Positions 1 through 64,000 of a stretch of 64,000 nucleotides of DNA are shown here, in pieces (the stretch's first letter is position 1; each line of letters begins with the position of its first letter). Under the pieces are notes generated by a model. It was not told the origin of the DNA. It ran no database searches and saw only the letters and a program-made list of their open reading frames with translations. The DNA lies in the NCBI GenBank assembly GCA_964291415.2, contig OZ219920.1, forward strand, positions 1,592,571 to 1,656,570. The letters are read 5' to 3'. The stretch is from Alphaproteobacteria bacterium. Lineage in GTDB: Bacteria > Pseudomonadota > Alphaproteobacteria > SP197. The position numbers and the translations under genes were made by a program.

Positions 1-117
1 TCCGGGAAGAGTGCGCCACGGATCGACCCGGTCTTTGCGAATCCCGTCATGGCGCACCGCCGGACTTCACGTTCCGGCGCGGGATGGAATAGATTGCGGC
101 ATCGACGGGAGGTGACG

Positions 118-1341
118 ATGAAGGCACACGACATCCCTGCGGTGGATGACCTGATCGCCCGGCAACGACCCGGCTTCACCCTGGAACAGCCGTTCTACCG
201 GGATCCCGGGATCTTCAGGCGGGACATGGAGAGGGTCGTTTCGAGATCCTGGCTCTATGTCGCCCACGAGAGCGAGATTCCCTCGAGGGGCGACTACCTT
301 GTCTACCGGGTCGGCGAGGAGTCGATCATCCTGGTGCGTGGCCGTGATCTTGAGGTTCGCGCCTTCTTCAATGTCTGCCGTCATCGCGGCAGCCATATCT
401 GCCTCGAGGAACGCGGCAACGCCGGCAAGCTCGTGTGCCCCTATCATGCCTGGACCTACGATCTCGACGGACGCCTCATCGCCGCTCGTTCCATGCCTCA
501 AGGATTCGACAAGGCGGACTATCCACTCCATGGGTGCTCGGTCCGGGTGGCCCAGGGTCTCATCTTCATTTGCCTCGCCGGCGCCGATGATCCGCATGTC
601 GCAGACTTCAGCGGCATTGCCGATCTGCTCGAGTCCTATGCCGGGCTGCATCGTCTGAAGGACACGAAGATCGTGCACCGCGAGGTCTATCCGACCTACG
701 CCAACTGGAAACTCGTCGTCGACAACTTCCGCGAGTGCTATCACTGCTCGCCGGCACACCCCGAGTACACGATGGTCAACGCCTACGTGAAGGCGCACGA
801 CCGCGGTCCCGAGACCTACCGTCCGGCGGTGGATTCCTGGGTCGAAAGGACGAGGAAGCTCGGTCACCCCGTGGACTCGTCGAATGGCGACATCGGCGAC
901 CCGCGCCAGCCTCACAGCGTCTGGCGCCAACCCATTCGGGAGGGCTATCTGACGCTTTCCGAAAACGGGCAGCCCGTCGCCCCCCTGCTTGGCGCCCTGG
1001 AACACTGGGACGGTGGCGAGACTGCCTTCACCCTCGGACCGCTGTCCTATGCCTACCTGTGTGCCGATCATCTCACGATGTTCCGCTTCACGCCTGTCAC
1101 GCCGGAGTTCAGCGAGGTGCTCGTGACCTGGCACGTTCGCGCCGATGCCGACCTGGACCGGGACGTTGATCTCAAGCGCCTGATCTGGATGTGGGACGTC
1201 ACGACCATCGAGGACACGAAGATCATCATCGACAACCAGAAGGGCGTGAACTCCACCCGCTACGCGCCGGGACCCTATGCAACGCTGGAAGACTACTCGG
1301 CGGCCTTCACCGACTGGTACCTCGAGCGCATCGCGTCCTGA
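118..1341 (+). CDS. Rieske non-heme iron oxygenase alpha subunit (GbcA/stachydrine-demethylase-like)
   Basis: Intact Rieske motifs CRHRG and CPYHAW; mononuclear site NWK..DNFRECYHCSPAH; GGGAGG SD before ATG 118. Confidence 0.9.
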   Translation: MKAHDIPAVDDLIARQRPGFTLEQPFYRDPGIFRRDMERVVSRSWLYVAHESEIPSRGDYLVYRVGEESIILVRGRDLEVRAFFNVCRHRGSHICLEERGNAGKLVCPYHAWTYDLDGRLIAARSMPQGFDKADYPLHGCSVRVAQGLIFICLAGADDPHVADFSGIADLLESYAGLHRLKDTKIVHREVYPTYANWKLVVDNFRECYHCSPAHPEYTMVNAYVKAHDRGPETYRPAVDSWVERTRKLGHPVDSSNGDIGDPRQPHSVWRQPIREGYLTLSENGQPVAPLLGALEHWDGGETAFTLGPLSYAYLCADHLTMFRFTPVTPEFSEVLVTWHVRADADLDRDVDLKRLIWMWDVTTIEDTKIIIDNQKGVNSTRYAPGPYATLEDYSAAFTDWYLERIAS

Positions 1342-1343
1342 GC

Positions 1344-1733
1344 CTACCCGGTCCTTGCGGCCTGATATCTCGAATGCAGGGTCGCCGGATCCTCTTCCGG
1401 CGGAAGTTCCGCCCGCACCCGGGCCGGAAGTGCGGAGCGCACGATACGGTAGGAAACGGCGAGGCGCTGCCACAGCAGGTCTTCCGCACAGTCGAAAGGC
1501 AGGTTGATCCACGAGCGGTGGAAGTACCGCGCTTTCCTGCCGACACCCGCATCGATCAGCATCGTCGCCGTTTCGATGCTGTCGGTCTTGACGGAAACAC
1601 CCTCATCGGATGCCCCCATGCAGGCAAACATCTTGCCGCCAACCTTCCAGGCATCATGGCCGTCTCCCCAGGGGTCCGTGTCCTCCGCCCCCGGAAAAAC
1701 TGAACACATCGCATTGATCGTCGCCCGGCTCAT
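1344..1733 (-). CDS. MmcQ/YjbR family DNA-binding protein
   Basis: C-terminal 129 aa of track ORF 1344..2825: MSRATINAMC..PWGDGHDAWKVGGKMFA..ARYFHRSWI; GAGG SD upstream. Confidence 0.8.
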   Translation of the reverse strand: MSRATINAMCSVFPGAEDTDPWGDGHDAWKVGGKMFACMGASDEGVSVKTDSIETATMLIDAGVGRKARYFHRSWINLPFDCAEDLLWQRLAVSYRIVRSALPARVRAELPPEEDPATLHSRYQAARTG

Positions 1734-1853
1734 GTCCTCTCGACCCCGCCTTGTCATCCGCAGGTCCAATACACCCTCAGGGATGTGGGAGCGACTCGCA
1801 ATGCCCGAGGAACGAGGGCACACTTGCCATCTCATGTAACGTGACGACAGGAG

Positions 1854-2783
1854 TTGAATGTTATGGGAATTGCAAGAACGTTGCTGTCTGCTGCCGGCGC
1901 GGCCCTCATGTTCACGGGTCCGGCCATCGCGGATGTGCCGGAGTCGGAGAGAACGATCATTGCGCCGCTGCACAACTGGACCGGCGCCCAGATTTCCTCG
2001 GCCGTTTCGGGAGAGATTCTGCGACGCATGGGCTACAATGTCGAGTATGTGGCGATCTCCGCGCTGTCCGCACCTCAGGGCATCGCCGACGGCGAGATCA
2101 GCTATGCGCCCGAGTTGTGGAGCAACAACCTGGGTGACGTCTATCCGATCATGATCGAGAAGGGCGACATCGTCGACATCGGCGATCTGGGTCTCGATGC
2201 CCGGGAAGGATGGCTGTATCCGCTCTACCTCGAGGAGGAGTGTCCGGGCCTTCCGGCCTGGGAGGCCTTCCTTGACTGTTCCGAACTCTTCGCCACCGCC
2301 GAGACCATTCCCAACGGCCGTTTCCTCGACTACCCGTCGGAATGGCGCAGTCGCGCCGGCGATCTCATTCGTGAGCAGGGGCTTCCGTTCGACGTGGTTC
2401 CCGCGGGCAGTGAAGGAACGATGATCGCGGAACTCAATTCGGCGGTGGAACGCAAGGCACCGCTCGTCATGATGTTCTGGGCCCCGCACTGGGTGCTCTC
2501 CGTTCACGAGACCGGATGGATCGACATTCCCGAGGACCTGGTGAACCAGTACAGCCTGCACAAGCCGCGTATCTTCAAGGTCGTGTGGCCCGGCATCCAC
2601 GATGAATGGCCGGTAGCCGCCCGATTCCTGGAGACATTCACCATCGACAACAGATCCCAGGAAATCATGATGGATCTGATCGACAACCAGCAACAGGATC
2701 TCATCGAGGTGACGAACCAGTGGCTCGACGACAACGTGGATGTCTGGCAGCCGATGGTCGACGCCGCCATGGCAGGGTCCTGA
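1854..2783 (+). CDS. Glycine betaine/proline-type ABC transporter substrate-binding protein (ProX/OpuAC-like)
   Basis: Signal peptide; NWTG, PELW, REGWLYP, FWAPHW motifs; AGGAG SD. Confidence 0.85.
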   Translation: MNVMGIARTLLSAAGAALMFTGPAIADVPESERTIIAPLHNWTGAQISSAVSGEILRRMGYNVEYVAISALSAPQGIADGEISYAPELWSNNLGDVYPIMIEKGDIVDIGDLGLDAREGWLYPLYLEEECPGLPAWEAFLDCSELFATAETIPNGRFLDYPSEWRSRAGDLIREQGLPFDVVPAGSEGTMIAELNSAVERKAPLVMMFWAPHWVLSVHETGWIDIPEDLVNQYSLHKPRIFKVVWPGIHDEWPVAARFLETFTIDNRSQEIMMDLIDNQQQDLIEVTNQWLDDNVDVWQPMVDAAMAGS

Positions 2784-2800
2784 TCTCCTCTTGACGCAAG

Positions 2801-2826
2801 AGTGCCGGGGCTCGCGCCCCGGCACT
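2801..2826. terminator. GC-rich hairpin between convergent genes, probable bidirectional terminator
   Basis: AGTGCCGGGGC-TCGC-GCCCCGGCACT, perfect 11-bp stem; no U-tract. Confidence 0.55.
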
Positions 2827-2841
2827 GCCTCGTGGTCCGGG

Positions 2842-4242
2842 TCAGGGAAACTTCAGTCCGCCCGGCATGTCGATGCCGGACAACGGGTTCCCGGAATCAG
2901 GCAACTCGAAGCCGGGCGGGAGCTGGCCCTTCTTCGCCATCTTGCGGACCTTTTTCATGCTGCCGTTCATCTGGGCATGCATTTTCATGACCCTGTTGAC
3001 ATCCTGGATACGGGTGCCGGAACCGGCAGCGATGCGCTTCTTGCGGCTTGCGTGAATGATGCGCGGATCGCGGCGCTCTGCGGGCGTCATCGATGAGAGG
3101 ATCGCCTCGATGCGTCCAAGGGCGGACTCGTCGAGCTTTGAAGACTCCATCTCCCGGCGCGCCCGGGCAACGCCGGGCAGCAATCCGAGAAGTCCCTGCA
3201 TGCCGCCCATCCGGCGAAGATGCGATATCTGCAGGCGCAGATCGTCGAAGTCGAACCCCTGCCCGGACTCCATCTTCCTTGCCAGCTTCTGCGCATCCTC
3301 CTCTTCCACGACCCTGGCAGCCTTCTCCACCAGGCTGACGACATCGCCCATGCCGAGAATCTGGCCGGCCAGGCGATCAGGGTGGAAGGGTTCGAGCTGG
3401 TCGAGCTGTTCGCCGGTTCCCATCAGCTTGATGGGACACCCGGTGACCTGGCGCATCGAGAGCGCCGCCCCTCCGCGGGCATCGCCGTCTATCCGGGTCA
3501 GGACGATTCCGGTCACGCCGGCGCTCTCGTGGAAGGACCTGGCGCTGTTGACCGCATCCTGCCCGGTCATGGCATCCGCCACGAACAGCACTTCGTGGGG
3601 CGAGGCCAGCTCCCTGACGCTGGCCAACTCCTCCATCAGTTCGTCGTCGATGTGGAGTCTGCCCGCGGTATCGAGGAGAACGACATCGGTGGCGCTGCGC
3701 CGCGCTGCCTTGAGGGCGCGCCGGGCAATGGCAAGGGGACCTTCTCCGGCAACGATCGGCAGGGTCGCGACCCCCGACTGTTCGCCAAGAACCGCCAACT
3801 GTTCCTGGGCCGCCGGACGGCGGACATCGAGGGAAGCCATGAGGACTTTTCTCCTCCCCTCCCCTTCCTGGAGCCAGCGCCCGATCTTGGCCGTGGTCGT
3901 GGTCTTTCCGGAACCCTGGAGACCGACCAGCATCATGGCGACGGGGGGATTACCCGCCAGATCAAGTTCGGTGGTTTCTGACCCGAGCGTTTCCACGAGA
4001 TGGTCATGCACGAGCTTGATGACCTGCTGGGCCGGATTGACGCCCCGCAGCCTCTCGGCACCACGTGACCGCTCGCGCACCGTCTCGACGAACTGCCTGG
4101 CGACAGAGAGTGCGACATCGGCCTCGAGCAGGGCGGCCCGCACTTCTCGCAGCGCAGCGTCAATGTCGCTTTCGCGCAGGGAACTCTTGTGCCGCAGTCG
4201 GGTGAAGATTCCCTCGAGATTGCTGGCAAGCCTGTCGAACAT
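2842..4242 (-). CDS. ffh: Signal recognition particle protein Ffh
   Basis: GLQGSGKTT, DTAGR, TRIDGDARGG, M-domain SMTPAER..SRKKRIAAGSG. Confidence 0.97.
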   Translation of the reverse strand: MFDRLASNLEGIFTRLRHKSSLRESDIDAALREVRAALLEADVALSVARQFVETVRERSRGAERLRGVNPAQQVIKLVHDHLVETLGSETTELDLAGNPPVAMMLVGLQGSGKTTTTAKIGRWLQEGEGRRKVLMASLDVRRPAAQEQLAVLGEQSGVATLPIVAGEGPLAIARRALKAARRSATDVVLLDTAGRLHIDDELMEELASVRELASPHEVLFVADAMTGQDAVNSARSFHESAGVTGIVLTRIDGDARGGAALSMRQVTGCPIKLMGTGEQLDQLEPFHPDRLAGQILGMGDVVSLVEKAARVVEEEDAQKLARKMESGQGFDFDDLRLQISHLRRMGGMQGLLGLLPGVARARREMESSKLDESALGRIEAILSSMTPAERRDPRIIHASRKKRIAAGSGTRIQDVNRVMKMHAQMNGSMKKVRKMAKKGQLPPGFELPDSGNPLSGIDMPGGLKFP

Positions 4243-4260
4243 GGGACGCCCCCTGGGACT

Positions 4261-4743
4261 TCAGGTCTCTTCCCGGACCATCCGGTAATGAAAATCGCAG
4301 TGGTCCGCACCCTGCATGATGGTCTGCGTACGGCGCAGACGGATACGCGGATCATATCCTGTCGCAAATGTCGCGTCGCGATTGCAGGAGAGTTCGAAAC
4401 CGATTTCGGCCAACCCCATCTCCGTGTACATCTCCGCATAGCGGCACCGCGTGACACGATAGACGTGCTCGTCATCCGAGCTGTGCGTGACCTCGGTCTC
4501 AAGGGCGCCATCGGCGTCCCAGAGATGCTGGAAGGACAGAAATCCGCGGATTCCTCCGGGGCCCCCGTTCCTCTCTGCGAACTCGCGTCCCTCGGCGATG
4601 GCCGCCTCGACGATCGCCGAAGAGAGGATGCGGCGCGCCCCGGCCTCGCCAATCTCGGCCTTCATGGCCTGCCAGAGCGGCCTGACAACTTCGGCCTGGA
4701 TTCGCCGCCTTTCGAGAACCGGCAGGCGATTGAGCGTCGTCAT
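4261..4743 (-). CDS. L-2-amino-thiazoline-4-carboxylic acid hydrolase family protein
   Basis: Family motifs LERRRIQAE, VTRCRYAE, LSCNRD, RTQTIMQGADHCDF; GAGGTG SD. Confidence 0.8.
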   Translation of the reverse strand: MTTLNRLPVLERRRIQAEVVRPLWQAMKAEIGEAGARRILSSAIVEAAIAEGREFAERNGGPGGIRGFLSFQHLWDADGALETEVTHSSDDEHVYRVTRCRYAEMYTEMGLAEIGFELSCNRDATFATGYDPRIRLRRTQTIMQGADHCDFHYRMVREET

Positions 4744-4810
4744 TGAAGTCACCTCGTCTGCCGGGCGGGGCATGGACGCCCGCAGCGTGCAGCCCTATAT
4801 AGCAACAGCC

Positions 4811-5638
4811 ATGGATCCTGTCAGTTTCGTCAAGATGCACGGCCTGGGCAACGACTTCGTCATCATCGACGCTCGGGATCGTGCCGCGCCGCTTCCCGCC
4901 TGCGCAATCCGCACCATTGCGGATCGCCGCATCGGCGTGGGATGCGACCAGCTCATCCGCCTCGAACCTTCGCTCACGGGCGATGCCTTCATGCGCATCT
5001 GGAACCCGGACGGCAGCGAGGCCGAGGCCTGCGGCAACGGAACCCGCTGCGTCGCCAGACTGCTCATGGAAGAGACCGGAAGGGACGATGCCGGGATCGA
5101 AACCCGGTCCGGCTTGCTGAAGGCGCGCCGGCGCGGAGACGAGACGTTCGACGTCGACATGGGTGAACCACGGCTTGGCTGGCAGGACATCCCGTTGGCA
5201 ACGTCATCGGACACGCTTCATGTGGATCTCGGCGATGTCGCGCCGTCGCCCGCCACCTGTGTCAGCATGGGCAATCCCCATGCGGTCCTTTTCGTCGAGG
5301 ACTGCGATGCGGTCGACCTCGGAACGACCGGACCGCTGCTCGAACGACACTCTCTCTTCCCGCGCCGGGCCAACATCAGCTTTGCCACGGTCGAGACAGA
5401 CTCGAGAGTGCGCGCACGGGTCTGGGAGCGGGGAGCCGGCGCGACGCGCGCCTGCGGTTCCGCCGCTTGTGCCATCGCCGTCGCCGGCCACCGGCGCGGC
5501 CTCACCCTGCGTCGTGTGACCGTGGCCCTGCCCGGCGGCGACCTCGACCTCGATTGGCATGAAAACGGACATGTTCACATGACCGGACCCGCCAGCCTCG
5601 TGTGCAGGGGGGCGCTCATGCCGGAGGTCATGGCATGA
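4811..5638 (+). CDS. dapF: Diaminopimelate epimerase
   Basis: KMHGLGNDF, EACGNGTRC, SMGNPH, ERGAGATRACGS. Confidence 0.96.
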   Translation: MDPVSFVKMHGLGNDFVIIDARDRAAPLPACAIRTIADRRIGVGCDQLIRLEPSLTGDAFMRIWNPDGSEAEACGNGTRCVARLLMEETGRDDAGIETRSGLLKARRRGDETFDVDMGEPRLGWQDIPLATSSDTLHVDLGDVAPSPATCVSMGNPHAVLFVEDCDAVDLGTTGPLLERHSLFPRRANISFATVETDSRVRARVWERGAGATRACGSAACAIAVAGHRRGLTLRRVTVALPGGDLDLDWHENGHVHMTGPASLVCRGALMPEVMA

Positions 5639-6831
5639 GCCACGTGGTGAACTTCGGCTGCCGGCTCAACGCCCGGGAGGCGGGCGTCATGTCCCGTCAC
5701 CTGGAATCGGGCGGCGTGGAGAACACGATTGTCGTCAACACCTGCGCCGTGACCTCCGAAGCCGAGCGTCAGGCTCGCCAGATGGTGCGCCGGCTGCGCC
5801 GTGAGCATCCATCGGCCACCATCGTCGCCACCGGCTGCGCCAGCGAAATCGACCGCCAGGCGTGGGCCGCCATGCCGGAGATCGATCGTATCGTGGCCAA
5901 TGCTCTCAAGACCCGCCGCGAGACGTGGACCACGGCCCCGGCCGCTCCGCAGCCCGTCTCTCCTGCAACGAAGGCCCGGACCCCTGTCGAGATACAGAAC
6001 GGCTGTGATCATCACTGCACCTTCTGCATCATCCCCCGCGGTCGCGGCCCCTCGAGAAGCCGTCCGGCCGAGGATGTCGTCAACGATGTTCGCGAGATCG
6101 TCTCATCCGGGTGCAACGAGGTGGTGCTGACCGGAGTCGACATCACGGCATGGGGCCAGGATTTCCCGGACCGGCCCCGCCTCGGCAACCTTGTCCGCGC
6201 CATCCTCGCCGGCGTTCCTGAACTGCCGCGGCTGAGACTGACCAGCCTCGACGTCGCGGAGGTCGATGAGGCGCTCCTCGATGCGATCGCCTGCGAGGAG
6301 CGCCTCATGCCCCACCTCCACCTGTCGCTTCAGGCGGGTGATCCGATGATTCTCAAGCGCATGAGACGCCGTCACACGCCGCAGGACGCAGTCGGCTTCT
6401 GCCGGAAGGTGCGCCGGTTGCGTCCCGAGATCGTGTTCGGCGCCGATCTGATTGCCGGATTTCCCACCGAGTCCGAAGACATGTTCGCCAACACCCTGGC
6501 CCACGTGGACGACTGTGGCCTGACATGGCTCCATGTCTTTCCCTATTCCGAGCGGCCCGGCACACCTGCAGCGAGAATGCCGTCTCTTCCTCGCCAGGTG
6601 AGAAAGGAGCGCGCGGCAAGGCTGCGCGAGGCCGGTGCGGCTGCCGCTGTCGACTTTCTCGACTCTCTCGTTGGCACCAGATCGTCCGTCCTCGTCGAAT
6701 CCCCGGGAAGAGGCCGCACAGAACACTACGCCCCGGTGGCGACGCGAGCGGATCTTGCGGCGGGCAGCATCCATTCATTCGTCCTCGCCGGACGCGACGG
6801 TGACCGGCTCCTCACGGAACCCTGCTCGTGA
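5635..6831 (+). CDS. mtaB: tRNA t6A37 methylthiotransferase MtaB (radical SAM)
   Basis: FGCRLN, NTCAVT, radical-SAM CDHHCTFC; ATGA overlap with dapF; dapF-mtaB-ftsY order. Confidence 0.92.
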   Translation: MSHVVNFGCRLNAREAGVMSRHLESGGVENTIVVNTCAVTSEAERQARQMVRRLRREHPSATIVATGCASEIDRQAWAAMPEIDRIVANALKTRRETWTTAPAAPQPVSPATKARTPVEIQNGCDHHCTFCIIPRGRGPSRSRPAEDVVNDVREIVSSGCNEVVLTGVDITAWGQDFPDRPRLGNLVRAILAGVPELPRLRLTSLDVAEVDEALLDAIACEERLMPHLHLSLQAGDPMILKRMRRRHTPQDAVGFCRKVRRLRPEIVFGADLIAGFPTESEDMFANTLAHVDDCGLTWLHVFPYSERPGTPAARMPSLPRQVRKERAARLREAGAAAAVDFLDSLVGTRSSVLVESPGRGRTEHYAPVATRADLAAGSIHSFVLAGRDGDRLLTEPCS

Positions 6832-7751
6832 GCCGGGACGGCTGGCTCGCCCGGCTGCGGGCCGGGCTCACGCGCTCCTCGGACAGGTTGAGGGATTCGA
6901 TCGGTGCGATCGTCAACGCCAGGAAGCTCGACAGTGCCGCCCTCGAAGACCTTGAGGACGCGCTGATCGAGGGCGACATCGGCGTCGCCACGGCGGCCAC
7001 CCTGGTGGCGGAATTGTCGCGCCGGCGGTTCAACCGCCAGGTGACGGACGAGGAGGTGCGCGGTGACCTGGCCGAACACATCGCCCGCATTCTCGAGCCG
7101 CTTGCCGTACCCTTGTGTCCCGATCCCGCCAATCGTCCCCATGTCGTTCTCGTGATGGGGGTCAACGGGACAGGAAAGACCACGACGATCGGCAAGCTCG
7201 CGCAGCACCACCGGGAGAAGGGTCTCGCCGTGGTGCTGGCCGCCGGCGACACGTTTCGGGCGGCAGCCATCGAGCAGCTCGGGATCTGGGGCCAGAGAAC
7301 CGGCGCCATCGTGGTGAGCGGCAAGGAGGGCGGCGATCCCGCGGCCCTCGCCTACACCGCCTACGAGACGGCGCAATCGCGCGATGCGGACCTCCTTGTC
7401 GTCGACACGGCCGGCCGCCTCCACAACAAGCGCCACTTGATGGACGAACTGGTCAAGATCCGGCGGGTCCTGGGCAAACTGAATGCCGATGCACCACACG
7501 ACCGGATACTCGTCGTCGATGCAACCACCGGCCAGAACGCCCACGCTCAGGTCGAAACCTTCCGTGAGGCGTGCGACATCACCGGACTGATCGTCACCAA
7601 GCTCGACGGATCGGCACGGGGAGGTGTCGTCGTTGGCCTGGGTGAACGATTCCAGCTCCCCGTGCACGCCATAGGCGTCGGCGAAGGGGCCGATGACCTC
7701 AGGCCCTTCGAGGCGCGGGAGTACGCCCGCTCTCTCATGGGGCTTTCCTGA
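6828..7751 (+). CDS. ftsY: SRP receptor FtsY
   Basis: [40 protein letters not shown]. Confidence 0.96.
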
Positions 7752-7802
7752 CCAACCCGGGACTGCTATTCGTCAGCCTCCATTCAACCGGACAGGGCGC
7801 GC

Positions 7803-8399
7803 ATGACAAAACCGGAGCCGTCTGAAGACGAGCGGGATCCCAAGGACAGGACTGCCGCAGCGGCGAAAATCCTCTTCGACTCCCGCATGATCCTGCTCTT
7901 CGGCGAGATCAACGAAAAGGTGGCGCGCGAGACAACCGCGCAGCTCCTGGCTCTGAGCGAACTCTCGCATGAACCCGTGCGCCTGGTGATCAGCTCACCG
8001 GGAGGTCATGTCGAGTCGGGCGATGCCATTCACGACATGATCCGCTTTGTTGGCGCTCCCGTGACGGTCATCGGAACCGGCTGGGTGGCCAGTGCCGGTG
8101 TGCACATCTACCTTGGCGCGGCGCAGGAGAGGCGCTACTGCACGCCCAACACCCGGTTCCTCCTCCACCAGCCCATGGGCGGCATTGGCGGCAGTGCCGT
8201 CGACATGGAGATCGAGGCCCGGGAGATCCTGAAGATGCGCGACCGCCTCAACCGCATCATTGCCAGCGAAACAGGGCAGTCGCTCGAGCAAGTGGCGCGG
8301 GACACGGACCGCAACCACTGGCTCAGTCCCGAAGAGGCCCGAGACTACGGTATCGTCAGCCACATCGTGTCAGGAATCGACGACGTCAACGGAGGTTGA
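7803..8399 (+). CDS. clpP: ATP-dependent Clp protease proteolytic subunit (ClpP2-type paralogue)
   Basis: SSPGG, VASAG (Ser), LHQP (His), DTDRNHW; no tig or clpX adjacent. Confidence 0.9.
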   Translation: MTKPEPSEDERDPKDRTAAAAKILFDSRMILLFGEINEKVARETTAQLLALSELSHEPVRLVISSPGGHVESGDAIHDMIRFVGAPVTVIGTGWVASAGVHIYLGAAQERRYCTPNTRFLLHQPMGGIGGSAVDMEIEAREILKMRDRLNRIIASETGQSLEQVARDTDRNHWLSPEEARDYGIVSHIVSGIDDVNGG

Positions 8400-8573
8400 C
8401 GCGTTCCCCGACGGCTGAATCGCGCCTCTTCGGCGGCCGCGTCCAGCCTGTAAGAACCCGGGAACACCAGCATTGGTTGGGTCGTCGCGGGTGACATCCG
8501 CATCGAACCGATTCTTCCATGAGTCGGCCCCCGAGAACACCGGCCAGTCTCCGGGTTTCCGGCAGGCGAGCGG

Positions 8574-9755
8574 TCAGGGAATGGTCTTGTCCAGTCCGCG
8601 CGGAATTCGCTTTTCCCTGTCGTAGAACGGCAGGGCGACAATCTCGCAATCTGCGGTACCGCCGGCCTCGGTCTGCACCTGCAGGCTCCTGCCGATCCAC
8701 TCCCCGGCCGCATCGAACCGGACATAACCGATGCCCAGATCAAGAGTCGGCGACCAGGCCGCTGCCGTCACGTGACCAACGGGCCGACCGTTCTCCTTCA
8801 CCGCCCCGCGGTATCCGGGCGTTGCAGTCCTGCATTCCAGCCCAAGCAGGCGAACCCGGCGATCGGCGTTCCTCAACGCTTCCAGTCCGACGAAATCGTC
8901 CTTGTCCATGTGGATGAAAGGGCCCAGCCCCGCCGCGAACGGCGTCATCGTGTGATCGAAATCGGTGAGGTTGTCGAGAATCCCCGCTTCGATCCTGCGA
9001 ATCTCCATCGAGGCGGCGCTGCCATAGACCATGCCATGGTCTCTTCCGGCTTCCATCACGTCGCTGAAGAGCCTGTGATGATCCGTGGGCCGGTCGATGG
9101 AGGTCTCGGTGCCCACCGAATAGATCTCGTAGCCAAGCTCGCCCGTCCAGCCTGTCCGCGATACGTACAGCCGCTGGCCCCCTACGTGGAAGTATCCGGA
9201 CCTGAAGTACTTCAGGTTTTCGTCGATGCCGCCATCGGTGAGCGCCGAGAGAACTTTCAGCGAGTTTGGACCCTGAACCTGAAGTACCCGGCCCTTTGGA
9301 TCCGAAATCGTGACGTCGTACCCCTTGCTCAGGGCCCAGACCCAGGTCCGAAAATGGCCATCCGGCTGAATGTACCAGAACACGTCATCGGTCATCCGGA
9401 ACAGGATGCCGTCCATGAACGTGCCGCCGTCATGGGTGCAGGCAATGGCATAGAGCCCGCGACCTTCCTTCAGGGTTGAGACTTTCCTGGCAATAATCCT
9501 GTCCAGGAATGCCATCGCGTCCGGACCTTCGATCTGCCAGGGCTTTTCGGGCACATCGTAAAGCACGGCCCGACGGCGCAGGTTCCAGTATGTCTCGACC
9601 GGATCCTCGCCAATGTAGACCTTGTAGTACCGCTCAGCGTAAACGCCCATGACCGTCGCCGGACTTTCGTGACAGTCGTGAAACGGCGACAGGTCAAACC
9701 TCCGTGAGCTGACACGAACGGTGTTGTATGCGTCGGCATGAATGGAACTCGACAT
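8574..9755 (-). CDS. GcvT/DmdA-like aminomethyltransferase family protein (THF-dependent demethylase)
   Basis: VQGPNS, SRTGWTGELGYEIY, RIEAG, C-terminal LPFYD.EK. Confidence 0.85.
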   Translation of the reverse strand: MSSSIHADAYNTVRVSSRRFDLSPFHDCHESPATVMGVYAERYYKVYIGEDPVETYWNLRRRAVLYDVPEKPWQIEGPDAMAFLDRIIARKVSTLKEGRGLYAIACTHDGGTFMDGILFRMTDDVFWYIQPDGHFRTWVWALSKGYDVTISDPKGRVLQVQGPNSLKVLSALTDGGIDENLKYFRSGYFHVGGQRLYVSRTGWTGELGYEIYSVGTETSIDRPTDHHRLFSDVMEAGRDHGMVYGSAASMEIRRIEAGILDNLTDFDHTMTPFAAGLGPFIHMDKDDFVGLEALRNADRRVRLLGLECRTATPGYRGAVKENGRPVGHVTAAAWSPTLDLGIGYVRFDAAGEWIGRSLQVQTEAGGTADCEIVALPFYDREKRIPRGLDKTIP

Positions 9756-10038
9756 CTCTCTCATTCTTCTCGTTGTCGGCTCAGGATAACGGAATGTCGC
9801 TCCTTCGGCGGGACTCGCATCCCTGACCATGCACAGCAGACTGGTTCGAATGTGGCCCTCGATACCGGGGTCTCCAGGACGTCGCTGTCCTCACCCCGGG
9901 CCATGGCCTCGCGGACACTGGAGTCGCTCGGATGTTCTCCGGTGGGCGAGGTACTGTCGCCTCCGGCGCCACAGGGCCACCGGACCGCTCGCATCGGGAT
10001 GGCGCGTGCAAAGACTCCGGGAAACACATGCCGATTCC

Positions 10039-12198
10039 CTATGCCGTGAAGACGGGCGCCGGGCGCGCTGCAGCCTCCCGGGACGGGACAGGCCCGTCAT
10101 CATGGTTGTCGACTGTCTTCCGGGGGATCAGCACGGCATCGACGGCCCTGACGAAGTCTACACCGACGATGAGCGGATTGACGTCCATCTCGGCGACGAC
10201 ATCCTTCAGCGCGTGGCAGACAGCGGAAAAGCGGCTGAGCACAACCGAGAGCCGGGCAATGTCGCAGGGCGGCCGGGACCGCACCCCGTCAAGCAGGCGG
10301 CGGATCCTCAGGTCGTCGATGAGGCGGCGAGCTTCATTCGTGCCAAACGGCGCGAGCGACGAAGCCCGGTCTTCAAGCAGTTCCACCAGGGTGCCCCCGG
10401 CGCTCACCATGACCACAGGTCCCCACTGGGGATCGTTCACCATGCCGAATGCCACTTCGGCCTCCCCCCGGACCATTCCGGCAACACACATATCCGGACC
10501 AAGCGACAACAGTGACGTGACGGCCATGCGAACGGCGGCCTCGTCCCGAAGGTCGAGATGAACACCACCGCTGTCGGACTTGTGGAGGAGTCCTGGCACC
10601 GCCGTCTTGAGCACTACCGGAAATCCGATGTCACGGGCCGCCGCGACGGCTTCTTCATGGGACCGACAGAACCGGCTTTCCGCAACCGGTATGCCGAATG
10701 CCCCGAGCATGGAGAGGGTTTCGGTTTCGCCAGGAGCCACACCCCCGGAAAGACGCTCTTGCCAGAGCCGGGCGAGATCCGGGTCCACGGCTTCAACCGC
10801 GCCTTCATCCACCTTCCTTCGATCTCGGTAGGCGAGAGCACATCTCACGCCCGTGAGAAGCGGCTTCACGCCATTGATCACCGGCACGCCGCAGTCGAGC
10901 ATGTCGCTGGCGAAGGACCCGTTGTCCGCCGTGCCGAGCGAGTTGGTGAGAACGTAGGGTTTTTCCGACTCACGGCCGATCTGTCGTGCCGCCTCGCCGA
11001 TATCGCGCAGGCCCTCGTTCCGGTCCGTGCGGTAGTACTCGTGGGCGAGGATCGCGACTCCGGGATCCCGCTCCAGAATGCCGGCACACTGGCCAATCAC
11101 AGCTCCGAGACGTTCGTTGTAGCGTCCGGCGGCGTCGAGCGGATTGACCGCCTCGAGTCCGATGTCGAGACACGATTCGAGAGCGCTGACAGTGGCTCTG
11201 GCCAGCGGCGCGAACTCGAGCCCCATGTCGCTGGCAAGGTCGATCATCTGCTCGCGCAATCCTCCCGAGTCGAGAATCGCGGCAAAGCCCCCCTCTCCCA
11301 CGGTCTTTCCGAGACCCAGGATCTGGGCCGCAGCCATGAGGCCGTCGAGATCGTCCGTGCGCAGGGCGCCGTAGCGGCGGCACACCGCATCGAATGCCGT
11401 GTCGTCTCCGACAAGTGCGCCTGAGTGTGTCTGGGCAAGACGAGCACTTTCGGGTGTTCTTCCTACTTTCGTGACCACCACCGGGATGCCCCGGTCGCGT
11501 GCCCTGGCGAGAGCCCGCACGAAGGCGTCCGGATCACGGATCGCCTCGGCGAAGAGCGCCAGAACCCGGGTCGTCGGCTGCTCCAGGGCGTAGTCCATGT
11601 AGTCGGCGATCGATGCATTGATCTCCTGTCCCTGGGACACCAGAAGATTGAAACGCATCCGGCGCGATTCGTTGGCCAGCATGCCGAACACCGATCCCGA
11701 GTGGCACAGGGCCGCGATATGGCCGGGCCGGGTATCGAGCGGCTCCTGGAAACTTGCGAAGGTCCGGGCGTCAAAGTTGTAGAAACCCATGCCGTTGCCG
11801 CCACACACCGGAACGTCTGCCTCGCGGGCCATCGCCTTCAGGCGCTCGAGAAGGCGGGGTTCCCGGTCTTCATCCAGGAGACAGGCATCGAAGATGACCA
11901 TGGCACGGGTTCCGGCGTGGATTGCCTCCCGCATGACCCCTTCCATGCGATGCGCAGCCACCGACAGAATGGCAAGATCGACCGGCCCCTCGAGTTCCGC
12001 CATGGAAGCCCTGGTCTCGATGCCCTCGACGGCGGAATGCCGCGGATTGACCACGACAAGGCTGCCCGTGTAGCCACCCGCGAGGAGGCTCCTCACCATG
12101 AGGTTTCCGACTGAGCCCGGCCGCGGCGATCCGCCGACAAGGGCAATGGATCGGGGCGCAAGCAGGGGCTCAAGCCAGTGGGTGCGTGCCGTCATCAT
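10039..12198 (-). CDS. ADP-forming acyl-CoA synthetase (acetate--CoA ligase family)
   Basis: CoA-binding PRSIALVGGS, GGNGMG, phospho-His THSGAL, NPLD, ATP-grasp HKSDSGGV and EMDVNPL. Confidence 0.9.
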   Translation of the reverse strand: MMTARTHWLEPLLAPRSIALVGGSPRPGSVGNLMVRSLLAGGYTGSLVVVNPRHSAVEGIETRASMAELEGPVDLAILSVAAHRMEGVMREAIHAGTRAMVIFDACLLDEDREPRLLERLKAMAREADVPVCGGNGMGFYNFDARTFASFQEPLDTRPGHIAALCHSGSVFGMLANESRRMRFNLLVSQGQEINASIADYMDYALEQPTTRVLALFAEAIRDPDAFVRALARARDRGIPVVVTKVGRTPESARLAQTHSGALVGDDTAFDAVCRRYGALRTDDLDGLMAAAQILGLGKTVGEGGFAAILDSGGLREQMIDLASDMGLEFAPLARATVSALESCLDIGLEAVNPLDAAGRYNERLGAVIGQCAGILERDPGVAILAHEYYRTDRNEGLRDIGEAARQIGRESEKPYVLTNSLGTADNGSFASDMLDCGVPVINGVKPLLTGVRCALAYRDRRKVDEGAVEAVDPDLARLWQERLSGGVAPGETETLSMLGAFGIPVAESRFCRSHEEAVAAARDIGFPVVLKTAVPGLLHKSDSGGVHLDLRDEAAVRMAVTSLLSLGPDMCVAGMVRGEAEVAFGMVNDPQWGPVVMVSAGGTLVELLEDRASSLAPFGTNEARRLIDDLRIRRLLDGVRSRPPCDIARLSVVLSRFSAVCHALKDVVAEMDVNPLIVGVDFVRAVDAVLIPRKTVDNHDDGPVPSREAAARPAPVFTA

Positions 12199-12332
12199 GA
12201 ACCCCTCGCCAGACCGCCGGCAAATCATGGTCCGGGCATGGGGTGTGTCAAGGAGGACCCGGCAGCCTTGCAGGCGGAGGCGCGCAGGCGTTAACTGATG
12301 GATTGGTTGAATCGGAACAGCGGGAGCAATCC

Positions 12333-13142
12333 ATGACCTTGCCTGTCGAAGACGGTACCAGCCAGGGCGTGGCTGTTCACCGGGAGGATGGCGTGCTGCT
12401 CGTCACACTCGATCGACCTCCGGCCAACGCCATCGACAATGCGACGAGCCGCAGGATGGGGGAGGTGTTCCTCGGATTTCGCGACGATCCCGCTCTCAGG
12501 GTGGCCATCCTGACCGGCGGCGGCGAGAAGTTCTTCTCGGCCGGCTGGGACCTCAAGGCCGCATCGGCCGAACTCGAGGTGCTCGAGGAGGATTACGGAC
12601 CTGGCGGGTTTGGCGGCATGCAGGACCTGCTCGATCTCAACAAGCCCATCATCAGCGCCGTCAACGGCATCTGTTGCGGCGGCGGACTCGAAGTCGCCCT
12701 CGACGCCGACATTCTGATTGCCGCCGAACACGCCACCTTCGCGCTTCCCGAAATCACAGTCGGTACCTATGCGCCGGCGGCCTGCATCGCCCTGCCGAAG
12801 CGCATTCCCTACCACATCGCCATGGAACTTCTGCTCACCGGCAGGTGGTTCGATGCCGCCGAAGCGCACCGCTGGGGCCTGGTCAATCGCGTGGTGCCTG
12901 CAGCGGATCTCATGGATGAAGCCTGGAAACTCGCAAGACTCCTTGCCGGCGGGCCGCCCCTTGTCCAGGCGGTCACCAAGGAAATTGTGCGCGATGCAGA
13001 GGACAAGAAATTCCAGGACGCTCTCAACAAGGTCAACGCGCGGCAATACCGCACGGTCGAGGTCATGATTCCCAGCGAGGACCGCAAGGAGGGGCCCCGC
13101 GCCTTCCAGGAGAAGCGCAAACCGGTCTGGAAGGGGCGCTGA
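12333..13142 (+). CDS. Carnitinyl-CoA dehydratase / crotonobetainyl-CoA hydratase (CaiD-like crotonase)
   Basis: FFSAGWDLKAA, GPGGFGG, NG...GGGLE, FALPE, EKRKPVWKGR. Confidence 0.85.
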   Translation: MTLPVEDGTSQGVAVHREDGVLLVTLDRPPANAIDNATSRRMGEVFLGFRDDPALRVAILTGGGEKFFSAGWDLKAASAELEVLEEDYGPGGFGGMQDLLDLNKPIISAVNGICCGGGLEVALDADILIAAEHATFALPEITVGTYAPAACIALPKRIPYHIAMELLLTGRWFDAAEAHRWGLVNRVVPAADLMDEAWKLARLLAGGPPLVQAVTKEIVRDAEDKKFQDALNKVNARQYRTVEVMIPSEDRKEGPRAFQEKRKPVWKGR

Positions 13143-13165
13143 CCGGGGTCCCGTTCTGTGGAGAT

Positions 13166-15256
13166 GTGACGAGAGTGGCGCGCGACCCGAGATACGACAT
13201 TCTGTTCGAGCCGGTGCGCATCGGCCCCGTCGTGGCGCGCAACCGGTTCTACCAGGTTCCCCACTGCAACGGCTCCGGCATTCAGTTTCCCCACGGTCAG
13301 GCCGCCATGCGCGGCATGAAGGCCGAGGGCGGTTGGGCGGTGGTCAACACCGAGTGGTGTTCGATTCACCCGTCCATGGACATCCCCTCGGCCCAGAGCA
13401 CGAGGCTGTGGAGCCGGGAGGACGTGCGCGTACACGCCCTGATGGTGGAGGCCGTCCATCGCCACGGCGCACTGGCCGGGTGCGAACTCGCCCACGCCGG
13501 TCTCACGTCGCACAATTCCTACAGCCGGCTGCCGGCCTTGGGACCGTCTGCGCGACCCATGCCACCCCAGGACTTTCCCGGACATGGGCGGGCCATGACA
13601 CGCGACGACATTCGCAACGTCCGGCGCTGGCACCGCGCGGGTGTCAGACGTGCCCTCGAGGCGGGATTCGACCTCGTCTACGTCTACGCCAGCCACGGCA
13701 TCACGGTCTTCACGGACTTCCTGTCGCCGCGGATCAACCGGCGAACGGACGAATACGGGGGATGTTTCGAGAATCGACTGCGCCTCCTGCGCGAGACCCT
13801 CGAGGACGTCATGGACGAAGCGCAGGGACGCTGCGCCGTTGCCCTGCGATTCGGCGTCGACGAGAAAGACGAACCGCCGTTTCTGGGAGACGAGGAGTGC
13901 CGGGCTGTCGTCGAATGCCTGGCCGACGTTCCCGATCTCTGGGACGTGAACATCGGTGGGCCGAACGACATGCTGACGTCGCGTTTCCGCAAGGAGGGCT
14001 GGCAGGAACCGTCCATGGCCTTCGTCAAGACGCTCACGTCCCGACCGGTCGTGGGCGTCGGGCGCTTCACCAGCCCGGATACGATGGCGGCCATGGTCCG
14101 GCGTGGCGTCGTCGACTTCATCGGTGCGGCCCGACCGTCGATCGCCGATCCGTTCCTGCCCCGCAAGATCGAGGAAGGCCGCATCGACGACATTCGCGAG
14201 TGTATCGGCTGCAACGTGTGCCTGGCCTCCAACATGATGTCCGTACCCATCCGCTGCACCCAGAATCCCACCATGTCGGAGGAATGGCGCCGTGGATGGC
14301 ACCCCGAGCGACTGCCCCGGCGCGGTAGCGGAACCCGCGTCCTTGTCATCGGAGCCGGGCCGGCTGGTCTCGAGGCGGCAAGGGCAGCTGGCCAGCGGGG
14401 CTATGAAGTGACGTTGGCTGAGGCGGGTTCGGAGGCCGGTGGTCATCTCAACCAGATGGCACGACTACCGGGTCTCGAGGAATGGATCCGGGTACGCGAC
14501 TGGCGAGTCGGTCAGATCGACCGGATGAACAACGTCGAAGTGTTCCGCGAGAGCAGACTCAACGCATCGGACGTGGCGGACTGGGGTCTCGGTCATGTGA
14601 TTGTCGCCACCGGATCGCACTGGCGACGTGACGGAGTGGGACGCACCAACATCGATCCAGTCCAGGGACACGCATGCGAGCATGTCCTCACCCCCGATGA
14701 CGTTCTTGACAAAGCCCCTGTCCACTCGCCGGTGGTGATCTTCGATGACGACGCCTATGTCATGGGCGGAGCACTGGCAGAGAAGCTCGCCCGCGATGGA
14801 CACCGCGTGCTTCTCGTCGCCACCGGGGCCATGGTGTCGCCCTGGAGTCGTTTCGTGATCGACCAGGCGGACATTCACCGCCGCCTGGTCGCATGCGGTG
14901 TCGACGTTCTCCTCAGCCACAATCTCCTGGCCATAGAGGAGGGCTCGGTAACCGTCGCCGGCATGTTCGGTGAAGCTCCATTCGTCCGGGAGGCAGCAAG
15001 CGTGGTTCTGGTCACCATGCGCAACCCGCAGTCCGAACTGGCCGATGACCTCGGCAAGGCCCGGGGAGACGACGGTACAGGCGCCATCCAGAGCCTTGTC
15101 GCCGTGGGGGATTGCCATGTACCGGGACTGCTCTCGGAGGCTGTCTTCAGCGGTCATCTGGCGGCTCGCGCGCTTGACGAAACCGGCTCCGGGGACCTTC
15201 CCTTCCGGGTCGAACAGGTGCCCGCGGACTTCCGGTTCGCCGGGGACGGGAGATGA
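13166..15256 (+). CDS. Trimethylamine/histamine dehydrogenase-family iron-sulfur flavoprotein
   Basis: ARDPRYDILFEP..NRFYQVPHC (covalent FMN Cys), YVYASH, CIGCNVC..C 4Fe-4S motif, GAGPAG. Confidence 0.9.
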   Translation: MTRVARDPRYDILFEPVRIGPVVARNRFYQVPHCNGSGIQFPHGQAAMRGMKAEGGWAVVNTEWCSIHPSMDIPSAQSTRLWSREDVRVHALMVEAVHRHGALAGCELAHAGLTSHNSYSRLPALGPSARPMPPQDFPGHGRAMTRDDIRNVRRWHRAGVRRALEAGFDLVYVYASHGITVFTDFLSPRINRRTDEYGGCFENRLRLLRETLEDVMDEAQGRCAVALRFGVDEKDEPPFLGDEECRAVVECLADVPDLWDVNIGGPNDMLTSRFRKEGWQEPSMAFVKTLTSRPVVGVGRFTSPDTMAAMVRRGVVDFIGAARPSIADPFLPRKIEEGRIDDIRECIGCNVCLASNMMSVPIRCTQNPTMSEEWRRGWHPERLPRRGSGTRVLVIGAGPAGLEAARAAGQRGYEVTLAEAGSEAGGHLNQMARLPGLEEWIRVRDWRVGQIDRMNNVEVFRESRLNASDVADWGLGHVIVATGSHWRRDGVGRTNIDPVQGHACEHVLTPDDVLDKAPVHSPVVIFDDDAYVMGGALAEKLARDGHRVLLVATGAMVSPWSRFVIDQADIHRRLVACGVDVLLSHNLLAIEEGSVTVAGMFGEAPFVREAASVVLVTMRNPQSELADDLGKARGDDGTGAIQSLVAVGDCHVPGLLSEAVFSGHLAARALDETGSGDLPFRVEQVPADFRFAGDGR

Positions 15257-15259
15257 CAC

Positions 15260-16066
15260 GTGCGTGAGGTGACCGATCAGGATCGTGCCGTGTTCGAGGA
15301 AGACGGTGTCGTGCTGCTGTCCGACGCCTTCGAAGAGGCATGGGTCGCCTCTCTGCGCGAAGCCGTTGACGAAGCGATGGCCAACCCCGGCCCCCATGCG
15401 ATGGAGTACGCCAGGGAAGGCCGCTTCTTCGGCGATGTCGAACTGGCCCATCGCCTGCCGGCGTTCATGCGCTTCGTGCGCGAGTCGCCTGCCGCCGCCT
15501 ACGCCGGTCTCATCATGGGATCCTCGAAGGTCAACTATTTCGACGATCATCTCCTGGTCAAGGAACCGGGAACCACCAAGCCCTCGCCGTGGCACCAGGA
15601 CCAGCCCTACTGGGCCGTCAGCGGGCGCCAGGTCTGTTCCCTGTGGCTGCCGCTCGATTCCGTCGGCCGGGACATTGCCGTCGAATTCGTGAAGGGCTCC
15701 CACCACTGGCAGGAGTTCAACCCCTATCACTTCGAGGACGGGCGCCTTTACGAGGGGGTCGGGCTCCCTCGCCTGCCGGACATCGAATCACATCGCGAAC
15801 GGTACGACATCCTGCGTTTTGCCATGGAACCCGGGGATGCGCTCATGTTTCACGGCATGATCGTTCACGGCGCTCCCGGCAACACCGGCCATCGTCGCCG
15901 CCGGGCGCTCTCGACCCGGTGGACCGGGGACGATGCGCGCTTCTTCCGGCGTCCGGGCGAGATTTCCGTCCCCACCGTTCTGCCGGACCTTGCCGACGGC
16001 GCGTGCCTGGATTGCGACCGTTTCCCGGTCGTCTGGAGACATGCCTCTCCAGGGCATGGTGCCTGA
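15260..16066 (+). CDS. Phytanoyl-CoA dioxygenase (PhyH) family Fe(II)/2-oxoglutarate dioxygenase
   Basis: PWHQD, GSH, PGDALMFH..VHGA, RRALS. Confidence 0.88.
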   Translation: MREVTDQDRAVFEEDGVVLLSDAFEEAWVASLREAVDEAMANPGPHAMEYAREGRFFGDVELAHRLPAFMRFVRESPAAAYAGLIMGSSKVNYFDDHLLVKEPGTTKPSPWHQDQPYWAVSGRQVCSLWLPLDSVGRDIAVEFVKGSHHWQEFNPYHFEDGRLYEGVGLPRLPDIESHRERYDILRFAMEPGDALMFHGMIVHGAPGNTGHRRRRALSTRWTGDDARFFRRPGEISVPTVLPDLADGACLDCDRFPVVWRHASPGHGA

Positions 16067-16072
16067 ACGTCC

Positions 16073-17020
16073 GTGACACGTCGCACGCTCTATCCGCCGG
16101 TCGAGCCCTATCGATCGGGCCGACTGGCGGTCGGGGACGGCCACGAACTCTACTTCGAGGAATGCGGCAACCCTGACGGCAAGCCTGCCGTCTTTCTTCA
16201 TGGCGGACCCGGAGGCGGAGTGAGGCCCCACTACCGGCAGTACTTCGACCCCGAAGCCTGGCGCGTGATCCTGTTCGACCAGAGGGGCTGCGGCCGCTCC
16301 ACACCGTGGGCCTTGCTCGAAGCCAACACCACCTGGCACCTGGTCGAGGACATGGAGGTCTTGAGGCGATTTCTCGGAATCTCCTCCTGGCTTGTCTTCG
16401 GTGGATCCTGGGGGAGCGCGCTGGGGCTCGCCTATGCCCAGACCCATCCCGGGCATGTGAGTGCACTGGTGCTCTACGGCATCTTCACCCTGCGCAAGTC
16501 GGAATTGCGATGGCTCTACCAGGACGGAGCCAGCCACGTCTTTCCCGATGCGTGGGAGGACTTTCTCGCCCCTGTTCCCGAAGCCGGACGGAACGACATG
16601 ATGGGATCCTACATGCAGCTCCTGACATCCGGCGACCCCGACAGGGAACGCGAGGCAGCGAGGGCATGGAGTGTCTGGGAAGGGTCGATCCTTTCGCTCA
16701 TTCCCGATCCCGGACGGATGGAAAGATTTGCCGGCGATGCCTTCGCCAGGGCCTTTGCCCGGATCGAATGTCACTACTTTGTCAATGGCGGGTTCTTCTC
16801 CCGTGACGGCCAACTCATCGACAACATCGACAGGTGCCGGCACATTCCCGCGGTGATCGTGCAGGGACGCTACGACATCTGCACACCGGCCAGAACGGCA
16901 TGGGACCTTCACCGCGCATGGCCGGAAGCCGACTTCCGCCTGGTGCCCGATGCCGGACACACGGCCCTCGAACCGGGGAACATCCATGAACTCGTGGGCG
17001 CCACGGATGGCTTCAGGTAG
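16073..17020 (+). CDS. pip: Prolyl aminopeptidase
   Basis: HGGPGGG, DQRGCGRS, GGSWGS, GRYD, DAGH. Confidence 0.95.
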   Translation: MTRRTLYPPVEPYRSGRLAVGDGHELYFEECGNPDGKPAVFLHGGPGGGVRPHYRQYFDPEAWRVILFDQRGCGRSTPWALLEANTTWHLVEDMEVLRRFLGISSWLVFGGSWGSALGLAYAQTHPGHVSALVLYGIFTLRKSELRWLYQDGASHVFPDAWEDFLAPVPEAGRNDMMGSYMQLLTSGDPDREREAARAWSVWEGSILSLIPDPGRMERFAGDAFARAFARIECHYFVNGGFFSRDGQLIDNIDRCRHIPAVIVQGRYDICTPARTAWDLHRAWPEADFRLVPDAGHTALEPGNIHELVGATDGFR

Positions 17021-17052
17021 GCTCGACTGTCGTTGGCGAGAGGACTCCGGCG

Positions 17053-17841
17053 ATGAATCTCGAACTTCAAGGCAAGACCGTCCTGATCACCGGTGGATCG
17101 CGCGGCATCGGCTATGCCACGGCACGTGCCTTCGCGTCGGAAGGAAGCAACCTCCACCTGGCCTCAAGGACGAGAGAAGATCTGGAACGGGCCAGGAACG
17201 CCATTCGGAGCGAATTCGCGGTGGCCGTCGACATTCACGCGGCCGATCTCTCGAGCGCAGAGCAGGCACGTGCGTTGGCGCACGCCTGCGCAGACGCCGA
17301 CATTCTCGTGAACAATGCGGGCGCCATTCCCCTGGGCACGTTGCTGGACGTTGACGAAGAAACCTGGCGCGCCGCCTGGGATCTCAAGCTCTTCGGCTAC
17401 ATCACGATGATGCGCGCCATGTACGGTGAAATGAAGGCGCGCGGCCGTGGTGTGATCGTCAACAACATCGGCACGGCAGGTGACCAACGGCCGTCCGGCT
17501 ATGCCGCGGGAGTGACGGCCAATGGTGCGCTCGTCACGCTGACGCGGGCTCTCGGCGGAACGAGTCTCGACGACGGAATCAGGGTCGTCGGCATCAGCCC
17601 CGGCGACATGGAAAACGACCGCGGCATCATGGCTCTCAAGCATCATGCCAGGAAGAGGTTCGGTGACAGCGACAGGTGGCGTGAACTGATATCCGGCATG
17701 CCGGGCGGCTCGCTCCCGGTTTCCGAAGACATGGCCCACGCCATCGTCTTCCTCGCCAGTCCCCGGGCGCGTTTCATCAGTGGCGTCGTGCTCACCGTCG
17801 ACGGCGGCATGTGCGCACGACAGGCGGTCATTGGCGGCTGA
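17053..17841 (+). CDS. Short-chain dehydrogenase/reductase with atypical catalytic motif
   Basis: TGGSRGIG, NNAG, C-terminal VDGG; lacks YxxxK. Confidence 0.85.
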   Translation: MNLELQGKTVLITGGSRGIGYATARAFASEGSNLHLASRTREDLERARNAIRSEFAVAVDIHAADLSSAEQARALAHACADADILVNNAGAIPLGTLLDVDEETWRAAWDLKLFGYITMMRAMYGEMKARGRGVIVNNIGTAGDQRPSGYAAGVTANGALVTLTRALGGTSLDDGIRVVGISPGDMENDRGIMALKHHARKRFGDSDRWRELISGMPGGSLPVSEDMAHAIVFLASPRARFISGVVLTVDGGMCARQAVIGG

Positions 17842-17919
17842 AACCGCCATTTGCTCCCGACCCGTTTCGTTGCCCCTGCAACGTCGCACATATCGTTTCA
17901 AGTTACGCGAAACGAAAAC

Positions 17920-17948
17920 TTGAAGTGACCGCAATATACTTTTATTAT
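17920..17948 (+). promoter_or_regulatory. Putative sigma70 promoter of the Fic gene
   Basis: TTGAAG-N17-TATTAT in an AT-rich islet; ATCGTTTCA repeats flank it. Confidence 0.55.
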
Positions 17949-17986
17949 AGATAGATAATCGTTTCACAATTAGGGCAAATCGTTTC

Positions 17987-19288
17987 ATGCCCCTCTCTGG
18001 CCGAGCCATAATCTACTACATCGCTGACCATCCCGGCGCCCGCCGGGACGATATCAGGCGGCACGCCGCGCCAGAGTCCAGCGAGACGACCGTCTGGCGC
18101 GCGCTCAGGCGGCTTATCGACGAGGGAAAGCTCCAGGTTTCGGGCAAGGGCCGTGCAACGGGCTACTCGCTAGCAGGCTCTGCCGTGGTCCGAGCCCATT
18201 TGCAAACGCCCTACAACCACCGAAGGCCCGTCAGCTACAATAGGGAGTTCCTGGACCGCTACATCCCGGACAAGACGCCTTATCTCGCCAAAGCAGACCG
18301 GCAACGCCTGTTCGAGGCCGGCGCGCGCGCCGGCGCGTCGTTACCAGCAGGCGCTTACGCACGCCGCATTCTCCAACGGCTGCTGGTCGATCTGTCATGG
18401 GCGTCTTCACGCATGGAAGGGAACACTTACAGCCTGTACCAAACCGAACGCCTGATTCGTTTCGGCGAGGAGGCTTCCGGGAAGGACCTCAAGGAAGCGG
18501 TCATGATCCTCAATCACAAGGACGCCATCGAATACATCGTGGACAACCTCGGCCAGATCGCGATCAGCCCGCTGGGCCTGTGCAATATCCACGCCTTCCT
18601 GGCTGACTGCCTTCTGGCCGATCCCGCCATGGACGGAACCCTCCGGAGTATGCCGGTCGGAATCTCGCATTCATGCTACAGGCCGCTTGAGGACCATTTC
18701 GCGATCAAAGAGGAGTTCGAGATCCTGATCGCGAAGGCCGCGGCCATTACCGATCCGTTCGAGCGGTCCTTCTTTCTCCTTGTCCATATCCCGTACTTGC
18801 AGGCGTTCGACGATATCAACAAGCGCACATCGCGCGTGTCCTCCAACATTCCGCTTCTCCAGGCCGGTCTCGGGCCTATGTCTTTCCTGACCGTGGATGA
18901 CCGCGCCTACATCGACGGTCTGCTGGGCGTCTATGAGCTGAACAATGTTTCCTTGCTGCGCGAGGTCTACATCGACGCCTATCTGGCCTCCGCAGACAGG
19001 TATCGCGTACTGCGTGCCGAGGTCGAGACGCCGGAAAAGGCAGCGCTCGTCTATCGCGATTTTGTCCGCGAGGCCGTGCGGCGCTGCGTGCTGGACTGGA
19101 AGGCATTCCGACCCCGTCAGATCAAGGAAATGACCGCGCACGCCGACATTCCGCAAGAGGATCGTGAGGACGTGGTCAATTATGTCGGGCAAGAGGTCCG
19201 CAGCCTGCATGAAGGGAACGTCATACGCTACCGGCTGCGCCCGGCGGACCTCAAAGGTCTCGGCTTCGTACATCAGGAGGAGGCATGA
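17987..19288 (+). CDS. Fic family protein with N-terminal winged-HTH-like domain
   Basis: N-terminal TVWRALRRL..GKGRATGY; inhibitory SSRMEGN; Fic-like loop YLQAFDDINKRTSR. Confidence 0.85.
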   Translation: MPLSGRAIIYYIADHPGARRDDIRRHAAPESSETTVWRALRRLIDEGKLQVSGKGRATGYSLAGSAVVRAHLQTPYNHRRPVSYNREFLDRYIPDKTPYLAKADRQRLFEAGARAGASLPAGAYARRILQRLLVDLSWASSRMEGNTYSLYQTERLIRFGEEASGKDLKEAVMILNHKDAIEYIVDNLGQIAISPLGLCNIHAFLADCLLADPAMDGTLRSMPVGISHSCYRPLEDHFAIKEEFEILIAKAAAITDPFERSFFLLVHIPYLQAFDDINKRTSRVSSNIPLLQAGLGPMSFLTVDDRAYIDGLLGVYELNNVSLLREVYIDAYLASADRYRVLRAEVETPEKAALVYRDFVREAVRRCVLDWKAFRPRQIKEMTAHADIPQEDREDVVNYVGQEVRSLHEGNVIRYRLRPADLKGLGFVHQEEA

Positions 19289-20805
19289 CCATTGTCGAAG
19301 TCCGGCGTGTGGCGCGAGGGGCCGGCGGTTTCATCGAGTTCCTCGGGCCGATTCGCCCGCTGCAATGCGTCCAGCGCTCGCTTGCGGGCATACGCATGAT
19401 CGATCACAGGCAGGGGCCACGTGTCTCCGAGGTCGACGCCTGCTGCCTTCAGGACCGGCGCCGTCGCGGTCCACGGCACGTGGATGACCGCGTCCGGCAA
19501 CTCCGCAAGTTCGGGAAGCCAGCGACGCAGGTAACGCCCCTCCCCGTCGAAACGCCGCGACTGCGCGACCGGATTGAAGATGCGAAAGTAGGGCGCGGCG
19601 TCGACGCCGGTGCCTGCCACCCATTGCCAGCCCGCGCTGTTGTTGGCGCGGTCGGCATCCACCAGTGTGTCGACGAACCAGTCAGCGCCGGCGCGCCAGT
19701 CGATCAATAGATGCTTGGTGAGGAATGAAGCAGCGACCATGCGCACACGGTTGTGCATCCAGCCCGTGGTCCAGAGTTCCCGCATTCCTGCGTCCACCAG
19801 CGGATAGCCGGTGCGGCCACGCTGCCAGCGCTCAAGCCCAGCCGGATCGTCGCGCCAGGCCAGGCGATCGAAGGCCGGGCGCATGTTCTTGTGCTCCATG
19901 CCGGGATTGTGGAACAGGAGGTGGTGGGCAAACTCCCGCCAGCCGAGTTCACGCAAGAAGGCTTCGCCACCCTCACCAGGCGCCCTCGGGCCGATCGCGG
20001 CCGCGATCTGGCGAGGCCCGATCTCGCCGAAGCGCAGGTGGGGCGAGAGCATGCTCGTAGCCGGATCGCCCGGCCGGTCCCGATCGTCGCCATAGCGGGT
20101 GACGACACCGCAGGCGAACGTGTCGAGGCGCTCGCGAGCTGCAGCCTCTCCCGGCTGCCAGGCCGCCCGCAGCCCTGCGGCCCAGTCCGGGCCCCGCGGG
20201 CGCAGCCCCCAGTCTTCCAGCACATCGCCCGGCGGCCAGGTGCCGGGCGTGGGCAGGCGCGGCGAGGCACCATCGGGAGCCGCGAAACCGTGCTCCAGGC
20301 AGCGCCGCCAGAACGGCGTGAAGACACCGTAGGCCGTTCCGCTGCTCGTGCGGATGTCCCAGGGCTCGAACAGCAGCGCGGCGTTGAAGGAGCGCACCTC
20401 AATTCCGCGATTCCCGCACTCGGCCTTGATACGCCGGTCGCGATCGATGGTCTTCGGCTCGTAGAGCCTGTTCCAGACGATCGCCGAGCAACCGGTTTCA
20501 GCGATGAGCCCGATGAGGACCGCTTCCGCCGGGCCGCGGCGCAGGACGAGCCGGCTGCCCTGTCGCTCCAGGGTCTTTGCAAGCGCCTCCAGACTGCCAT
20601 GCAGCCACCAGCGCGATGCACCGCCGAGCGCAGTGTCGCCCGTTTCTTCGTCCAGGACAAACACCGGAATGATGGGTCGTCCGGTCCCGACGGCCCACGC
20701 GAGCGCCGGGTTGTCCGCAAGCCGAAGATCGCGCCGGTGCCAGACCAGCACCGGCCGTGCGTCGCTGACGCGACCTGCCCACTGCACTCCGGCTGCACTC
20801 GACAT
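19273..20805 (-). CDS. phrB: Deoxyribodipyrimidine photolyase (CPD photolyase)
   Basis: RRDLRLADNPAL, TSMLSPHLRFGEI, GRTGYPLVDAGMREL, MHNRVRM, APYFRIFNP; start uncertain. Confidence 0.93.
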   Translation of the reverse strand: MSSAAGVQWAGRVSDARPVLVWHRRDLRLADNPALAWAVGTGRPIIPVFVLDEETGDTALGGASRWWLHGSLEALAKTLERQGSRLVLRRGPAEAVLIGLIAETGCSAIVWNRLYEPKTIDRDRRIKAECGNRGIEVRSFNAALLFEPWDIRTSSGTAYGVFTPFWRRCLEHGFAAPDGASPRLPTPGTWPPGDVLEDWGLRPRGPDWAAGLRAAWQPGEAAARERLDTFACGVVTRYGDDRDRPGDPATSMLSPHLRFGEIGPRQIAAAIGPRAPGEGGEAFLRELGWREFAHHLLFHNPGMEHKNMRPAFDRLAWRDDPAGLERWQRGRTGYPLVDAGMRELWTTGWMHNRVRMVAASFLTKHLLIDWRAGADWFVDTLVDADRANNSAGWQWVAGTGVDAAPYFRIFNPVAQSRRFDGEGRYLRRWLPELAELPDAVIHVPWTATAPVLKAAGVDLGDTWPLPVIDHAYARKRALDALQRANRPEELDETAGPSRHTPDFDNGHASS

Positions 20806-21072
20806 CGTTCTCCCTTCCCGCTGCCGTTGCCCGGACCCCGTCGGCATGCAAGTCCAACTTGACGCGAGCAGGCATCTCATTGGCGGAGGTGCCGCGACAC
20901 CGCATTCGTCAGGGAGTTCAGGGAGGCACCTATACCCCAGTGCCGGGATTCGGGAAAACCTGCACAGCTGCGCCACGTTCCAGGCGCGGACCACTCGTTC
21001 CTCGGGTTGCCTTCATCGGGACATGACAGCGTGCCATACTCCCCGTCCCCTTGGTCCTGTGGAGTGTCGGCC

Positions 21073-22896
21073 ATGCGTCTCGTGTCAATTCTTGCTGTCC
21101 TGGTGCTGGCAACAGGATCCGCGCTGGCCGAAACGGTGCGGGAGTCCCACGGAATCTCGCGGTACGGCGACCTGAAGTACGACGAGACCTTCCGTCACTT
21201 CGACTATGTCAATCCTGACGCGCCCAAAGGCGGCGAGGCCCGCTTCTTCGGCTTCGGCGGCTTCGACACTCTCAACGCCTACAGCCTAAGGGGACGCAAG
21301 GCGGCCGGTCTGTCGGCGCTCTATGACACGCTGCTGAAGAAGTCGAATGACGAGCCGACCGCGGCCTACGGCCTGCTAGCCGACCGCGTACGGGTGCCGG
21401 ACGATCACTCCTGGGTCGCCTTCCGCCTGCGCCCTGAAGCGCGCTGGCATGACGGCACGCCCGTCACGGCGGACGATGTGGTCTGGAGTCTCGAAACCCT
21501 GCGCGAGAGCGGTCTGCCGCTCTATGCAACCTACTATGCCAACGTCGCGGAAGCGGTCGTGGAGGACGGTGGCTGGATTCGCTTCACGTTCGACGGACCG
21601 GGAAACGTCGAACTGCCACTGATTCTGGGTGAGCTTCCGATTCTGCCGCGCCATTGGTACGAGGGCCGGGATTTCGAGGAAGCCAGTCTCGATTTCCCGA
21701 TGGGAAGCGGACCCTACAGGGTTGTCGATGTCGATCCGGGCCGTTCCATCACCTATGCGCGCCATGAGAACTACTGGGGTGCCGATCTTCCGGTCAATGT
21801 CGGCTTCCACAACTTCGATCGAATTCGCTACGACGAGTATCTCGATCTCGACATCGCCATGGAAGCCTTCAAGGCGAACGAGTACGACTTCCGTTCGGAA
21901 AACAACTCCAAGCGCTGGGCAACGTCCTATAGCGGCAGCATCTTCGACGACGGCCTGGTCGTCGTCGAGAAGGTCGCGCACAGCCGTCCCCAGGGCATGC
22001 AGGGATTCGTCTTCAACCTGCGCCGCGAGAAGTTCGCCGACCCGAAGGTCCGCCAGGCGCTCGCCCTTGCCTTCGACTTCGAATGGGCAAACCAGAATCT
22101 CTTCTACGGCCAGTACCTGCGATCGGTGAGCTATTTTTCCAATTCGGAACTCGCCGCCAGCGGCACGCCGGACGAAGCCGAACGCGCCCTGCTGGAACGC
22201 CACGGCGAAGGCCTTCCGGAAGCCGTCTTCGGCGAGGTGCCCGTACCGCCGGTCACCGACGGATCGGGCAACAACAGAACCAATCTGCGCAAGGCAAAGG
22301 CCCTTCTTGCAGAGGCCGGCTGGACGGTCCAGGACGGCGCATTGACCGGCCCCGCCGGAACACCGATGGAGATCGAGTTTCTCATGGTCCAGCCGGCGTT
22401 CGAACGCATTCTCCAACCTTTCCGCGCCCAGCTGGAACGCCTCGGAGCCCGCCTGGAGATCCGGTCCATCGATGCCGCCCAGTACAAGGAACGCCTCGAC
22501 AAATTCGATTTCGACCTGGTGGTAACCGGTTTTGGGCAGTCGCGATCACCGGGCAATGAACAGAGAAACTACTGGAGCTCGGCCGCGGCCGACATTCCCG
22601 GAAGCAACAATCTTGCCGGTATCAGGAGTCCGGCAATCGACGCCCTCATCGAAGAACTCATCTATGCCGGCACCCGTGCGGAACTCGTCACGGCAGCACG
22701 AGTTCTCGACCGCGTGCTGCGCCACGGCCACTACGTCATACCCAACTGGCACATTACCTATGACCGGGTTGCCTGGTGGGACAGGTTCGGACAACCCGAC
22801 ATCGTTTCCGATGACGGCATCGTTCTCGACACCTGGTGGATCGATGCCGAGAAGGATGCGGCCCTCAAGGAACGGATCGGATCTGAAAACGACTGA
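21073..22896 (+). CDS. yejA: Peptide/microcin C ABC transporter substrate-binding protein
   Basis: Signal peptide; HFDYVNPDAPKGG, ARWHDG.PVTA.DV, SPGNEQRNYW. Confidence 0.88.
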   Translation: MRLVSILAVLVLATGSALAETVRESHGISRYGDLKYDETFRHFDYVNPDAPKGGEARFFGFGGFDTLNAYSLRGRKAAGLSALYDTLLKKSNDEPTAAYGLLADRVRVPDDHSWVAFRLRPEARWHDGTPVTADDVVWSLETLRESGLPLYATYYANVAEAVVEDGGWIRFTFDGPGNVELPLILGELPILPRHWYEGRDFEEASLDFPMGSGPYRVVDVDPGRSITYARHENYWGADLPVNVGFHNFDRIRYDEYLDLDIAMEAFKANEYDFRSENNSKRWATSYSGSIFDDGLVVVEKVAHSRPQGMQGFVFNLRREKFADPKVRQALALAFDFEWANQNLFYGQYLRSVSYFSNSELAASGTPDEAERALLERHGEGLPEAVFGEVPVPPVTDGSGNNRTNLRKAKALLAEAGWTVQDGALTGPAGTPMEIEFLMVQPAFERILQPFRAQLERLGARLEIRSIDAAQYKERLDKFDFDLVVTGFGQSRSPGNEQRNYWSSAAADIPGSNNLAGIRSPAIDALIEELIYAGTRAELVTAARVLDRVLRHGHYVIPNWHITYDRVAWWDRFGQPDIVSDDGIVLDTWWIDAEKDAALKERIGSEND

Positions 22897-22910
22897 TCGA
22901 AGGCAACGTC

Positions 22911-23993
22911 ATGTTCGCCTACATTGTTCGTCGCCTGCTGCTCATCGCCCCGACGCTGTTGGCCATCATGATGATCAACTTCGTCATCGTGCAGTTCGTG
23001 CCGGGCGGGCCTGTCGAACGCATTCTCGCTGAACTTGAAGGCACGGCTGTCAGCGCCACGGCACGGGTTGCAGGCTCCGGCAGCGAGGTCCAGACCGCAG
23101 GCGAATCGCTCTACCGCGGGGCCCAGGGACTGCCGGACGGCTTTGTCGAGAAACTTGAAAGGATGTACGGCCTCGACAAGCCACCGGTCGAACGCTTCCT
23201 CCTGATGATGGAGAACTATCTCACCTTCGACTTCGGAGAGAGCGCCTTCCGGAGCCGGCGCGTCGTCGATCTCATTATCGAGAAGATGCCCGTCTCGATT
23301 TCCCTTGGACTGTGGACAACGCTCGTCGTCTACATCGTCTCCATCCCCTTGGGAATCGCCAAGGCACGGCGCGACGGAAGCGCCTTCGACGTGTGGACAA
23401 GCGGCACCATTATCCTGGGGTATGCCATTCCGGGATTCCTGTTCGCCATCCTTCTCGTGGTGCTGTTCGCCGGCGGATCCTACTGGAAGCTCTTTCCGCT
23501 GCGTGGTCTCGTTTCTCCGGGTTTCGAGGACATGAGCACCCTGGGCCAGATCGCAGACTACTTCTGGCACCTGGCACTGCCCCTGACGGCCCTCATCATC
23601 GGCAGCTTCGCCACGCTGACCATGCTCACCAAGAACTCCTTCATCGACCAGATCCGGAGCCAGTACGTCACGACAGCGCGCGCCAAGGGGCTGAGCGAGC
23701 AGCGGGTCCTCTACGGCCATGTGTTCCGCAACGGCATGCTGATCATCATCGCCGGCTTTCCCGGGGCCATCATCGGCATTCTCTTTACCGGCGCACTCCT
23801 GATCGAGATCATCTTCTCGCTCGACGGCCTTGGCCTGCTCGGCTACGAGGCGGCGATTGACCGGGATTATCCGGTCATGTTCGCAACTCTCTACATCTTT
23901 ACCCTTCTTGGTCTCGTCATGAATCTCGTCGGCGACCTGATGTACGTCATCGTTGACCCGCGCATCGACTTCGAAAGCCGGGACGTCGGATGA
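22911..23993 (+). CDS. yejB: Peptide ABC transporter permease
   Basis: YIVRRLLL, PGGPVE, TARAKGL, DPRIDFE. Confidence 0.9.
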   Translation: MFAYIVRRLLLIAPTLLAIMMINFVIVQFVPGGPVERILAELEGTAVSATARVAGSGSEVQTAGESLYRGAQGLPDGFVEKLERMYGLDKPPVERFLLMMENYLTFDFGESAFRSRRVVDLIIEKMPVSISLGLWTTLVVYIVSIPLGIAKARRDGSAFDVWTSGTIILGYAIPGFLFAILLVVLFAGGSYWKLFPLRGLVSPGFEDMSTLGQIADYFWHLALPLTALIIGSFATLTMLTKNSFIDQIRSQYVTTARAKGLSEQRVLYGHVFRNGMLIIIAGFPGAIIGILFTGALLIEIIFSLDGLGLLGYEAAIDRDYPVMFATLYIFTLLGLVMNLVGDLMYVIVDPRIDFESRDVG

Positions 23994-25029
23994 GGTTCGA
24001 CAGCCACAGGCTGGACCCCATCTCGCGGCGGCGCCTGGCCAACTTCAGGGCCAACAGGCGCGGCTACTGGTCGTTCCGGATCTTCCTCGTCCTTTTTGCC
24101 TTCACCCTGCCGGCAGAGATGATTGCCAACGACCGGCCCCTCGCGGTCTGGTTCGACGGCGCTCTCCACGTACCGGTGCTGACGGTCTATCCCGAGACCG
24201 CCTTCGGTGGCGATTTCGAGACCGAGGCAGACTACCGCGACCCCTTCGTCAAGGACCTCATCCACGCCGGAGACGGGTGGATCGTATGGCCGCTCATCGC
24301 CTACGACTACCGCACCATCAATTACGACCTCCCGAGTCCGGCGCCCTCCCCTCCGACATCCGAAAACTGGCTGGGAACGGACGATCAGGGCCGTGACGTC
24401 GCGGCGCGGGTCATCTACGCCTTTCGCCTTTCGGTCATCTTCGGTCTCGTCCTGACACTCGTTTCCTCCGTCGTCGGCATCGCCGCCGGTGCGGTCCAGG
24501 GCTACTACGGCGGCTGGATCGACCTTCTGGCACAACGCGCCCTCGAAGTCTGGGGCGGCATACCCGTGCTCTACATCCTCATCATTCTGGCGAGTGTCAT
24601 CGTTCCCGGATTCTGGACCCTTCTTGGCCTTCTTGTCCTGTTCTCATGGACGGCACTGGTGGGCCTCGTGCGGGCGGAGTTCCTGCGCACCAGGAACTTC
24701 GACTATGTCAAGGCGGCGCGGGCACTGGGAGTGACCGACAGAGTCATCATGGTGCGCCACGTGCTCCCCAACGCCATGGTGTCGACCCTGACCTTCCTGC
24801 CCTTCATCCTCAACGGTTCGATCACCACGCTCACCGCTCTCGATTTTCTCGGATTCGGCCTGCCGCCGGGTTCGCCGTCGCTTGGAGAATTGCTGAACCA
24901 GGGACGCAACAACCTTCAGGCACCGTGGCTCGGGCTGACGGGTTTTGCCGTCGTGGCACTGATGCTCTCTCTCCTCACCTTCACGGGAGAGGCCGTACGC
25001 GATGCCTTCGATCCCCGGAAGTTGCCGTC

Positions 25030-25033
<4 letters not shown>
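23990..25033 (+). CDS. yejE: Peptide ABC transporter permease
   Basis: NRRGYWS, ANDRPL, LGTDDQGRDV, GEAVRDAFDPRK. Confidence 0.9.
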
Positions 25034-26655
<1,622 letters not shown>

Positions 26656-26673
26656 TTTCTGGAGGGAGACATC

Positions 26674-27606
26674 ATGGCACTTCTCTACATGAGCGGACAC
26701 TGCGACGGTCCGGTGTGGGAGGCATGTCTCGCTCCCCATTCTCCCGGCCTCGATTTTCGCATCCACCCCGACAGCGGCTCGCCCGAAGACATCGACGCGG
26801 CCCTGGTCTGGAACCATCCGCTTGACGATCTGGCGCGCTTTCCCCGTCTCAGGCTCGTCATGTCCCTTGGCGCCGGCGTCGACCATATCATGGAGTCACG
26901 TCATCTCGTTCCCGATGGCGTCGCCCTGACACGCATCGTCGATCCCGCCATGACCGCGCAGATGACCGGCTGGTGCGTCATGGTGATGCTCGACCACCTG
27001 CGCCGCATGGAAGACTACCGCCAGCTTCACCGGGAGCGGCGTTACGAGGAGCTCGAGGTCGCGCTGCCGCGTGATGTCACGGTGGGCATCCTGGGACTCG
27101 GCGTGCTTGGCGGGGACTGCGCCCGCGTCATCGCGGCGATGGGATACCGGGTCAGGGGATGGAGCAGGTCGCCGCATGAGATCGATGGCGTGACCTGCCA
27201 TTCCGGACATGAAGCGCTCGAGAGCTTTCTTGCCCCCTGTGACGTCGTGATCTGCCTGTTGCCGCTCACCAGAGAGACCGAAGGCATCCTGAATGCCCGC
27301 ACGATGTCCTGGATGAAGAGGGGAGCCTTTCTCATCAACGCAGCACGCGGTGGCCATGTCGTGGAAGAGGATCTCGTACGGGCGATCGACGATGGCCATC
27401 TCGCCGGCGCCACGCTCGATGTCCAGCGCCAAGAACCCATGCCTGACGACCACCCGTTCTGGTACCACCCGAAGATCCTGACCTTTCCGCACATCGCGGC
27501 CCTGACCGTGCCGGAAACCAGCGCTCCCCAGATTGCCGAGAACTGCCGGCGGCTGCACACCGGCGAACCCTTGATCAATGTCGTGGACCTCGACCGCGGC
27601 TACTGA
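26674..27606 (+). CDS. ghrA: Glyoxylate/hydroxypyruvate reductase A-like 2-hydroxyacid dehydrogenase
   Basis: SLGAGVDH, GLGVLG, GWSRS, NAARG, PHIAA, VDLDRGY. Confidence 0.8.
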   Translation: MALLYMSGHCDGPVWEACLAPHSPGLDFRIHPDSGSPEDIDAALVWNHPLDDLARFPRLRLVMSLGAGVDHIMESRHLVPDGVALTRIVDPAMTAQMTGWCVMVMLDHLRRMEDYRQLHRERRYEELEVALPRDVTVGILGLGVLGGDCARVIAAMGYRVRGWSRSPHEIDGVTCHSGHEALESFLAPCDVVICLLPLTRETEGILNARTMSWMKRGAFLINAARGGHVVEEDLVRAIDDGHLAGATLDVQRQEPMPDDHPFWYHPKILTFPHIAALTVPETSAPQIAENCRRLHTGEPLINVVDLDRGY

Positions 27607-28667
27607 TCGGGGATGACATCCGCTACCGGGACGTCCGAAAGGTCGAGTCCGGCTTCCGCGTAGTAGGCGGCCGCGCCGGGATGCAACGGCACGGCCGCGC
27701 CAAGCAGTGCATTGGAGAGCTTCATCTGTCGCGCCGCGGGATGTCCGGAGGCCAGTCGCTCACCGTTGTTGGGGTGCCACAGCGCCCGCGTGATCCGGTA
27801 GACCAGGTCGTCAGGCGCGGCTTGTGTCACGATCCACTGCACGCCGATTGCCAGCGTGGTGACATGGGAAAGACCCGGATAGGACCCTTCCGGAACCACC
27901 GACAGGGAAAAGAAGGGATGATCAACGAGAAGGCCAAGCGCATGTTCCGCAGGGATCGGCAGGAGATCGGCGATTCCTTCCTCGACAAGGTCGAACACGG
28001 AGTTGGCCGGATAACCGGCGATGACGAAGAGTCCGTCGAGATCGCCCGCTCTCATCATGGAGACGGCCGGTCCATGCTTGATGTAGCGGACATCGAGATC
28101 GGCATCGCCAAGACCGTAGGACTCGAGAATGATTCGTGCGGCAACCAGCGTCCCCGATCCCTCGACATCCAGCGATATCCGCTTGCCGGTCAGGTCCGGG
28201 ACAGAAGCAATGCCGGCATCGCGTCTGACGACGATGTGGATGACCTCGGGATAAAGGCTGCCGATCAACCGCAACTGCTGCCGTGGATCGCTGCCGGCAA
28301 AGATGCCGGTCCCCGTGTAGGCCCAGTAAACGACGTCCGATTGGGAAAACCCCGATTCCACGTCGCCTGAGACGACCGATCCGATGTTCTCGACCGCGCC
28401 TTCCGACGACAGGGCCGTCGCCAGAAGCCCGGGCACGCAGCGGCCGCCATCCTCCTCGCAGTCCGGCACCCCCGGCGGACCGGAAATGACCGTGGCCACG
28501 AGTGCACCCACCGGAAAGAAGGTCCCGGCTGTGCCGCCGGTTGCAATGCGAAAGAATGTCAGGTCGGCTTCAGCCAGAAGTGCTGACGGCACCAGCGCTG
28601 CCATGATGCCACCGGCTCCCGTCGCGAGCGCCGACCGGCGTGGCATTCCCGATACCGGCTTGACCAT
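27600..28667 (-). CDS. TAXI-family TRAP transporter solute-binding subunit
   Basis: Tat-like RRSAL signal; IATGGTAGTFFPVG, LYPEVIH, GSGT, PLHPGAAAYY. Confidence 0.88.
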   Translation of the reverse strand: MVKPVSGMPRRSALATGAGGIMAALVPSALLAEADLTFFRIATGGTAGTFFPVGALVATVISGPPGVPDCEEDGGRCVPGLLATALSSEGAVENIGSVVSGDVESGFSQSDVVYWAYTGTGIFAGSDPRQQLRLIGSLYPEVIHIVVRRDAGIASVPDLTGKRISLDVEGSGTLVAARIILESYGLGDADLDVRYIKHGPAVSMMRAGDLDGLFVIAGYPANSVFDLVEEGIADLLPIPAEHALGLLVDHPFFSLSVVPEGSYPGLSHVTTLAIGVQWIVTQAAPDDLVYRITRALWHPNNGERLASGHPAARQMKLSNALLGAAVPLHPGAAAYYAEAGLDLSDVPVADVIPDQ

Positions 28668-28970
28668 CTCCTGTTTCCCTCTTGCCGCCAGAAGCGCTGC
28701 CAACTCCCCCCTTCTACTCTACGACAGCAGGCCTTCAACGTCATGCGGCCTTCAACGACGCTTGCACATGACGGGATCGGCCTTGTCTGACGTGATTTCG
28801 GCCAGGTCCGTTGAACCGGAGCGATTGGGACACCGGCTTTTGTCATGTCCATTTCCTGATCCCGGGTATGGCAGGACCAGCCGAACAGTTGGAAACTGGC
28901 GTCGGGTGCAACCGGTGAGGTTCCCGCAACGCGCGGACATGGCGCCAGTCATGTTCGCGAGGGACATGAC

Positions 28971-30500
28971 ATGACGACAGCAGGTGACAGGCGGCGTTCC
29001 GGGCGACGTGGCAGGAGACCCCCCAAATCCACGGCTGCGTTGACGCCGACGAGGCGGCGCATGCCTGCCTTTGAGCCTTTCGGCGAGGACGTGCTCGAAG
29101 CCATCGAGAGCCAGGCCGACTGGATTCTCGACACCATCGGCATCGACTTTCGCGGAGACGACGTCGCGCTGGCGCTCTTCCGGTCGGCGGGAGCGCGTAT
29201 CGAGAACCAGCGTGTCAGGATGGAGCCGGGTCAGGCGCGCGCACTGTGTCGATCCGCACCGGAGACTTTCGTGCTTCATGCACGCGATCCGCGGCGAAGC
29301 ATCACGCTGGGCGGCGATCACGTGGTGCTGATGCCAGGCTACGGTTCGCCTTTCGTCACCGATCTTGACCGCGGGAGGCGCTATGCCTCACTCGAGGATT
29401 TCAGGAACTTCGTGCGGCTCACGTTCATGACGCCGTGGCTCGCTCACTCCGGCGGCACCGTGTGCGAACCTGTCGACATCCCTGTCAACAAGCGCCATCT
29501 CGACATGACGCTGGCCCACCTCACGCTCTCCGACAAACCCTTCATGGGCGCGGTGACCGCACCTGATCGTGCGCGCGATTCGATCGACATGGCCCGCATC
29601 GTCTTCTCTCCGCAGGTGATGGAGGAGAACGCCGTCATCCAGGCCAACATCAATGTCAACTCCCCGCTCGTCTACGACGCCGGCATGTCGGGGGCTCTCA
29701 GAGTCTACGCCGGGGCCAACCAGTGCGTCGCGGTCTCTCCCTCGGTCATCGGCGGCGCCATGGGCCCGCTCACACCTGCGGCAATCTGCGCCCAGACACT
29801 GGCTGAGGGCATGGCGGGGATCGCGCTCGCCCAGCTTGTTCGCCCGGGGTGCCCCTGTGTCCTCGGAAGTTTCCATGCCACCATGAACCTGAAATCAGGC
29901 GCCCTGACCTTTGGTACACCCGAAGCCAACCTCGTGACACTTGCCCTGGCACAGCTCGGCCGCAGGCTTCGCGTTCCCGTGCGCTCCGGAGGTGGTCAGA
30001 TCTCGGCTTCCAACACGCCTGACGGGCAGGCGATGCAGGACAGCACCAGCGCCATGTGGGCCACAATGATATCCGGCGCCCACCAGATCTGGCACGCCGC
30101 AGGATGGCTCGAGGCCGGACTCACGATGTCTTACGAGAAGTTCGTCATGGATGTCGATCACTGCGGCATGATGCTCCGCATGCTCCAGGGTTTCCGCGCC
30201 GAAGGCGAAGACCTGGCAGCCGACGCCTACCTGGAGGCCGCCCCGGGCCAGACCCACCTGGCAACGGCCCACACACTGCGCCAGTACCAGAGTGCGAACT
30301 TCATGCCCGGGATACCGGAACCCGGCCCCTGGGAGGCCTGGTCCGCTGACGGATCCAGGCGCGTGGAGGAACGGGCCAACGCCGTCTGGAAGACGATGCT
30401 GGACTCCTACGAGGCGCCATCGATCGATGTTGCGGTCGCCGAGGCCCTCCGCGACTTCGTCGCCTGGCGCAAGTCATCGATGGAGGATGCGTGGTACTGA
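28971..30500 (+). CDS. Trimethylamine methyltransferase (MttB) family protein, non-pyrrolysine
   Basis: PGYGSPFV, SGGTVCEP.D, SDKPFMG, NSPL, FGTPE, HAAGWLE..SYEKF; no in-frame TAG. Confidence 0.9.
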   Translation: MTTAGDRRRSGRRGRRPPKSTAALTPTRRRMPAFEPFGEDVLEAIESQADWILDTIGIDFRGDDVALALFRSAGARIENQRVRMEPGQARALCRSAPETFVLHARDPRRSITLGGDHVVLMPGYGSPFVTDLDRGRRYASLEDFRNFVRLTFMTPWLAHSGGTVCEPVDIPVNKRHLDMTLAHLTLSDKPFMGAVTAPDRARDSIDMARIVFSPQVMEENAVIQANINVNSPLVYDAGMSGALRVYAGANQCVAVSPSVIGGAMGPLTPAAICAQTLAEGMAGIALAQLVRPGCPCVLGSFHATMNLKSGALTFGTPEANLVTLALAQLGRRLRVPVRSGGGQISASNTPDGQAMQDSTSAMWATMISGAHQIWHAAGWLEAGLTMSYEKFVMDVDHCGMMLRMLQGFRAEGEDLAADAYLEAAPGQTHLATAHTLRQYQSANFMPGIPEPGPWEAWSADGSRRVEERANAVWKTMLDSYEAPSIDVAVAEALRDFVAWRKSSMEDAWY

Positions 30501-30536
30501 CATCAGCCGCCTGTCGGAAACACGAAGGATTCCGTC

Positions 30537-31730
30537 TCACAGGACAACGAAGCCGGCGATGCCGGCGAGCAGCACGACCGCCCAGGCGGGTGCCTTCCAG
30601 ACGGCGATCGCCACGAAGGAGGCCGCGGCGATGGCAGTCGCCAGAGGTGAAATGAGGCCGGCGGAGAGGATCGGGTCATAGAACACGGCGGCGAGGAGTC
30701 CCACCACCGCGGCGTTGACTCCGGCAAAGGCGCGCCGGGCCGTGGGCGCGCGGCGCAAGAGCCCCTGAAAGTGCAGGCCGCCGACAATGAGAAGGGCCGA
30801 GGGGATGAAAATCGCCACCAGCGCAATCAGCGCCGCCAGAGCGGACGGTGGTGACTCCGTCACGGCGCCAAGGTAGGCGGCGAAGGTAAACAGCGGTCCG
30901 GGAATCGCCTGCGCAGCACCGTAACCCGCCAGGAAGGCCTCACGGTCAACCATGCCGGTGTCGACCACCTCGGCCTCGAGGAGAGGCAAGACAACGTGGC
31001 CGCCGCCGAAGACCATCGAACCTGCGCGATAGAACGCATCGACGAGAGGCCATGGGCCCTCGCCAATGAAGCCGGACGCCACCGGAAGAGCCAGGAGAAG
31101 AAGGAAGAAGACCAGCAGGGCCAGGATGGCAACCGGCCGGCCAACGGGAACCTCCATCGGCCCTTCCCCATCCTGCGCCGGTTCATCCCGCAACCAGACG
31201 AGACCGGCAAGCCCTCCCCCGACGATGACCAACAGTTGCCCGGTGGCGAAAGGAATCAGCATGGCGCCAATCATGCCGGCGACCGCAATCGTCGCCCGCT
31301 TGCTGTCCGGCGCCAGGCTGCGCGCCATGCCGATGAGCGCATGGGCGACGACCGCCACCGCGGCGGCCTTCAATCCGTGGATCCAGCCGGTACCCAGAGC
31401 CGCTTCGAGTTCCCCCGCACCGAAGGCGAAGGCGGTGAGAATGAGCGCCGACGGGAGCGTGAATCCAAGCCACGCCGCCAGCAGCCCGCCATAGCCGGCG
31501 CGCATGAGCCCGATCGCCATCCCGACCTGACTCGAGGCGGGACCGGGAAGGAGCTGCCCCAGCGCGACAAGGTCGCCATAGACCCTGTCGTTCATCCACT
31601 GGAGCCGCACAACAAAGGCCTCGCGAAAGTAGCCGAGATGGGCCACAGGCCCCCCGAAGGACGTCAGCCCCAGAAGGAGAAAGACGCGGAAGACCTCAAG
31701 CGGCGAACCGCGTTTACGTCCGGACGTCAT
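30537..31730 (-). CDS. chrA: Chromate efflux transporter (CHR family)
   Basis: SFGGPVAH, LPGPASSQ, FGGGHVVLP, PGPLFT. Confidence 0.9.
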   Translation of the reverse strand: MTSGRKRGSPLEVFRVFLLLGLTSFGGPVAHLGYFREAFVVRLQWMNDRVYGDLVALGQLLPGPASSQVGMAIGLMRAGYGGLLAAWLGFTLPSALILTAFAFGAGELEAALGTGWIHGLKAAAVAVVAHALIGMARSLAPDSKRATIAVAGMIGAMLIPFATGQLLVIVGGGLAGLVWLRDEPAQDGEGPMEVPVGRPVAILALLVFFLLLLALPVASGFIGEGPWPLVDAFYRAGSMVFGGGHVVLPLLEAEVVDTGMVDREAFLAGYGAAQAIPGPLFTFAAYLGAVTESPPSALAALIALVAIFIPSALLIVGGLHFQGLLRRAPTARRAFAGVNAAVVGLLAAVFYDPILSAGLISPLATAIAAASFVAIAVWKAPAWAVVLLAGIAGFVVL

Positions 31731-32980
31731 GTTTCCTTGCAGGCCCGGGCGGCACGCCTGCCGGAGAGAACAGCTCCCTCGATCGTGGCCGGAAGCCCCG
31801 TATCCGTCCAGTCACCGGCAAGGTACAGGTTGTCGAACTCCGTGCGGGTTCCGGGACGCAAGGCGATGGTGTCGGGGTCCTGCGAGATCGTTGCCCGGCG
31901 TTCCTTGATGACGCGCCAGGGAGGCAGCGCATGCGGATCGGCATCGAGAACTGCAGCCACATCACGCCATGCCGTCGCCGCGATATCGTCCAATGGCCGA
32001 CGAATCATGTCATTAGCCGCACTGACTGTGACGGACAGGACCTGGTCTCGTACAAAAATCCACTGAACCATGCCTCCAATCAGTCCGACAAACGGATGGC
32101 CACCAGGAAGCACAACCGGCCCGGGCAGTCGGAAATGGACATTGACGATCCCCTGATGCCTGAGCGGAACCTCAAGGCCCGCCACGAGGTCGCCGACGAC
32201 CGATGGAGGCAGGGCAAGAATCACGCTGTCTTCCTGCATCACTGTGATGCTGTTCGCGGCAAAGTCGAGTCGTTCCACCCTGCCGGCTGCCGTGTGCAAC
32301 CCGCACAGCCGGCTGGACAGCCTGACGTCGACACCCTTGTGCGCGAGGTATCCCAGAGCCGGATCAACGAAGGTGGCCGAGAGCGATTGCCCGGCGACGA
32401 GAGGACGGCACCAGGACTCTCCCTTCATGAAGGTCCTCATGAGCGCCTGGCGCAACAGTCCCGCCGAAGCTTCCGCAAGCGGCGTGTTGAGAACCGCCAC
32501 GGTCAGAGGTTCCCAGAAACACGTCACGAGCCTTCCGGATTGCCCCACGCACTCCGCCACTGTCCGGCTGTCGCTGGCGGTGAGGACAGAAAGTGCGGAG
32601 AGGTAGTGGGCCGGCGCGGTCAGTGGAACCCGGCGTCGCGGATCGAGAATCCACCACGGAAGCCGTCCCTTGCCGGGCCGCACGGTCCACTGTCGCGCGT
32701 CATCCAACTCGACAAATGGATATGCGGCCGGAACCGGTCCCCTGACCTCATCGGCCGCACCGATGGTTTCGAGGTACGCCAGGGCGTGGCGGTTGCCTGT
32801 CATCAACAGGTGATTGCCGTTGTCAATCCGACACTTGAGGCGGGAATCAAGAAGAGACCGGCATCGTCCCCCGGCCTGTGCGGCTGCCTCGTGGAGCACC
32901 ACCCGCTTCCCATCGCCCGCCAGGGAAACGGCGGCCGAAAGACCTGCGAGGCCGGCACCGACAATGTGGATCACGGGCAC
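31727..32980 (-). CDS. hpnE: Hydroxysqualene dehydroxylase HpnE (FAD-dependent)
   Basis: GAGLAGL, AGGRCRS, IDNGNHL, KERRAT, LAGDWTDTGLPATIEGA. Confidence 0.9.
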   Translation of the reverse strand: MPVIHIVGAGLAGLSAAVSLAGDGKRVVLHEAAAQAGGRCRSLLDSRLKCRIDNGNHLLMTGNRHALAYLETIGAADEVRGPVPAAYPFVELDDARQWTVRPGKGRLPWWILDPRRRVPLTAPAHYLSALSVLTASDSRTVAECVGQSGRLVTCFWEPLTVAVLNTPLAEASAGLLRQALMRTFMKGESWCRPLVAGQSLSATFVDPALGYLAHKGVDVRLSSRLCGLHTAAGRVERLDFAANSITVMQEDSVILALPPSVVGDLVAGLEVPLRHQGIVNVHFRLPGPVVLPGGHPFVGLIGGMVQWIFVRDQVLSVTVSAANDMIRRPLDDIAATAWRDVAAVLDADPHALPPWRVIKERRATISQDPDTIALRPGTRTEFDNLYLAGDWTDTGLPATIEGAVLSGRRAARACKET

Positions 32981-32992
32981 GGGACCTGGCCT

Positions 32993-33832
32993 TCAAAGGA
33001 GCCCGTATCTGAGTGCAAGCCATACCAGACGCACCTTCGGCGGCTTCACCGGAACATCGAGCCGATGCCAGCCCCGCTGTTCCAGGAGATCGAGGATTTC
33101 GCTGTAGACTTTCATCATGGCCACAATCGGCCTGATGCGCCGCCGGCCTATCTCGCCCAGAAGCCGGTCCGCTTCCACGTAGTGGCGCCGCGCCATCGAC
33201 GCCAGTTCGGAGCAGACGCCAGAGAAGGCCGGGTGCTTCAGGACCTCGCCTGGAGAGGCATCCCTGATGCCGTGCTTCGCCAGGATATCCCTTGGGACAT
33301 ACAACCGTCCCTCTTTCGCGTCGTCCTCAAGATCACGCAGGATGTTTGTGATCTGGAAGGCGTTTCCCATGGTCTGTGCCATGACCGGCCCAGGGTGTCC
33401 GGAGATACCGAAGACATGGATGATGAGCATTCCGACCGCTCCCGCCACGCGGCGGCAGTAGGCGAACAGATCATCGGTTGCTGCCATTTCCACTCCCGGG
33501 GCAACATCCGTTTCCATGCCATCGATGATCGCCAGAAATTCTTCCCTGGGAAGTTCAAAGCGCCTGACCGCCGGATCAAGCGCAAGGGCGGTCGGCATGG
33601 TGGGAGTGCCGCCATAGAGACGGCCGATCTCCTCGCGCCAGGCGTTGAGAGCAGCCATCCTGGAGGCCACGTCGCCCGGAGTGTCCGCAATGTCATCGAC
33701 TTCCCGGCAGAAGGCATAGATCGCATACATGGCACGCCGGCGCTCCGGCGCAATCACCTTCATGCTCCACAAGAATGATGTGCCGGAACGTGCAAGAACA
33801 CCGTGGACGTGTTTCCAGGGGTCGTCGGTCAC
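32993..33832 (-). CDS. hpnD: Presqualene diphosphate synthase HpnD
   Basis: SGTSF, YAFCREVDDIAD, YCRRVAGAVG, QITNILRDLEDDA.EGRLY; GTG start approximate. Confidence 0.85.
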   Translation of the reverse strand: MTDDPWKHVHGVLARSGTSFLWSMKVIAPERRRAMYAIYAFCREVDDIADTPGDVASRMAALNAWREEIGRLYGGTPTMPTALALDPAVRRFELPREEFLAIIDGMETDVAPGVEMAATDDLFAYCRRVAGAVGMLIIHVFGISGHPGPVMAQTMGNAFQITNILRDLEDDAKEGRLYVPRDILAKHGIRDASPGEVLKHPAFSGVCSELASMARRHYVEADRLLGEIGRRRIRPIVAMMKVYSEILDLLEQRGWHRLDVPVKPPKVRLVWLALRYGLL

Positions 33833-33860
33833 GACAGTCTCGGTACTCAGGACATGAGCC

Positions 33861-35780
33861 TCACGAACCGCCCCTCGCCTGTCGATGCTCCTCCAGTCCC
33901 AATGCGGCGAGGACCGTCGAGACAATTCCCGATGCATCAAGGCCCGCCTGGCGTACCTGACTCTCGGGCGCATCCTGGTCAAGAAAGGCGTCGGGCATGA
34001 TCACCGGCCTGAAAATCAGGCCGGAATCAAAGAGACCGGCGTCAGCGAGGACATGCATGACCTGGCTGGCAAAGCCGCCGATCGATCCCTCCTCAACCGT
34101 CAGGAGAACCTCGTGATTGTTCGCAAGGCGCACGATCAGTTCGCCATCGACGGGCTTGGCGAAACGGGCATCGGCAACGGTCGTTGACAGACCGCTGGCG
34201 TCCAGCACCACCGCGGCTTCCAGCGCGTCCTGCAATCGCGCACCATAGGACAGGATTGCGACACGCGTACCTTCGCGCACAACCCGGCCGCGACCGATTT
34301 CGAGTGGTTGGCCCTGTTCCGGCAAAGGCACGCCAACCCCTGAACCGCGTGGATAGCGAAAGGCGCTTGGACGGTCGTCGATGGCCACGGCCGTGGCCAC
34401 CATGTGGACGAGCTCCGCCTCGTCGGCTGGCGCCATGACGACCATTCCCGGAAGGCAGCCCATGTAGGCGATGTCGAAGGCGCCACAGTGAGTCTGTCCG
34501 TCCGCGCCCACAAACCCGGCGCGGTCCATGGCAAAGCGTACCGGCAGGCTCTGGATCGCGACGTCGTGGACGATCTGGTCGAACGCCCGCTGGAGGAAGG
34601 TCGAGTAGATGGCCGCGAACGGTTTCATGCCTTCAGCCGCCAGACCCGCGGCAAACGTGACCCCGTGCTGTTCGGCCAGTCCGACATCAAACGTGCGTTC
34701 GGGAAACACGTCGCCAAAGCGGTCGACGCCGGTTCCCGACGGCATCGCCGCCGTGATCGCCACGATCGAGTCGTCGCGCCGCGCCTCGTCGATCAGACTG
34801 TCGGCGAACACCCGTGTCCAACTTGGTTTGTTGCTGGTGCTCTTGGCGATCTCGCCTGTCGCCACATCGAACTTGCCGACCCCGTGATACCGGTCGCTCG
34901 ACCCTTCTGCCGGTGCGTAGCCCTTTCCCTTCCGGGTGATGGCATGGATGAGGACCGGTCCCTCACTTCTATCGTCGCGCACATTGCGCAGGACGGGAAT
35001 CAGATGGTCGAGGTTATGGCCGTCTATGGGTCCGACATAGAAGAAGCCGAGTTCCTCGAACAGGGTGCCTCCGGTCAGCATTCCCCGGACGTAGCTCTCC
35101 GCCCTGTGCGCGGTTTTCCTGACAGTATCGGGGAACCGATCCGAAACCTGCAGGCCGATTTCACGCAGCGACCGGTAGGACTTCGACGAGATGAGTCGCG
35201 ACAGATACGCCGACAGCGCGCCAACGGGCGGGGCGATCGACATGTCGTTGTCATTCAGGATAACGATCAGTTTGCTGGCGCTCGCGCCGGCGTTGTTGAG
35301 GCCCTCGAAGGACATGCCCCCCGTCATGGCGCCGTCGCCAATGACGGCGACCACCCTGTTCGACCGTTCCTGGAGGTCGCGGGCTACGGAGAAGCCGAGG
35401 GCCGCCGATATTGACGTCGAGGCGTGCGCTGCGCCGAACGGATCGTACTCGCTCTCCGAGCGCTTCGTGAATCCGGAAAGGCCACCGCCCTTGCGCAAGG
35501 TGCGGATCCGGTCGCGACGTCCGGTGAGGATCTTGTGAGGATACACCTGATGACCAACATCCCAGATGATCCGGTCGTCAGGCGTGTCAAAGAGATAGTG
35601 GAGCGCCACGGTGAGCTCAACCACCCCGAGACCTGCTCCAAGGTGGCCTCCGGTGACCGACACCGCATCAATGGTCTCGGCCCGCAGCTCGTCGGCAACC
35701 TGCCGAAGCGCATCAACCGGCAGTTTCCTGAGGTCGCCAGGTACCCTGATCGTGTCGAGAAGAGGGGTGTCCGTCACCAT
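33861..35780 (-). CDS. dxs: 1-deoxy-D-xylulose-5-phosphate synthase
   Basis: [38 protein letters not shown]. Confidence 0.97.
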
Positions 35781-35941
35781 CCGATCTCCCTGAATTGAGG
35801 GAGATACTACAGGATCGGGTCACTGCATGCCACTTGCCACACCGGCGATGTCACCAGCCTGCCACGCGGCGGTGGCGTAACGGGGCCAAATCCTCGGCGA
35901 CAATGCACCGGTTGACGGCCCGAGCGCGCGGTCCGGACCGG

Positions 35942-36424
35942 TCAGCCCAACTGCTCGAGCATGGTCTCCGCACTGGTCGCAGAAAAGCCGTCTTCATCGA
36001 CATTGACTTGCTTGACCACCCCGTCCTCAACGAGGAGCGAAAACCGTTTGCCGCGCATGCCGAAGGCGACCCCGGAGAGATCGAGTTCCAGTCCCAGCGC
36101 CTTCGAGTAGTCGGCATTGCCGTCGGCCAGCATGAGGACGCTGTCCCCGACACTCTGGTGTTCACCCCAGGCCCCCATCACAAAGGCGTCATTGACGGCC
36201 ATGCATGCAATGGTGTCCACGCCCTTGGCCCTGATGGCTCCAGCATGGGTGACGAAGCCCGGCAGGTGCTTGGCCGAACAGGTGGGAGTAAAGGCGCCGG
36301 GAACGGAAAACAGCACCACTTTCTTGCCGGCAAAGAGCTCGTCGCTCGAGACTGGCGCCGGACCGTCCGCCGTCATGGTGTGAAGTGTGCCCGATGGCAT
36401 GTTGTCGCCGACACTGATCGTCAT
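35942..36424 (-). CDS. Peroxiredoxin (Prx5 type)
   Basis: VPGAFTPTCSAKHLPG, VNDAFVM, LADGN. Confidence 0.93.
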   Translation of the reverse strand: MTISVGDNMPSGTLHTMTADGPAPVSSDELFAGKKVVLFSVPGAFTPTCSAKHLPGFVTHAGAIRAKGVDTIACMAVNDAFVMGAWGEHQSVGDSVLMLADGNADYSKALGLELDLSGVAFGMRGKRFSLLVEDGVVKQVNVDEDGFSATSAETMLEQLG

Positions 36425-36565
36425 GGTCTTTGTCCTTTCGCCCCGGTTGGGTGACCTGTGCCTGGTATATGGACCGGCCTGCACCCTTCCTCAACCCCTC
36501 ATGGACCGGTGATGCAAAAGTCTTCGGCAACGGCTATGATGAACTTCGACCGTGGACATGGATTC

Positions 36566-37153
36566 ATGAACGAACCAATGGACGACGACAGCCAGCTCGA
36601 AGGACGCTGCCTGATCGCCATGCCGACAATCGGTGATCCGCGATTTGAACGGACCGTGATCTACATGTGCTCCCACAGTGACAAGGGCGCGATGGGACTG
36701 GTCGTCAACAAGTCACTGGAGAGCATCACGGTCGGCGATGTTGTCGAACGCCTCGGTCTCGACCCAGGCGAAAGCGGCGATGGCATCCGCGTACACTTCG
36801 GCGGTCCCGTGGAGACGGGCCGAGGTTTTGTGCTGCATTCCGACGACTACGTGCGTGACGGAACGTTGCAGATATCCGGTGGCATCGCTCTCACCGCAAC
36901 TATCGACGTCCTCAAGGCCATGATTCGGGGGGACGGCCCCCGCAACAGCCTGCTGGCCCTCGGCTACGCAGGGTGGGCACCAGGTCAGCTTGATGCCGAA
37001 ATCCAGAACAACGGCTGGCTGGTCTGTGACGCGGACCCCGAGCTCCTCTTCAACAGCGACCTCGATGGCAAGTGGACGGGAGCGCTGACGAAACTCGGCA
37101 TTGACCCGGCCATGCTGGCCACCGACGTGGGCGGCACCGGCAAGCCGAACTGA
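36566..37153 (+). CDS. YqgE/AlgH family protein
   Basis: LIAMP..DPRF, GGPVETGRGFVLHS, LGYAGWAPGQL..E..NGWL. Confidence 0.92.
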   Translation: MNEPMDDDSQLEGRCLIAMPTIGDPRFERTVIYMCSHSDKGAMGLVVNKSLESITVGDVVERLGLDPGESGDGIRVHFGGPVETGRGFVLHSDDYVRDGTLQISGGIALTATIDVLKAMIRGDGPRNSLLALGYAGWAPGQLDAEIQNNGWLVCDADPELLFNSDLDGKWTGALTKLGIDPAMLATDVGGTGKPN

Positions 37154-37246
37154 CCGGGCACCTCGGCTTCGGGGCAAAGCCTGTGGCGCCCTGAGAATTC
37201 ATCTGATTGCGGACTCCAACCCTCCTGGTCATGACCGGAAGGGCCG

Positions 37247-38146
37247 TCAGCGGCTGCCGCGCGAGACCATGGCCACACCGACCACCGCAATCATCATGCC
37301 GACAATGGCCAGCACAGCCAGGCTCTCTCCGAAGAACAGCCAGCCCATTGCCGCCGTGGTGGGCGGGCTGAGATAGATCAGGCTGGTACCCCTGGTCGCG
37401 GCTCCACGGGTCACGAGAGCGTAGAAGACAATCATGGAGATGACCGAGAGGACCACTGCCGACCACAGGAGCGCGAACAGGTACTCTCCTGTCCACGATA
37501 CCTCCATGGTCTCGAACAGGCCCGCCAGGGCAAGGATGACCACACAACTGACCGTGTTCTGGATCGCCACCGTGGTACGCAGATCGAAAGTCGCGCAGAA
37601 CTTCTTTTGGTAGAGCGTGCCGGTCGTGATTGCGACCAGTCCGATGAGCCCGAGCGCATAGCCGAACCAGACCGCGTCGCCGAGCACCACCCTCTCCGCC
37701 ACGACCAGGCTGAGACCGCCGAATCCGAGCGCCAGCCCGAGCCATTGAAGCCGACTCACCGACTCGCGGAGAAACGGCCCTACCAGTGCTCCGGTGATCA
37801 GCGGTTGCAGTCCGACAATCAGCGCCATGACGCCAATGGAGACTCCGAGATAGATGCCGCAATAGACGCCGATCAGGTAGAGGCTCTGGACAAGCAGACC
37901 GGCGACAGCGATGTGGCCATAGTCGCGCAGACGCCGTGGCCACGAGGTGCGCAGTGCCACGCACAGCACGAGAAGGAGTACGCTGGCGATGACAAATCGT
38001 GTACCCAGGAATGTCAAGGGTTCGGCGTAGGGGGAGCCGAACTTGGCTGCAACGAAACCGGTCGACCAGAACAGAACGAACATCACCGCAAGCGAGGCGA
38101 ACATCAGCGGAGAGAGCGGGGCAGGTTGAGCGTTCAACGTGAGCAC
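37247..38146 (-). CDS. DMT (EamA) family transporter
   Basis: About 10 hydrophobic segments; WSTGFV, GLQPL, GTLYQK, YLSPP. Confidence 0.88.
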   Translation of the reverse strand: MLTLNAQPAPLSPLMFASLAVMFVLFWSTGFVAAKFGSPYAEPLTFLGTRFVIASVLLLVLCVALRTSWPRRLRDYGHIAVAGLLVQSLYLIGVYCGIYLGVSIGVMALIVGLQPLITGALVGPFLRESVSRLQWLGLALGFGGLSLVVAERVVLGDAVWFGYALGLIGLVAITTGTLYQKKFCATFDLRTTVAIQNTVSCVVILALAGLFETMEVSWTGEYLFALLWSAVVLSVISMIVFYALVTRGAATRGTSLIYLSPPTTAAMGWLFFGESLAVLAIVGMMIAVVGVAMVSRGSR

Positions 38147-38497
38147 CCTCGAGCCGCCATCGCGTCCGGGAGCGGTTCCGGATCATGAGTTGGGCCCCGC
38201 CTTGCCGCAGCGACCGGTGAACCCCGGTTGTCGCAGGAAGCGGACAAGCGATTCACCGATCGGCCTGGTTCACCAATCGTCGCACTCCTCCGAGCGGGAA
38301 GCGTGCCCGGGACGCATATCCGGAAGACAGCCGAGGCGAAACCGGTGTCGTGTTTCACTGTCCGCCGACCCTTCCCATTCGAGGTGGCAGCGATCACAAG
38401 GTTCGACCCGAGGCGGACATCCCGCCCCTCTGGCACATTCATGCCTTCATGACCCGGCCGGGAAACCGGCCACCGGAGGCACACGATCCGTGCGGGT

Positions 38498-40138
38498 CTA
38501 TGGCGCGATGACGGGATCTGGGGTCGGATAGACGATCCTGCCGTTCATCATTGTCAGCTTGATACGGGCCTCGAGCAGCGATGCCGGTCCCAGGGCAAGG
38601 ATATCGCGATCCACAACGGCAATATCCGCGGCGAACCCGGGCTTCAGTACACCCGTCACATGGTCGAGCCATGCAGCCCAGGCCGATTCACGGGTGCCAT
38701 GGACGATGGCCGCTTCGAGCGGCAGTACCCAGTCGGGCCGATGTGCAGGCAGGGTCTCGTCGACCGGCGACTTGCGGGTCGAGGCGATGTACATGTTGGG
38801 CAGCGACCAGTGCGGGGTGGTCGGTGCATCCGTGCCGAAGGCGAGCACCGATCCCGCCGCGACATGCAGGGGCCAGGCGAAGCCATGATTGGCGCGCTCC
38901 GGACCGATCATCGCGATCCAGTTCTGCAGATAGGCCGGATCCATGTGCACCGGTTGCATCGACGCCGTGATGCCAAGCCGTCCCATTCGTTCGATGTCCT
39001 CGGCACGAACGTACTCCAGGTGCTCGATGCGGTGGCGCTTGCCGGACGTTCCATTGATCTGCATGGCCCTTTCCATTGCATCAACGGTGTTGCGGATCGC
39101 CTGATCGCCCACGGCGTGAACGGCTATCTGCAATCCGGCGGCGTCGGCCGCCTCGACGACCGGATCGAGAGCCTCGGGTGGCCAGATGGGATCGGAACTC
39201 GTCCCGTTCGTGTACGGCTTGCTGAGTGCCGCTGTGCAGGCATCGATCGAGCCGTCCGAGATGACCTTGACGCCACCGACACGCAGCCAGTCGCCCTGAT
39301 ACTCCCGGGACAGTTCGGCCGCCCTCTTCACCAGGGCGAGTTCTTCAGCCGTATCGCCCGTGCGCCAGATGATCATGTGCGCGATGACCCGCACGGTCAG
39401 CTTGCCTGCCGCCTGCAATCTGGCAATCGACTCGAGCGCCTCTTCCTCGAGCGCCATCTCCACAACGGTGGTGATGCCCGCCCGTGCAAAGGCCTCGAGC
39501 GCCGTGGAGACGTAGTCGTCCCGCACCTCGTCATCAACCTGTGCAAGAAGGGGTGCCACCAGTGCGAAACTGGCGCTCTCCAGCAAGTGGCCGGTGGCTT
39601 CGCCGGTTTCCGGGTCGCGGGCGATGGTCCCGCCGGCCGGATCCGGCGTGTCGTTGTCGATGCCGAGTTCCTCGAGCGCCGCCGAGTTGACCCAGCAGGA
39701 ATGAAAGTCAAAGGCCTCGAGATACACCGGCCGGTCGGTCACGACCGCATCCAGCATCTCCTTGGTGGGCTTGTTGTCGGGCAGGACCGAGTGCACCCAG
39801 TCGGTCCCGAGAACGCGCGGTTCATGCGGATGGTCGTCAGCCCACGCCTTCACCCGTCGCTGGATCTCCTCGACGCTCGTGGCGTCGCGAAGATACGCCT
39901 TGAGCATGGAGGAGCCCGTCAGGGTGATGTGCACGTGACCATCGACAAAGCCAGGCAGGACGAGACCGCCGTCAACGTCAATGTGAGCGGCATCGTCGCC
40001 GGCCACGGCGGCCGCAGCCTCCGCGCCGCCCACGAAAGCGATCCGGTCACCGTCAACCACAACGGCTTCCGCCCAGAAACTGTCAGGATCCGAGGTGAAG
40101 ACGCGCCCGCCCTTGAGTATCCGCTTCGTGATCGTCAT
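38498..40138 (-). CDS. Amidohydrolase 3 family protein (YtcJ-like)
   Basis: LPGFVDGHVH, DGS, HAVGDQA, HRIEH, SMQP.H, GTDAP. Confidence 0.88.
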   Translation of the reverse strand: MTITKRILKGGRVFTSDPDSFWAEAVVVDGDRIAFVGGAEAAAAVAGDDAAHIDVDGGLVLPGFVDGHVHITLTGSSMLKAYLRDATSVEEIQRRVKAWADDHPHEPRVLGTDWVHSVLPDNKPTKEMLDAVVTDRPVYLEAFDFHSCWVNSAALEELGIDNDTPDPAGGTIARDPETGEATGHLLESASFALVAPLLAQVDDEVRDDYVSTALEAFARAGITTVVEMALEEEALESIARLQAAGKLTVRVIAHMIIWRTGDTAEELALVKRAAELSREYQGDWLRVGGVKVISDGSIDACTAALSKPYTNGTSSDPIWPPEALDPVVEAADAAGLQIAVHAVGDQAIRNTVDAMERAMQINGTSGKRHRIEHLEYVRAEDIERMGRLGITASMQPVHMDPAYLQNWIAMIGPERANHGFAWPLHVAAGSVLAFGTDAPTTPHWSLPNMYIASTRKSPVDETLPAHRPDWVLPLEAAIVHGTRESAWAAWLDHVTGVLKPGFAADIAVVDRDILALGPASLLEARIKLTMMNGRIVYPTPDPVIAP

Positions 40139-40230
40139 GCATTTGCCTTCTTGTCACAGGGGGCCGGCTGAGGGAAATCGAACGGACCCGGCCCTTTGAT
40201 TGGCTGCCATCCCTGGAGGGCAACACGCCG

Positions 40231-41586
40231 TCAGGACGCAGGTGTCGTGGTGGCTTCCACGAAGGCCTCGGCGACGTCCAGATAGTGATCCACATCGGCC
40301 TCGTCATGGGCAAAGGAGCAGGCCGGACCCGCCGTATCCAGCGCCTCCCAGATTCCCCGGTTGGCCATGAACACGCGCCGTGAATTGGAGAAAAAAATGT
40401 CCATCGTTGCCGCGGACTCCCCGGTGTTGCGCGGCAGCACCGGACCAAGCACCCAGCCGCAGCGGCCACCGATCTGCGGCGCCCGCCAGTCGAGCTCCCG
40501 TCTGGCGAAGATCGCCTCGAGACCGGCGGCGAGCCTTCTGCCAAGCGATTCGTTGCGGAGGTACGCTTCCGGCGTCAGGCACTGCTCCAGCGCGGCGCGT
40601 GCAGCAGCCAGGACCAGCGCATTCGCGTAGGTGGTACCGCCGGTCACAAGGTTCGCGCTGCCGCTTTCCAGAGGTGACGGGGGCTTCGCGTGATGCTCCA
40701 GGACCCGAGCCAGCTCTGCGGTCATTCCGTAGGCGGCGAAGGGGACGCCGCTGCCCAGACCCTTGCCCAGCGTGACGACGTCAGGCGAAAGCTGCCAGGC
40801 GTTCGTCAGCCCGCCATACGCAAAGGAATGCGTGTGCGCTTCGTCGATGATCAGCAGGGAACCGGCCTCGCGGATGATCGCCTGGGCCTGCGACCAGAAG
40901 CCGTCGTCGGGAAAGATGAGATTGAAGTTGGTCAGCATGGGTTCGCTGAGGACGCAGGCAATGTCACCTTGCTCAAGCGTTGCTTCAAGCGCGGCGAGGT
41001 CGTTGAACGGGATCGTCACTTCGCCCCGGGGGGCATTGGCGGCACGCCCCGGCTCGGCGCCATCACTGCGTTCCAGGACGTCGTCGATGTCGCCATGGTA
41101 CTTCCCTTCGAACATGAGCACGCGTTCGCGTCCCGTACTGACCCGTGCCAGGCGGATGGCCTCCGCGTTCGCGTTGGAAACAGCGCCCGTGAACTGCCAG
41201 AACGGCAGGCCGACGCGCCGGGCCAGGTCCTCGGCCACCACAATGCTGTCCTCGCACGGCAACAGGAAGGATGAACCCCGAGCCGCCTGGGCACTCAAAG
41301 CTTCGGTGACCGGTGGCGGCGCAAAGCCGAGAAAGCCTGCGACGTCGACCTGGTTCATGTCCAGATAGCGGTGGCCATCGACATCCTCGAAGCAGGCCCC
41401 GTCGCCTGACACCGGAAAGAATGTCGCGTGTTCGTAGAGCCCCGTCATCCAGGACATCGGCACCCCGCCCGGCATGGACGCACGGCCACGTTCCAGCAGT
41501 TCGCGCGACCGCGGGCGGCGACGCGCGAATTCGGCGTCTTCATGCTCCCGAAGAACGCGCAGTCTGGCGGTATCGATCCTGTCCAC
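40231..41586 (-). CDS. Class III PLP aminotransferase (GSA aminomutase-like, divergent)
   Basis: PGGVPMSW, DVDG..YLD, FEGKYHG, IDEAHT, LGKG. Confidence 0.85.
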   Translation of the reverse strand: MDRIDTARLRVLREHEDAEFARRRPRSRELLERGRASMPGGVPMSWMTGLYEHATFFPVSGDGACFEDVDGHRYLDMNQVDVAGFLGFAPPPVTEALSAQAARGSSFLLPCEDSIVVAEDLARRVGLPFWQFTGAVSNANAEAIRLARVSTGRERVLMFEGKYHGDIDDVLERSDGAEPGRAANAPRGEVTIPFNDLAALEATLEQGDIACVLSEPMLTNFNLIFPDDGFWSQAQAIIREAGSLLIIDEAHTHSFAYGGLTNAWQLSPDVVTLGKGLGSGVPFAAYGMTAELARVLEHHAKPPSPLESGSANLVTGGTTYANALVLAAARAALEQCLTPEAYLRNESLGRRLAAGLEAIFARRELDWRAPQIGGRCGWVLGPVLPRNTGESAATMDIFFSNSRRVFMANRGIWEALDTAGPACSFAHDEADVDHYLDVAEAFVEATTTPAS

Positions 41587-41790
41587 CTACATGTCATCCT
41601 CTCACGGACGACGCGGGGAAACTGCCCCACGACGTCACCGCATCACTGTCCAGTTTCGTCCCGATCCCGCCCCGGGAACGGGGAGTGCTCGCACTGCATG
41701 CAAGACTATGCCGTCCTGGCGACGCGGAGCGCCCCGCCGCCGGATGCCGGCACTCACCACCGGGAAGCTGAACCGTCGATGGCCCATGAT

Positions 41791-41827
41791 TGACCGGGCC
41801 GGAACGCCGTGCGCTCCGGACCGGTCA
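41791..41827 (-). terminator. Imperfect hairpin downstream of the SBP gene (terminator or mRNA stabiliser)
   Basis: TGACCGG-g-CCGGA...TCCGG-a-CCGGTCA inverted repeat. Confidence 0.35.
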
Positions 41828-41846
41828 GACAACGCGGCCAGCCGTC

Positions 41847-42965
41847 TCAGAAACCCGCCTTCACCTCGTCGAACAGGCGGATGTACTTCTCCTCGATTTG
41901 CCCGTCCATGGCGTCGAAGAAGATCCCGTTGTTGAGCAGGGCCTCCGGTGTGCTCAGCCCCAGTTCCGCAAGCGCGTCGTCGGAAACCAGATCAAAGGCC
42001 TTCTTGTTGGCGTGCCCGAAGCCGAAGTTCTCGATCTCGAATGCGCCGGCTTCCGGACTGGTCATCGCATTGACGAGGTCGTAAGCGGCGTCGATGTCCT
42101 TCGTTCCGGGGTGGATCGTGAGCCCGCACAGCCATGTGAAGATTCCTTCCTTGGGAATACCAAGCTCGATCGGCACGCCCTGTTCGCGCAGACGCACGTA
42201 CGAGTCGTTCCAGCCGTAGGCTGCAACCAGCTCCCCGGAGGCCAGGGCCTGGTCGATCTCCGAAACATCACCCCAGTAGAAACGCAGGTTCTCGCGCTGC
42301 TTTTCCAGCAGCGGACGCGTGCTCAGAAGTTCTTCGTCGGTCATGTTGAAGATGTCATCGTAGCCCAGCAGAAGACCCGCAATCTGGACATTCGCTTCCG
42401 TGTCGTACGTGGCGACTCGCCCCTTGTACCAGTCCTCGTAGATGATCGCCCAACTCAGGTTCTCGCCGGCGTGTTCGGGCGCGACGATGTCCGAGCGATA
42501 AAGGACCGTGGAGTTGCCCCAGTCCATCGGCATGAAGTAGCGAACGCCTTCATGCACCGAGCCAGCGATGTCATTGAGGCTCTCGAACATGTCGGGCAGC
42601 CATTCCAGGCGGTCGGGATCGAGCGCCATGAGCACGCCCGCATCCCGCCACTTGTGCAGTGTATAGGTGCACGGATGCATGACGTCAGGCGTGAAGCCCT
42701 GGCGCATCTTCTGGAGTGCTTCTTCCTCCGTGGCCCAGAAGGCGGCCTCCGGCGATCCGCCGTACTTCTCGGTGAAGGCGGTGTGGAAGCCCTGCGACTC
42801 GTAGCCGGACCAGCCGAAATACAACACATCACCGGCCGCGTGCGCCGGCCGGGGTACGGCAGGCATGGTCACGAGTCCGAGCCCCGCGGCCGCCAGACCA
42901 CTCTCGAAGGTGCGCCGCGACATCGTTCCGCTGCGCCATGCCTCGACAAACTTCCTGGTATCCAT
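41847..42965 (-). CDS. Polyamine-type (PotD/PotF-like) ABC substrate-binding protein
   Basis: Tat signal SRRTF; WSGY, PMDWG, AYGWN, PKEG..W. Confidence 0.85.
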   Translation of the reverse strand: MDTRKFVEAWRSGTMSRRTFESGLAAAGLGLVTMPAVPRPAHAAGDVLYFGWSGYESQGFHTAFTEKYGGSPEAAFWATEEEALQKMRQGFTPDVMHPCTYTLHKWRDAGVLMALDPDRLEWLPDMFESLNDIAGSVHEGVRYFMPMDWGNSTVLYRSDIVAPEHAGENLSWAIIYEDWYKGRVATYDTEANVQIAGLLLGYDDIFNMTDEELLSTRPLLEKQRENLRFYWGDVSEIDQALASGELVAAYGWNDSYVRLREQGVPIELGIPKEGIFTWLCGLTIHPGTKDIDAAYDLVNAMTSPEAGAFEIENFGFGHANKKAFDLVSDDALAELGLSTPEALLNNGIFFDAMDGQIEEKYIRLFDEVKAGF

Positions 42966-43382
42966 CCTCTCCCTCCTCTCGTTACCGGGAGAACTGCTGA
43001 CGCAGCCCCGGCTGCAAGTGCGTCCGCCCGATCCGGGAGGACCGTTGTTTCCAAGGCTACACCCACCGGACATGCGCAGACAATCTCACCAGCATGTTTC
43101 CATAGGCCCCCACTCCGGATTGATCCGACATAGCCGCAGCCCGATTGTCGGGCATGTCACGTTTCGCGGGGATGATAGCTTGGCGACACTGTGGCGCCGA
43201 CGGTCCATGACGTGTCGGCTGCCCCGGTCAAGCAGCGTTGTGGCTTTCAGGAGAAAGGAAATGCCGCAACGGCATTCGCGAGAACGACCTTCTTCCCTGA
43301 TGTGAAGGTAGGCCTTGACGGCCCCATCTCTTCAACGGTGATCCCGTCCGTGTCTTCCCGGCGCCCGTTTGTGACGCAACTC

Positions 43383-44000
43383 TCAGGGTTCCGATCGATT
43401 AGATCGATGCGACGGACGCCATTCAGAGTCGATGAGGGAGAACAGCAGGTGGTCGCGCCAGTCCCCGTCGATCTTGAGGTAGCTGCGGGCTATCCCCTCG
43501 AGACTGAACCCGCGGGAGACGAGGAGCCGACGGCTCGCTTCGTTGGCCGGCAGGCATGCGGCCTCCAGGCGATGCAGTCCGAACTCGTCAAAGACATGGT
43601 CGATCACCGCCTCCACAGCCTCGCTCATGTATCCCTGACGGGAATAGGAGCGGCCAATCCAATATCCAAGGGTCCCCGAACTCGCCACACCCCGGCGAAT
43701 GTCGCTCACCGTCACCCCGCCCATCAGCGCTTCATCATCGCGCCGGACCAGAAACCAGCTCAGCGCCGTTCCGGCCTCACGATCTCGCGCCTGTAGCTTT
43801 AGGCGTCGGGTGAAGGAACCCCTGGTCAGTGCGTTGCGTGGCCATGTGGGTTCCCAGGGCTGCAGGAACTCCCTGCTTTCGTTGCGCAACCTGGCCCATT
43901 GCGGCCAGTCATCGATGGCAGGCGGCCGGAGCACCAGCCTGACGCTTTCGAGACAGACAGGCTGCTGCCGCGACGCCGGTTTCCTCAGGAAGGCGAACAC
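43383..44000 (-). CDS. rimJ: RimJ-like GNAT N-acetyltransferase
   Basis: LQPWEPTW, TLGYWIG..RQGYM, LHRLEAACLPAN, WRDH; follows M16 peptidase; GTG start inferred. Confidence 0.82.
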   Translation of the reverse strand: MFAFLRKPASRQQPVCLESVRLVLRPPAIDDWPQWARLRNESREFLQPWEPTWPRNALTRGSFTRRLKLQARDREAGTALSWFLVRRDDEALMGGVTVSDIRRGVASSGTLGYWIGRSYSRQGYMSEAVEAVIDHVFDEFGLHRLEAACLPANEASRRLLVSRGFSLEGIARSYLKIDGDWRDHLLFSLIDSEWRPSHRSNRSEP

Positions 44001-45271
44001 GTCCCTGATTCCTTGCCCAGACCCGACAGGATTTTCCCGTAAGGAACAATGCCCTCCTCGGGTCCTATGCAGGCCAACGCAGGACGTGTGCCCTGGAACA
44101 GGGTCTCGGCACACTCGCGGATATCCGCCGCGCACACGGCCTCGATCTTTCCGACGATTTCCTCCTCGGTGATGGTGCGCCCGAAGACGAGCATCTGGCG
44201 CGCCAGCGCCTCGCACCGCGCAGCCGTGCTTTCACGCGCCATCAGGAGCCCCGCCTTCATCTGTGTGCGGGCCCGTTCGATCTCGTCATCGGCGAGGCCG
44301 TCTGCCGTGCGAGCGACCTCGTCGACAACCAGGCTCGCCACGTCCCGGGCATCGGCTTCGGCACACCCGGCATAGATGCCGAAGAGGCCGCTGTCTTCAA
44401 AGGCCGAGTGGAACGAGTAGATGGTGTAGGCGAGTCCCCGGTCCTCGCGGATTTCCTGGAACAGACGTGACGACATGCCGCCGCCCAAAGCGCTGCTGAA
44501 GAACTGGACCGGGTAGTAGTTGTCATCACAGACGCCGAACCCCGGGCACCCCATGACGAGATGGACCTGCTCGACGTCATCCTTGCGGTCGATGGCTCCG
44601 CCGGCATAGGCCGCAGGGCGCGGGAGATAGCGATTCGAACGAGGCAGATCGCAGAACTGCTCCTCCGCCAGACGCACAATCTCCCCGTGATCGACGGCTC
44701 CGGCAGCCGACAGCACCATGTTCTCGGCGGTGTAGTGGCCGGTCATGTGCCCAAGAAGGGTCTGCCGGGTCATGCCGGCAATGCTTGCCGGTGTGCCGAG
44801 GATGGAGCGCCCCATGGGCTGGTCGGGGAAGGCGCACTCCTGAAAGAGGTCAAAGACGAGATCATCCGGGGTGTCGAAAACCTGGGCAATCTCCTGCTCG
44901 ACGACCCAGCGCTCCTTCTCGAGCTCGCTCTCGTCGAAGACGGAGTTCTGCAGGATGTCTCCAAGAACGTCGATCGCCAGCGGCACATCGTCCCCGAGAA
45001 CCCGGGCGTAGTAAGCCGTGTTCTCGCGCGTGGTGTAGGCGTTCACGTATCCGCCGACATCCTCGATCTCCTGGGCAATCATGCGCGCACTGCGCCGCTC
45101 GGTGCCCTTGAACGCCATGTGTTCGAGAAGGTGCGAGATACCGTGAAGATGATCAGGCTCGTCGCGCGCGCCGACATTGACCCAGACACCTACCGCAGCA
45201 GAGCCCACACCCTCGATGCTGTCGGTGACGACCCTCAAACCGTTGGCGAGGCGTGTGACGTCCAGACTCAA
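43985..45271 (-). CDS. M16 family zinc peptidase
   Basis: HLLEHMAFKGT inverted zinc motif, NAYT, SSRLFQEIRE.RGLAY; TTG start approximate. Confidence 0.92.
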   Translation of the reverse strand: MSLDVTRLANGLRVVTDSIEGVGSAAVGVWVNVGARDEPDHLHGISHLLEHMAFKGTERRSARMIAQEIEDVGGYVNAYTTRENTAYYARVLGDDVPLAIDVLGDILQNSVFDESELEKERWVVEQEIAQVFDTPDDLVFDLFQECAFPDQPMGRSILGTPASIAGMTRQTLLGHMTGHYTAENMVLSAAGAVDHGEIVRLAEEQFCDLPRSNRYLPRPAAYAGGAIDRKDDVEQVHLVMGCPGFGVCDDNYYPVQFFSSALGGGMSSRLFQEIREDRGLAYTIYSFHSAFEDSGLFGIYAGCAEADARDVASLVVDEVARTADGLADDEIERARTQMKAGLLMARESTAARCEALARQMLVFGRTITEEEIVGKIEAVCAADIRECAETLFQGTRPALACIGPEEGIVPYGKILSGLGKESGTCSPS

Positions 45272-45299
45272 GGCTGCCCGATCCGCATCGGCCGCTTGA

Positions 45300-46712
45300 T
45301 CAACCGTCCGCCTCCGTGTTGTCGCGGACGTAACCCTGCACGATGTCGACATCGTTTGGCAAGGTCGTCATGTTCTCCGTCAGCCCCTGGATTCTCGAGA
45401 GTTTCGCAGGGCTCTTCGGCGGTTCACCCAGCGCCGTCGCAACCGCCTCCGGGAACTTCGCCGGATGGGCCTGGGCATGCATGATCACCGGAACGCCTGG
45501 ATCGATTCCGACTTCGCGCGCAGCCGCCGTACCACAAGCGGTGTGGGGATCCACCATGACGCCGTGCTCGCGCCACATGCGTCTCATCTCGGCGATGATT
45601 CCGTCGTCATCAAGACGATGACTGGCGATGATGGAGCGTGCCCGCATCAGGGCCCGCGCCGTGACGTCGAACGACCCCAGACGTGGCAGGCGTCCCATCA
45701 GGCGCTGAATGGAACTGCCGTCTCGATCGTAGAGCTCGAACAGCAGACGTTCGAAATTGCTCGAGATCTGGATATCCATGCTCGGTGACAACGTCGCCAC
45801 GACATCGCGCGGCGTGTAGTGTCCGGTCTGGAAGAACCGGTGCAGGATGTCGTTGGCATTGGTCGCCACCACCAGACGGTCAACGGCAAGTCCCATTCTG
45901 ACGGCACACCAGGCGGCAAGGCAGGCGCCGAAGTTGGCGGAGGGAATGGAGAAAGCCACCTTGCGATCCGGCGCACCGAGGCGGATGGCCGCGGCGACGC
46001 AATAGGCTGCCTGGGCCACGATTCGGGTCCAGTTGATGGAGTTGACCGCCGTCAGTCTGCGGGATGCCGCAAAGGCCGCATCGTTGAACATGGCCTTCAC
46101 CAGGGACTGGCAGTCGTCAAACGTTCCCTCGATGGCGATACAGTGGACGTTACCGGCGACCACGGTCGTCATCTGGCGCCGCTGGATATCGCTGACCCGG
46201 CCCTTGGGAAACAGGATGAAGATGTCCATGTTGCGCCGGCCGGCACACCCGGCGATAGCCGCCGAACCGGTGTCTCCCGACGTAGCGCCGAGAATGGTGA
46301 CCCGCTCGCCCCTCGCTTCGAGTGCCCGGTCCATGAGGCGGGCGAGAAGCTGCAGGGCCAGATCCTTGAAGGCAAAGGTCGGGCCATGAAACAGTTCGAG
46401 AAGCCAGTCGTTGTCCGTCGTCTGCACCATGGGAATGACAGCTGGATGGTCGAATTGCGCATAGGCCTGGCGTGTCATGGAGAGCAGATCGTCGGGCCTG
46501 ATCCAGCCGGCAACGAAGGGCTGCATGACACGCGCAACAATCTCGGCGTATGTCATGCCCTGCATGGCTCGAAAGTCCTCGGCCGCGAACCAGGGCCAGG
46601 TCTTCGGCAGCCACAGACCCCCATCGGGGGCCAATCCGCCCAGCAGGATTTCCTCGAAGCCCGCTTCGGCCGCCCCGCCGCGGGTCGAAACATACCTGAT
46701 CTCAGATAACAC
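45300..46712 (-). CDS. thrC: Threonine synthase
   Basis: YVSTRG, ELFHGPTFAFKD, ATSGDTG, NSINW, SPSMDIQISSNFER. Confidence 0.95.
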   Translation of the reverse strand: MLSEIRYVSTRGGAAEAGFEEILLGGLAPDGGLWLPKTWPWFAAEDFRAMQGMTYAEIVARVMQPFVAGWIRPDDLLSMTRQAYAQFDHPAVIPMVQTTDNDWLLELFHGPTFAFKDLALQLLARLMDRALEARGERVTILGATSGDTGSAAIAGCAGRRNMDIFILFPKGRVSDIQRRQMTTVVAGNVHCIAIEGTFDDCQSLVKAMFNDAAFAASRRLTAVNSINWTRIVAQAAYCVAAAIRLGAPDRKVAFSIPSANFGACLAAWCAVRMGLAVDRLVVATNANDILHRFFQTGHYTPRDVVATLSPSMDIQISSNFERLLFELYDRDGSSIQRLMGRLPRLGSFDVTARALMRARSIIASHRLDDDGIIAEMRRMWREHGVMVDPHTACGTAAAREVGIDPGVPVIMHAQAHPAKFPEAVATALGEPPKSPAKLSRIQGLTENMTTLPNDVDIVQGYVRDNTEADG

Positions 46713-46804
46713 TTGTTCGCTCGCCAGAGTGTGGCCCCTCGTGCACTTTAGTCATACGGGCGAACTCAACAAGGGCCGGTTGTTCCGGTGCTTTCCATAG
46801 CCGC

Positions 46805-47725
46805 CTAAGTGGTGCGATATCTCGAGTTGGCGATGAGGCGAGGTTGCGGGGTACCGGTGATGTCACAGTGCACATCGAGCATCGCCGAAAAGTCCTTGCC
46901 GCCAAATCCACGCACCTTTGCCACACTGTAGGCTTCCCGGGCTGCGGCGGCCATCGGCATCGGCACGCCGGTGGCGTTGGCGGCTTCCACGACGAGTGAG
47001 AGATCCTTGTGTGCCAGGTCGATGGTGAATCCGGGGGAGGTGTCATCGGCCAGCACCTTGACGGGCCAGGCCGAACTGATCTGCCCGTTGACGGCCGACG
47101 TGCCACAGATCACGTCGAGCGTGCTGTCGAGATCGAGTCCGAAGGCCGCCGCGAGAACGAGCGCCTCGGCGTTGATCTGGCAGGATGCCGTGGAAATGAA
47201 GTTGTTGACGAGCTTCGTGCGCGTCCCCGTTCCACACGGGCCGCAATGGAAGATCGCCGTCCCCATGGCCTCGAGAAGCGGCCGGACACGCTCAAAATTG
47301 TCGGACGTGCCGCCCACCATGAAGAGGGACTCTCCGGCATCCGCATGGGAGGCAAGACGCCCCACCGGTGCGTCGATGAATTCCAGGCCCCCGTCGTGAC
47401 AGAGTTCGGCCATGGCATCCGTGGTTCCAGGATCGATGGTGCTCATGTCCATGACGAGGGTGCCGCGCCGCGCCGTCGTGAGGATTCCACCCTCACCGGC
47501 AATGACGTCGCGGACGCTGGACGGGCCGGGGAGCATAGTGATCACCACCTCCGCCTCAGCCGCGACCTCCGCCGGTGATGCGGCAGGCACGGCGCCCAGA
47601 CGAGAAAGAATGTCGACCTGACCCTGCACGATGTCGTGAACCACCAGATCGAAGCCCTTGCGCACGAGATTCGAAGCCATGGGACATCCCATGCGCCCAA
47701 GGCCGATGAAACCCGTTGTTCCCAT
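46805..47725 (-). CDS. Beta-hydroxyacid dehydrogenase, YihU (sulfolactaldehyde reductase)-like
   Basis: GFIGLGRMG, DAPVGR, KLVNN, WPVKVL..F.IDLAHKDL. Confidence 0.8.
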   Translation of the reverse strand: MGTTGFIGLGRMGCPMASNLVRKGFDLVVHDIVQGQVDILSRLGAVPAASPAEVAAEAEVVITMLPGPSSVRDVIAGEGGILTTARRGTLVMDMSTIDPGTTDAMAELCHDGGLEFIDAPVGRLASHADAGESLFMVGGTSDNFERVRPLLEAMGTAIFHCGPCGTGTRTKLVNNFISTASCQINAEALVLAAAFGLDLDSTLDVICGTSAVNGQISSAWPVKVLADDTSPGFTIDLAHKDLSLVVEAANATGVPMPMAAAAREAYSVAKVRGFGGKDFSAMLDVHCDITGTPQPRLIANSRYRTT

Positions 47726-47827
47726 GACATCCCTCCGCGTTCGCATCACCTCACGGCTTCTATCAGCGCACCGGAAGCCGTACCAGCAGGACCGGACTCC
47801 TTTCGCAATGACGCTCCTGGAGCATGA

Positions 47828-48454
47828 TCAGGTTCCGCACAGCCGGTCGCCGGCATCCCCGAGACCTGGCACCAGGTAGCCGTGATCGTCCAGACACCGG
47901 TCAATGGCGGCTGTGAAGATTCGAACCTCCGGATGGGCCTTCGCCAGCGCGTCGATTCCCTCGGGCGCGGCCAGGAGGGACATCAGCCGGATGTTGCGGG
48001 CTGACGCGCCTTTCAGCCGTGACAACGCGGCAGACGCTGTGTTGGCCGTCCCGAGCATCGGGTCGAGAACGATGACCGGCCTGTCGGCAAGGTTACTCGG
48101 CACCTTGAAGTAGTATTCGCTCGCCTGAAGCGTGTGCGGGTCCCGCACCAGCCCGATGTAACCGACTGCGGCTGACGGCACCAGTTCAAGCATGCCCTCG
48201 AGCAATCCGTTGCCGGCGCGCAGGACCGAAATCAGGACCGGTTCTCCTTCCTTGAGAAACGGCGCCTCCATCCTGGCAAGCGGTGACTCGATGGTCCGCC
48301 GCACCAGATCCAGATCACGCAGGACCTCGTAACCGACCATCGTTGCGAGTTCACGCATGATCCGGCGGAAGGCGCGGGTTCCGGTTTCCCTGGAACGCAG
48401 AAGGGAGAGCCGGTGCTGAACCAGGGGATGATCGATCACGGTGACACCTGGCAT
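47828..48454 (-). CDS. upp: Uracil phosphoribosyltransferase
   Basis: DHPLVQH, SVLRAG, LDPML, VPGLGDAGDR; AAGGAG SD; C-terminal part of track ORF 47828..50158. Confidence 0.92.
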   Translation of the reverse strand: MPGVTVIDHPLVQHRLSLLRSRETGTRAFRRIMRELATMVGYEVLRDLDLVRRTIESPLARMEAPFLKEGEPVLISVLRAGNGLLEGMLELVPSAAVGYIGLVRDPHTLQASEYYFKVPSNLADRPVIVLDPMLGTANTASAALSRLKGASARNIRLMSLLAAPEGIDALAKAHPEVRIFTAAIDRCLDDHGYLVPGLGDAGDRLCGT

Positions 48455-48568
48455 GGGATACTCCTTCCTGGCGCCGGCGTACCCTGAACTGGTTCCGGTG
48501 GATTGACCGGCGACCGAAACACGACTCAGACTGGCGCTCCACGTTAGCAATTTCACTGGAGAACTGTC

Positions 48569-50668
48569 TTGACCGGGCCTTCGAATCGATCCACTGCCCC
48601 TGGCAGGCGTCTCTTCAGTTTCGGCATCATCACCGACACCCACGTCAACCAGGGTGAGGACGAGACAAATTCGCCCTTCGAATCCGGACGTCTCGCCAAC
48701 CGGCGCATGCGCCATGTCATCCGGGAACTCAATGCGCGGGATCTCGCCTTTGTCGTCCACGTCGGCGACATCGTCCATCCGGTGCCGGCGATCCCCGGAC
48801 TCTATGCCGATGCGGCCCGGCGCTTCTTCGAGGTGTTCGAAACCCTCCGCCATCCTGCCTGGCTCACGCCCGGCAACCACGATGTGGGCGACAAGCCCAA
48901 CGACTGGGCTCCTGCTGCCCGGATCAGCGAGGATCATCTCGTCCTGTGGCAACACCATTTCGGCGACCAGTTCGCGTCGTTTGATCACCAGGAGTGCCAC
49001 TTCGTCATCATCAACGCCCAGGTCATCAACTCGCACCTGGAGGCGGAGGAACGCCAGCGCGCCTGGCTGGAGGACGATCTCCGCAACCACCATGGCCGGC
49101 GCATCTTCCTGTTCAGCCACTATCCGCCCTGTCTCCTGGACGCAGACGAGGACGAGACCTACGACAATATTGGCGAACCCGGCCGTTCCTGGCTCCTCGA
49201 TCTCGCCCGGCAGCACCGGGTCGAAGCCCTGATTGCCGGACATGTCCACAACTTCTGGTACCTCCGGCTCGACTCGACCGAATGCTACATCCTGCCGTCG
49301 ACCGCCTTCGTGCGCTTTGACTACGCGGAGATGCTGAGGGCCTCGCCAGGCGCCGAAACCGAGTTCGGACGCAATGACCGGCCCAAGCTTGGCTATGCCA
49401 TCTGCCATGTCCACGAGAACGGGCACCTGGTCGAGATCGTGCGCACATGGGGAAACACCCTCGACGCCGGGCCGGTTCGGGCAACCGGGCCGGAGTATCG
49501 TCTCGCCGCCATCCATCCGCGCCAGAACAGGCGTGCCGCATTCGGGTTCGACATGCGCCACAACTGGATGGAGATTGTCGAGATTCCTCCCACGGGCGGT
49601 CTCGACGAGTTTGATCGCAAGACCGTGCGCAACGACTACCCGCTGCTCGCCCTGTGGGACATGGCCGTACGGCCCTTGAGGGTGCCGGTACGCGATCTCG
49701 CGAATGAGGCGAATGTCGCGCGCATGAACGTGCTGGCGGAACACGGCCACCTCTTCACTCTCATGTCGTTCGGCGCCCCCACCGGCAACCTGATGGACCG
49801 CCTCAGGGCCCACCACCACCTCTTCCGGACCTGGGATGTCGCCATCAATCCCGAAGTCATCGACCGTGACATCGGCCCCATCGCCTCTGCCGCCAAAGAG
49901 GCCGGTGTACCCCTCGTCCTGTCGCGCCTGCGCTCGATCGACGAACAGCGTGCCGAGGCGGGCAAGTACTACCATTCGATCAACCAGGGTTTCCTCGTCA
50001 GTGATGCAGAGGAGGTCACCGCGATCGCAAGGCTGCCGGAACTCGATGGTGTGCTCGCCGGCGTGGTCTTCCGCCTCACCCTCGACATGCCGGTCTGGGA
50101 AACCGTGGCAGCAGCCAGCGCCGTGGCGACCAGCCTCGACCTCAAGGCCCATGTCCACATGCGCATGGCCGGAACCAGTCCGGCCAGCCCGGTCATGGAC
50201 GACGCCCTCACCGTCCGGCGGATTGCCGAGGCGATGGCGGCAGCAACGACCTTTGCCGATGTCACCGTGTTTGCCGACACCCTGGTCGACATCGACCGTG
50301 GCTACTTTCCCCGGTCAGGCGTTCTCGACCGTCTCTGCAACCCGCGTCCCGCCTACCACGTGGTGCGCCACATGCATGCGGCCCTCGACATCGTCGACGA
50401 CGGACTTTCGCCCGGCGTCGCCAGGGACCTTGCGGGAGGGCGATGCCTCGAGATGAGGGAAGCCGGCAACCCGCTGGTGCTGGCGGTGCCGGAGGACCAG
50501 TCAGCAGCCCTCGCCGTGCCCTGGCCTGGTCACCCCGTTCTCTTGATCAATCTCCTCACCGGTACCGTCACTCCCCACCCGGCATCTCATGAGGTGAAGA
50601 TCGACCCCGCGAACCCGCACCTTCTGTTGGCCGACCCCGACGGAAGCCGTCTTCGCCGCCTTTCCTGA
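48569..50668 (+). CDS. Calcineurin-like metallophosphoesterase fused to a long uncharacterised C-terminal domain
   Basis: DTH, GD, GNHD, H, GHVH motifs in the first ~230 aa; ~400 aa extension; TTG start with GGAG SD. Confidence 0.8.
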   Translation: MTGPSNRSTAPGRRLFSFGIITDTHVNQGEDETNSPFESGRLANRRMRHVIRELNARDLAFVVHVGDIVHPVPAIPGLYADAARRFFEVFETLRHPAWLTPGNHDVGDKPNDWAPAARISEDHLVLWQHHFGDQFASFDHQECHFVIINAQVINSHLEAEERQRAWLEDDLRNHHGRRIFLFSHYPPCLLDADEDETYDNIGEPGRSWLLDLARQHRVEALIAGHVHNFWYLRLDSTECYILPSTAFVRFDYAEMLRASPGAETEFGRNDRPKLGYAICHVHENGHLVEIVRTWGNTLDAGPVRATGPEYRLAAIHPRQNRRAAFGFDMRHNWMEIVEIPPTGGLDEFDRKTVRNDYPLLALWDMAVRPLRVPVRDLANEANVARMNVLAEHGHLFTLMSFGAPTGNLMDRLRAHHHLFRTWDVAINPEVIDRDIGPIASAAKEAGVPLVLSRLRSIDEQRAEAGKYYHSINQGFLVSDAEEVTAIARLPELDGVLAGVVFRLTLDMPVWETVAAASAVATSLDLKAHVHMRMAGTSPASPVMDDALTVRRIAEAMAAATTFADVTVFADTLVDIDRGYFPRSGVLDRLCNPRPAYHVVRHMHAALDIVDDGLSPGVARDLAGGRCLEMREAGNPLVLAVPEDQSAALAVPWPGHPVLLINLLTGTVTPHPASHEVKIDPANPHLLLADPDGSRLRRLS

Positions 50669-50696
50669 AAGCCCGTATGCCAACTCCGGCCGGTGT

Positions 50697-51905
50697 TCAG
50701 GGCCGCTCCATGTCTTCCATGACGAGCTGGTTGAAACGATGGTGGAGCCTGTCCCAGAACGGCGCGTAGTAGTGCTGGCGGCACACGGGGCTTCGGCGAG
50801 CGGCCTGCACGGCTTCGATCATGATCCTGTCTTCGGCGTGGACGACATCGAACAATCTCTGGACCTGCCGTTCCTGGTCCTCGAAGGCGGGATCCTCGAG
50901 CGCTTCGGGAGCATAGAACCGCAGGTGTCTGAGTTCCGTTACGTCCGGACCCAGCGGCAGGGCGATGTTGACCTTGGCGAAGGTGTCGAGCAGCGGAATA
51001 TTGACGTTGGGATAGAGTGTCGTGAAGTAGCCCCGTTCCGGCACGATGCCGGTGTCGTGACCGGCCGAGGGAAGGTGAACCTCGTCATATGTGGCCCCGG
51101 ATTGCTCGCGGGAGTGGGCAAAGGCGAGGAGTGAACCCTCCATGGTGAGTTCGAAGCGGGGCTCTCCGGCCGCTCCGACACGCGGAACCTCGGGGGACTT
51201 GCGGTAGATGTCGTGCGTGAAGGCCTCATGGAGGAGGTTGATGGACGCGTTTTCCTGGTAGGTCTTCCAGTTGGTGCTGACGGTTCTCTCTTCGATGAGC
51301 GGCTGTCCGTCGCCATCACGGGCAGGAACCAGGCGGTCGATGGCAAAGTCGGCGCCGACGAGACGGCGCCAGGGCATCAACCACTCGTCGATATCCGGGG
51401 CTTTGCCATCGGGGTTGATGAAGAGCGTGCCAAACCGCTCGGCGCTCGGAACCTCGACGAGATCGCATGGCCATCCATCCAGGGCCTCGGGGCCGGCCCC
51501 GGGACTGCCGTCCCAGTAGGGGGCGCCCACAAGACGGCCGTCGAGGTCGTAGCGAAGACCATGGTAGGGAGTGTCGATGAACTCCAGGCCCGTTGCCGGG
51601 CGCAGCAGGGCCAGACAGCCGTCATAGGGGACGATGTTGTGAAAGACGCGCAACGTCCCGTCCCTCCCCCGGACCGCCAGCAGCGGCTGATCGAAGAGAT
51701 CGAACGGTCGGGCATCACCAGCACACGGAAGCTCCACGGCGAACATGACGGCGGTCCAGTTTCGCGCGAAGATCCGCTCCACCTCGAGCGCATGCCATGC
51801 AGCGTCCGTGAAGGCCTGGGAGGGAAGTGTCATGGCCCCCCCGATCGGCGCCATCACCCTGTCGCGCTCCGATCGGGTCACCAGTTCAAGAAGTCTCTCG
51901 TCCAT
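50697..51905 (-). CDS. Rieske-oxygenase alpha-subunit homologue with degenerate [2Fe-2S] motif
   Basis: E..RIF..NW, FHN.., PYHG..Y.LDG.L, NWK..EN..H....H, ED..IEAVQ; Rieske Cys/His ligands replaced. Confidence 0.8.
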   Translation of the reverse strand: MDERLLELVTRSERDRVMAPIGGAMTLPSQAFTDAAWHALEVERIFARNWTAVMFAVELPCAGDARPFDLFDQPLLAVRGRDGTLRVFHNIVPYDGCLALLRPATGLEFIDTPYHGLRYDLDGRLVGAPYWDGSPGAGPEALDGWPCDLVEVPSAERFGTLFINPDGKAPDIDEWLMPWRRLVGADFAIDRLVPARDGDGQPLIEERTVSTNWKTYQENASINLLHEAFTHDIYRKSPEVPRVGAAGEPRFELTMEGSLLAFAHSREQSGATYDEVHLPSAGHDTGIVPERGYFTTLYPNVNIPLLDTFAKVNIALPLGPDVTELRHLRFYAPEALEDPAFEDQERQVQRLFDVVHAEDRIMIEAVQAARRSPVCRQHYYAPFWDRLHHRFNQLVMEDMERP

Positions 51906-51970
51906 CCCTCACGCTATCCCCAATCCCCGAATGATCGAGACTGTCTGCACCCCCGGCGCAGCACAGGAAT

Positions 51971-53368
51971 TCAAGCCACCATGTCGGGCTTGAGGGTATG
52001 CCAGTCCGTGATGGACTGGAATGCTCCGGCCACGTCGAGAATGGTCTCTTCCCCGAAAGGGCGGCCCATCAGGGTCAGCGCAACCGGCAGACCCGCTGCA
52101 TTGCGTCCCGAGGGAACCGAGACAGCCGGCAGACCGGTCACATTGGCGATCCATGGCATCATGGTCATCGCGTCCTGCGCGGAGATCCGTCTTGTGCCAA
52201 CAGTGAGGTCCGTATCCCCAATTGCCGGTGCCGCGACGGGGAGGGTTGGCAGGCACACGGCATCGTGGTGCTCGAGAAGTTCCTGAAACCTGGTGACAAG
52301 TTGGTTTCTGAACTGCTGGGCTTTGAGATAGTCGACGGCGGCGATGTGCTGCCCGGCCTGCAGCTGAACCCTGACGTCCTCTCCGTACAAGTCGACGTGG
52401 GTTTCCAAGTATCGTGCATGCCAGGCGGACGCCTCTGCCAGCATGATGACTTTCCAGATGCCAAACCCGCGCTCAAGCCCCGGCACCTCGACTTCGGTGA
52501 TCGTGCAACCCGCTTCCCGGAACACGCCAACAGCGTTCTCGAGGGCGTGGCCGACGGCCTCATCGCAGAGGATTCCTTCGCCACGCAACACCGCGAGCCG
52601 TGTTTGTCCCGACCTCGCGGCGGCACGCCTGTCAACACGGGTCGTGGAGTCCCTAGGGTCTTCGCCGGAAAGGACATCGAGGAGAATTCCCAGGTCCCGC
52701 GCCGAACGGGCCATGGGTCCCGCGACATCGAGGGAAAACGAGAGCGGCAGGACGCCGAAGCGGCTGAGACGCCCGTAGGTCGGCTTGAGACCGCAGACTC
52801 CGCACGCCGCGGCGGGTATTCTCACCGATCCGCCCGTATCACTGCCCAGGGCCGCAGGCACGACACGCGCCGCCAGGGCGGCGGCGGACCCGCCGCTCGA
52901 TCCTCCCGAGATGTGATCGGGGTTCCATGGATTGTGCACAGGACCGAATGCCGACGACGTATTCGTTGCCCCGTAGGCCCACTCATGCATATTGGTCTTG
53001 CCGAAGATGATGGCGCCTGCAGCTCGCAGTCGCTCCACAACCGTCGCATCGATGCCGACAGCGGCATCCGCGAGCACCCGTGAGCATGCCGTTGTCGGAT
53101 AGTCCCTGGTCCAGAAGTTGTCCTTGACCGCCACCGGGATGCCGTGGAGCGGGCCGGCAACGATGCCACCTTCCCTCATGTCATCCAGAGCACGGGCCTC
53201 GGCAAGCACCTTCCCTTCATCCAGGGCAACGTGGGCGTTGATCGTGTCACGCACCCTCGCCGAGGCAGCAAGGCAGGCCTCCGCGAGAGCGACAGCGGTG
53301 ATGTCACGGCGATGCAGACGACGGACAAGATCGCCGACTTCCAGTTCGTTGAGGGGGACCTCAGTCAT
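51971..53368 (-). CDS. Amidase signature enzyme (GatA/AtzE-like)
   Basis: [30 protein letters not shown]: Ser-cisSer-Lys triad intact. Confidence 0.92.
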
Positions 53369-53546
53369 GGCGTTCGACCCGGAAGTGATGTGCCGGCTCC
53401 ATCCACGAAACATCATCGAGACCGGCGAGCGCTCCGAGGGCATCGTTGAGAATGTCGACCACACGGTCGACATCGGCATCCGCGAGGTCCTTCCACCCCA
53501 TGGCCCGGCGGTGGCTGATCACCTGCTCACGCGTCACGCGTGTCAT
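53361..53546 (-). CDS. Small (61 aa) GatC/AtzG-like putative amidase partner
   Basis: Strong AAGGAGG SD; 8-nt overlap with the amidase start; helical pattern ending LDDVSWMEPAHHF. Confidence 0.6.
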   Translation of the reverse strand: MTRVTREQVISHRRAMGWKDLADADVDRVVDILNDALGALAGLDDVSWMEPAHHFRVERHD

Positions 53547-53575
53547 GGTCCCTGGTCCTCCTTGTTCGTGCGCCG

Positions 53576-54274
53576 TCATACTCCAAGCAGGTCATGTAAC
53601 AGATCGCGGTCGCCGACAAGTTCATCGCGCGTGACTTCCCGGGCGATGGTGCCTCCCGCCATGACATAGGCCCGCTCGGCAAGGGAAAGGCAAAAGTCGA
53701 GATTCTGCTCGGCGATGATGATTGTGAGTGTTGCCTCATTCTTCATCGCCATGAGCATGCCGGCGATCTCGTCGACAATGGATGGCTGGACACCCTCGCT
53801 TGGCTCATCGAGCATCAGCACCCTGGGGCGCGTGGCCAGGGCGCGGGCGATGGCGAGGATCTGCTGCTGGCCGCCACTCAGGCTGCCGGCCAGTGCCTCG
53901 GCCTTCTCGCGGAGGATGGGGAAGTCGCTGAGCGCTCGTTCAACCGCCTCCTTCCTGTCGAGACCGCAACCGATGGCCGCCGCCGAGATGTTCTCCGTCA
54001 CGGTGAGACGCGGGAAGACATAGCGGCCCTGCGGAACGTAGCCGAGTCCGGCACGGGCACGCCGCGCAGTGGAAGCGGGAAGCGGTGCACCGTCGAGCGA
54101 TACCTGCCCGCCGAAGACATCGATCAGTCCCATGATGTACTTCAGCAACGTCGTCTTGCCGACGCCATTCCTTCCCAGAAGCGCCACGACCTCCCCGGAC
54201 TTCACGGCTAGCGACACGTTGCGGATGATTCGCGTCTTGCCGTAGCCGCCGGTGGCGTCGGTGATCTCAAACAT
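53576..54274 (-). CDS. Urea/amide ABC transporter ATP-binding protein (UrtE/LivF-like)
   Basis: GRNGVGKTT, GYVPQGR, LSGGQQQ, LDEPSEGVQPS. Confidence 0.9.
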   Translation of the reverse strand: MFEITDATGGYGKTRIIRNVSLAVKSGEVVALLGRNGVGKTTLLKYIMGLIDVFGGQVSLDGAPLPASTARRARAGLGYVPQGRYVFPRLTVTENISAAAIGCGLDRKEAVERALSDFPILREKAEALAGSLSGGQQQILAIARALATRPRVLMLDEPSEGVQPSIVDEIAGMLMAMKNEATLTIIIAEQNLDFCLSLAERAYVMAGGTIAREVTRDELVGDRDLLHDLLGV

Positions 54275-56111
54275 GCTGATGACGGCCCAGGTAGATGTCG
54301 AGCACCCGGTCGTCCTGGCGCAGCGTCTCGATGTCTCCGCGGGCAAACACCTCGCCCTGGTGAAGTACCGTGACATCGGCGTCGAGCGTGCGCACGAAGT
54401 CCATGTCGTGTTCCACCACCACCACGGACGCAGTCCTGGCGAGCGCCCGGACCATATCTGACAGCTGACGGCGCTCCTCGTTTGTCATGCCCGCCGCCGG
54501 CTCGTCGAGCAGGATGACATCGGGCCCCAGGGCAAGCACCATGCCGAGATCCAGCCACTGCTGTTCCCCGTGGGACAGTTCACTCGCCGGCCTCGACGCC
54601 GCATTCCGCATGCCAAGCATGTGGAGCATCTCCGTCGTGATCCAGTCGGCCGTTCGTGCATCCCGGCTACGGCTGTAGGCGGCAACCCACAGGTTGCGGC
54701 GCACGTCGAGATCGGCGAACACCTGTGCCCTCTGGTTCTTGATGCCCAGCCCCATGCGCACCCGGCGAAAGGGGTCGGTCTTCGTGATGTCCTGCCCAGC
54801 CAGCGTGATGCTCCCGCCATCGGGCTTGTAGACGCCGGTGCAGGCCTTGAGATAGGAACTCTTCCCGGCGCCGTTGGGTCCGATGAGGCACCGTACCCTG
54901 CCAGGGGAGAATGATTGGGAAACATGCCTCACCGGAGTGACTCCGCCGAACCGCTTGAACGTGTCCTCGGTCTCCAGAACCACCTGTTTTCCGCTCTCTT
55001 CGCGCAGCAGGTCGAGACGCTCGAAGTCCACACTGAGACTGGACAGGCGCGCCTCGGCGTCCTTGCCCTGATCGCCCCGCCTCACCAGGCGCTTCGTCAG
55101 CTCCATGAGATCCTTCAGGCCGCCGGTCAACCCGTTGCGCAGGAATATCACCAGCAGAATGAGGCAGGCGCCCATGACGAGCGTTGTCTGGCCGCCGATG
55201 ACTCCCCCGCCAAGCCAGAAGGACAGACCACCCACCGCGAGGGCTCCAACAAAGGCACCCACCAGCGTTCCCTTGCCGCCGACGAGGACATAGATGGGCA
55301 CCAGCAGGGCCTCCTGGACACTGAAGACGGAAGGATTGAGATAGTTGGCCCAGGCGCCGAACAGGGCCCCGGCAAGGCCTGCAACGGCTCCGGCGATCGT
55401 GAAGAGAAGAAGCTGGTAGAGCCGGACATCGTAACCGAGAAGTTCGGCCTTGACCGGATCCATGCGTATGCAGTCGATCACCAGTCCGAACGGCGAGCGC
55501 ATCAGGACGTGACTGGCATACCACGCGATGGTGGCGATGACGGCGACGGTAAGGAACATCGCTCCCGGCTCGAGCAACGGAGCGTCATGCCCGAAACCAA
55601 GGATGTACCCCGGGATGTTCGACATGCCGTTGTCGCCGCCGACAACGGCATCGCCTATCGTCGCCGTGAACGACACCGCGACCGTCCACAGCACCAGGGT
55701 GAAGGTGTAGGTGATGATGGTGGTCTGAAGCGGACCGAGGCGACCGTAGAATGTGAGACCACCCATCAGAATCGCCGTTGCCGCTCCCGTCGCCATGCCC
55801 ACCGGCAGCGACCAGACGAGCGTGTTCCCGGTGAGGGACGCACAGTTGATTGCCGTGATACTGCCAAGGTAGCCGCCCACACCGTAGAACGCTGTCTGCC
55901 CGAGGCTCAGGATCCCGCCCCTGCCCCACACCAGGTCAAGGCTGAGACCCAGCAATCCGAAAATGACCCACGACGTCGCGACATAGGCAAGGTAGGGGTC
56001 GAAGGCGAGGCTGGCGACAATCGCCAGACCGACCAGCCCGCCTAACCAGACGAGCGAGAACGGTTCGAAGCGCGCCACCCGGGGCATGTCCGTTTCCACG
56101 GCTCCTGCCAT
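54267..56111 (-). CDS. Fused ABC permease and ATP-binding protein (UrtC-UrtD-like)
   Basis: N-terminal TM region (LDLVWG..SLGQ, GGDNG); C-terminal GPNGAGKS, LSHGEQQWL, LDEPAAG, VEHD. Confidence 0.88.
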   Translation of the reverse strand: MAGAVETDMPRVARFEPFSLVWLGGLVGLAIVASLAFDPYLAYVATSWVIFGLLGLSLDLVWGRGGILSLGQTAFYGVGGYLGSITAINCASLTGNTLVWSLPVGMATGAATAILMGGLTFYGRLGPLQTTIITYTFTLVLWTVAVSFTATIGDAVVGGDNGMSNIPGYILGFGHDAPLLEPGAMFLTVAVIATIAWYASHVLMRSPFGLVIDCIRMDPVKAELLGYDVRLYQLLLFTIAGAVAGLAGALFGAWANYLNPSVFSVQEALLVPIYVLVGGKGTLVGAFVGALAVGGLSFWLGGGVIGGQTTLVMGACLILLVIFLRNGLTGGLKDLMELTKRLVRRGDQGKDAEARLSSLSVDFERLDLLREESGKQVVLETEDTFKRFGGVTPVRHVSQSFSPGRVRCLIGPNGAGKSSYLKACTGVYKPDGGSITLAGQDITKTDPFRRVRMGLGIKNQRAQVFADLDVRRNLWVAAYSRSRDARTADWITTEMLHMLGMRNAASRPASELSHGEQQWLDLGMVLALGPDVILLDEPAAGMTNEERRQLSDMVRALARTASVVVVEHDMDFVRTLDADVTVLHQGEVFARGDIETLRQDDRVLDIYLGRHQHV

Positions 56112-56115
56112 CGGA

Positions 56116-56982
56116 TCAGAGTTTCAGACGCCAGCGTGCGGAGATCCCGAGGGGGAAGATCCGCAGGATCGTGATGGTCGCGATGAAGAACACGACATCA
56201 CCCATGACGGTTGTATAGAAACTCGCCGTCATGCTGGCGATGGAACCCAGGACTCCGCCGGCAGCGACCGTTCCCGACAGGGTGACGGGACCCGCCGCGA
56301 CAACGGCAAGAAAGGCCTTGATGACGAAGGCGAAGCCCATGCTTGGCGTCGCCGGAAACGCGGGAAGCAGGATGGCGCCGGCAAATCCGGCAAGTCCCGA
56401 ACCCAGGGCGAAGGTCATCGTGTTGATGCGTCCGGACTCGATCCCCATCGTTGCCGCGGTCTCCGGATCCTGAATGGCCGCCCGTGCGACAATGCCGTAC
56501 CCGGTACGCGTGAGGAGCCAGTAGAGAAGTCCGATCAGGACCACCGCCACGAGAATGAGGAAGAGCAGGTAGGTGGAAAGCGTGTAGCTCCCGATCTCGA
56601 TGTTGGACTGCGGCATGCCGACACCGGGCGTGACCGTGCCGAATATCAGCACCGCCGACTGGTAGAGCACCAGAGAGAGCCCCCAGGTCGCAAGCAGAGT
56701 GTCGAGAATGCGCCCGTAGAGATGGCGGATGATCGCCCTCTCGACGATGGCGCCGAACAGAGCCGTGACGACGCTGGCCAGAACAACCGCCAGAGGAAAC
56801 GGAATGCCGCTGCGCGTGGCAAACAGCGCCACGTAGGCTCCGAACATGATGAACTCGCCGTGGGCGAGATTGATGACCCCCATCAGTCCGAAGACGATGG
56901 CGAGTCCGACAGTGGCAATGAGCAGAACGGATGCGCTCGACAGGGATGACAGCAGAACTGTCGCAAGGTAGTCGAGTTCCAC
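56116..56982 (-). CDS. Urea/amide ABC transporter permease (UrtB/LivH-like)
   Basis: GLAIVFGLMGVINLAHGEFIM, LLATWG. Confidence 0.9.
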   Translation of the reverse strand: MELDYLATVLLSSLSSASVLLIATVGLAIVFGLMGVINLAHGEFIMFGAYVALFATRSGIPFPLAVVLASVVTALFGAIVERAIIRHLYGRILDTLLATWGLSLVLYQSAVLIFGTVTPGVGMPQSNIEIGSYTLSTYLLFLILVAVVLIGLLYWLLTRTGYGIVARAAIQDPETAATMGIESGRINTMTFALGSGLAGFAGAILLPAFPATPSMGFAFVIKAFLAVVAAGPVTLSGTVAAGGVLGSIASMTASFYTTVMGDVVFFIATITILRIFPLGISARWRLKL

Positions 56983-57070
56983 GGTCGAGACTCTCCGCGT
57001 ACTGGCGCCGGGTCAGGCTGAGAAGGAGCGGGCGACTGCTCCTGCAGCCGCCCGCGTTCCTCTCCAGGGT

Positions 57071-58291
57071 TCAGGGAACGAAGTGTTCCGCCGTGTCAGG
57101 ATTGGCGATCAGGTCACACACCTCGTCCTCGAAACTCGGCGCCACATATTCGAATTTCTCGATGACATCGAAGGCATGTTCACGGTTGCCGCGGACGATG
57201 TAGATGTTCTGACGCAGGTGGTGGGAACCGGGCTGCATGGAGACCGTTCCGTTGGGGCCCTCGAAGGAAACACCGCTCTCGAGCGCGGCGATCACGGCAT
57301 CGTTGTCCGTGGTGCCGGCGATCTCGACGGCAGCGGCCCAGACGTGAACCGCGTTCCAGACGTCGGCCGCCTCGGAGATGATGGGCTCATCCAGTCCGTA
57401 CGCTTCCTCCCACAGGGCCATGAACGGCTCGTTGTTCGGCTCGTCGATCCACATGAAGTACTCCTGGGAAGCGACAATACCCTCACCGGCATCCGGCGAG
57501 ACGACCACCTGCTGGTTGCCCGAACCATAGTTGGTGGAAACGATTCCCATCTTGTCCTTCAGTCCGGCGGCCGCGAACTGCTCCAGGAATCCTGTCTGGT
57601 TGGCGCCCACCGGCAAGGCAACGACGAAGTCCGGATCGGCCGCCTGAATCTTCTGAATCGTCGGCGAATAGTCGGTCACCGTGAGAGGCAGGAAGTCGGC
57701 TCCGAGAACCTCAGCACCAAACTGTTCGGCGTAGTACTCCACCCAGTGGGCCGAGATGGTTCCGAAGTTGTAGTCGGGAGCCATGATGTAGATCCTGGGC
57801 CCGTACTCCCGCACTGCCCAGTCGATGAGTACGCTCATCTGCTGCGACGCCGATGCGCCGGTGATGAATGTCTGCTTGTCGCAGGCGCCGCCCTCATAGA
57901 GAGCACTGTAGAAGTACGGGACCTTCTTTTGCCTCACGATGGGCCGGATAGCTTCCCGCGACGAACTCGTCAGCCCGGCAAACAGGACATCGATCTGATC
58001 GCGCAGAATGAGCGTGTTGGTGTACTGCGTGTACTTGGCGAGATCGGACTGCGCATCGTTCTCGATGACGGTGATCTGGTTGCCCAGAACGCCGCCTCCG
58101 GCATTGATGCTGTCGACGGCAAGGTGCAGTGCCTGACTCTGCTGAATACCGTAAATGTTGAGTCCGCCGGTCAGATCGAAGATCGCGCCGACCTTGATCT
58201 CGTCGTCAGCCCAGGCCCCGGTTCCCAGGGTGAGCGCCAGAACGACGGCGGCTGCCCGGGTCACTCTCGCGCCCTTCATGAAGTCTCGCAT
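57071..58291 (-). CDS. Urea/amide ABC transporter substrate-binding protein (UrtA/AmiC family)
   Basis: Signal peptide; INAGGGVLG, TSSSREAIRP, YEGG, DYNFG; GGGAGG SD. Confidence 0.88.
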   Translation of the reverse strand: MRDFMKGARVTRAAAVVLALTLGTGAWADDEIKVGAIFDLTGGLNIYGIQQSQALHLAVDSINAGGGVLGNQITVIENDAQSDLAKYTQYTNTLILRDQIDVLFAGLTSSSREAIRPIVRQKKVPYFYSALYEGGACDKQTFITGASASQQMSVLIDWAVREYGPRIYIMAPDYNFGTISAHWVEYYAEQFGAEVLGADFLPLTVTDYSPTIQKIQAADPDFVVALPVGANQTGFLEQFAAAGLKDKMGIVSTNYGSGNQQVVVSPDAGEGIVASQEYFMWIDEPNNEPFMALWEEAYGLDEPIISEAADVWNAVHVWAAAVEIAGTTDNDAVIAALESGVSFEGPNGTVSMQPGSHHLRQNIYIVRGNREHAFDVIEKFEYVAPSFEDEVCDLIANPDTAEHFVP

Positions 58292-58531
58292 GATTGTTCC
58301 TCCCTTGTGATCGAGATCGGTCCCTGCGATACCTGACAACAGGCACGGGATGACGACCGATCGACCGGTTGATCCCGGTTTGACATGTCCTGATTTCCGG
58401 ACGCTGAACTCTACATCACCGCCATCAGCGATTGCAAAGAAGCCGGCAGCCTGTCCGGCACCTGAAGGCGCCGTAAGCCAGACCGACCTGGCACGCGAGG
58501 TCATGCGCCAACCACATCCGGCGACACACTC

Positions 58532-58918
58532 CTACAGTGCGCGGATGGGACCTCCGTAACGCGCCAGCGTCTTGTCGCCGGTCAGCAGAGTGATGCGCTC
58601 GACGCGCGCCTGGGCAACCAGGAGGCGATCGAAGGGGTCACCGTGAAGCAACGGAAGCAAGCCTACTTCCACGGCATGCGCACCGGTCACGGGAAGCTCG
58701 GCATAACCGTTCGCCAGCAAGCTGCGGCGCAGGACATGCGGGTCGACCCGGAAATCGGCGCGCCCGAGTCCGTTCTTTATCGCGATTTCCCAAAGCGACG
58801 CGGCACTCACCACCAACTCGGTTCCGGGCTCAACTATGAGATCGCGCGCCTCCACCGGAAGCTTTGCCGATCCCTGTGCCGCCCAAAGCAACAGGTGCGT
58901 GTCAAGCAGGAGCCTCAC
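58532..58918 (-). CDS. vapC: Type II toxin, PIN-domain VapC family
   Basis: LLLDTH, SAASLWEIAIK, HGDPFDRLLVAQA, LLTGD. Confidence 0.93.
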   Translation of the reverse strand: MRLLLDTHLLLWAAQGSAKLPVEARDLIVEPGTELVVSAASLWEIAIKNGLGRADFRVDPHVLRRSLLANGYAELPVTGAHAVEVGLLPLLHGDPFDRLLVAQARVERITLLTGDKTLARYGGPIRAL

Positions 58919-59154
58919 CCGCGCCCCGAAAACAGGGTGCGGATTTCTTCCGAACCCATGCTGTCGAAATCGTCCGGTACGGAGATCTGTCCGGCCAGGA
59001 AACCGATTCGATGCCGCGCATCCGGAGCCTCGAGAGCGACGACCTTGACCATCGGCTTGCCGGCGCGCGCGATGATGAATGACTCGCCCTTGGCAGCCGC
59101 CTCGACAAGGCGCGACAGATGCGTCTTGGCTTCGTGCATGTTGACGGTGCGCAT
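58915..59154 (-). CDS. Type II antitoxin, Phd/YefM family
   Basis: VNMHEAKTHLSRLVE...GE..II.RAGKP; GTGA overlap with the toxin. Confidence 0.93.
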   Translation of the reverse strand: MRTVNMHEAKTHLSRLVEAAAKGESFIIARAGKPMVKVVALEAPDARHRIGFLAGQISVPDDFDSMGSEEIRTLFSGRG

Positions 59155-59172
59155 GACGTGCTTCCTTCTTTC

Positions 59173-59199
59173 TGAACTAAGTTTACTAAACTTAGTTCA
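59173..59199. promoter_or_regulatory. Perfect palindromic operator of the TA operon
   Basis: TGAACTAAGTTTA-C-TAAACTTAGTTCA, overlapping a minus-strand TTGCAA-N16-TAAACT promoter-like element. Confidence 0.75.
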
Positions 59200-59453
59200 T
59201 ATTGCAATCCTGGAATCAATCTCGAAGATGATGACAGGGCTCCGGTCAATGTCAGGCGCAATGAGGTTGGCCAGTGTCCACGAACAGGCATTCACGACTT
59301 GCATGCCTGCCAGGCGGGACGCTCCACGGACGGCAAAGGCGCGTAGCGCGACATCGGAATCTTCGATTGGTTCGCCATTCCGAGGCGGTGGTGGACGGTC
59401 CGGGAGGTCCGGGCCATGATGCGCCCGCATCACGAGTGGGAAGTCTGGTCAGC

Positions 59454-60497
59454 ATGAAGTATCGGAAACTTGGACGTACCGGGATCGACGTCTCGCTGCT
59501 TTGTCTCGGCAGCATGAACTGGGGCAGCAACAGCACCGAGGCCGAGGGCCACCGGCAGATGGATCAGGCCTTCGAGCACGGTGTGAATTTCATCGACACC
59601 GCCGAGATGTACGCGGTGCCGTCAAGCGCCGAACACTACGGCCGGAGCGAGGAGGTCATCGGCACCTGGATGAAAAGCCGGGCGAACCGCGACCGCGTGA
59701 TCCTCGCCACGAAGGTCGCCGGGCCGGGCGATCATTTCACGTACATCCGCGACGGCAAGCCACGCTTCAACAGATGGCATATCGAGCGGGCCATTGATGC
59801 CAGTCTGAAGCGCCTGCAGACCGATTACGTCGATCTCTACCAGCTTCACTGGCCGGAACGGCCCACCGCCACCTTCGGGCGCCTGGGATACCACTATCCC
59901 GAGACCGACGACTGGACACCGCTGGAGGAAACCCTCGAGGCCCTCGATGGTCTCGTGAAAGCCGGAAAGGTGCGCTTCATCGGTGTGTCCAACGAAACGC
60001 CCTGGGGCACCATGCGCTTCCTCCATCTCTCCGAGACACTGGGTTTGCCACGCATCGTCTCGAACCAGAATCCCTACAGCCTGCTCAACAGGTCATTCGA
60101 GGCCGGTTGCTCCGAGATCACGCGATTTGAACAGGTCGGACTTCTTGCCTATGCGCCGATGGCCGCCGGAGCCCTGTCGGGCAAGTACCTCGGCGGTGCC
60201 CGGCCGGCTGGCGCCCGCATGACCATGTATCCGTCGAACCGGCGCTATCTTGGACCGCCCAACGCCGAACCGGCGATCCAGGCTTACGTCGATCTGGCGC
60301 GCCGCTTCGATCTCGAGCCCGGCGTCATGGCGCTGGCCTGGGTCAACCGGCAGCCCTTCACGACTTCGACCATCATCGGTGCGATGAACGCGGAGCAGCT
60401 TGCAAGCGACCTTGCCAGTGTCGATGTCGAACTGCCCGAGGAACTCGTCGAGGCCATCGAGGAAACCCACCGCCGCTACACCTATCCCTGTCCCTGA
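59454..60497 (+). CDS. Aldo/keto reductase (Tas-like)
   Basis: FIDTAEMY, ATKV, DLYQLHWP, GVSNETPWG, QNPYSLLNR. Confidence 0.92.
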   Translation: MKYRKLGRTGIDVSLLCLGSMNWGSNSTEAEGHRQMDQAFEHGVNFIDTAEMYAVPSSAEHYGRSEEVIGTWMKSRANRDRVILATKVAGPGDHFTYIRDGKPRFNRWHIERAIDASLKRLQTDYVDLYQLHWPERPTATFGRLGYHYPETDDWTPLEETLEALDGLVKAGKVRFIGVSNETPWGTMRFLHLSETLGLPRIVSNQNPYSLLNRSFEAGCSEITRFEQVGLLAYAPMAAGALSGKYLGGARPAGARMTMYPSNRRYLGPPNAEPAIQAYVDLARRFDLEPGVMALAWVNRQPFTTSTIIGAMNAEQLASDLASVDVELPEELVEAIEETHRRYTYPCP

Positions 60498-60515
60498 CCA
60501 GAGATGAGGGTCCTG

Positions 60516-61229
60516 TCAGCCCTCAGTTCCTTCCGTGCGGATGAACTTCCCGTTGTTGCCGGCGATGACGACCGTGACCTCCCCTTTTGGAACCGTTTCG
60601 GCGAAATGGTCGGCCAGGTCGGCAAGCCAGCCACGTTCGGTTCCCTCGAACATCTTGGTGAGCTCGATTGACACCGAGGCGCGGCGGTCGCCGAGCACCA
60701 CAAGGGCGTCGGCAAGGAGGGCGCCGAGACGCCGGGGTGATTCGAAGAAGACGAGTGTCGAGTCCAGCCCTGCCAGGGGTTCCAGGAATCTGCGGCGCCG
60801 AGCCGTCTTGCGGGGCGCAAAGCCGAGAAACGAGAAACTCGACATGGGCAGGCCCGATACCGCAAGCGCCGTGATGACGGCCGAGGGACCGGGGATGACC
60901 TCGACCGGATGGCCGCGCCCCGTTGCCATCCGTACCGCGAGATAGCCGGGATCGCTGATGCCCGGCATACCGGCATCGCTCACCAGTCCGACCGTCAGTC
61001 CGTCATCGAGAAGCCTCTCCATGCGGGCGACAGAACGTTCCTCGTTGTGTTCGTGACAGGAGAACACGATGCCTGGGCGGTCGATACCGAAACGCTCGAG
61101 GAGCGTGCGCGTACGGCGGGTATCCTCGCAAACGAGGGCATCAAGCGATCGCAGGGCGTCCTGTGCGCGCGGCGACAGGTCACCGAGATTGCCGATCGGT
61201 GTACCGATCAGGATGAGTCGGCCCGTCAT
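60516..61229 (-). CDS. rsmI: 16S rRNA (C1402-2'-O)-methyltransferase
   Basis: TPIGNLGD, CEDTR, SDAGMPGISDPG, PGPSA, FESPRR, ELTKMFE. Confidence 0.93.
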   Translation of the reverse strand: MTGRLILIGTPIGNLGDLSPRAQDALRSLDALVCEDTRRTRTLLERFGIDRPGIVFSCHEHNEERSVARMERLLDDGLTVGLVSDAGMPGISDPGYLAVRMATGRGHPVEVIPGPSAVITALAVSGLPMSSFSFLGFAPRKTARRRRFLEPLAGLDSTLVFFESPRRLGALLADALVVLGDRRASVSIELTKMFEGTERGWLADLADHFAETVPKGEVTVVIAGNNGKFIRTEGTEG

Positions 61230-61288
61230 GACCGTTTCGCTCTTGACCCAGGGACTGCAAGACCGTTCCATGCCCGTGTTTTGCCGGA

Positions 61289-63361
61289 ATGTCGAGGATG
61301 ACGGCTCTTGAAGCCCTGCTGAATCCGCTGCGGGTGGCGGTTGTCGGCGCGACACCCAGAGCGAACGCGGCGGGCCGGCGCATCATCCAGCATGCCGGAG
61401 GACCACGATTCAGGGGCACCGTCGTCGCCATCAATCCAGGCTATGACGAGGTGCTGGGGCGTCCCTGCCATGCGTCCCTGGCAGACGTCCCCGACACTCC
61501 TCACTGCGCCATCATGGCGGTGTCGGATTCCAGGATCGCCGCGGCCATGGAGGATGCCGCCGCTGCAGGCGTGAAGGGTGCCGTCCTGCTCGGCCGCCTC
61601 GTTACCGCCGAAGACGGTGGCCGGACATTGCCCGGTCGGGTAGCCGCCATCGCAAGGGAAGCGGGCATGGCGGTCTGCGGCGCCAACTGCATGGGCCTCT
61701 TCAACACCAGAGCAGATGTCCGTCTGTCGCTCGGCGATCTTCCGGGACTGGACCAGCCAGGTCGCATCGGACTCGTCTCCCACAGCGGTTCGACATGGTC
61801 CGGCCTGGGCGCCAACAAGCGCTCCATGCACTTCTCCACGGGCGTGTCGGCCGGAAACGAACTCGTGACCGGCGTCGCCGACTACCTCGACCATCTCGTT
61901 GCCCAGGAGGCCACGTCGGCCATTGCCATGATCCTGGAGACCGTGCGTGACGGCGAGCGTTTCCTGGCCGCCATTGAAGCCGCCGATGCTGCCGGCATCC
62001 CTCTTGTCGCTCTCAAGCTGGCCCGCTCCGCGACATCGCGCGCGTTCGCCTTCACCCACAGCGGCGCACTTGCCGGCGACGAAAGGGTGCTCGATGCCGT
62101 CTTCCGACGCCACAACGTCATTGCGGTCGAAACGCTTGACGAAATGTTGGACACGCTGGAGGCCGTCGCCTGCGGCCGGGTTCCGCCGGTCGACACGGTG
62201 GCCGTGCAGACGGATTCCGGAGGAGAACGCCAGCTCATCACCGACCTTGCCGAGCGCGAGAACGTGCCTCTCGCCACGCTTTCCGATGCCACGCGCCAGG
62301 CGCTCGCCAAGGTTCTCGACCCCGGTCTCGATCCCGCCAACCCGGTCGACTACTGGGGCGAAAGCGGACTGGAGTCCCTGCCGCAGGTCACCGGCATTCT
62401 CGGCGACGCCGACGAAGCTGGCGTGGTGGTGTTCGCCACCAACATGGTAAGCGGCCGGGAGCTCCTCTACCGGTCGAGCGAGGCCCTGGAGGCGGTGCAC
62501 CGCACATCGAAGAAGCCGTGCATGATGATGGGGAACATCACCTCGACGATCGATGACGATGAGGCCAGGCGGCTGCGCAAGGCTGGAATCCCCGTGCTGT
62601 GCGGCACGCTGACCGGCCTCAGGGCCATTCGCCACCTCATCACCTGGCACGCCAACCGGCGGACACGCCACAGTCCTGTTCCGCCGCTGCCGCGGGACAT
62701 TCTCACGCAATGGCGCTGTCAGCTTTCCTCCGCTCCGCCTCAACCGGAGGATCTTCTTGGTCTCCTGGCGTCCCTCGGTCTTGACGTACCGCGAACCCGC
62801 ACCTGTTGCCTTGAAGACGATCTCGGCCCGGCCCTGGAGTTCGCCGGCTGTCCGGCTGTCCTCAAGACGGCAAACCGGGATGTCGCTCACAAGACCGAGG
62901 CTGGCGGAGTGGTCACAGGAATCGCGAGCGATGCCGCGGTCCGACAGGCATGGCGCACCATGTCCTCCGCCCTCGGCCCGGAAGTTCTGGTCCAGGAGAC
63001 CGCTCCCGGGGGCGTCGAGTTGATTGTCGGCATGATCACCGACCCGGTGTTCGGACCGGTCATGACCATCGGCGCCGGCGGCATTCTGGTCGAGGTTCTC
63101 GACGATGCCGTCATGTTCGTTCCGCCGGTCGGAGTCGAGGAAGCCGATGCGCTGATCGGCAGACTGAAGGTGTCGGCAGTCCTTGACGGAGTGCGCGGCC
63201 GGCCGCCTCTCGCCCGGCTGGCCGCTGCCGATGCCGTGTCACGTCTTTCCCGCCTTGCCGCCTCTCTTGGCGACTGCCTGGAAGAGTTCGACATCAATCC
63301 GCTGATCGTCCACCCCCGAGGCGCCATGGCAGTCGACGTTCTCGTCCGCTGCAAGGAGTGA
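61289..63361 (+). CDS. ADP-forming acyl-CoA synthetase (acetate--CoA ligase family), second paralogue
   Basis: GANCMG, SHSGS, THSGALAG, NPVD, HKTEAGGV, EFDINPL. Confidence 0.9.
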   Translation: MSRMTALEALLNPLRVAVVGATPRANAAGRRIIQHAGGPRFRGTVVAINPGYDEVLGRPCHASLADVPDTPHCAIMAVSDSRIAAAMEDAAAAGVKGAVLLGRLVTAEDGGRTLPGRVAAIAREAGMAVCGANCMGLFNTRADVRLSLGDLPGLDQPGRIGLVSHSGSTWSGLGANKRSMHFSTGVSAGNELVTGVADYLDHLVAQEATSAIAMILETVRDGERFLAAIEAADAAGIPLVALKLARSATSRAFAFTHSGALAGDERVLDAVFRRHNVIAVETLDEMLDTLEAVACGRVPPVDTVAVQTDSGGERQLITDLAERENVPLATLSDATRQALAKVLDPGLDPANPVDYWGESGLESLPQVTGILGDADEAGVVVFATNMVSGRELLYRSSEALEAVHRTSKKPCMMMGNITSTIDDDEARRLRKAGIPVLCGTLTGLRAIRHLITWHANRRTRHSPVPPLPRDILTQWRCQLSSAPPQPEDLLGLLASLGLDVPRTRTCCLEDDLGPALEFAGCPAVLKTANRDVAHKTEAGGVVTGIASDAAVRQAWRTMSSALGPEVLVQETAPGGVELIVGMITDPVFGPVMTIGAGGILVEVLDDAVMFVPPVGVEEADALIGRLKVSAVLDGVRGRPPLARLAAADAVSRLSRLAASLGDCLEEFDINPLIVHPRGAMAVDVLVRCKE

Positions 63362-63528
63362 TGCGACCCCTCGACATGGCTGTCAGCGAGTAAACGCATG
63401 GCTCCCGACCGCGGACCGTCTCGGTATGCGTGCCCGGCATGACAGCGGTGCCATAACAGTGCTGGCGTCCTGATGTGGGGCAACCTACATCGCAGACCGG
63501 CTCAACGACCGTCACCGGGACACCAACC

Positions 63529-63690
63529 ATGTCAGTCATTCTCGATCACTTTCGCCACGCTTGGGACATCCGGCATGCCCGCCGGCAACTCGAGACTCTC
63601 TCCGACGAACAATTGCGCGACATCGGGCTCAACCGGGCTCAGGTTGCCCCCTTTGTCCGCTCGCTCTCCAGCCTGACATCCCGTTACTGA
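63529..63690 (+). CDS. DUF1127 small protein
   Basis: RRQLETLSDEQLRDIGLNR signature; 53 aa. Confidence 0.85.
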   Translation: MSVILDHFRHAWDIRHARRQLETLSDEQLRDIGLNRAQVAPFVRSLSSLTSRY

Positions 63691-63945
63691 AGACACCTTC
63701 TCGATGGTCGCACCCTGACCACGAGATCGGTTCGCTGGTCCACCGGATAGCATCGACAGAATTGCCCCACCGGCAATTCTCCCCCGTACTGTCCGGAGGA
63801 CGGTTGCGCGTGTCTTGTTGCGGGCGGTCATCGGGAGCCGAAGGACCCGATGACGACGCCACAACCAGTCTCTGTCACGTCGTGATTGTTGACGGCCTGC
63901 GAAGCCGCACACGAGAATTGTCACGTGAGATCACAGGAGCCGCCC

Positions 63946-64000
63946 ATGAACGACGCCGAACAGGTGCTGCAACACGGATACCCGGTCCAGGAGATCCCGT
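63946..64000 (+). CDS. 5' fragment of a CDS running off the window end
   Basis: AGGAG SD then ATG; MNDAEQVLQHGYPVQEIP is open to the end of the window. Confidence 0.5.
   Translation, partial: MNDAEQVLQHGYPVQEIP

Follow-up and report, generated by a model that had tools for sequence, protein, structure and literature searches.

A clade of Rieske oxygenase homologues that lacks [2Fe-2S] cluster ligands and retains the mononuclear iron-site residues

The defining features of a Rieske oxygenase are two metal centers and a fixed electron path. One gene in the 64,000-nucleotide stretch of alphaproteobacterial DNA analyzed here (contig OZ219920.1; hereafter, the window) encodes an alpha-subunit homologue from which most of one center's ligands are missing, and we asked what such a protein could still do. 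An earlier note had placed the gene at 50697..51905. These coordinates were correct for a gene read on the minus strand, from an ATG at 51905 to a stop at 50697; the plus-strand reading of the same interval contains a stop. On the minus strand, the 402-residue frame is intact and has no internal stop, as the note had described.

The encoded protein (P0002) has an N-terminal Rieske-like domain (PF00355; residues 49-130, 51516..51761, minus strand) and a catalytic Ring_hydroxyl_A/SRPBCC domain (PF00848; residues 209-399, 50709..51281, minus strand). The Rieske match is weak (27.4 bits versus a cut-off of 20.3) and the catalytic match scored 61.8 bits. As had been proposed, a canonical GbcA-like Rieske oxygenase alpha subunit at 118..1341 of the plus strand (P0001; motifs CRHRG..CPYH and RECYHCSPAH) served as an intact internal control, with 65.5 and 88.3 bits for the two domains. 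In BLASTP alignment, the control's CRHRG and CPYH fall exactly on VPYDG and TPYH of P0002, within the degenerate boxes FHNIVPYDGC (residues 88-97, 51615..51644) and TPYHG (residues 112-116, 51558..51572). Three of the four cluster ligands are thus gone, as had been read from the motifs: the two Cys are replaced by Val92 and Thr112 and the first His by Tyr94, leaving only the fourth ligand, His115. Val92 (GTC) and Thr112 (ACT) are each two changes from TGY, in line with the claim that neither Cys is a single base change away. Box 1 also carries Asp95 in place of Arg and a family-specific Cys97.

The iron site tells a different story. Residues 218-231 (ENASINLLHEAFTH; 51213..51254, minus strand) include the iron ligands His226 and His231, and the third metal ligand, Asp359, lies within HAEDR (codon at 50829..50831, minus strand), so that the full 2-His-1-carboxylate set described earlier is present. 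The bridging carboxylate is lost, also as claimed. Asn223 stands three residues ahead of the first iron His, the offset at which all 103 canonical relatives have a bridging Glu or Asp, and a one-residue insertion precedes that His relative to these enzymes. In canonical enzymes, the Rieske His equivalent to His115 contacts the bridging residue, and Asn at the bridging position could still support a hydrogen-bond path.

These substitutions are not peculiar to the window. Among 120 matches listed, each homologue whose alignment reaches the boxes shows the same state (box 1, 118; box 2, 119), which answers the proposed check on their conservation. We compared columns between 115 family rows and 103 canonical rows, the latter being invariant at all four cluster positions (Cys, His, Cys, His). 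In the family, the first ligand column holds Cys in 75 rows, Val in 28, Ser in 9, and Gly in 3; the second, Tyr in 105, Phe in 7, and His in 3; the third, Thr in 45, Val in 37, Ala in 10, Ser in 9, Gly in 8, Ile in 6, and no Cys; and the fourth, His in 114 and Tyr in 1. At most two of the four canonical positions are filled in any one family row. The bridging column is Asn in 113 rows and Glu in 2, versus Glu in 73 and Asp in 30 of the canonical rows, while both iron His are present in 115/115 family rows and the Asp in 114. The clade has fixed residues of its own: Pro93 (108/115), Asp95 (115/115), and Asn223 (113/115). Two substitute cluster ligands were considered: Cys97, within YDGC, is unlikely, being replaced in 11/115 family rows, and His89 was rejected since it is also common in canonical relatives (69/103 rows).

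The possibility that the gene is a decaying or recently inactivated paralogue has some appeal given the redundancy of the genome, which has 39 PF00848 matches, including fragments and one split copy. However, dN/dS against 14 orthologues ranged from 0.066 to 0.204 (0.020 to 0.231 in the Rieske-like part), and within this sponge-associated genus, 20 of 22 further species have the gene. Mean pairwise identity is similar for the Rieske-like and catalytic domains (0.60 and 0.58). In a collection of 185,579 species, each represented by one genome, 124 of 157 pattern-matched stretches encoded a relative, and 75 of the 77 loci retained for analysis showed the cluster-less motifs. A single clade (SH-aLRT 100) takes in every one of the 32 full-length cluster-less representatives defined at 50% identity; it is joined with a canonical sister group (n = 10) at a support of 97 and nested inside the quaternary-ammonium (CntA/GbcA/Stc2-like) Rieske oxygenases. 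An intact frame, dN/dS of 0.07 to 0.20, retention among congeners, and an old monophyletic clade with its own invariant Pro93, Asp95, and Asn223 together refute decay, to which we assign a negligible chance. This agrees with the earlier view that the coordinated loss of the electron relay does not reflect decay, given also a metal triad that is invariant or nearly so; the pattern named there as evidence to the contrary, close homologues keeping CxH/CxxH with relaxed selection on this copy, is the opposite of what we found, as no family row has the third-ligand Cys and dN/dS is low. In two basal members, P0146 and P0156, the ligands are gone and the insertion is missing, but Glu still stands three residues ahead of the iron His, indicating that the cluster was lost first and the bridge later.

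Carriers span Alphaproteobacteria, Gammaproteobacteria, Myxococcota, Chloroflexi, and Nitrospinaceae, and the clade is common in marine and sponge-associated bacteria. Sponge metatranscriptome contigs match parts of the gene at about 92 to 96% identity, a weak hint of expression; the parts of the gene left uncovered by the RNA library (51621-51953) were uninformative. Shares in sponge and reef metagenome runs were below 0.2 and were given no weight for habitat. The clade is apparently undescribed: a literature search that had most subscription journals outside its range turned up no publication describing such a cluster-less clade, and in a 2025 review (PMC12445004), “NdmC” and “lacks” do not occur and the single “lacking” refers to beta subunits. 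NCBI records name the members “Rieske 2Fe-2S domain-containing protein,” “choline monooxygenase,” or “aromatic ring-hydroxylating oxygenase subunit alpha,” and some “SRPBCC family protein.” Judging from the motifs, the first of these labels is wrong as to the ligands, and the second and third are unproven.

Despite the missing ligands, the Rieske fold is predicted to persist. The AlphaFold2 model of P0002 had a pLDDT of 93.9 and a pTM of 0.92, with a pLDDT of 96 to 98 for the Rieske-like block, and aligned with CntA and Stc2. In Foldseek searches with this predicted model, the top matches over both domains were CntA (6zgp, 6y8j, and 6y9c; E of about 3e-26, TM of 0.72 to 0.83, about 400 aligned columns), Stc2, and 3n0q, with 4qur and 3vca also among the matches. 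By sequence, 6y9c and 6y8j were among the best solved-structure matches (residues 24-372). P0002 thus shares length, domain order, and the 2-His-1-carboxylate site with the alpha3-type “group V” enzymes CntA, Stc2, and GbcA, and the canonical catalytic-domain motifs NWK, EN, and ED are kept. GbcA was also among the best NCBIfam models for P0002, yet at 51.9 bits the match was far below the cut-off of 670 (control, 322.7 bits; other family members, 0 to 104 bits), so that an equivalog-level match is absent. No NCBIfam cut-off was reached by P0002, its family, the canonical sister group, or the neighboring amidase, and ESM Atlas returned generic Rieske/Ring_hydroxyl_A clusters only.

Unlike CntA, Stc2, and GbcA, P0002 has only the last His of the [2Fe-2S] ligands and carries the insertion before the first iron His, and the essential bridging Glu205 of CntA is replaced by Asn. 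In CntA, Tyr203 makes an aromatic pi-cation contact to the quaternary ammonium; by offset, its position corresponds to the nonaromatic Ser221/Ile222 in P0002, an equivalence that the insertion makes uncertain. A Cys-x-x-Cys pair next to the mononuclear iron is described as common in group V (PMC10952381), and the control has ECYHC there, whereas NLLHEAFTH of P0002 has no Cys.

Could the electrons arrive from another protein? A separate Rieske protein might supply them, or a mixed oligomer might form in which the Rieske domain of a canonical alpha subunit faces the iron site. There are precedents for divided labor. [quoted passage not shown] In the two-chain chlorophyllide a oxygenase of Micromonas pusilla (MpCAO), the Rieske and mononuclear-iron functions are reported to reside on separate polypeptides (PMC9615114). 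The parallels are partial. P0002, likened to NdmC by description only, differs in keeping the whole Rieske fold in degenerate form and in having Asn at the bridge; MpCAO is a split gene with both cofactors present, unlike a clade with no cluster and no fixed partner gene. No NdmD-like Rieske-FNR reductase gene was found in the window or in the 77 loci, and a GST gene lies directly upstream only in L059 and L061. Fused or longer forms (705 to 2010 aa) were likewise absent at an E value of ≤1e-30, a search that gives weak evidence.

Gene neighborhoods, based on crude ORF calling, give this idea a footing in part of the clade. In 8/76 loci (L019, L058, L064, L067, L069, L071, L074, and L077), a gene for a canonical Rieske alpha subunit is found no more than two genes away. 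Four of these, all Pseudomonadales (L067, L069, L071, and L074), have it immediately upstream in the same orientation, and because these upstream alphas form their own clade (support of 99), the canonical/cluster-less pair is conserved there. The near-invariance of His115 and the supply of about 34 canonical paralogues in the genome (34 intact CxH..CxxH ORFs) also fit delivery in trans. Against it, the receiving bridge is Asn throughout almost the entire family, and all CntA E205 mutants tested were reported to be inactive, with E205D and E205Q also inactive in a second study cited there (PMC7948474). Moreover, 68/76 loci lack a canonical partner within two genes; the window and its close relatives are among them. 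The earlier note had pointed to the lack of a ferredoxin or reductase gene in the operon. The observation is correct, and no Fer2/FNR-type reductase was found among 282 neighbors in 76 loci or by tblastn in 77 loci, but the lack has no force as an argument: the genome has one FNR-type reductase (a single NAD_binding_1 match) for about 34 canonical paralogues, so these too have none adjoining. Overall, we consider delivery in trans unlikely as a general explanation. For the window's clade, we lean toward a repurposed metalloenzyme over an externally served subunit, the two options raised in the earlier note; for the Pseudomonadales subclade with an upstream canonical alpha, the externally served subunit is still viable.

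The remaining neighbors bear on the kind of chemistry. In the window, the gene follows an amidase-signature amidase (51971..53479, minus strand; PF01425, E of 9.5e-120) after a 65-bp gap. Upstream of the amidase are ABC transporter genes recognized by Pfam (53576..58504, minus strand), encoding an ATPase (53576-54376), a permease-ATPase fusion (54267-56111), a permease (56116-56982), and a urea/amide-type binding protein (57071-58504) whose nearest model, urea_ABC_arch, scored 358.8 bits against a cut-off of 494.8. An Rfam scan of 47000-60000 gave zero matches at an E value of ≤0.1, and a promoter/terminator scan of 50300-52200 found none. The idea that the amidase/ABC neighborhood is conserved did not hold up. 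Outside the window, the amidase adjoins the family gene in L001, L002, L004, and L005 only (4 of 10 relatives at ≥87% identity), and the amidase cluster and the ABC gene set were found in 10 and 6 of 78 loci, respectively. Some enzyme acting on C-N bonds (amine oxidase, amidase, arginase-family, amidohydrolase, or similar) occurs within two genes in 34/76 loci, a metallo-beta-lactamase fold in 15/76, and alpha/beta hydrolases in 9/76. A flavin amine oxidase of the H2O2-forming type (PF01593) occurs within two genes in 13/76 loci and is the co-oriented upstream neighbor in 9 of these 13. Other neighbors include GFA, sulfatase, sulfotransferase, TauD, and aromatic amino-acid lyase genes. We rejected the neighborhood as a substrate guide because it varies too much to point to a particular compound.

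The prevalence of hydrolases among the neighbors (amidase, metallo-beta-lactamase, alpha/beta hydrolases, amidohydrolases, and arginase-family proteins) is what one might expect of a non-redox metalloenzyme, in which Fe(II), Mn, or Zn would act as a Lewis acid in the hydrolysis, elimination, or isomerization of an amide or amine substrate. Loss of the whole electron path beside an invariant metal triad is also in keeping with such a role. The retained NWK, EN, and ED motifs and the frequent co-oriented flavin amine oxidase, which suggests oxidative chemistry, speak against it, and a hydrolytic Ring_hydroxyl_A domain is, to our knowledge, without precedent and did not surface in the literature search. 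We regard non-redox catalysis as rather improbable. More improbable still is a noncatalytic protein, be it a subunit with a structural or regulatory task or an SRPBCC protein that binds a ligand on the old fold. SRPBCC domains are often binding modules, some members are named accordingly, and TetR and LysR regulators adjoin the gene in several loci; yet a metal site invariant across distant lineages would be difficult to account for if the protein had no metal-dependent role, and the gene sits in an operon-like position among catabolic enzymes.

Our preferred reading, held tentatively, is that the clade is functional and arose from alpha3-type quaternary-ammonium Rieske oxygenases, that the cluster and later the bridge were lost while the scaffold and metal site were kept, and that its members oxidize substrates at mononuclear iron without the relay. 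The degenerate Rieske fold would be retained as a scaffold, and His226, His231, and Asp359 would bind a catalytic nonheme iron. The substrate would be a small nitrogen-containing metabolite, perhaps of the amine, amide, or guanidino type. The usual transfer from NADH through a reductase and the Rieske cluster to the iron would be bypassed, making the enzyme independent of a reductase, with electrons coming from the substrate itself or with H2O2 being used via a “peroxide shunt.” Peroxide-shunt turnover is slow in canonical enzymes. A precedent exists in CntA, which is reported to oxidize carnitine with H2O2 and to need neither reductase nor NADH (PMC7948474; PMC10952381). No oxidase adjoins P0002 in the window, where the closest PF01593 gene is some 18 kb off, so the H2O2 idea draws its support from more distant relatives.

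A bolder version of the preferred reading, and a considerably more speculative one, is that these proteins are a self-sufficient class of nonheme iron oxygenases that has discarded the electron-delivery chain. They might act as physiological peroxygenases on H2O2, supplied in many loci by the flavin amine oxidase whose gene adjoins upstream, or use electrons from the substrate, to process nitrogenous metabolites in marine and sponge-associated bacteria.

The CxH...CxxH ligands are described as an identifying feature of all five Rieske oxygenase groups, with the ligands of both centers conserved (PMC10952381). The clade breaks this rule: it is nearly universal in one sponge-associated genus and occurs in several phyla, keeping the iron site and giving up both the cluster and the bridge. 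Having to supply matched redox partners is the main obstacle to biocatalysis with Rieske oxygenases. Two cultured carriers, namely, Leucothrix arctica IMCC9719 (L054) and Pseudomaricurvus alkylphenolicus KCTC 32386 (L065), make bench testing possible. If active, these proteins would show how a Rieske oxygenase scaffold can work without a reductase, which would be relevant to biocatalysis, and they would fill a gap in the nitrogen-compound catabolism of marine symbionts.

The gene for the cluster-less homologue P0002 (50697..51905, minus strand) encodes 402 aa in the ORF list and its translation, and the plus-strand reading of the same interval is interrupted by a stop. Its composition (GC, 0.64; GC3, 0.78) is that of a normal gene of its own genome. 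Pfam detected a weak Rieske domain at residues 49 to 130 (27.4 bits; cut-off, 20.3) and a Ring_hydroxyl_A catalytic domain at residues 209 to 399 (61.8 bits); the corresponding scores for the canonical GbcA-like control P0001 (118..1341) were 65.5 and 88.3 bits. We confirmed all of the motifs described in the earlier note. In Rieske box 1, FHNIVPYDGC, the first ligand, Cys, is replaced by Val92 (codon GTC) and the second, His, by Tyr94; in box 2, TPYHG, the third ligand, Cys, is replaced by Thr112 (codon ACT), and the fourth, His115, is retained. The stretch ENASINLLHEAFTH places Asn223 three residues ahead of the first iron ligand, His226, at a position held by Glu or Asp in canonical enzymes, and the last member of the iron triad (His226, His231, and Asp359) falls in HAEDR. 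An AF2 model from an 85-row alignment was confident (pLDDT, 93.9; pTM, 0.92), with values of 96 to 98 over the Rieske-like part. The best Foldseek matches, over ∼400 columns, were CntA (6zgp, 6y9c, and 6y8j; E of about 3e-26, TM of 0.72 to 0.83), Stc2 (4qur and 3vca), and 3n0q, then biphenyl-type dioxygenases, and a PDB sequence search agreed.

The ligand losses extend across a family. A word-indexed search with P0002 gave 465 matches at an E value of ≤1e-3, and CxH...CxxH occurred in none of the 120 matches listed (46 to 92% identity; box 1 could be read in 118 of these and box 2 in 119). Retention of both motifs by all close homologues, which the earlier note had named as contrary to its reading, was thus not observed. 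phmmer, run exhaustively against 1.84 billion representatives, returned 5,800 matches at ≤1e-3 and 65 at ≤1e-30, and we aligned the 106 sequences that were 330 aa or longer. Full-length matches keep the cluster-less motif down to P0156 (E, 3e-44), and the first canonical CRHRG/CPYH protein is P0155 (E, 6e-46; 34% identity). We then counted residues in 115 family rows, which are mutually related so that the counts are not independent, and in 103 canonical rows. Ligands 1 to 4 are C75/V28/S9/G3, Y105/F7/H3, T45/V37/A10/S9/G8/I6, and H114/Y1 in the family, whereas all 103 canonical rows have C, H, C, and H. The bridging position is N113/E2 in the family versus E73/D30 in canonical rows, and the iron triad is present in 115/115, 115/115, and 114/115 family rows. 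Pro93 (108/115), Asp95 (115/115), and Cys97 (104/115) are fixed in the family; 101/103 canonical rows have Arg where the family has Asp95.

Neither the family nor its sister group is claimed by an NCBIfam model, and the names in public records are either generic or wrong (“Rieske 2Fe-2S domain-containing protein” and “choline monooxygenase”). A full-text literature search found no paper describing a cluster-less clade of this kind; excerpts of one article state that the ligands of both centers identify all five Rieske oxygenase groups (PMC10952381). The nearest precedents are NdmC, which in excerpts of a review lacks the N-terminal Rieske cluster and depends on NdmD and NdmE (PMC10380055), and the two-chain CAO, MpCAO (excerpts of PMC9615114).

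We built a tree of 136 rows (IQ-TREE quick search, LG+G4, SH-aLRT only) from representatives of 340 to 470 aa and own-genome paralogues of at least 370 aa, leaving out shorter matches and the split copy C2:259007. All 32 cluster-less representatives fell on one side of a single branch (support, 100), with 10 canonical proteins as sister (joint support, 97), and both results were reproduced after adding 8 rows. With a distant paralogue as the root, P0146 and P0156, the basal pair, lacked the ligands and a one-residue insertion and still had Glu at the bridging offset; P0153, on the next branch, already had Asn there, also without the insertion, and the crown group had both. Based on the basal pair, this quick tree suggests that loss of the cluster preceded loss of the bridging carboxylate, the order that would be expected if the bridge was no longer useful. 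Outside the window, the source genome encodes another paralogue (G000:C2:1080044-1080595, plus strand) whose Rieske site is degenerate (FHNVCRYRR ... SPCRGW); it keeps one of four ligands, the bridging-offset Glu, and the iron triad. The tree puts it inside a canonical clade, so its loss is independent.

Selection and retention exclude decay, as the earlier note had argued. Nei-Gojobori dN/dS between the window gene and 14 orthologues was 0.066 to 0.204 (0.020 to 0.231 for the Rieske-like part and 0.055 to 0.179 for the catalytic part), and the two domains are equally conserved in the family (mean pairwise identity, 0.60 versus 0.58). At an E value of ≤1e-70, the gene was present in 20/22 other species of its genus, 1/2 other genera of its family, and 0/16 other sampled families of the class. 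A one-genome-per-species scan confirmed 124 relatives; the 77 loci that we retained span Alpha- and Gammaproteobacteria, Myxococcota, Chloroflexi, and Nitrospinaceae, among other groups, and many belong to sponge or marine MAGs. Cluster-less motifs were read in 75/77; in L011 and L037, the wrong ORF was picked or the frame is broken. Contigs from one sponge metatranscriptome library match parts of a close relative’s gene (462, 156, and 306 nt, with 35, 9, and 12 differences, respectively), a weak hint of expression, as RNA libraries can contain DNA and the contigs show neither strand nor level.

Ahead of P0002 in the window, all on the minus strand, are genes for a urea/amide-type binding protein, two permeases (one ATPase fused), an ATPase, and an amidase-signature amidase (Pfam; 65-bp gap); on the downstream side is a convergent gene for a metallophosphoesterase. 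The binding protein (57071-58504, minus strand) has about 100 residues preceding its Pfam domain and may start further in or carry a long leader. The 776-aa minus-strand ORF at 47828..50158 is mostly spurious, with a uracil phosphoribosyltransferase confined to its last ∼200 residues; the true gene at 48569..50668 is that of the plus-strand metallophosphoesterase, whose position downstream of the family gene is conserved among close relatives. ORFs were predicted by a crude procedure in the window segment and all 77 loci and grouped into clusters, whose representatives we scanned. The amidase/ABC neighborhood, whose conservation the earlier note had suggested testing, was not conserved, with the amidase cluster in 10/78 loci and the transporter set in 6/78. 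The amidase is the upstream neighbor only in the window and L001, L002, L004, and L005 (in L006, it is three genes off), and L003, L007, L018, L028, and L029 (87 to 92% identity) keep the gene and, contig permitting, its downstream neighbors but differ upstream.

Among the two nearest ORFs per side (76 loci, 282 ORFs), we found flavin amine oxidases (PF01593) in 13 loci, in 9 as the co-oriented upstream neighbor, as well as metallo-beta-lactamase folds (15), alpha/beta hydrolases (9), luciferase-like monooxygenases (7), and arginase family proteins (5). At least one amine-oxidizing or C-N-cleaving enzyme occurred in 34/76 loci. The window has a PF01593 gene at about 31739-32950 (minus strand), about 18 kb from P0002, and its genome has about nine. 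In L050, L054, and L056 (Thiothrix/Leucothrix; about 4500-7700), the family gene adjoins a divergent gene pair for an aromatic amino acid lyase (about 611 aa) and for a TauD-like dioxygenase, followed by two conserved ORFs that have no Pfam match. A glutathione S-transferase gene immediately precedes the cluster-less gene in L059 (7315-7974) and L061 (7300-7971), recalling the GST-like NdmE of NdmCDE.

No Fer2/FNR-type reductase was found within two genes in any of the 76 loci, and tblastn with the own-genome FNR-type reductase and with an adrenodoxin-type ferredoxin had no match in any locus (E ≤ 1e-4). The source genome has 39 PF00848 matches, with CxH...CxxH in 34 matched ORFs, and a single NAD_binding_1 match, in a 326-aa FNR+Fer2 protein encoded on a different contig (FNR-type reductase, C2:914192-914788). 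Canonical oxygenases, P0001 included, therefore also lack a neighboring reductase, and the absence of one from the P0002 operon, used as an argument in the earlier note, is uninformative. Apparently, this very large oxygenase repertoire has one reductase in common. Identical ligand stretches shared by pairs on C4/C3 and C3/C5 may reflect 9% contamination or duplicated contigs, and a biphenyl-dioxygenase-like alpha gene at C2:258369-259099 (minus strand), with Rieske and catalytic parts in separate ORFs/frames, is probably a frameshifted copy.

In canonical alpha3 enzymes, an electron leaving the Rieske cluster of one subunit reaches the iron of the adjacent subunit by way of the bridging carboxylate. 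Because P0002 has lost three ligands and carries Asn at the bridge, we infer that this path is inoperable in it. The main rival to a repurposed metalloenzyme, also raised previously, is that P0002 receives electrons in trans or joins a canonical alpha subunit in a mixed oligomer. Eight loci have a canonical alpha gene within two genes; in four Pseudomonadales loci (L067, L069, L071, and L074; about 6850-9200 per locus), orthologous alpha genes (support, 99) are directly upstream in a co-oriented, conserved pair that, with NdmC and MpCAO as precedents, is consistent with such an arrangement. However, Asn223 occupies the bridge, and the partner gene is absent from 68/76 loci. L069 has an additional VanA-type Rieske gene before the canonical alpha.

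We favor the repurposed metalloenzyme based on the broken electron path and the invariant triad, which suggests that P0002 still binds metal and catalyzes some reaction; a non-redox or a noncatalytic role is conceivable. In excerpts of the CntA reports, every E205 mutant is inactive, inactivity is likewise reported for E205D and E205Q (PMC7948474), and the enzyme oxidizes carnitine using H2O2 with no reductase (PMC7948474; PMC10952381). Many family members lie directly behind a flavin oxidase of the H2O2-producing type. Together, these observations point to P0002 as an iron enzyme that would need no external reductant, with reducing power coming from the substrate itself or H2O2 acting as the driver, and that may act on a nitrogenous metabolite.
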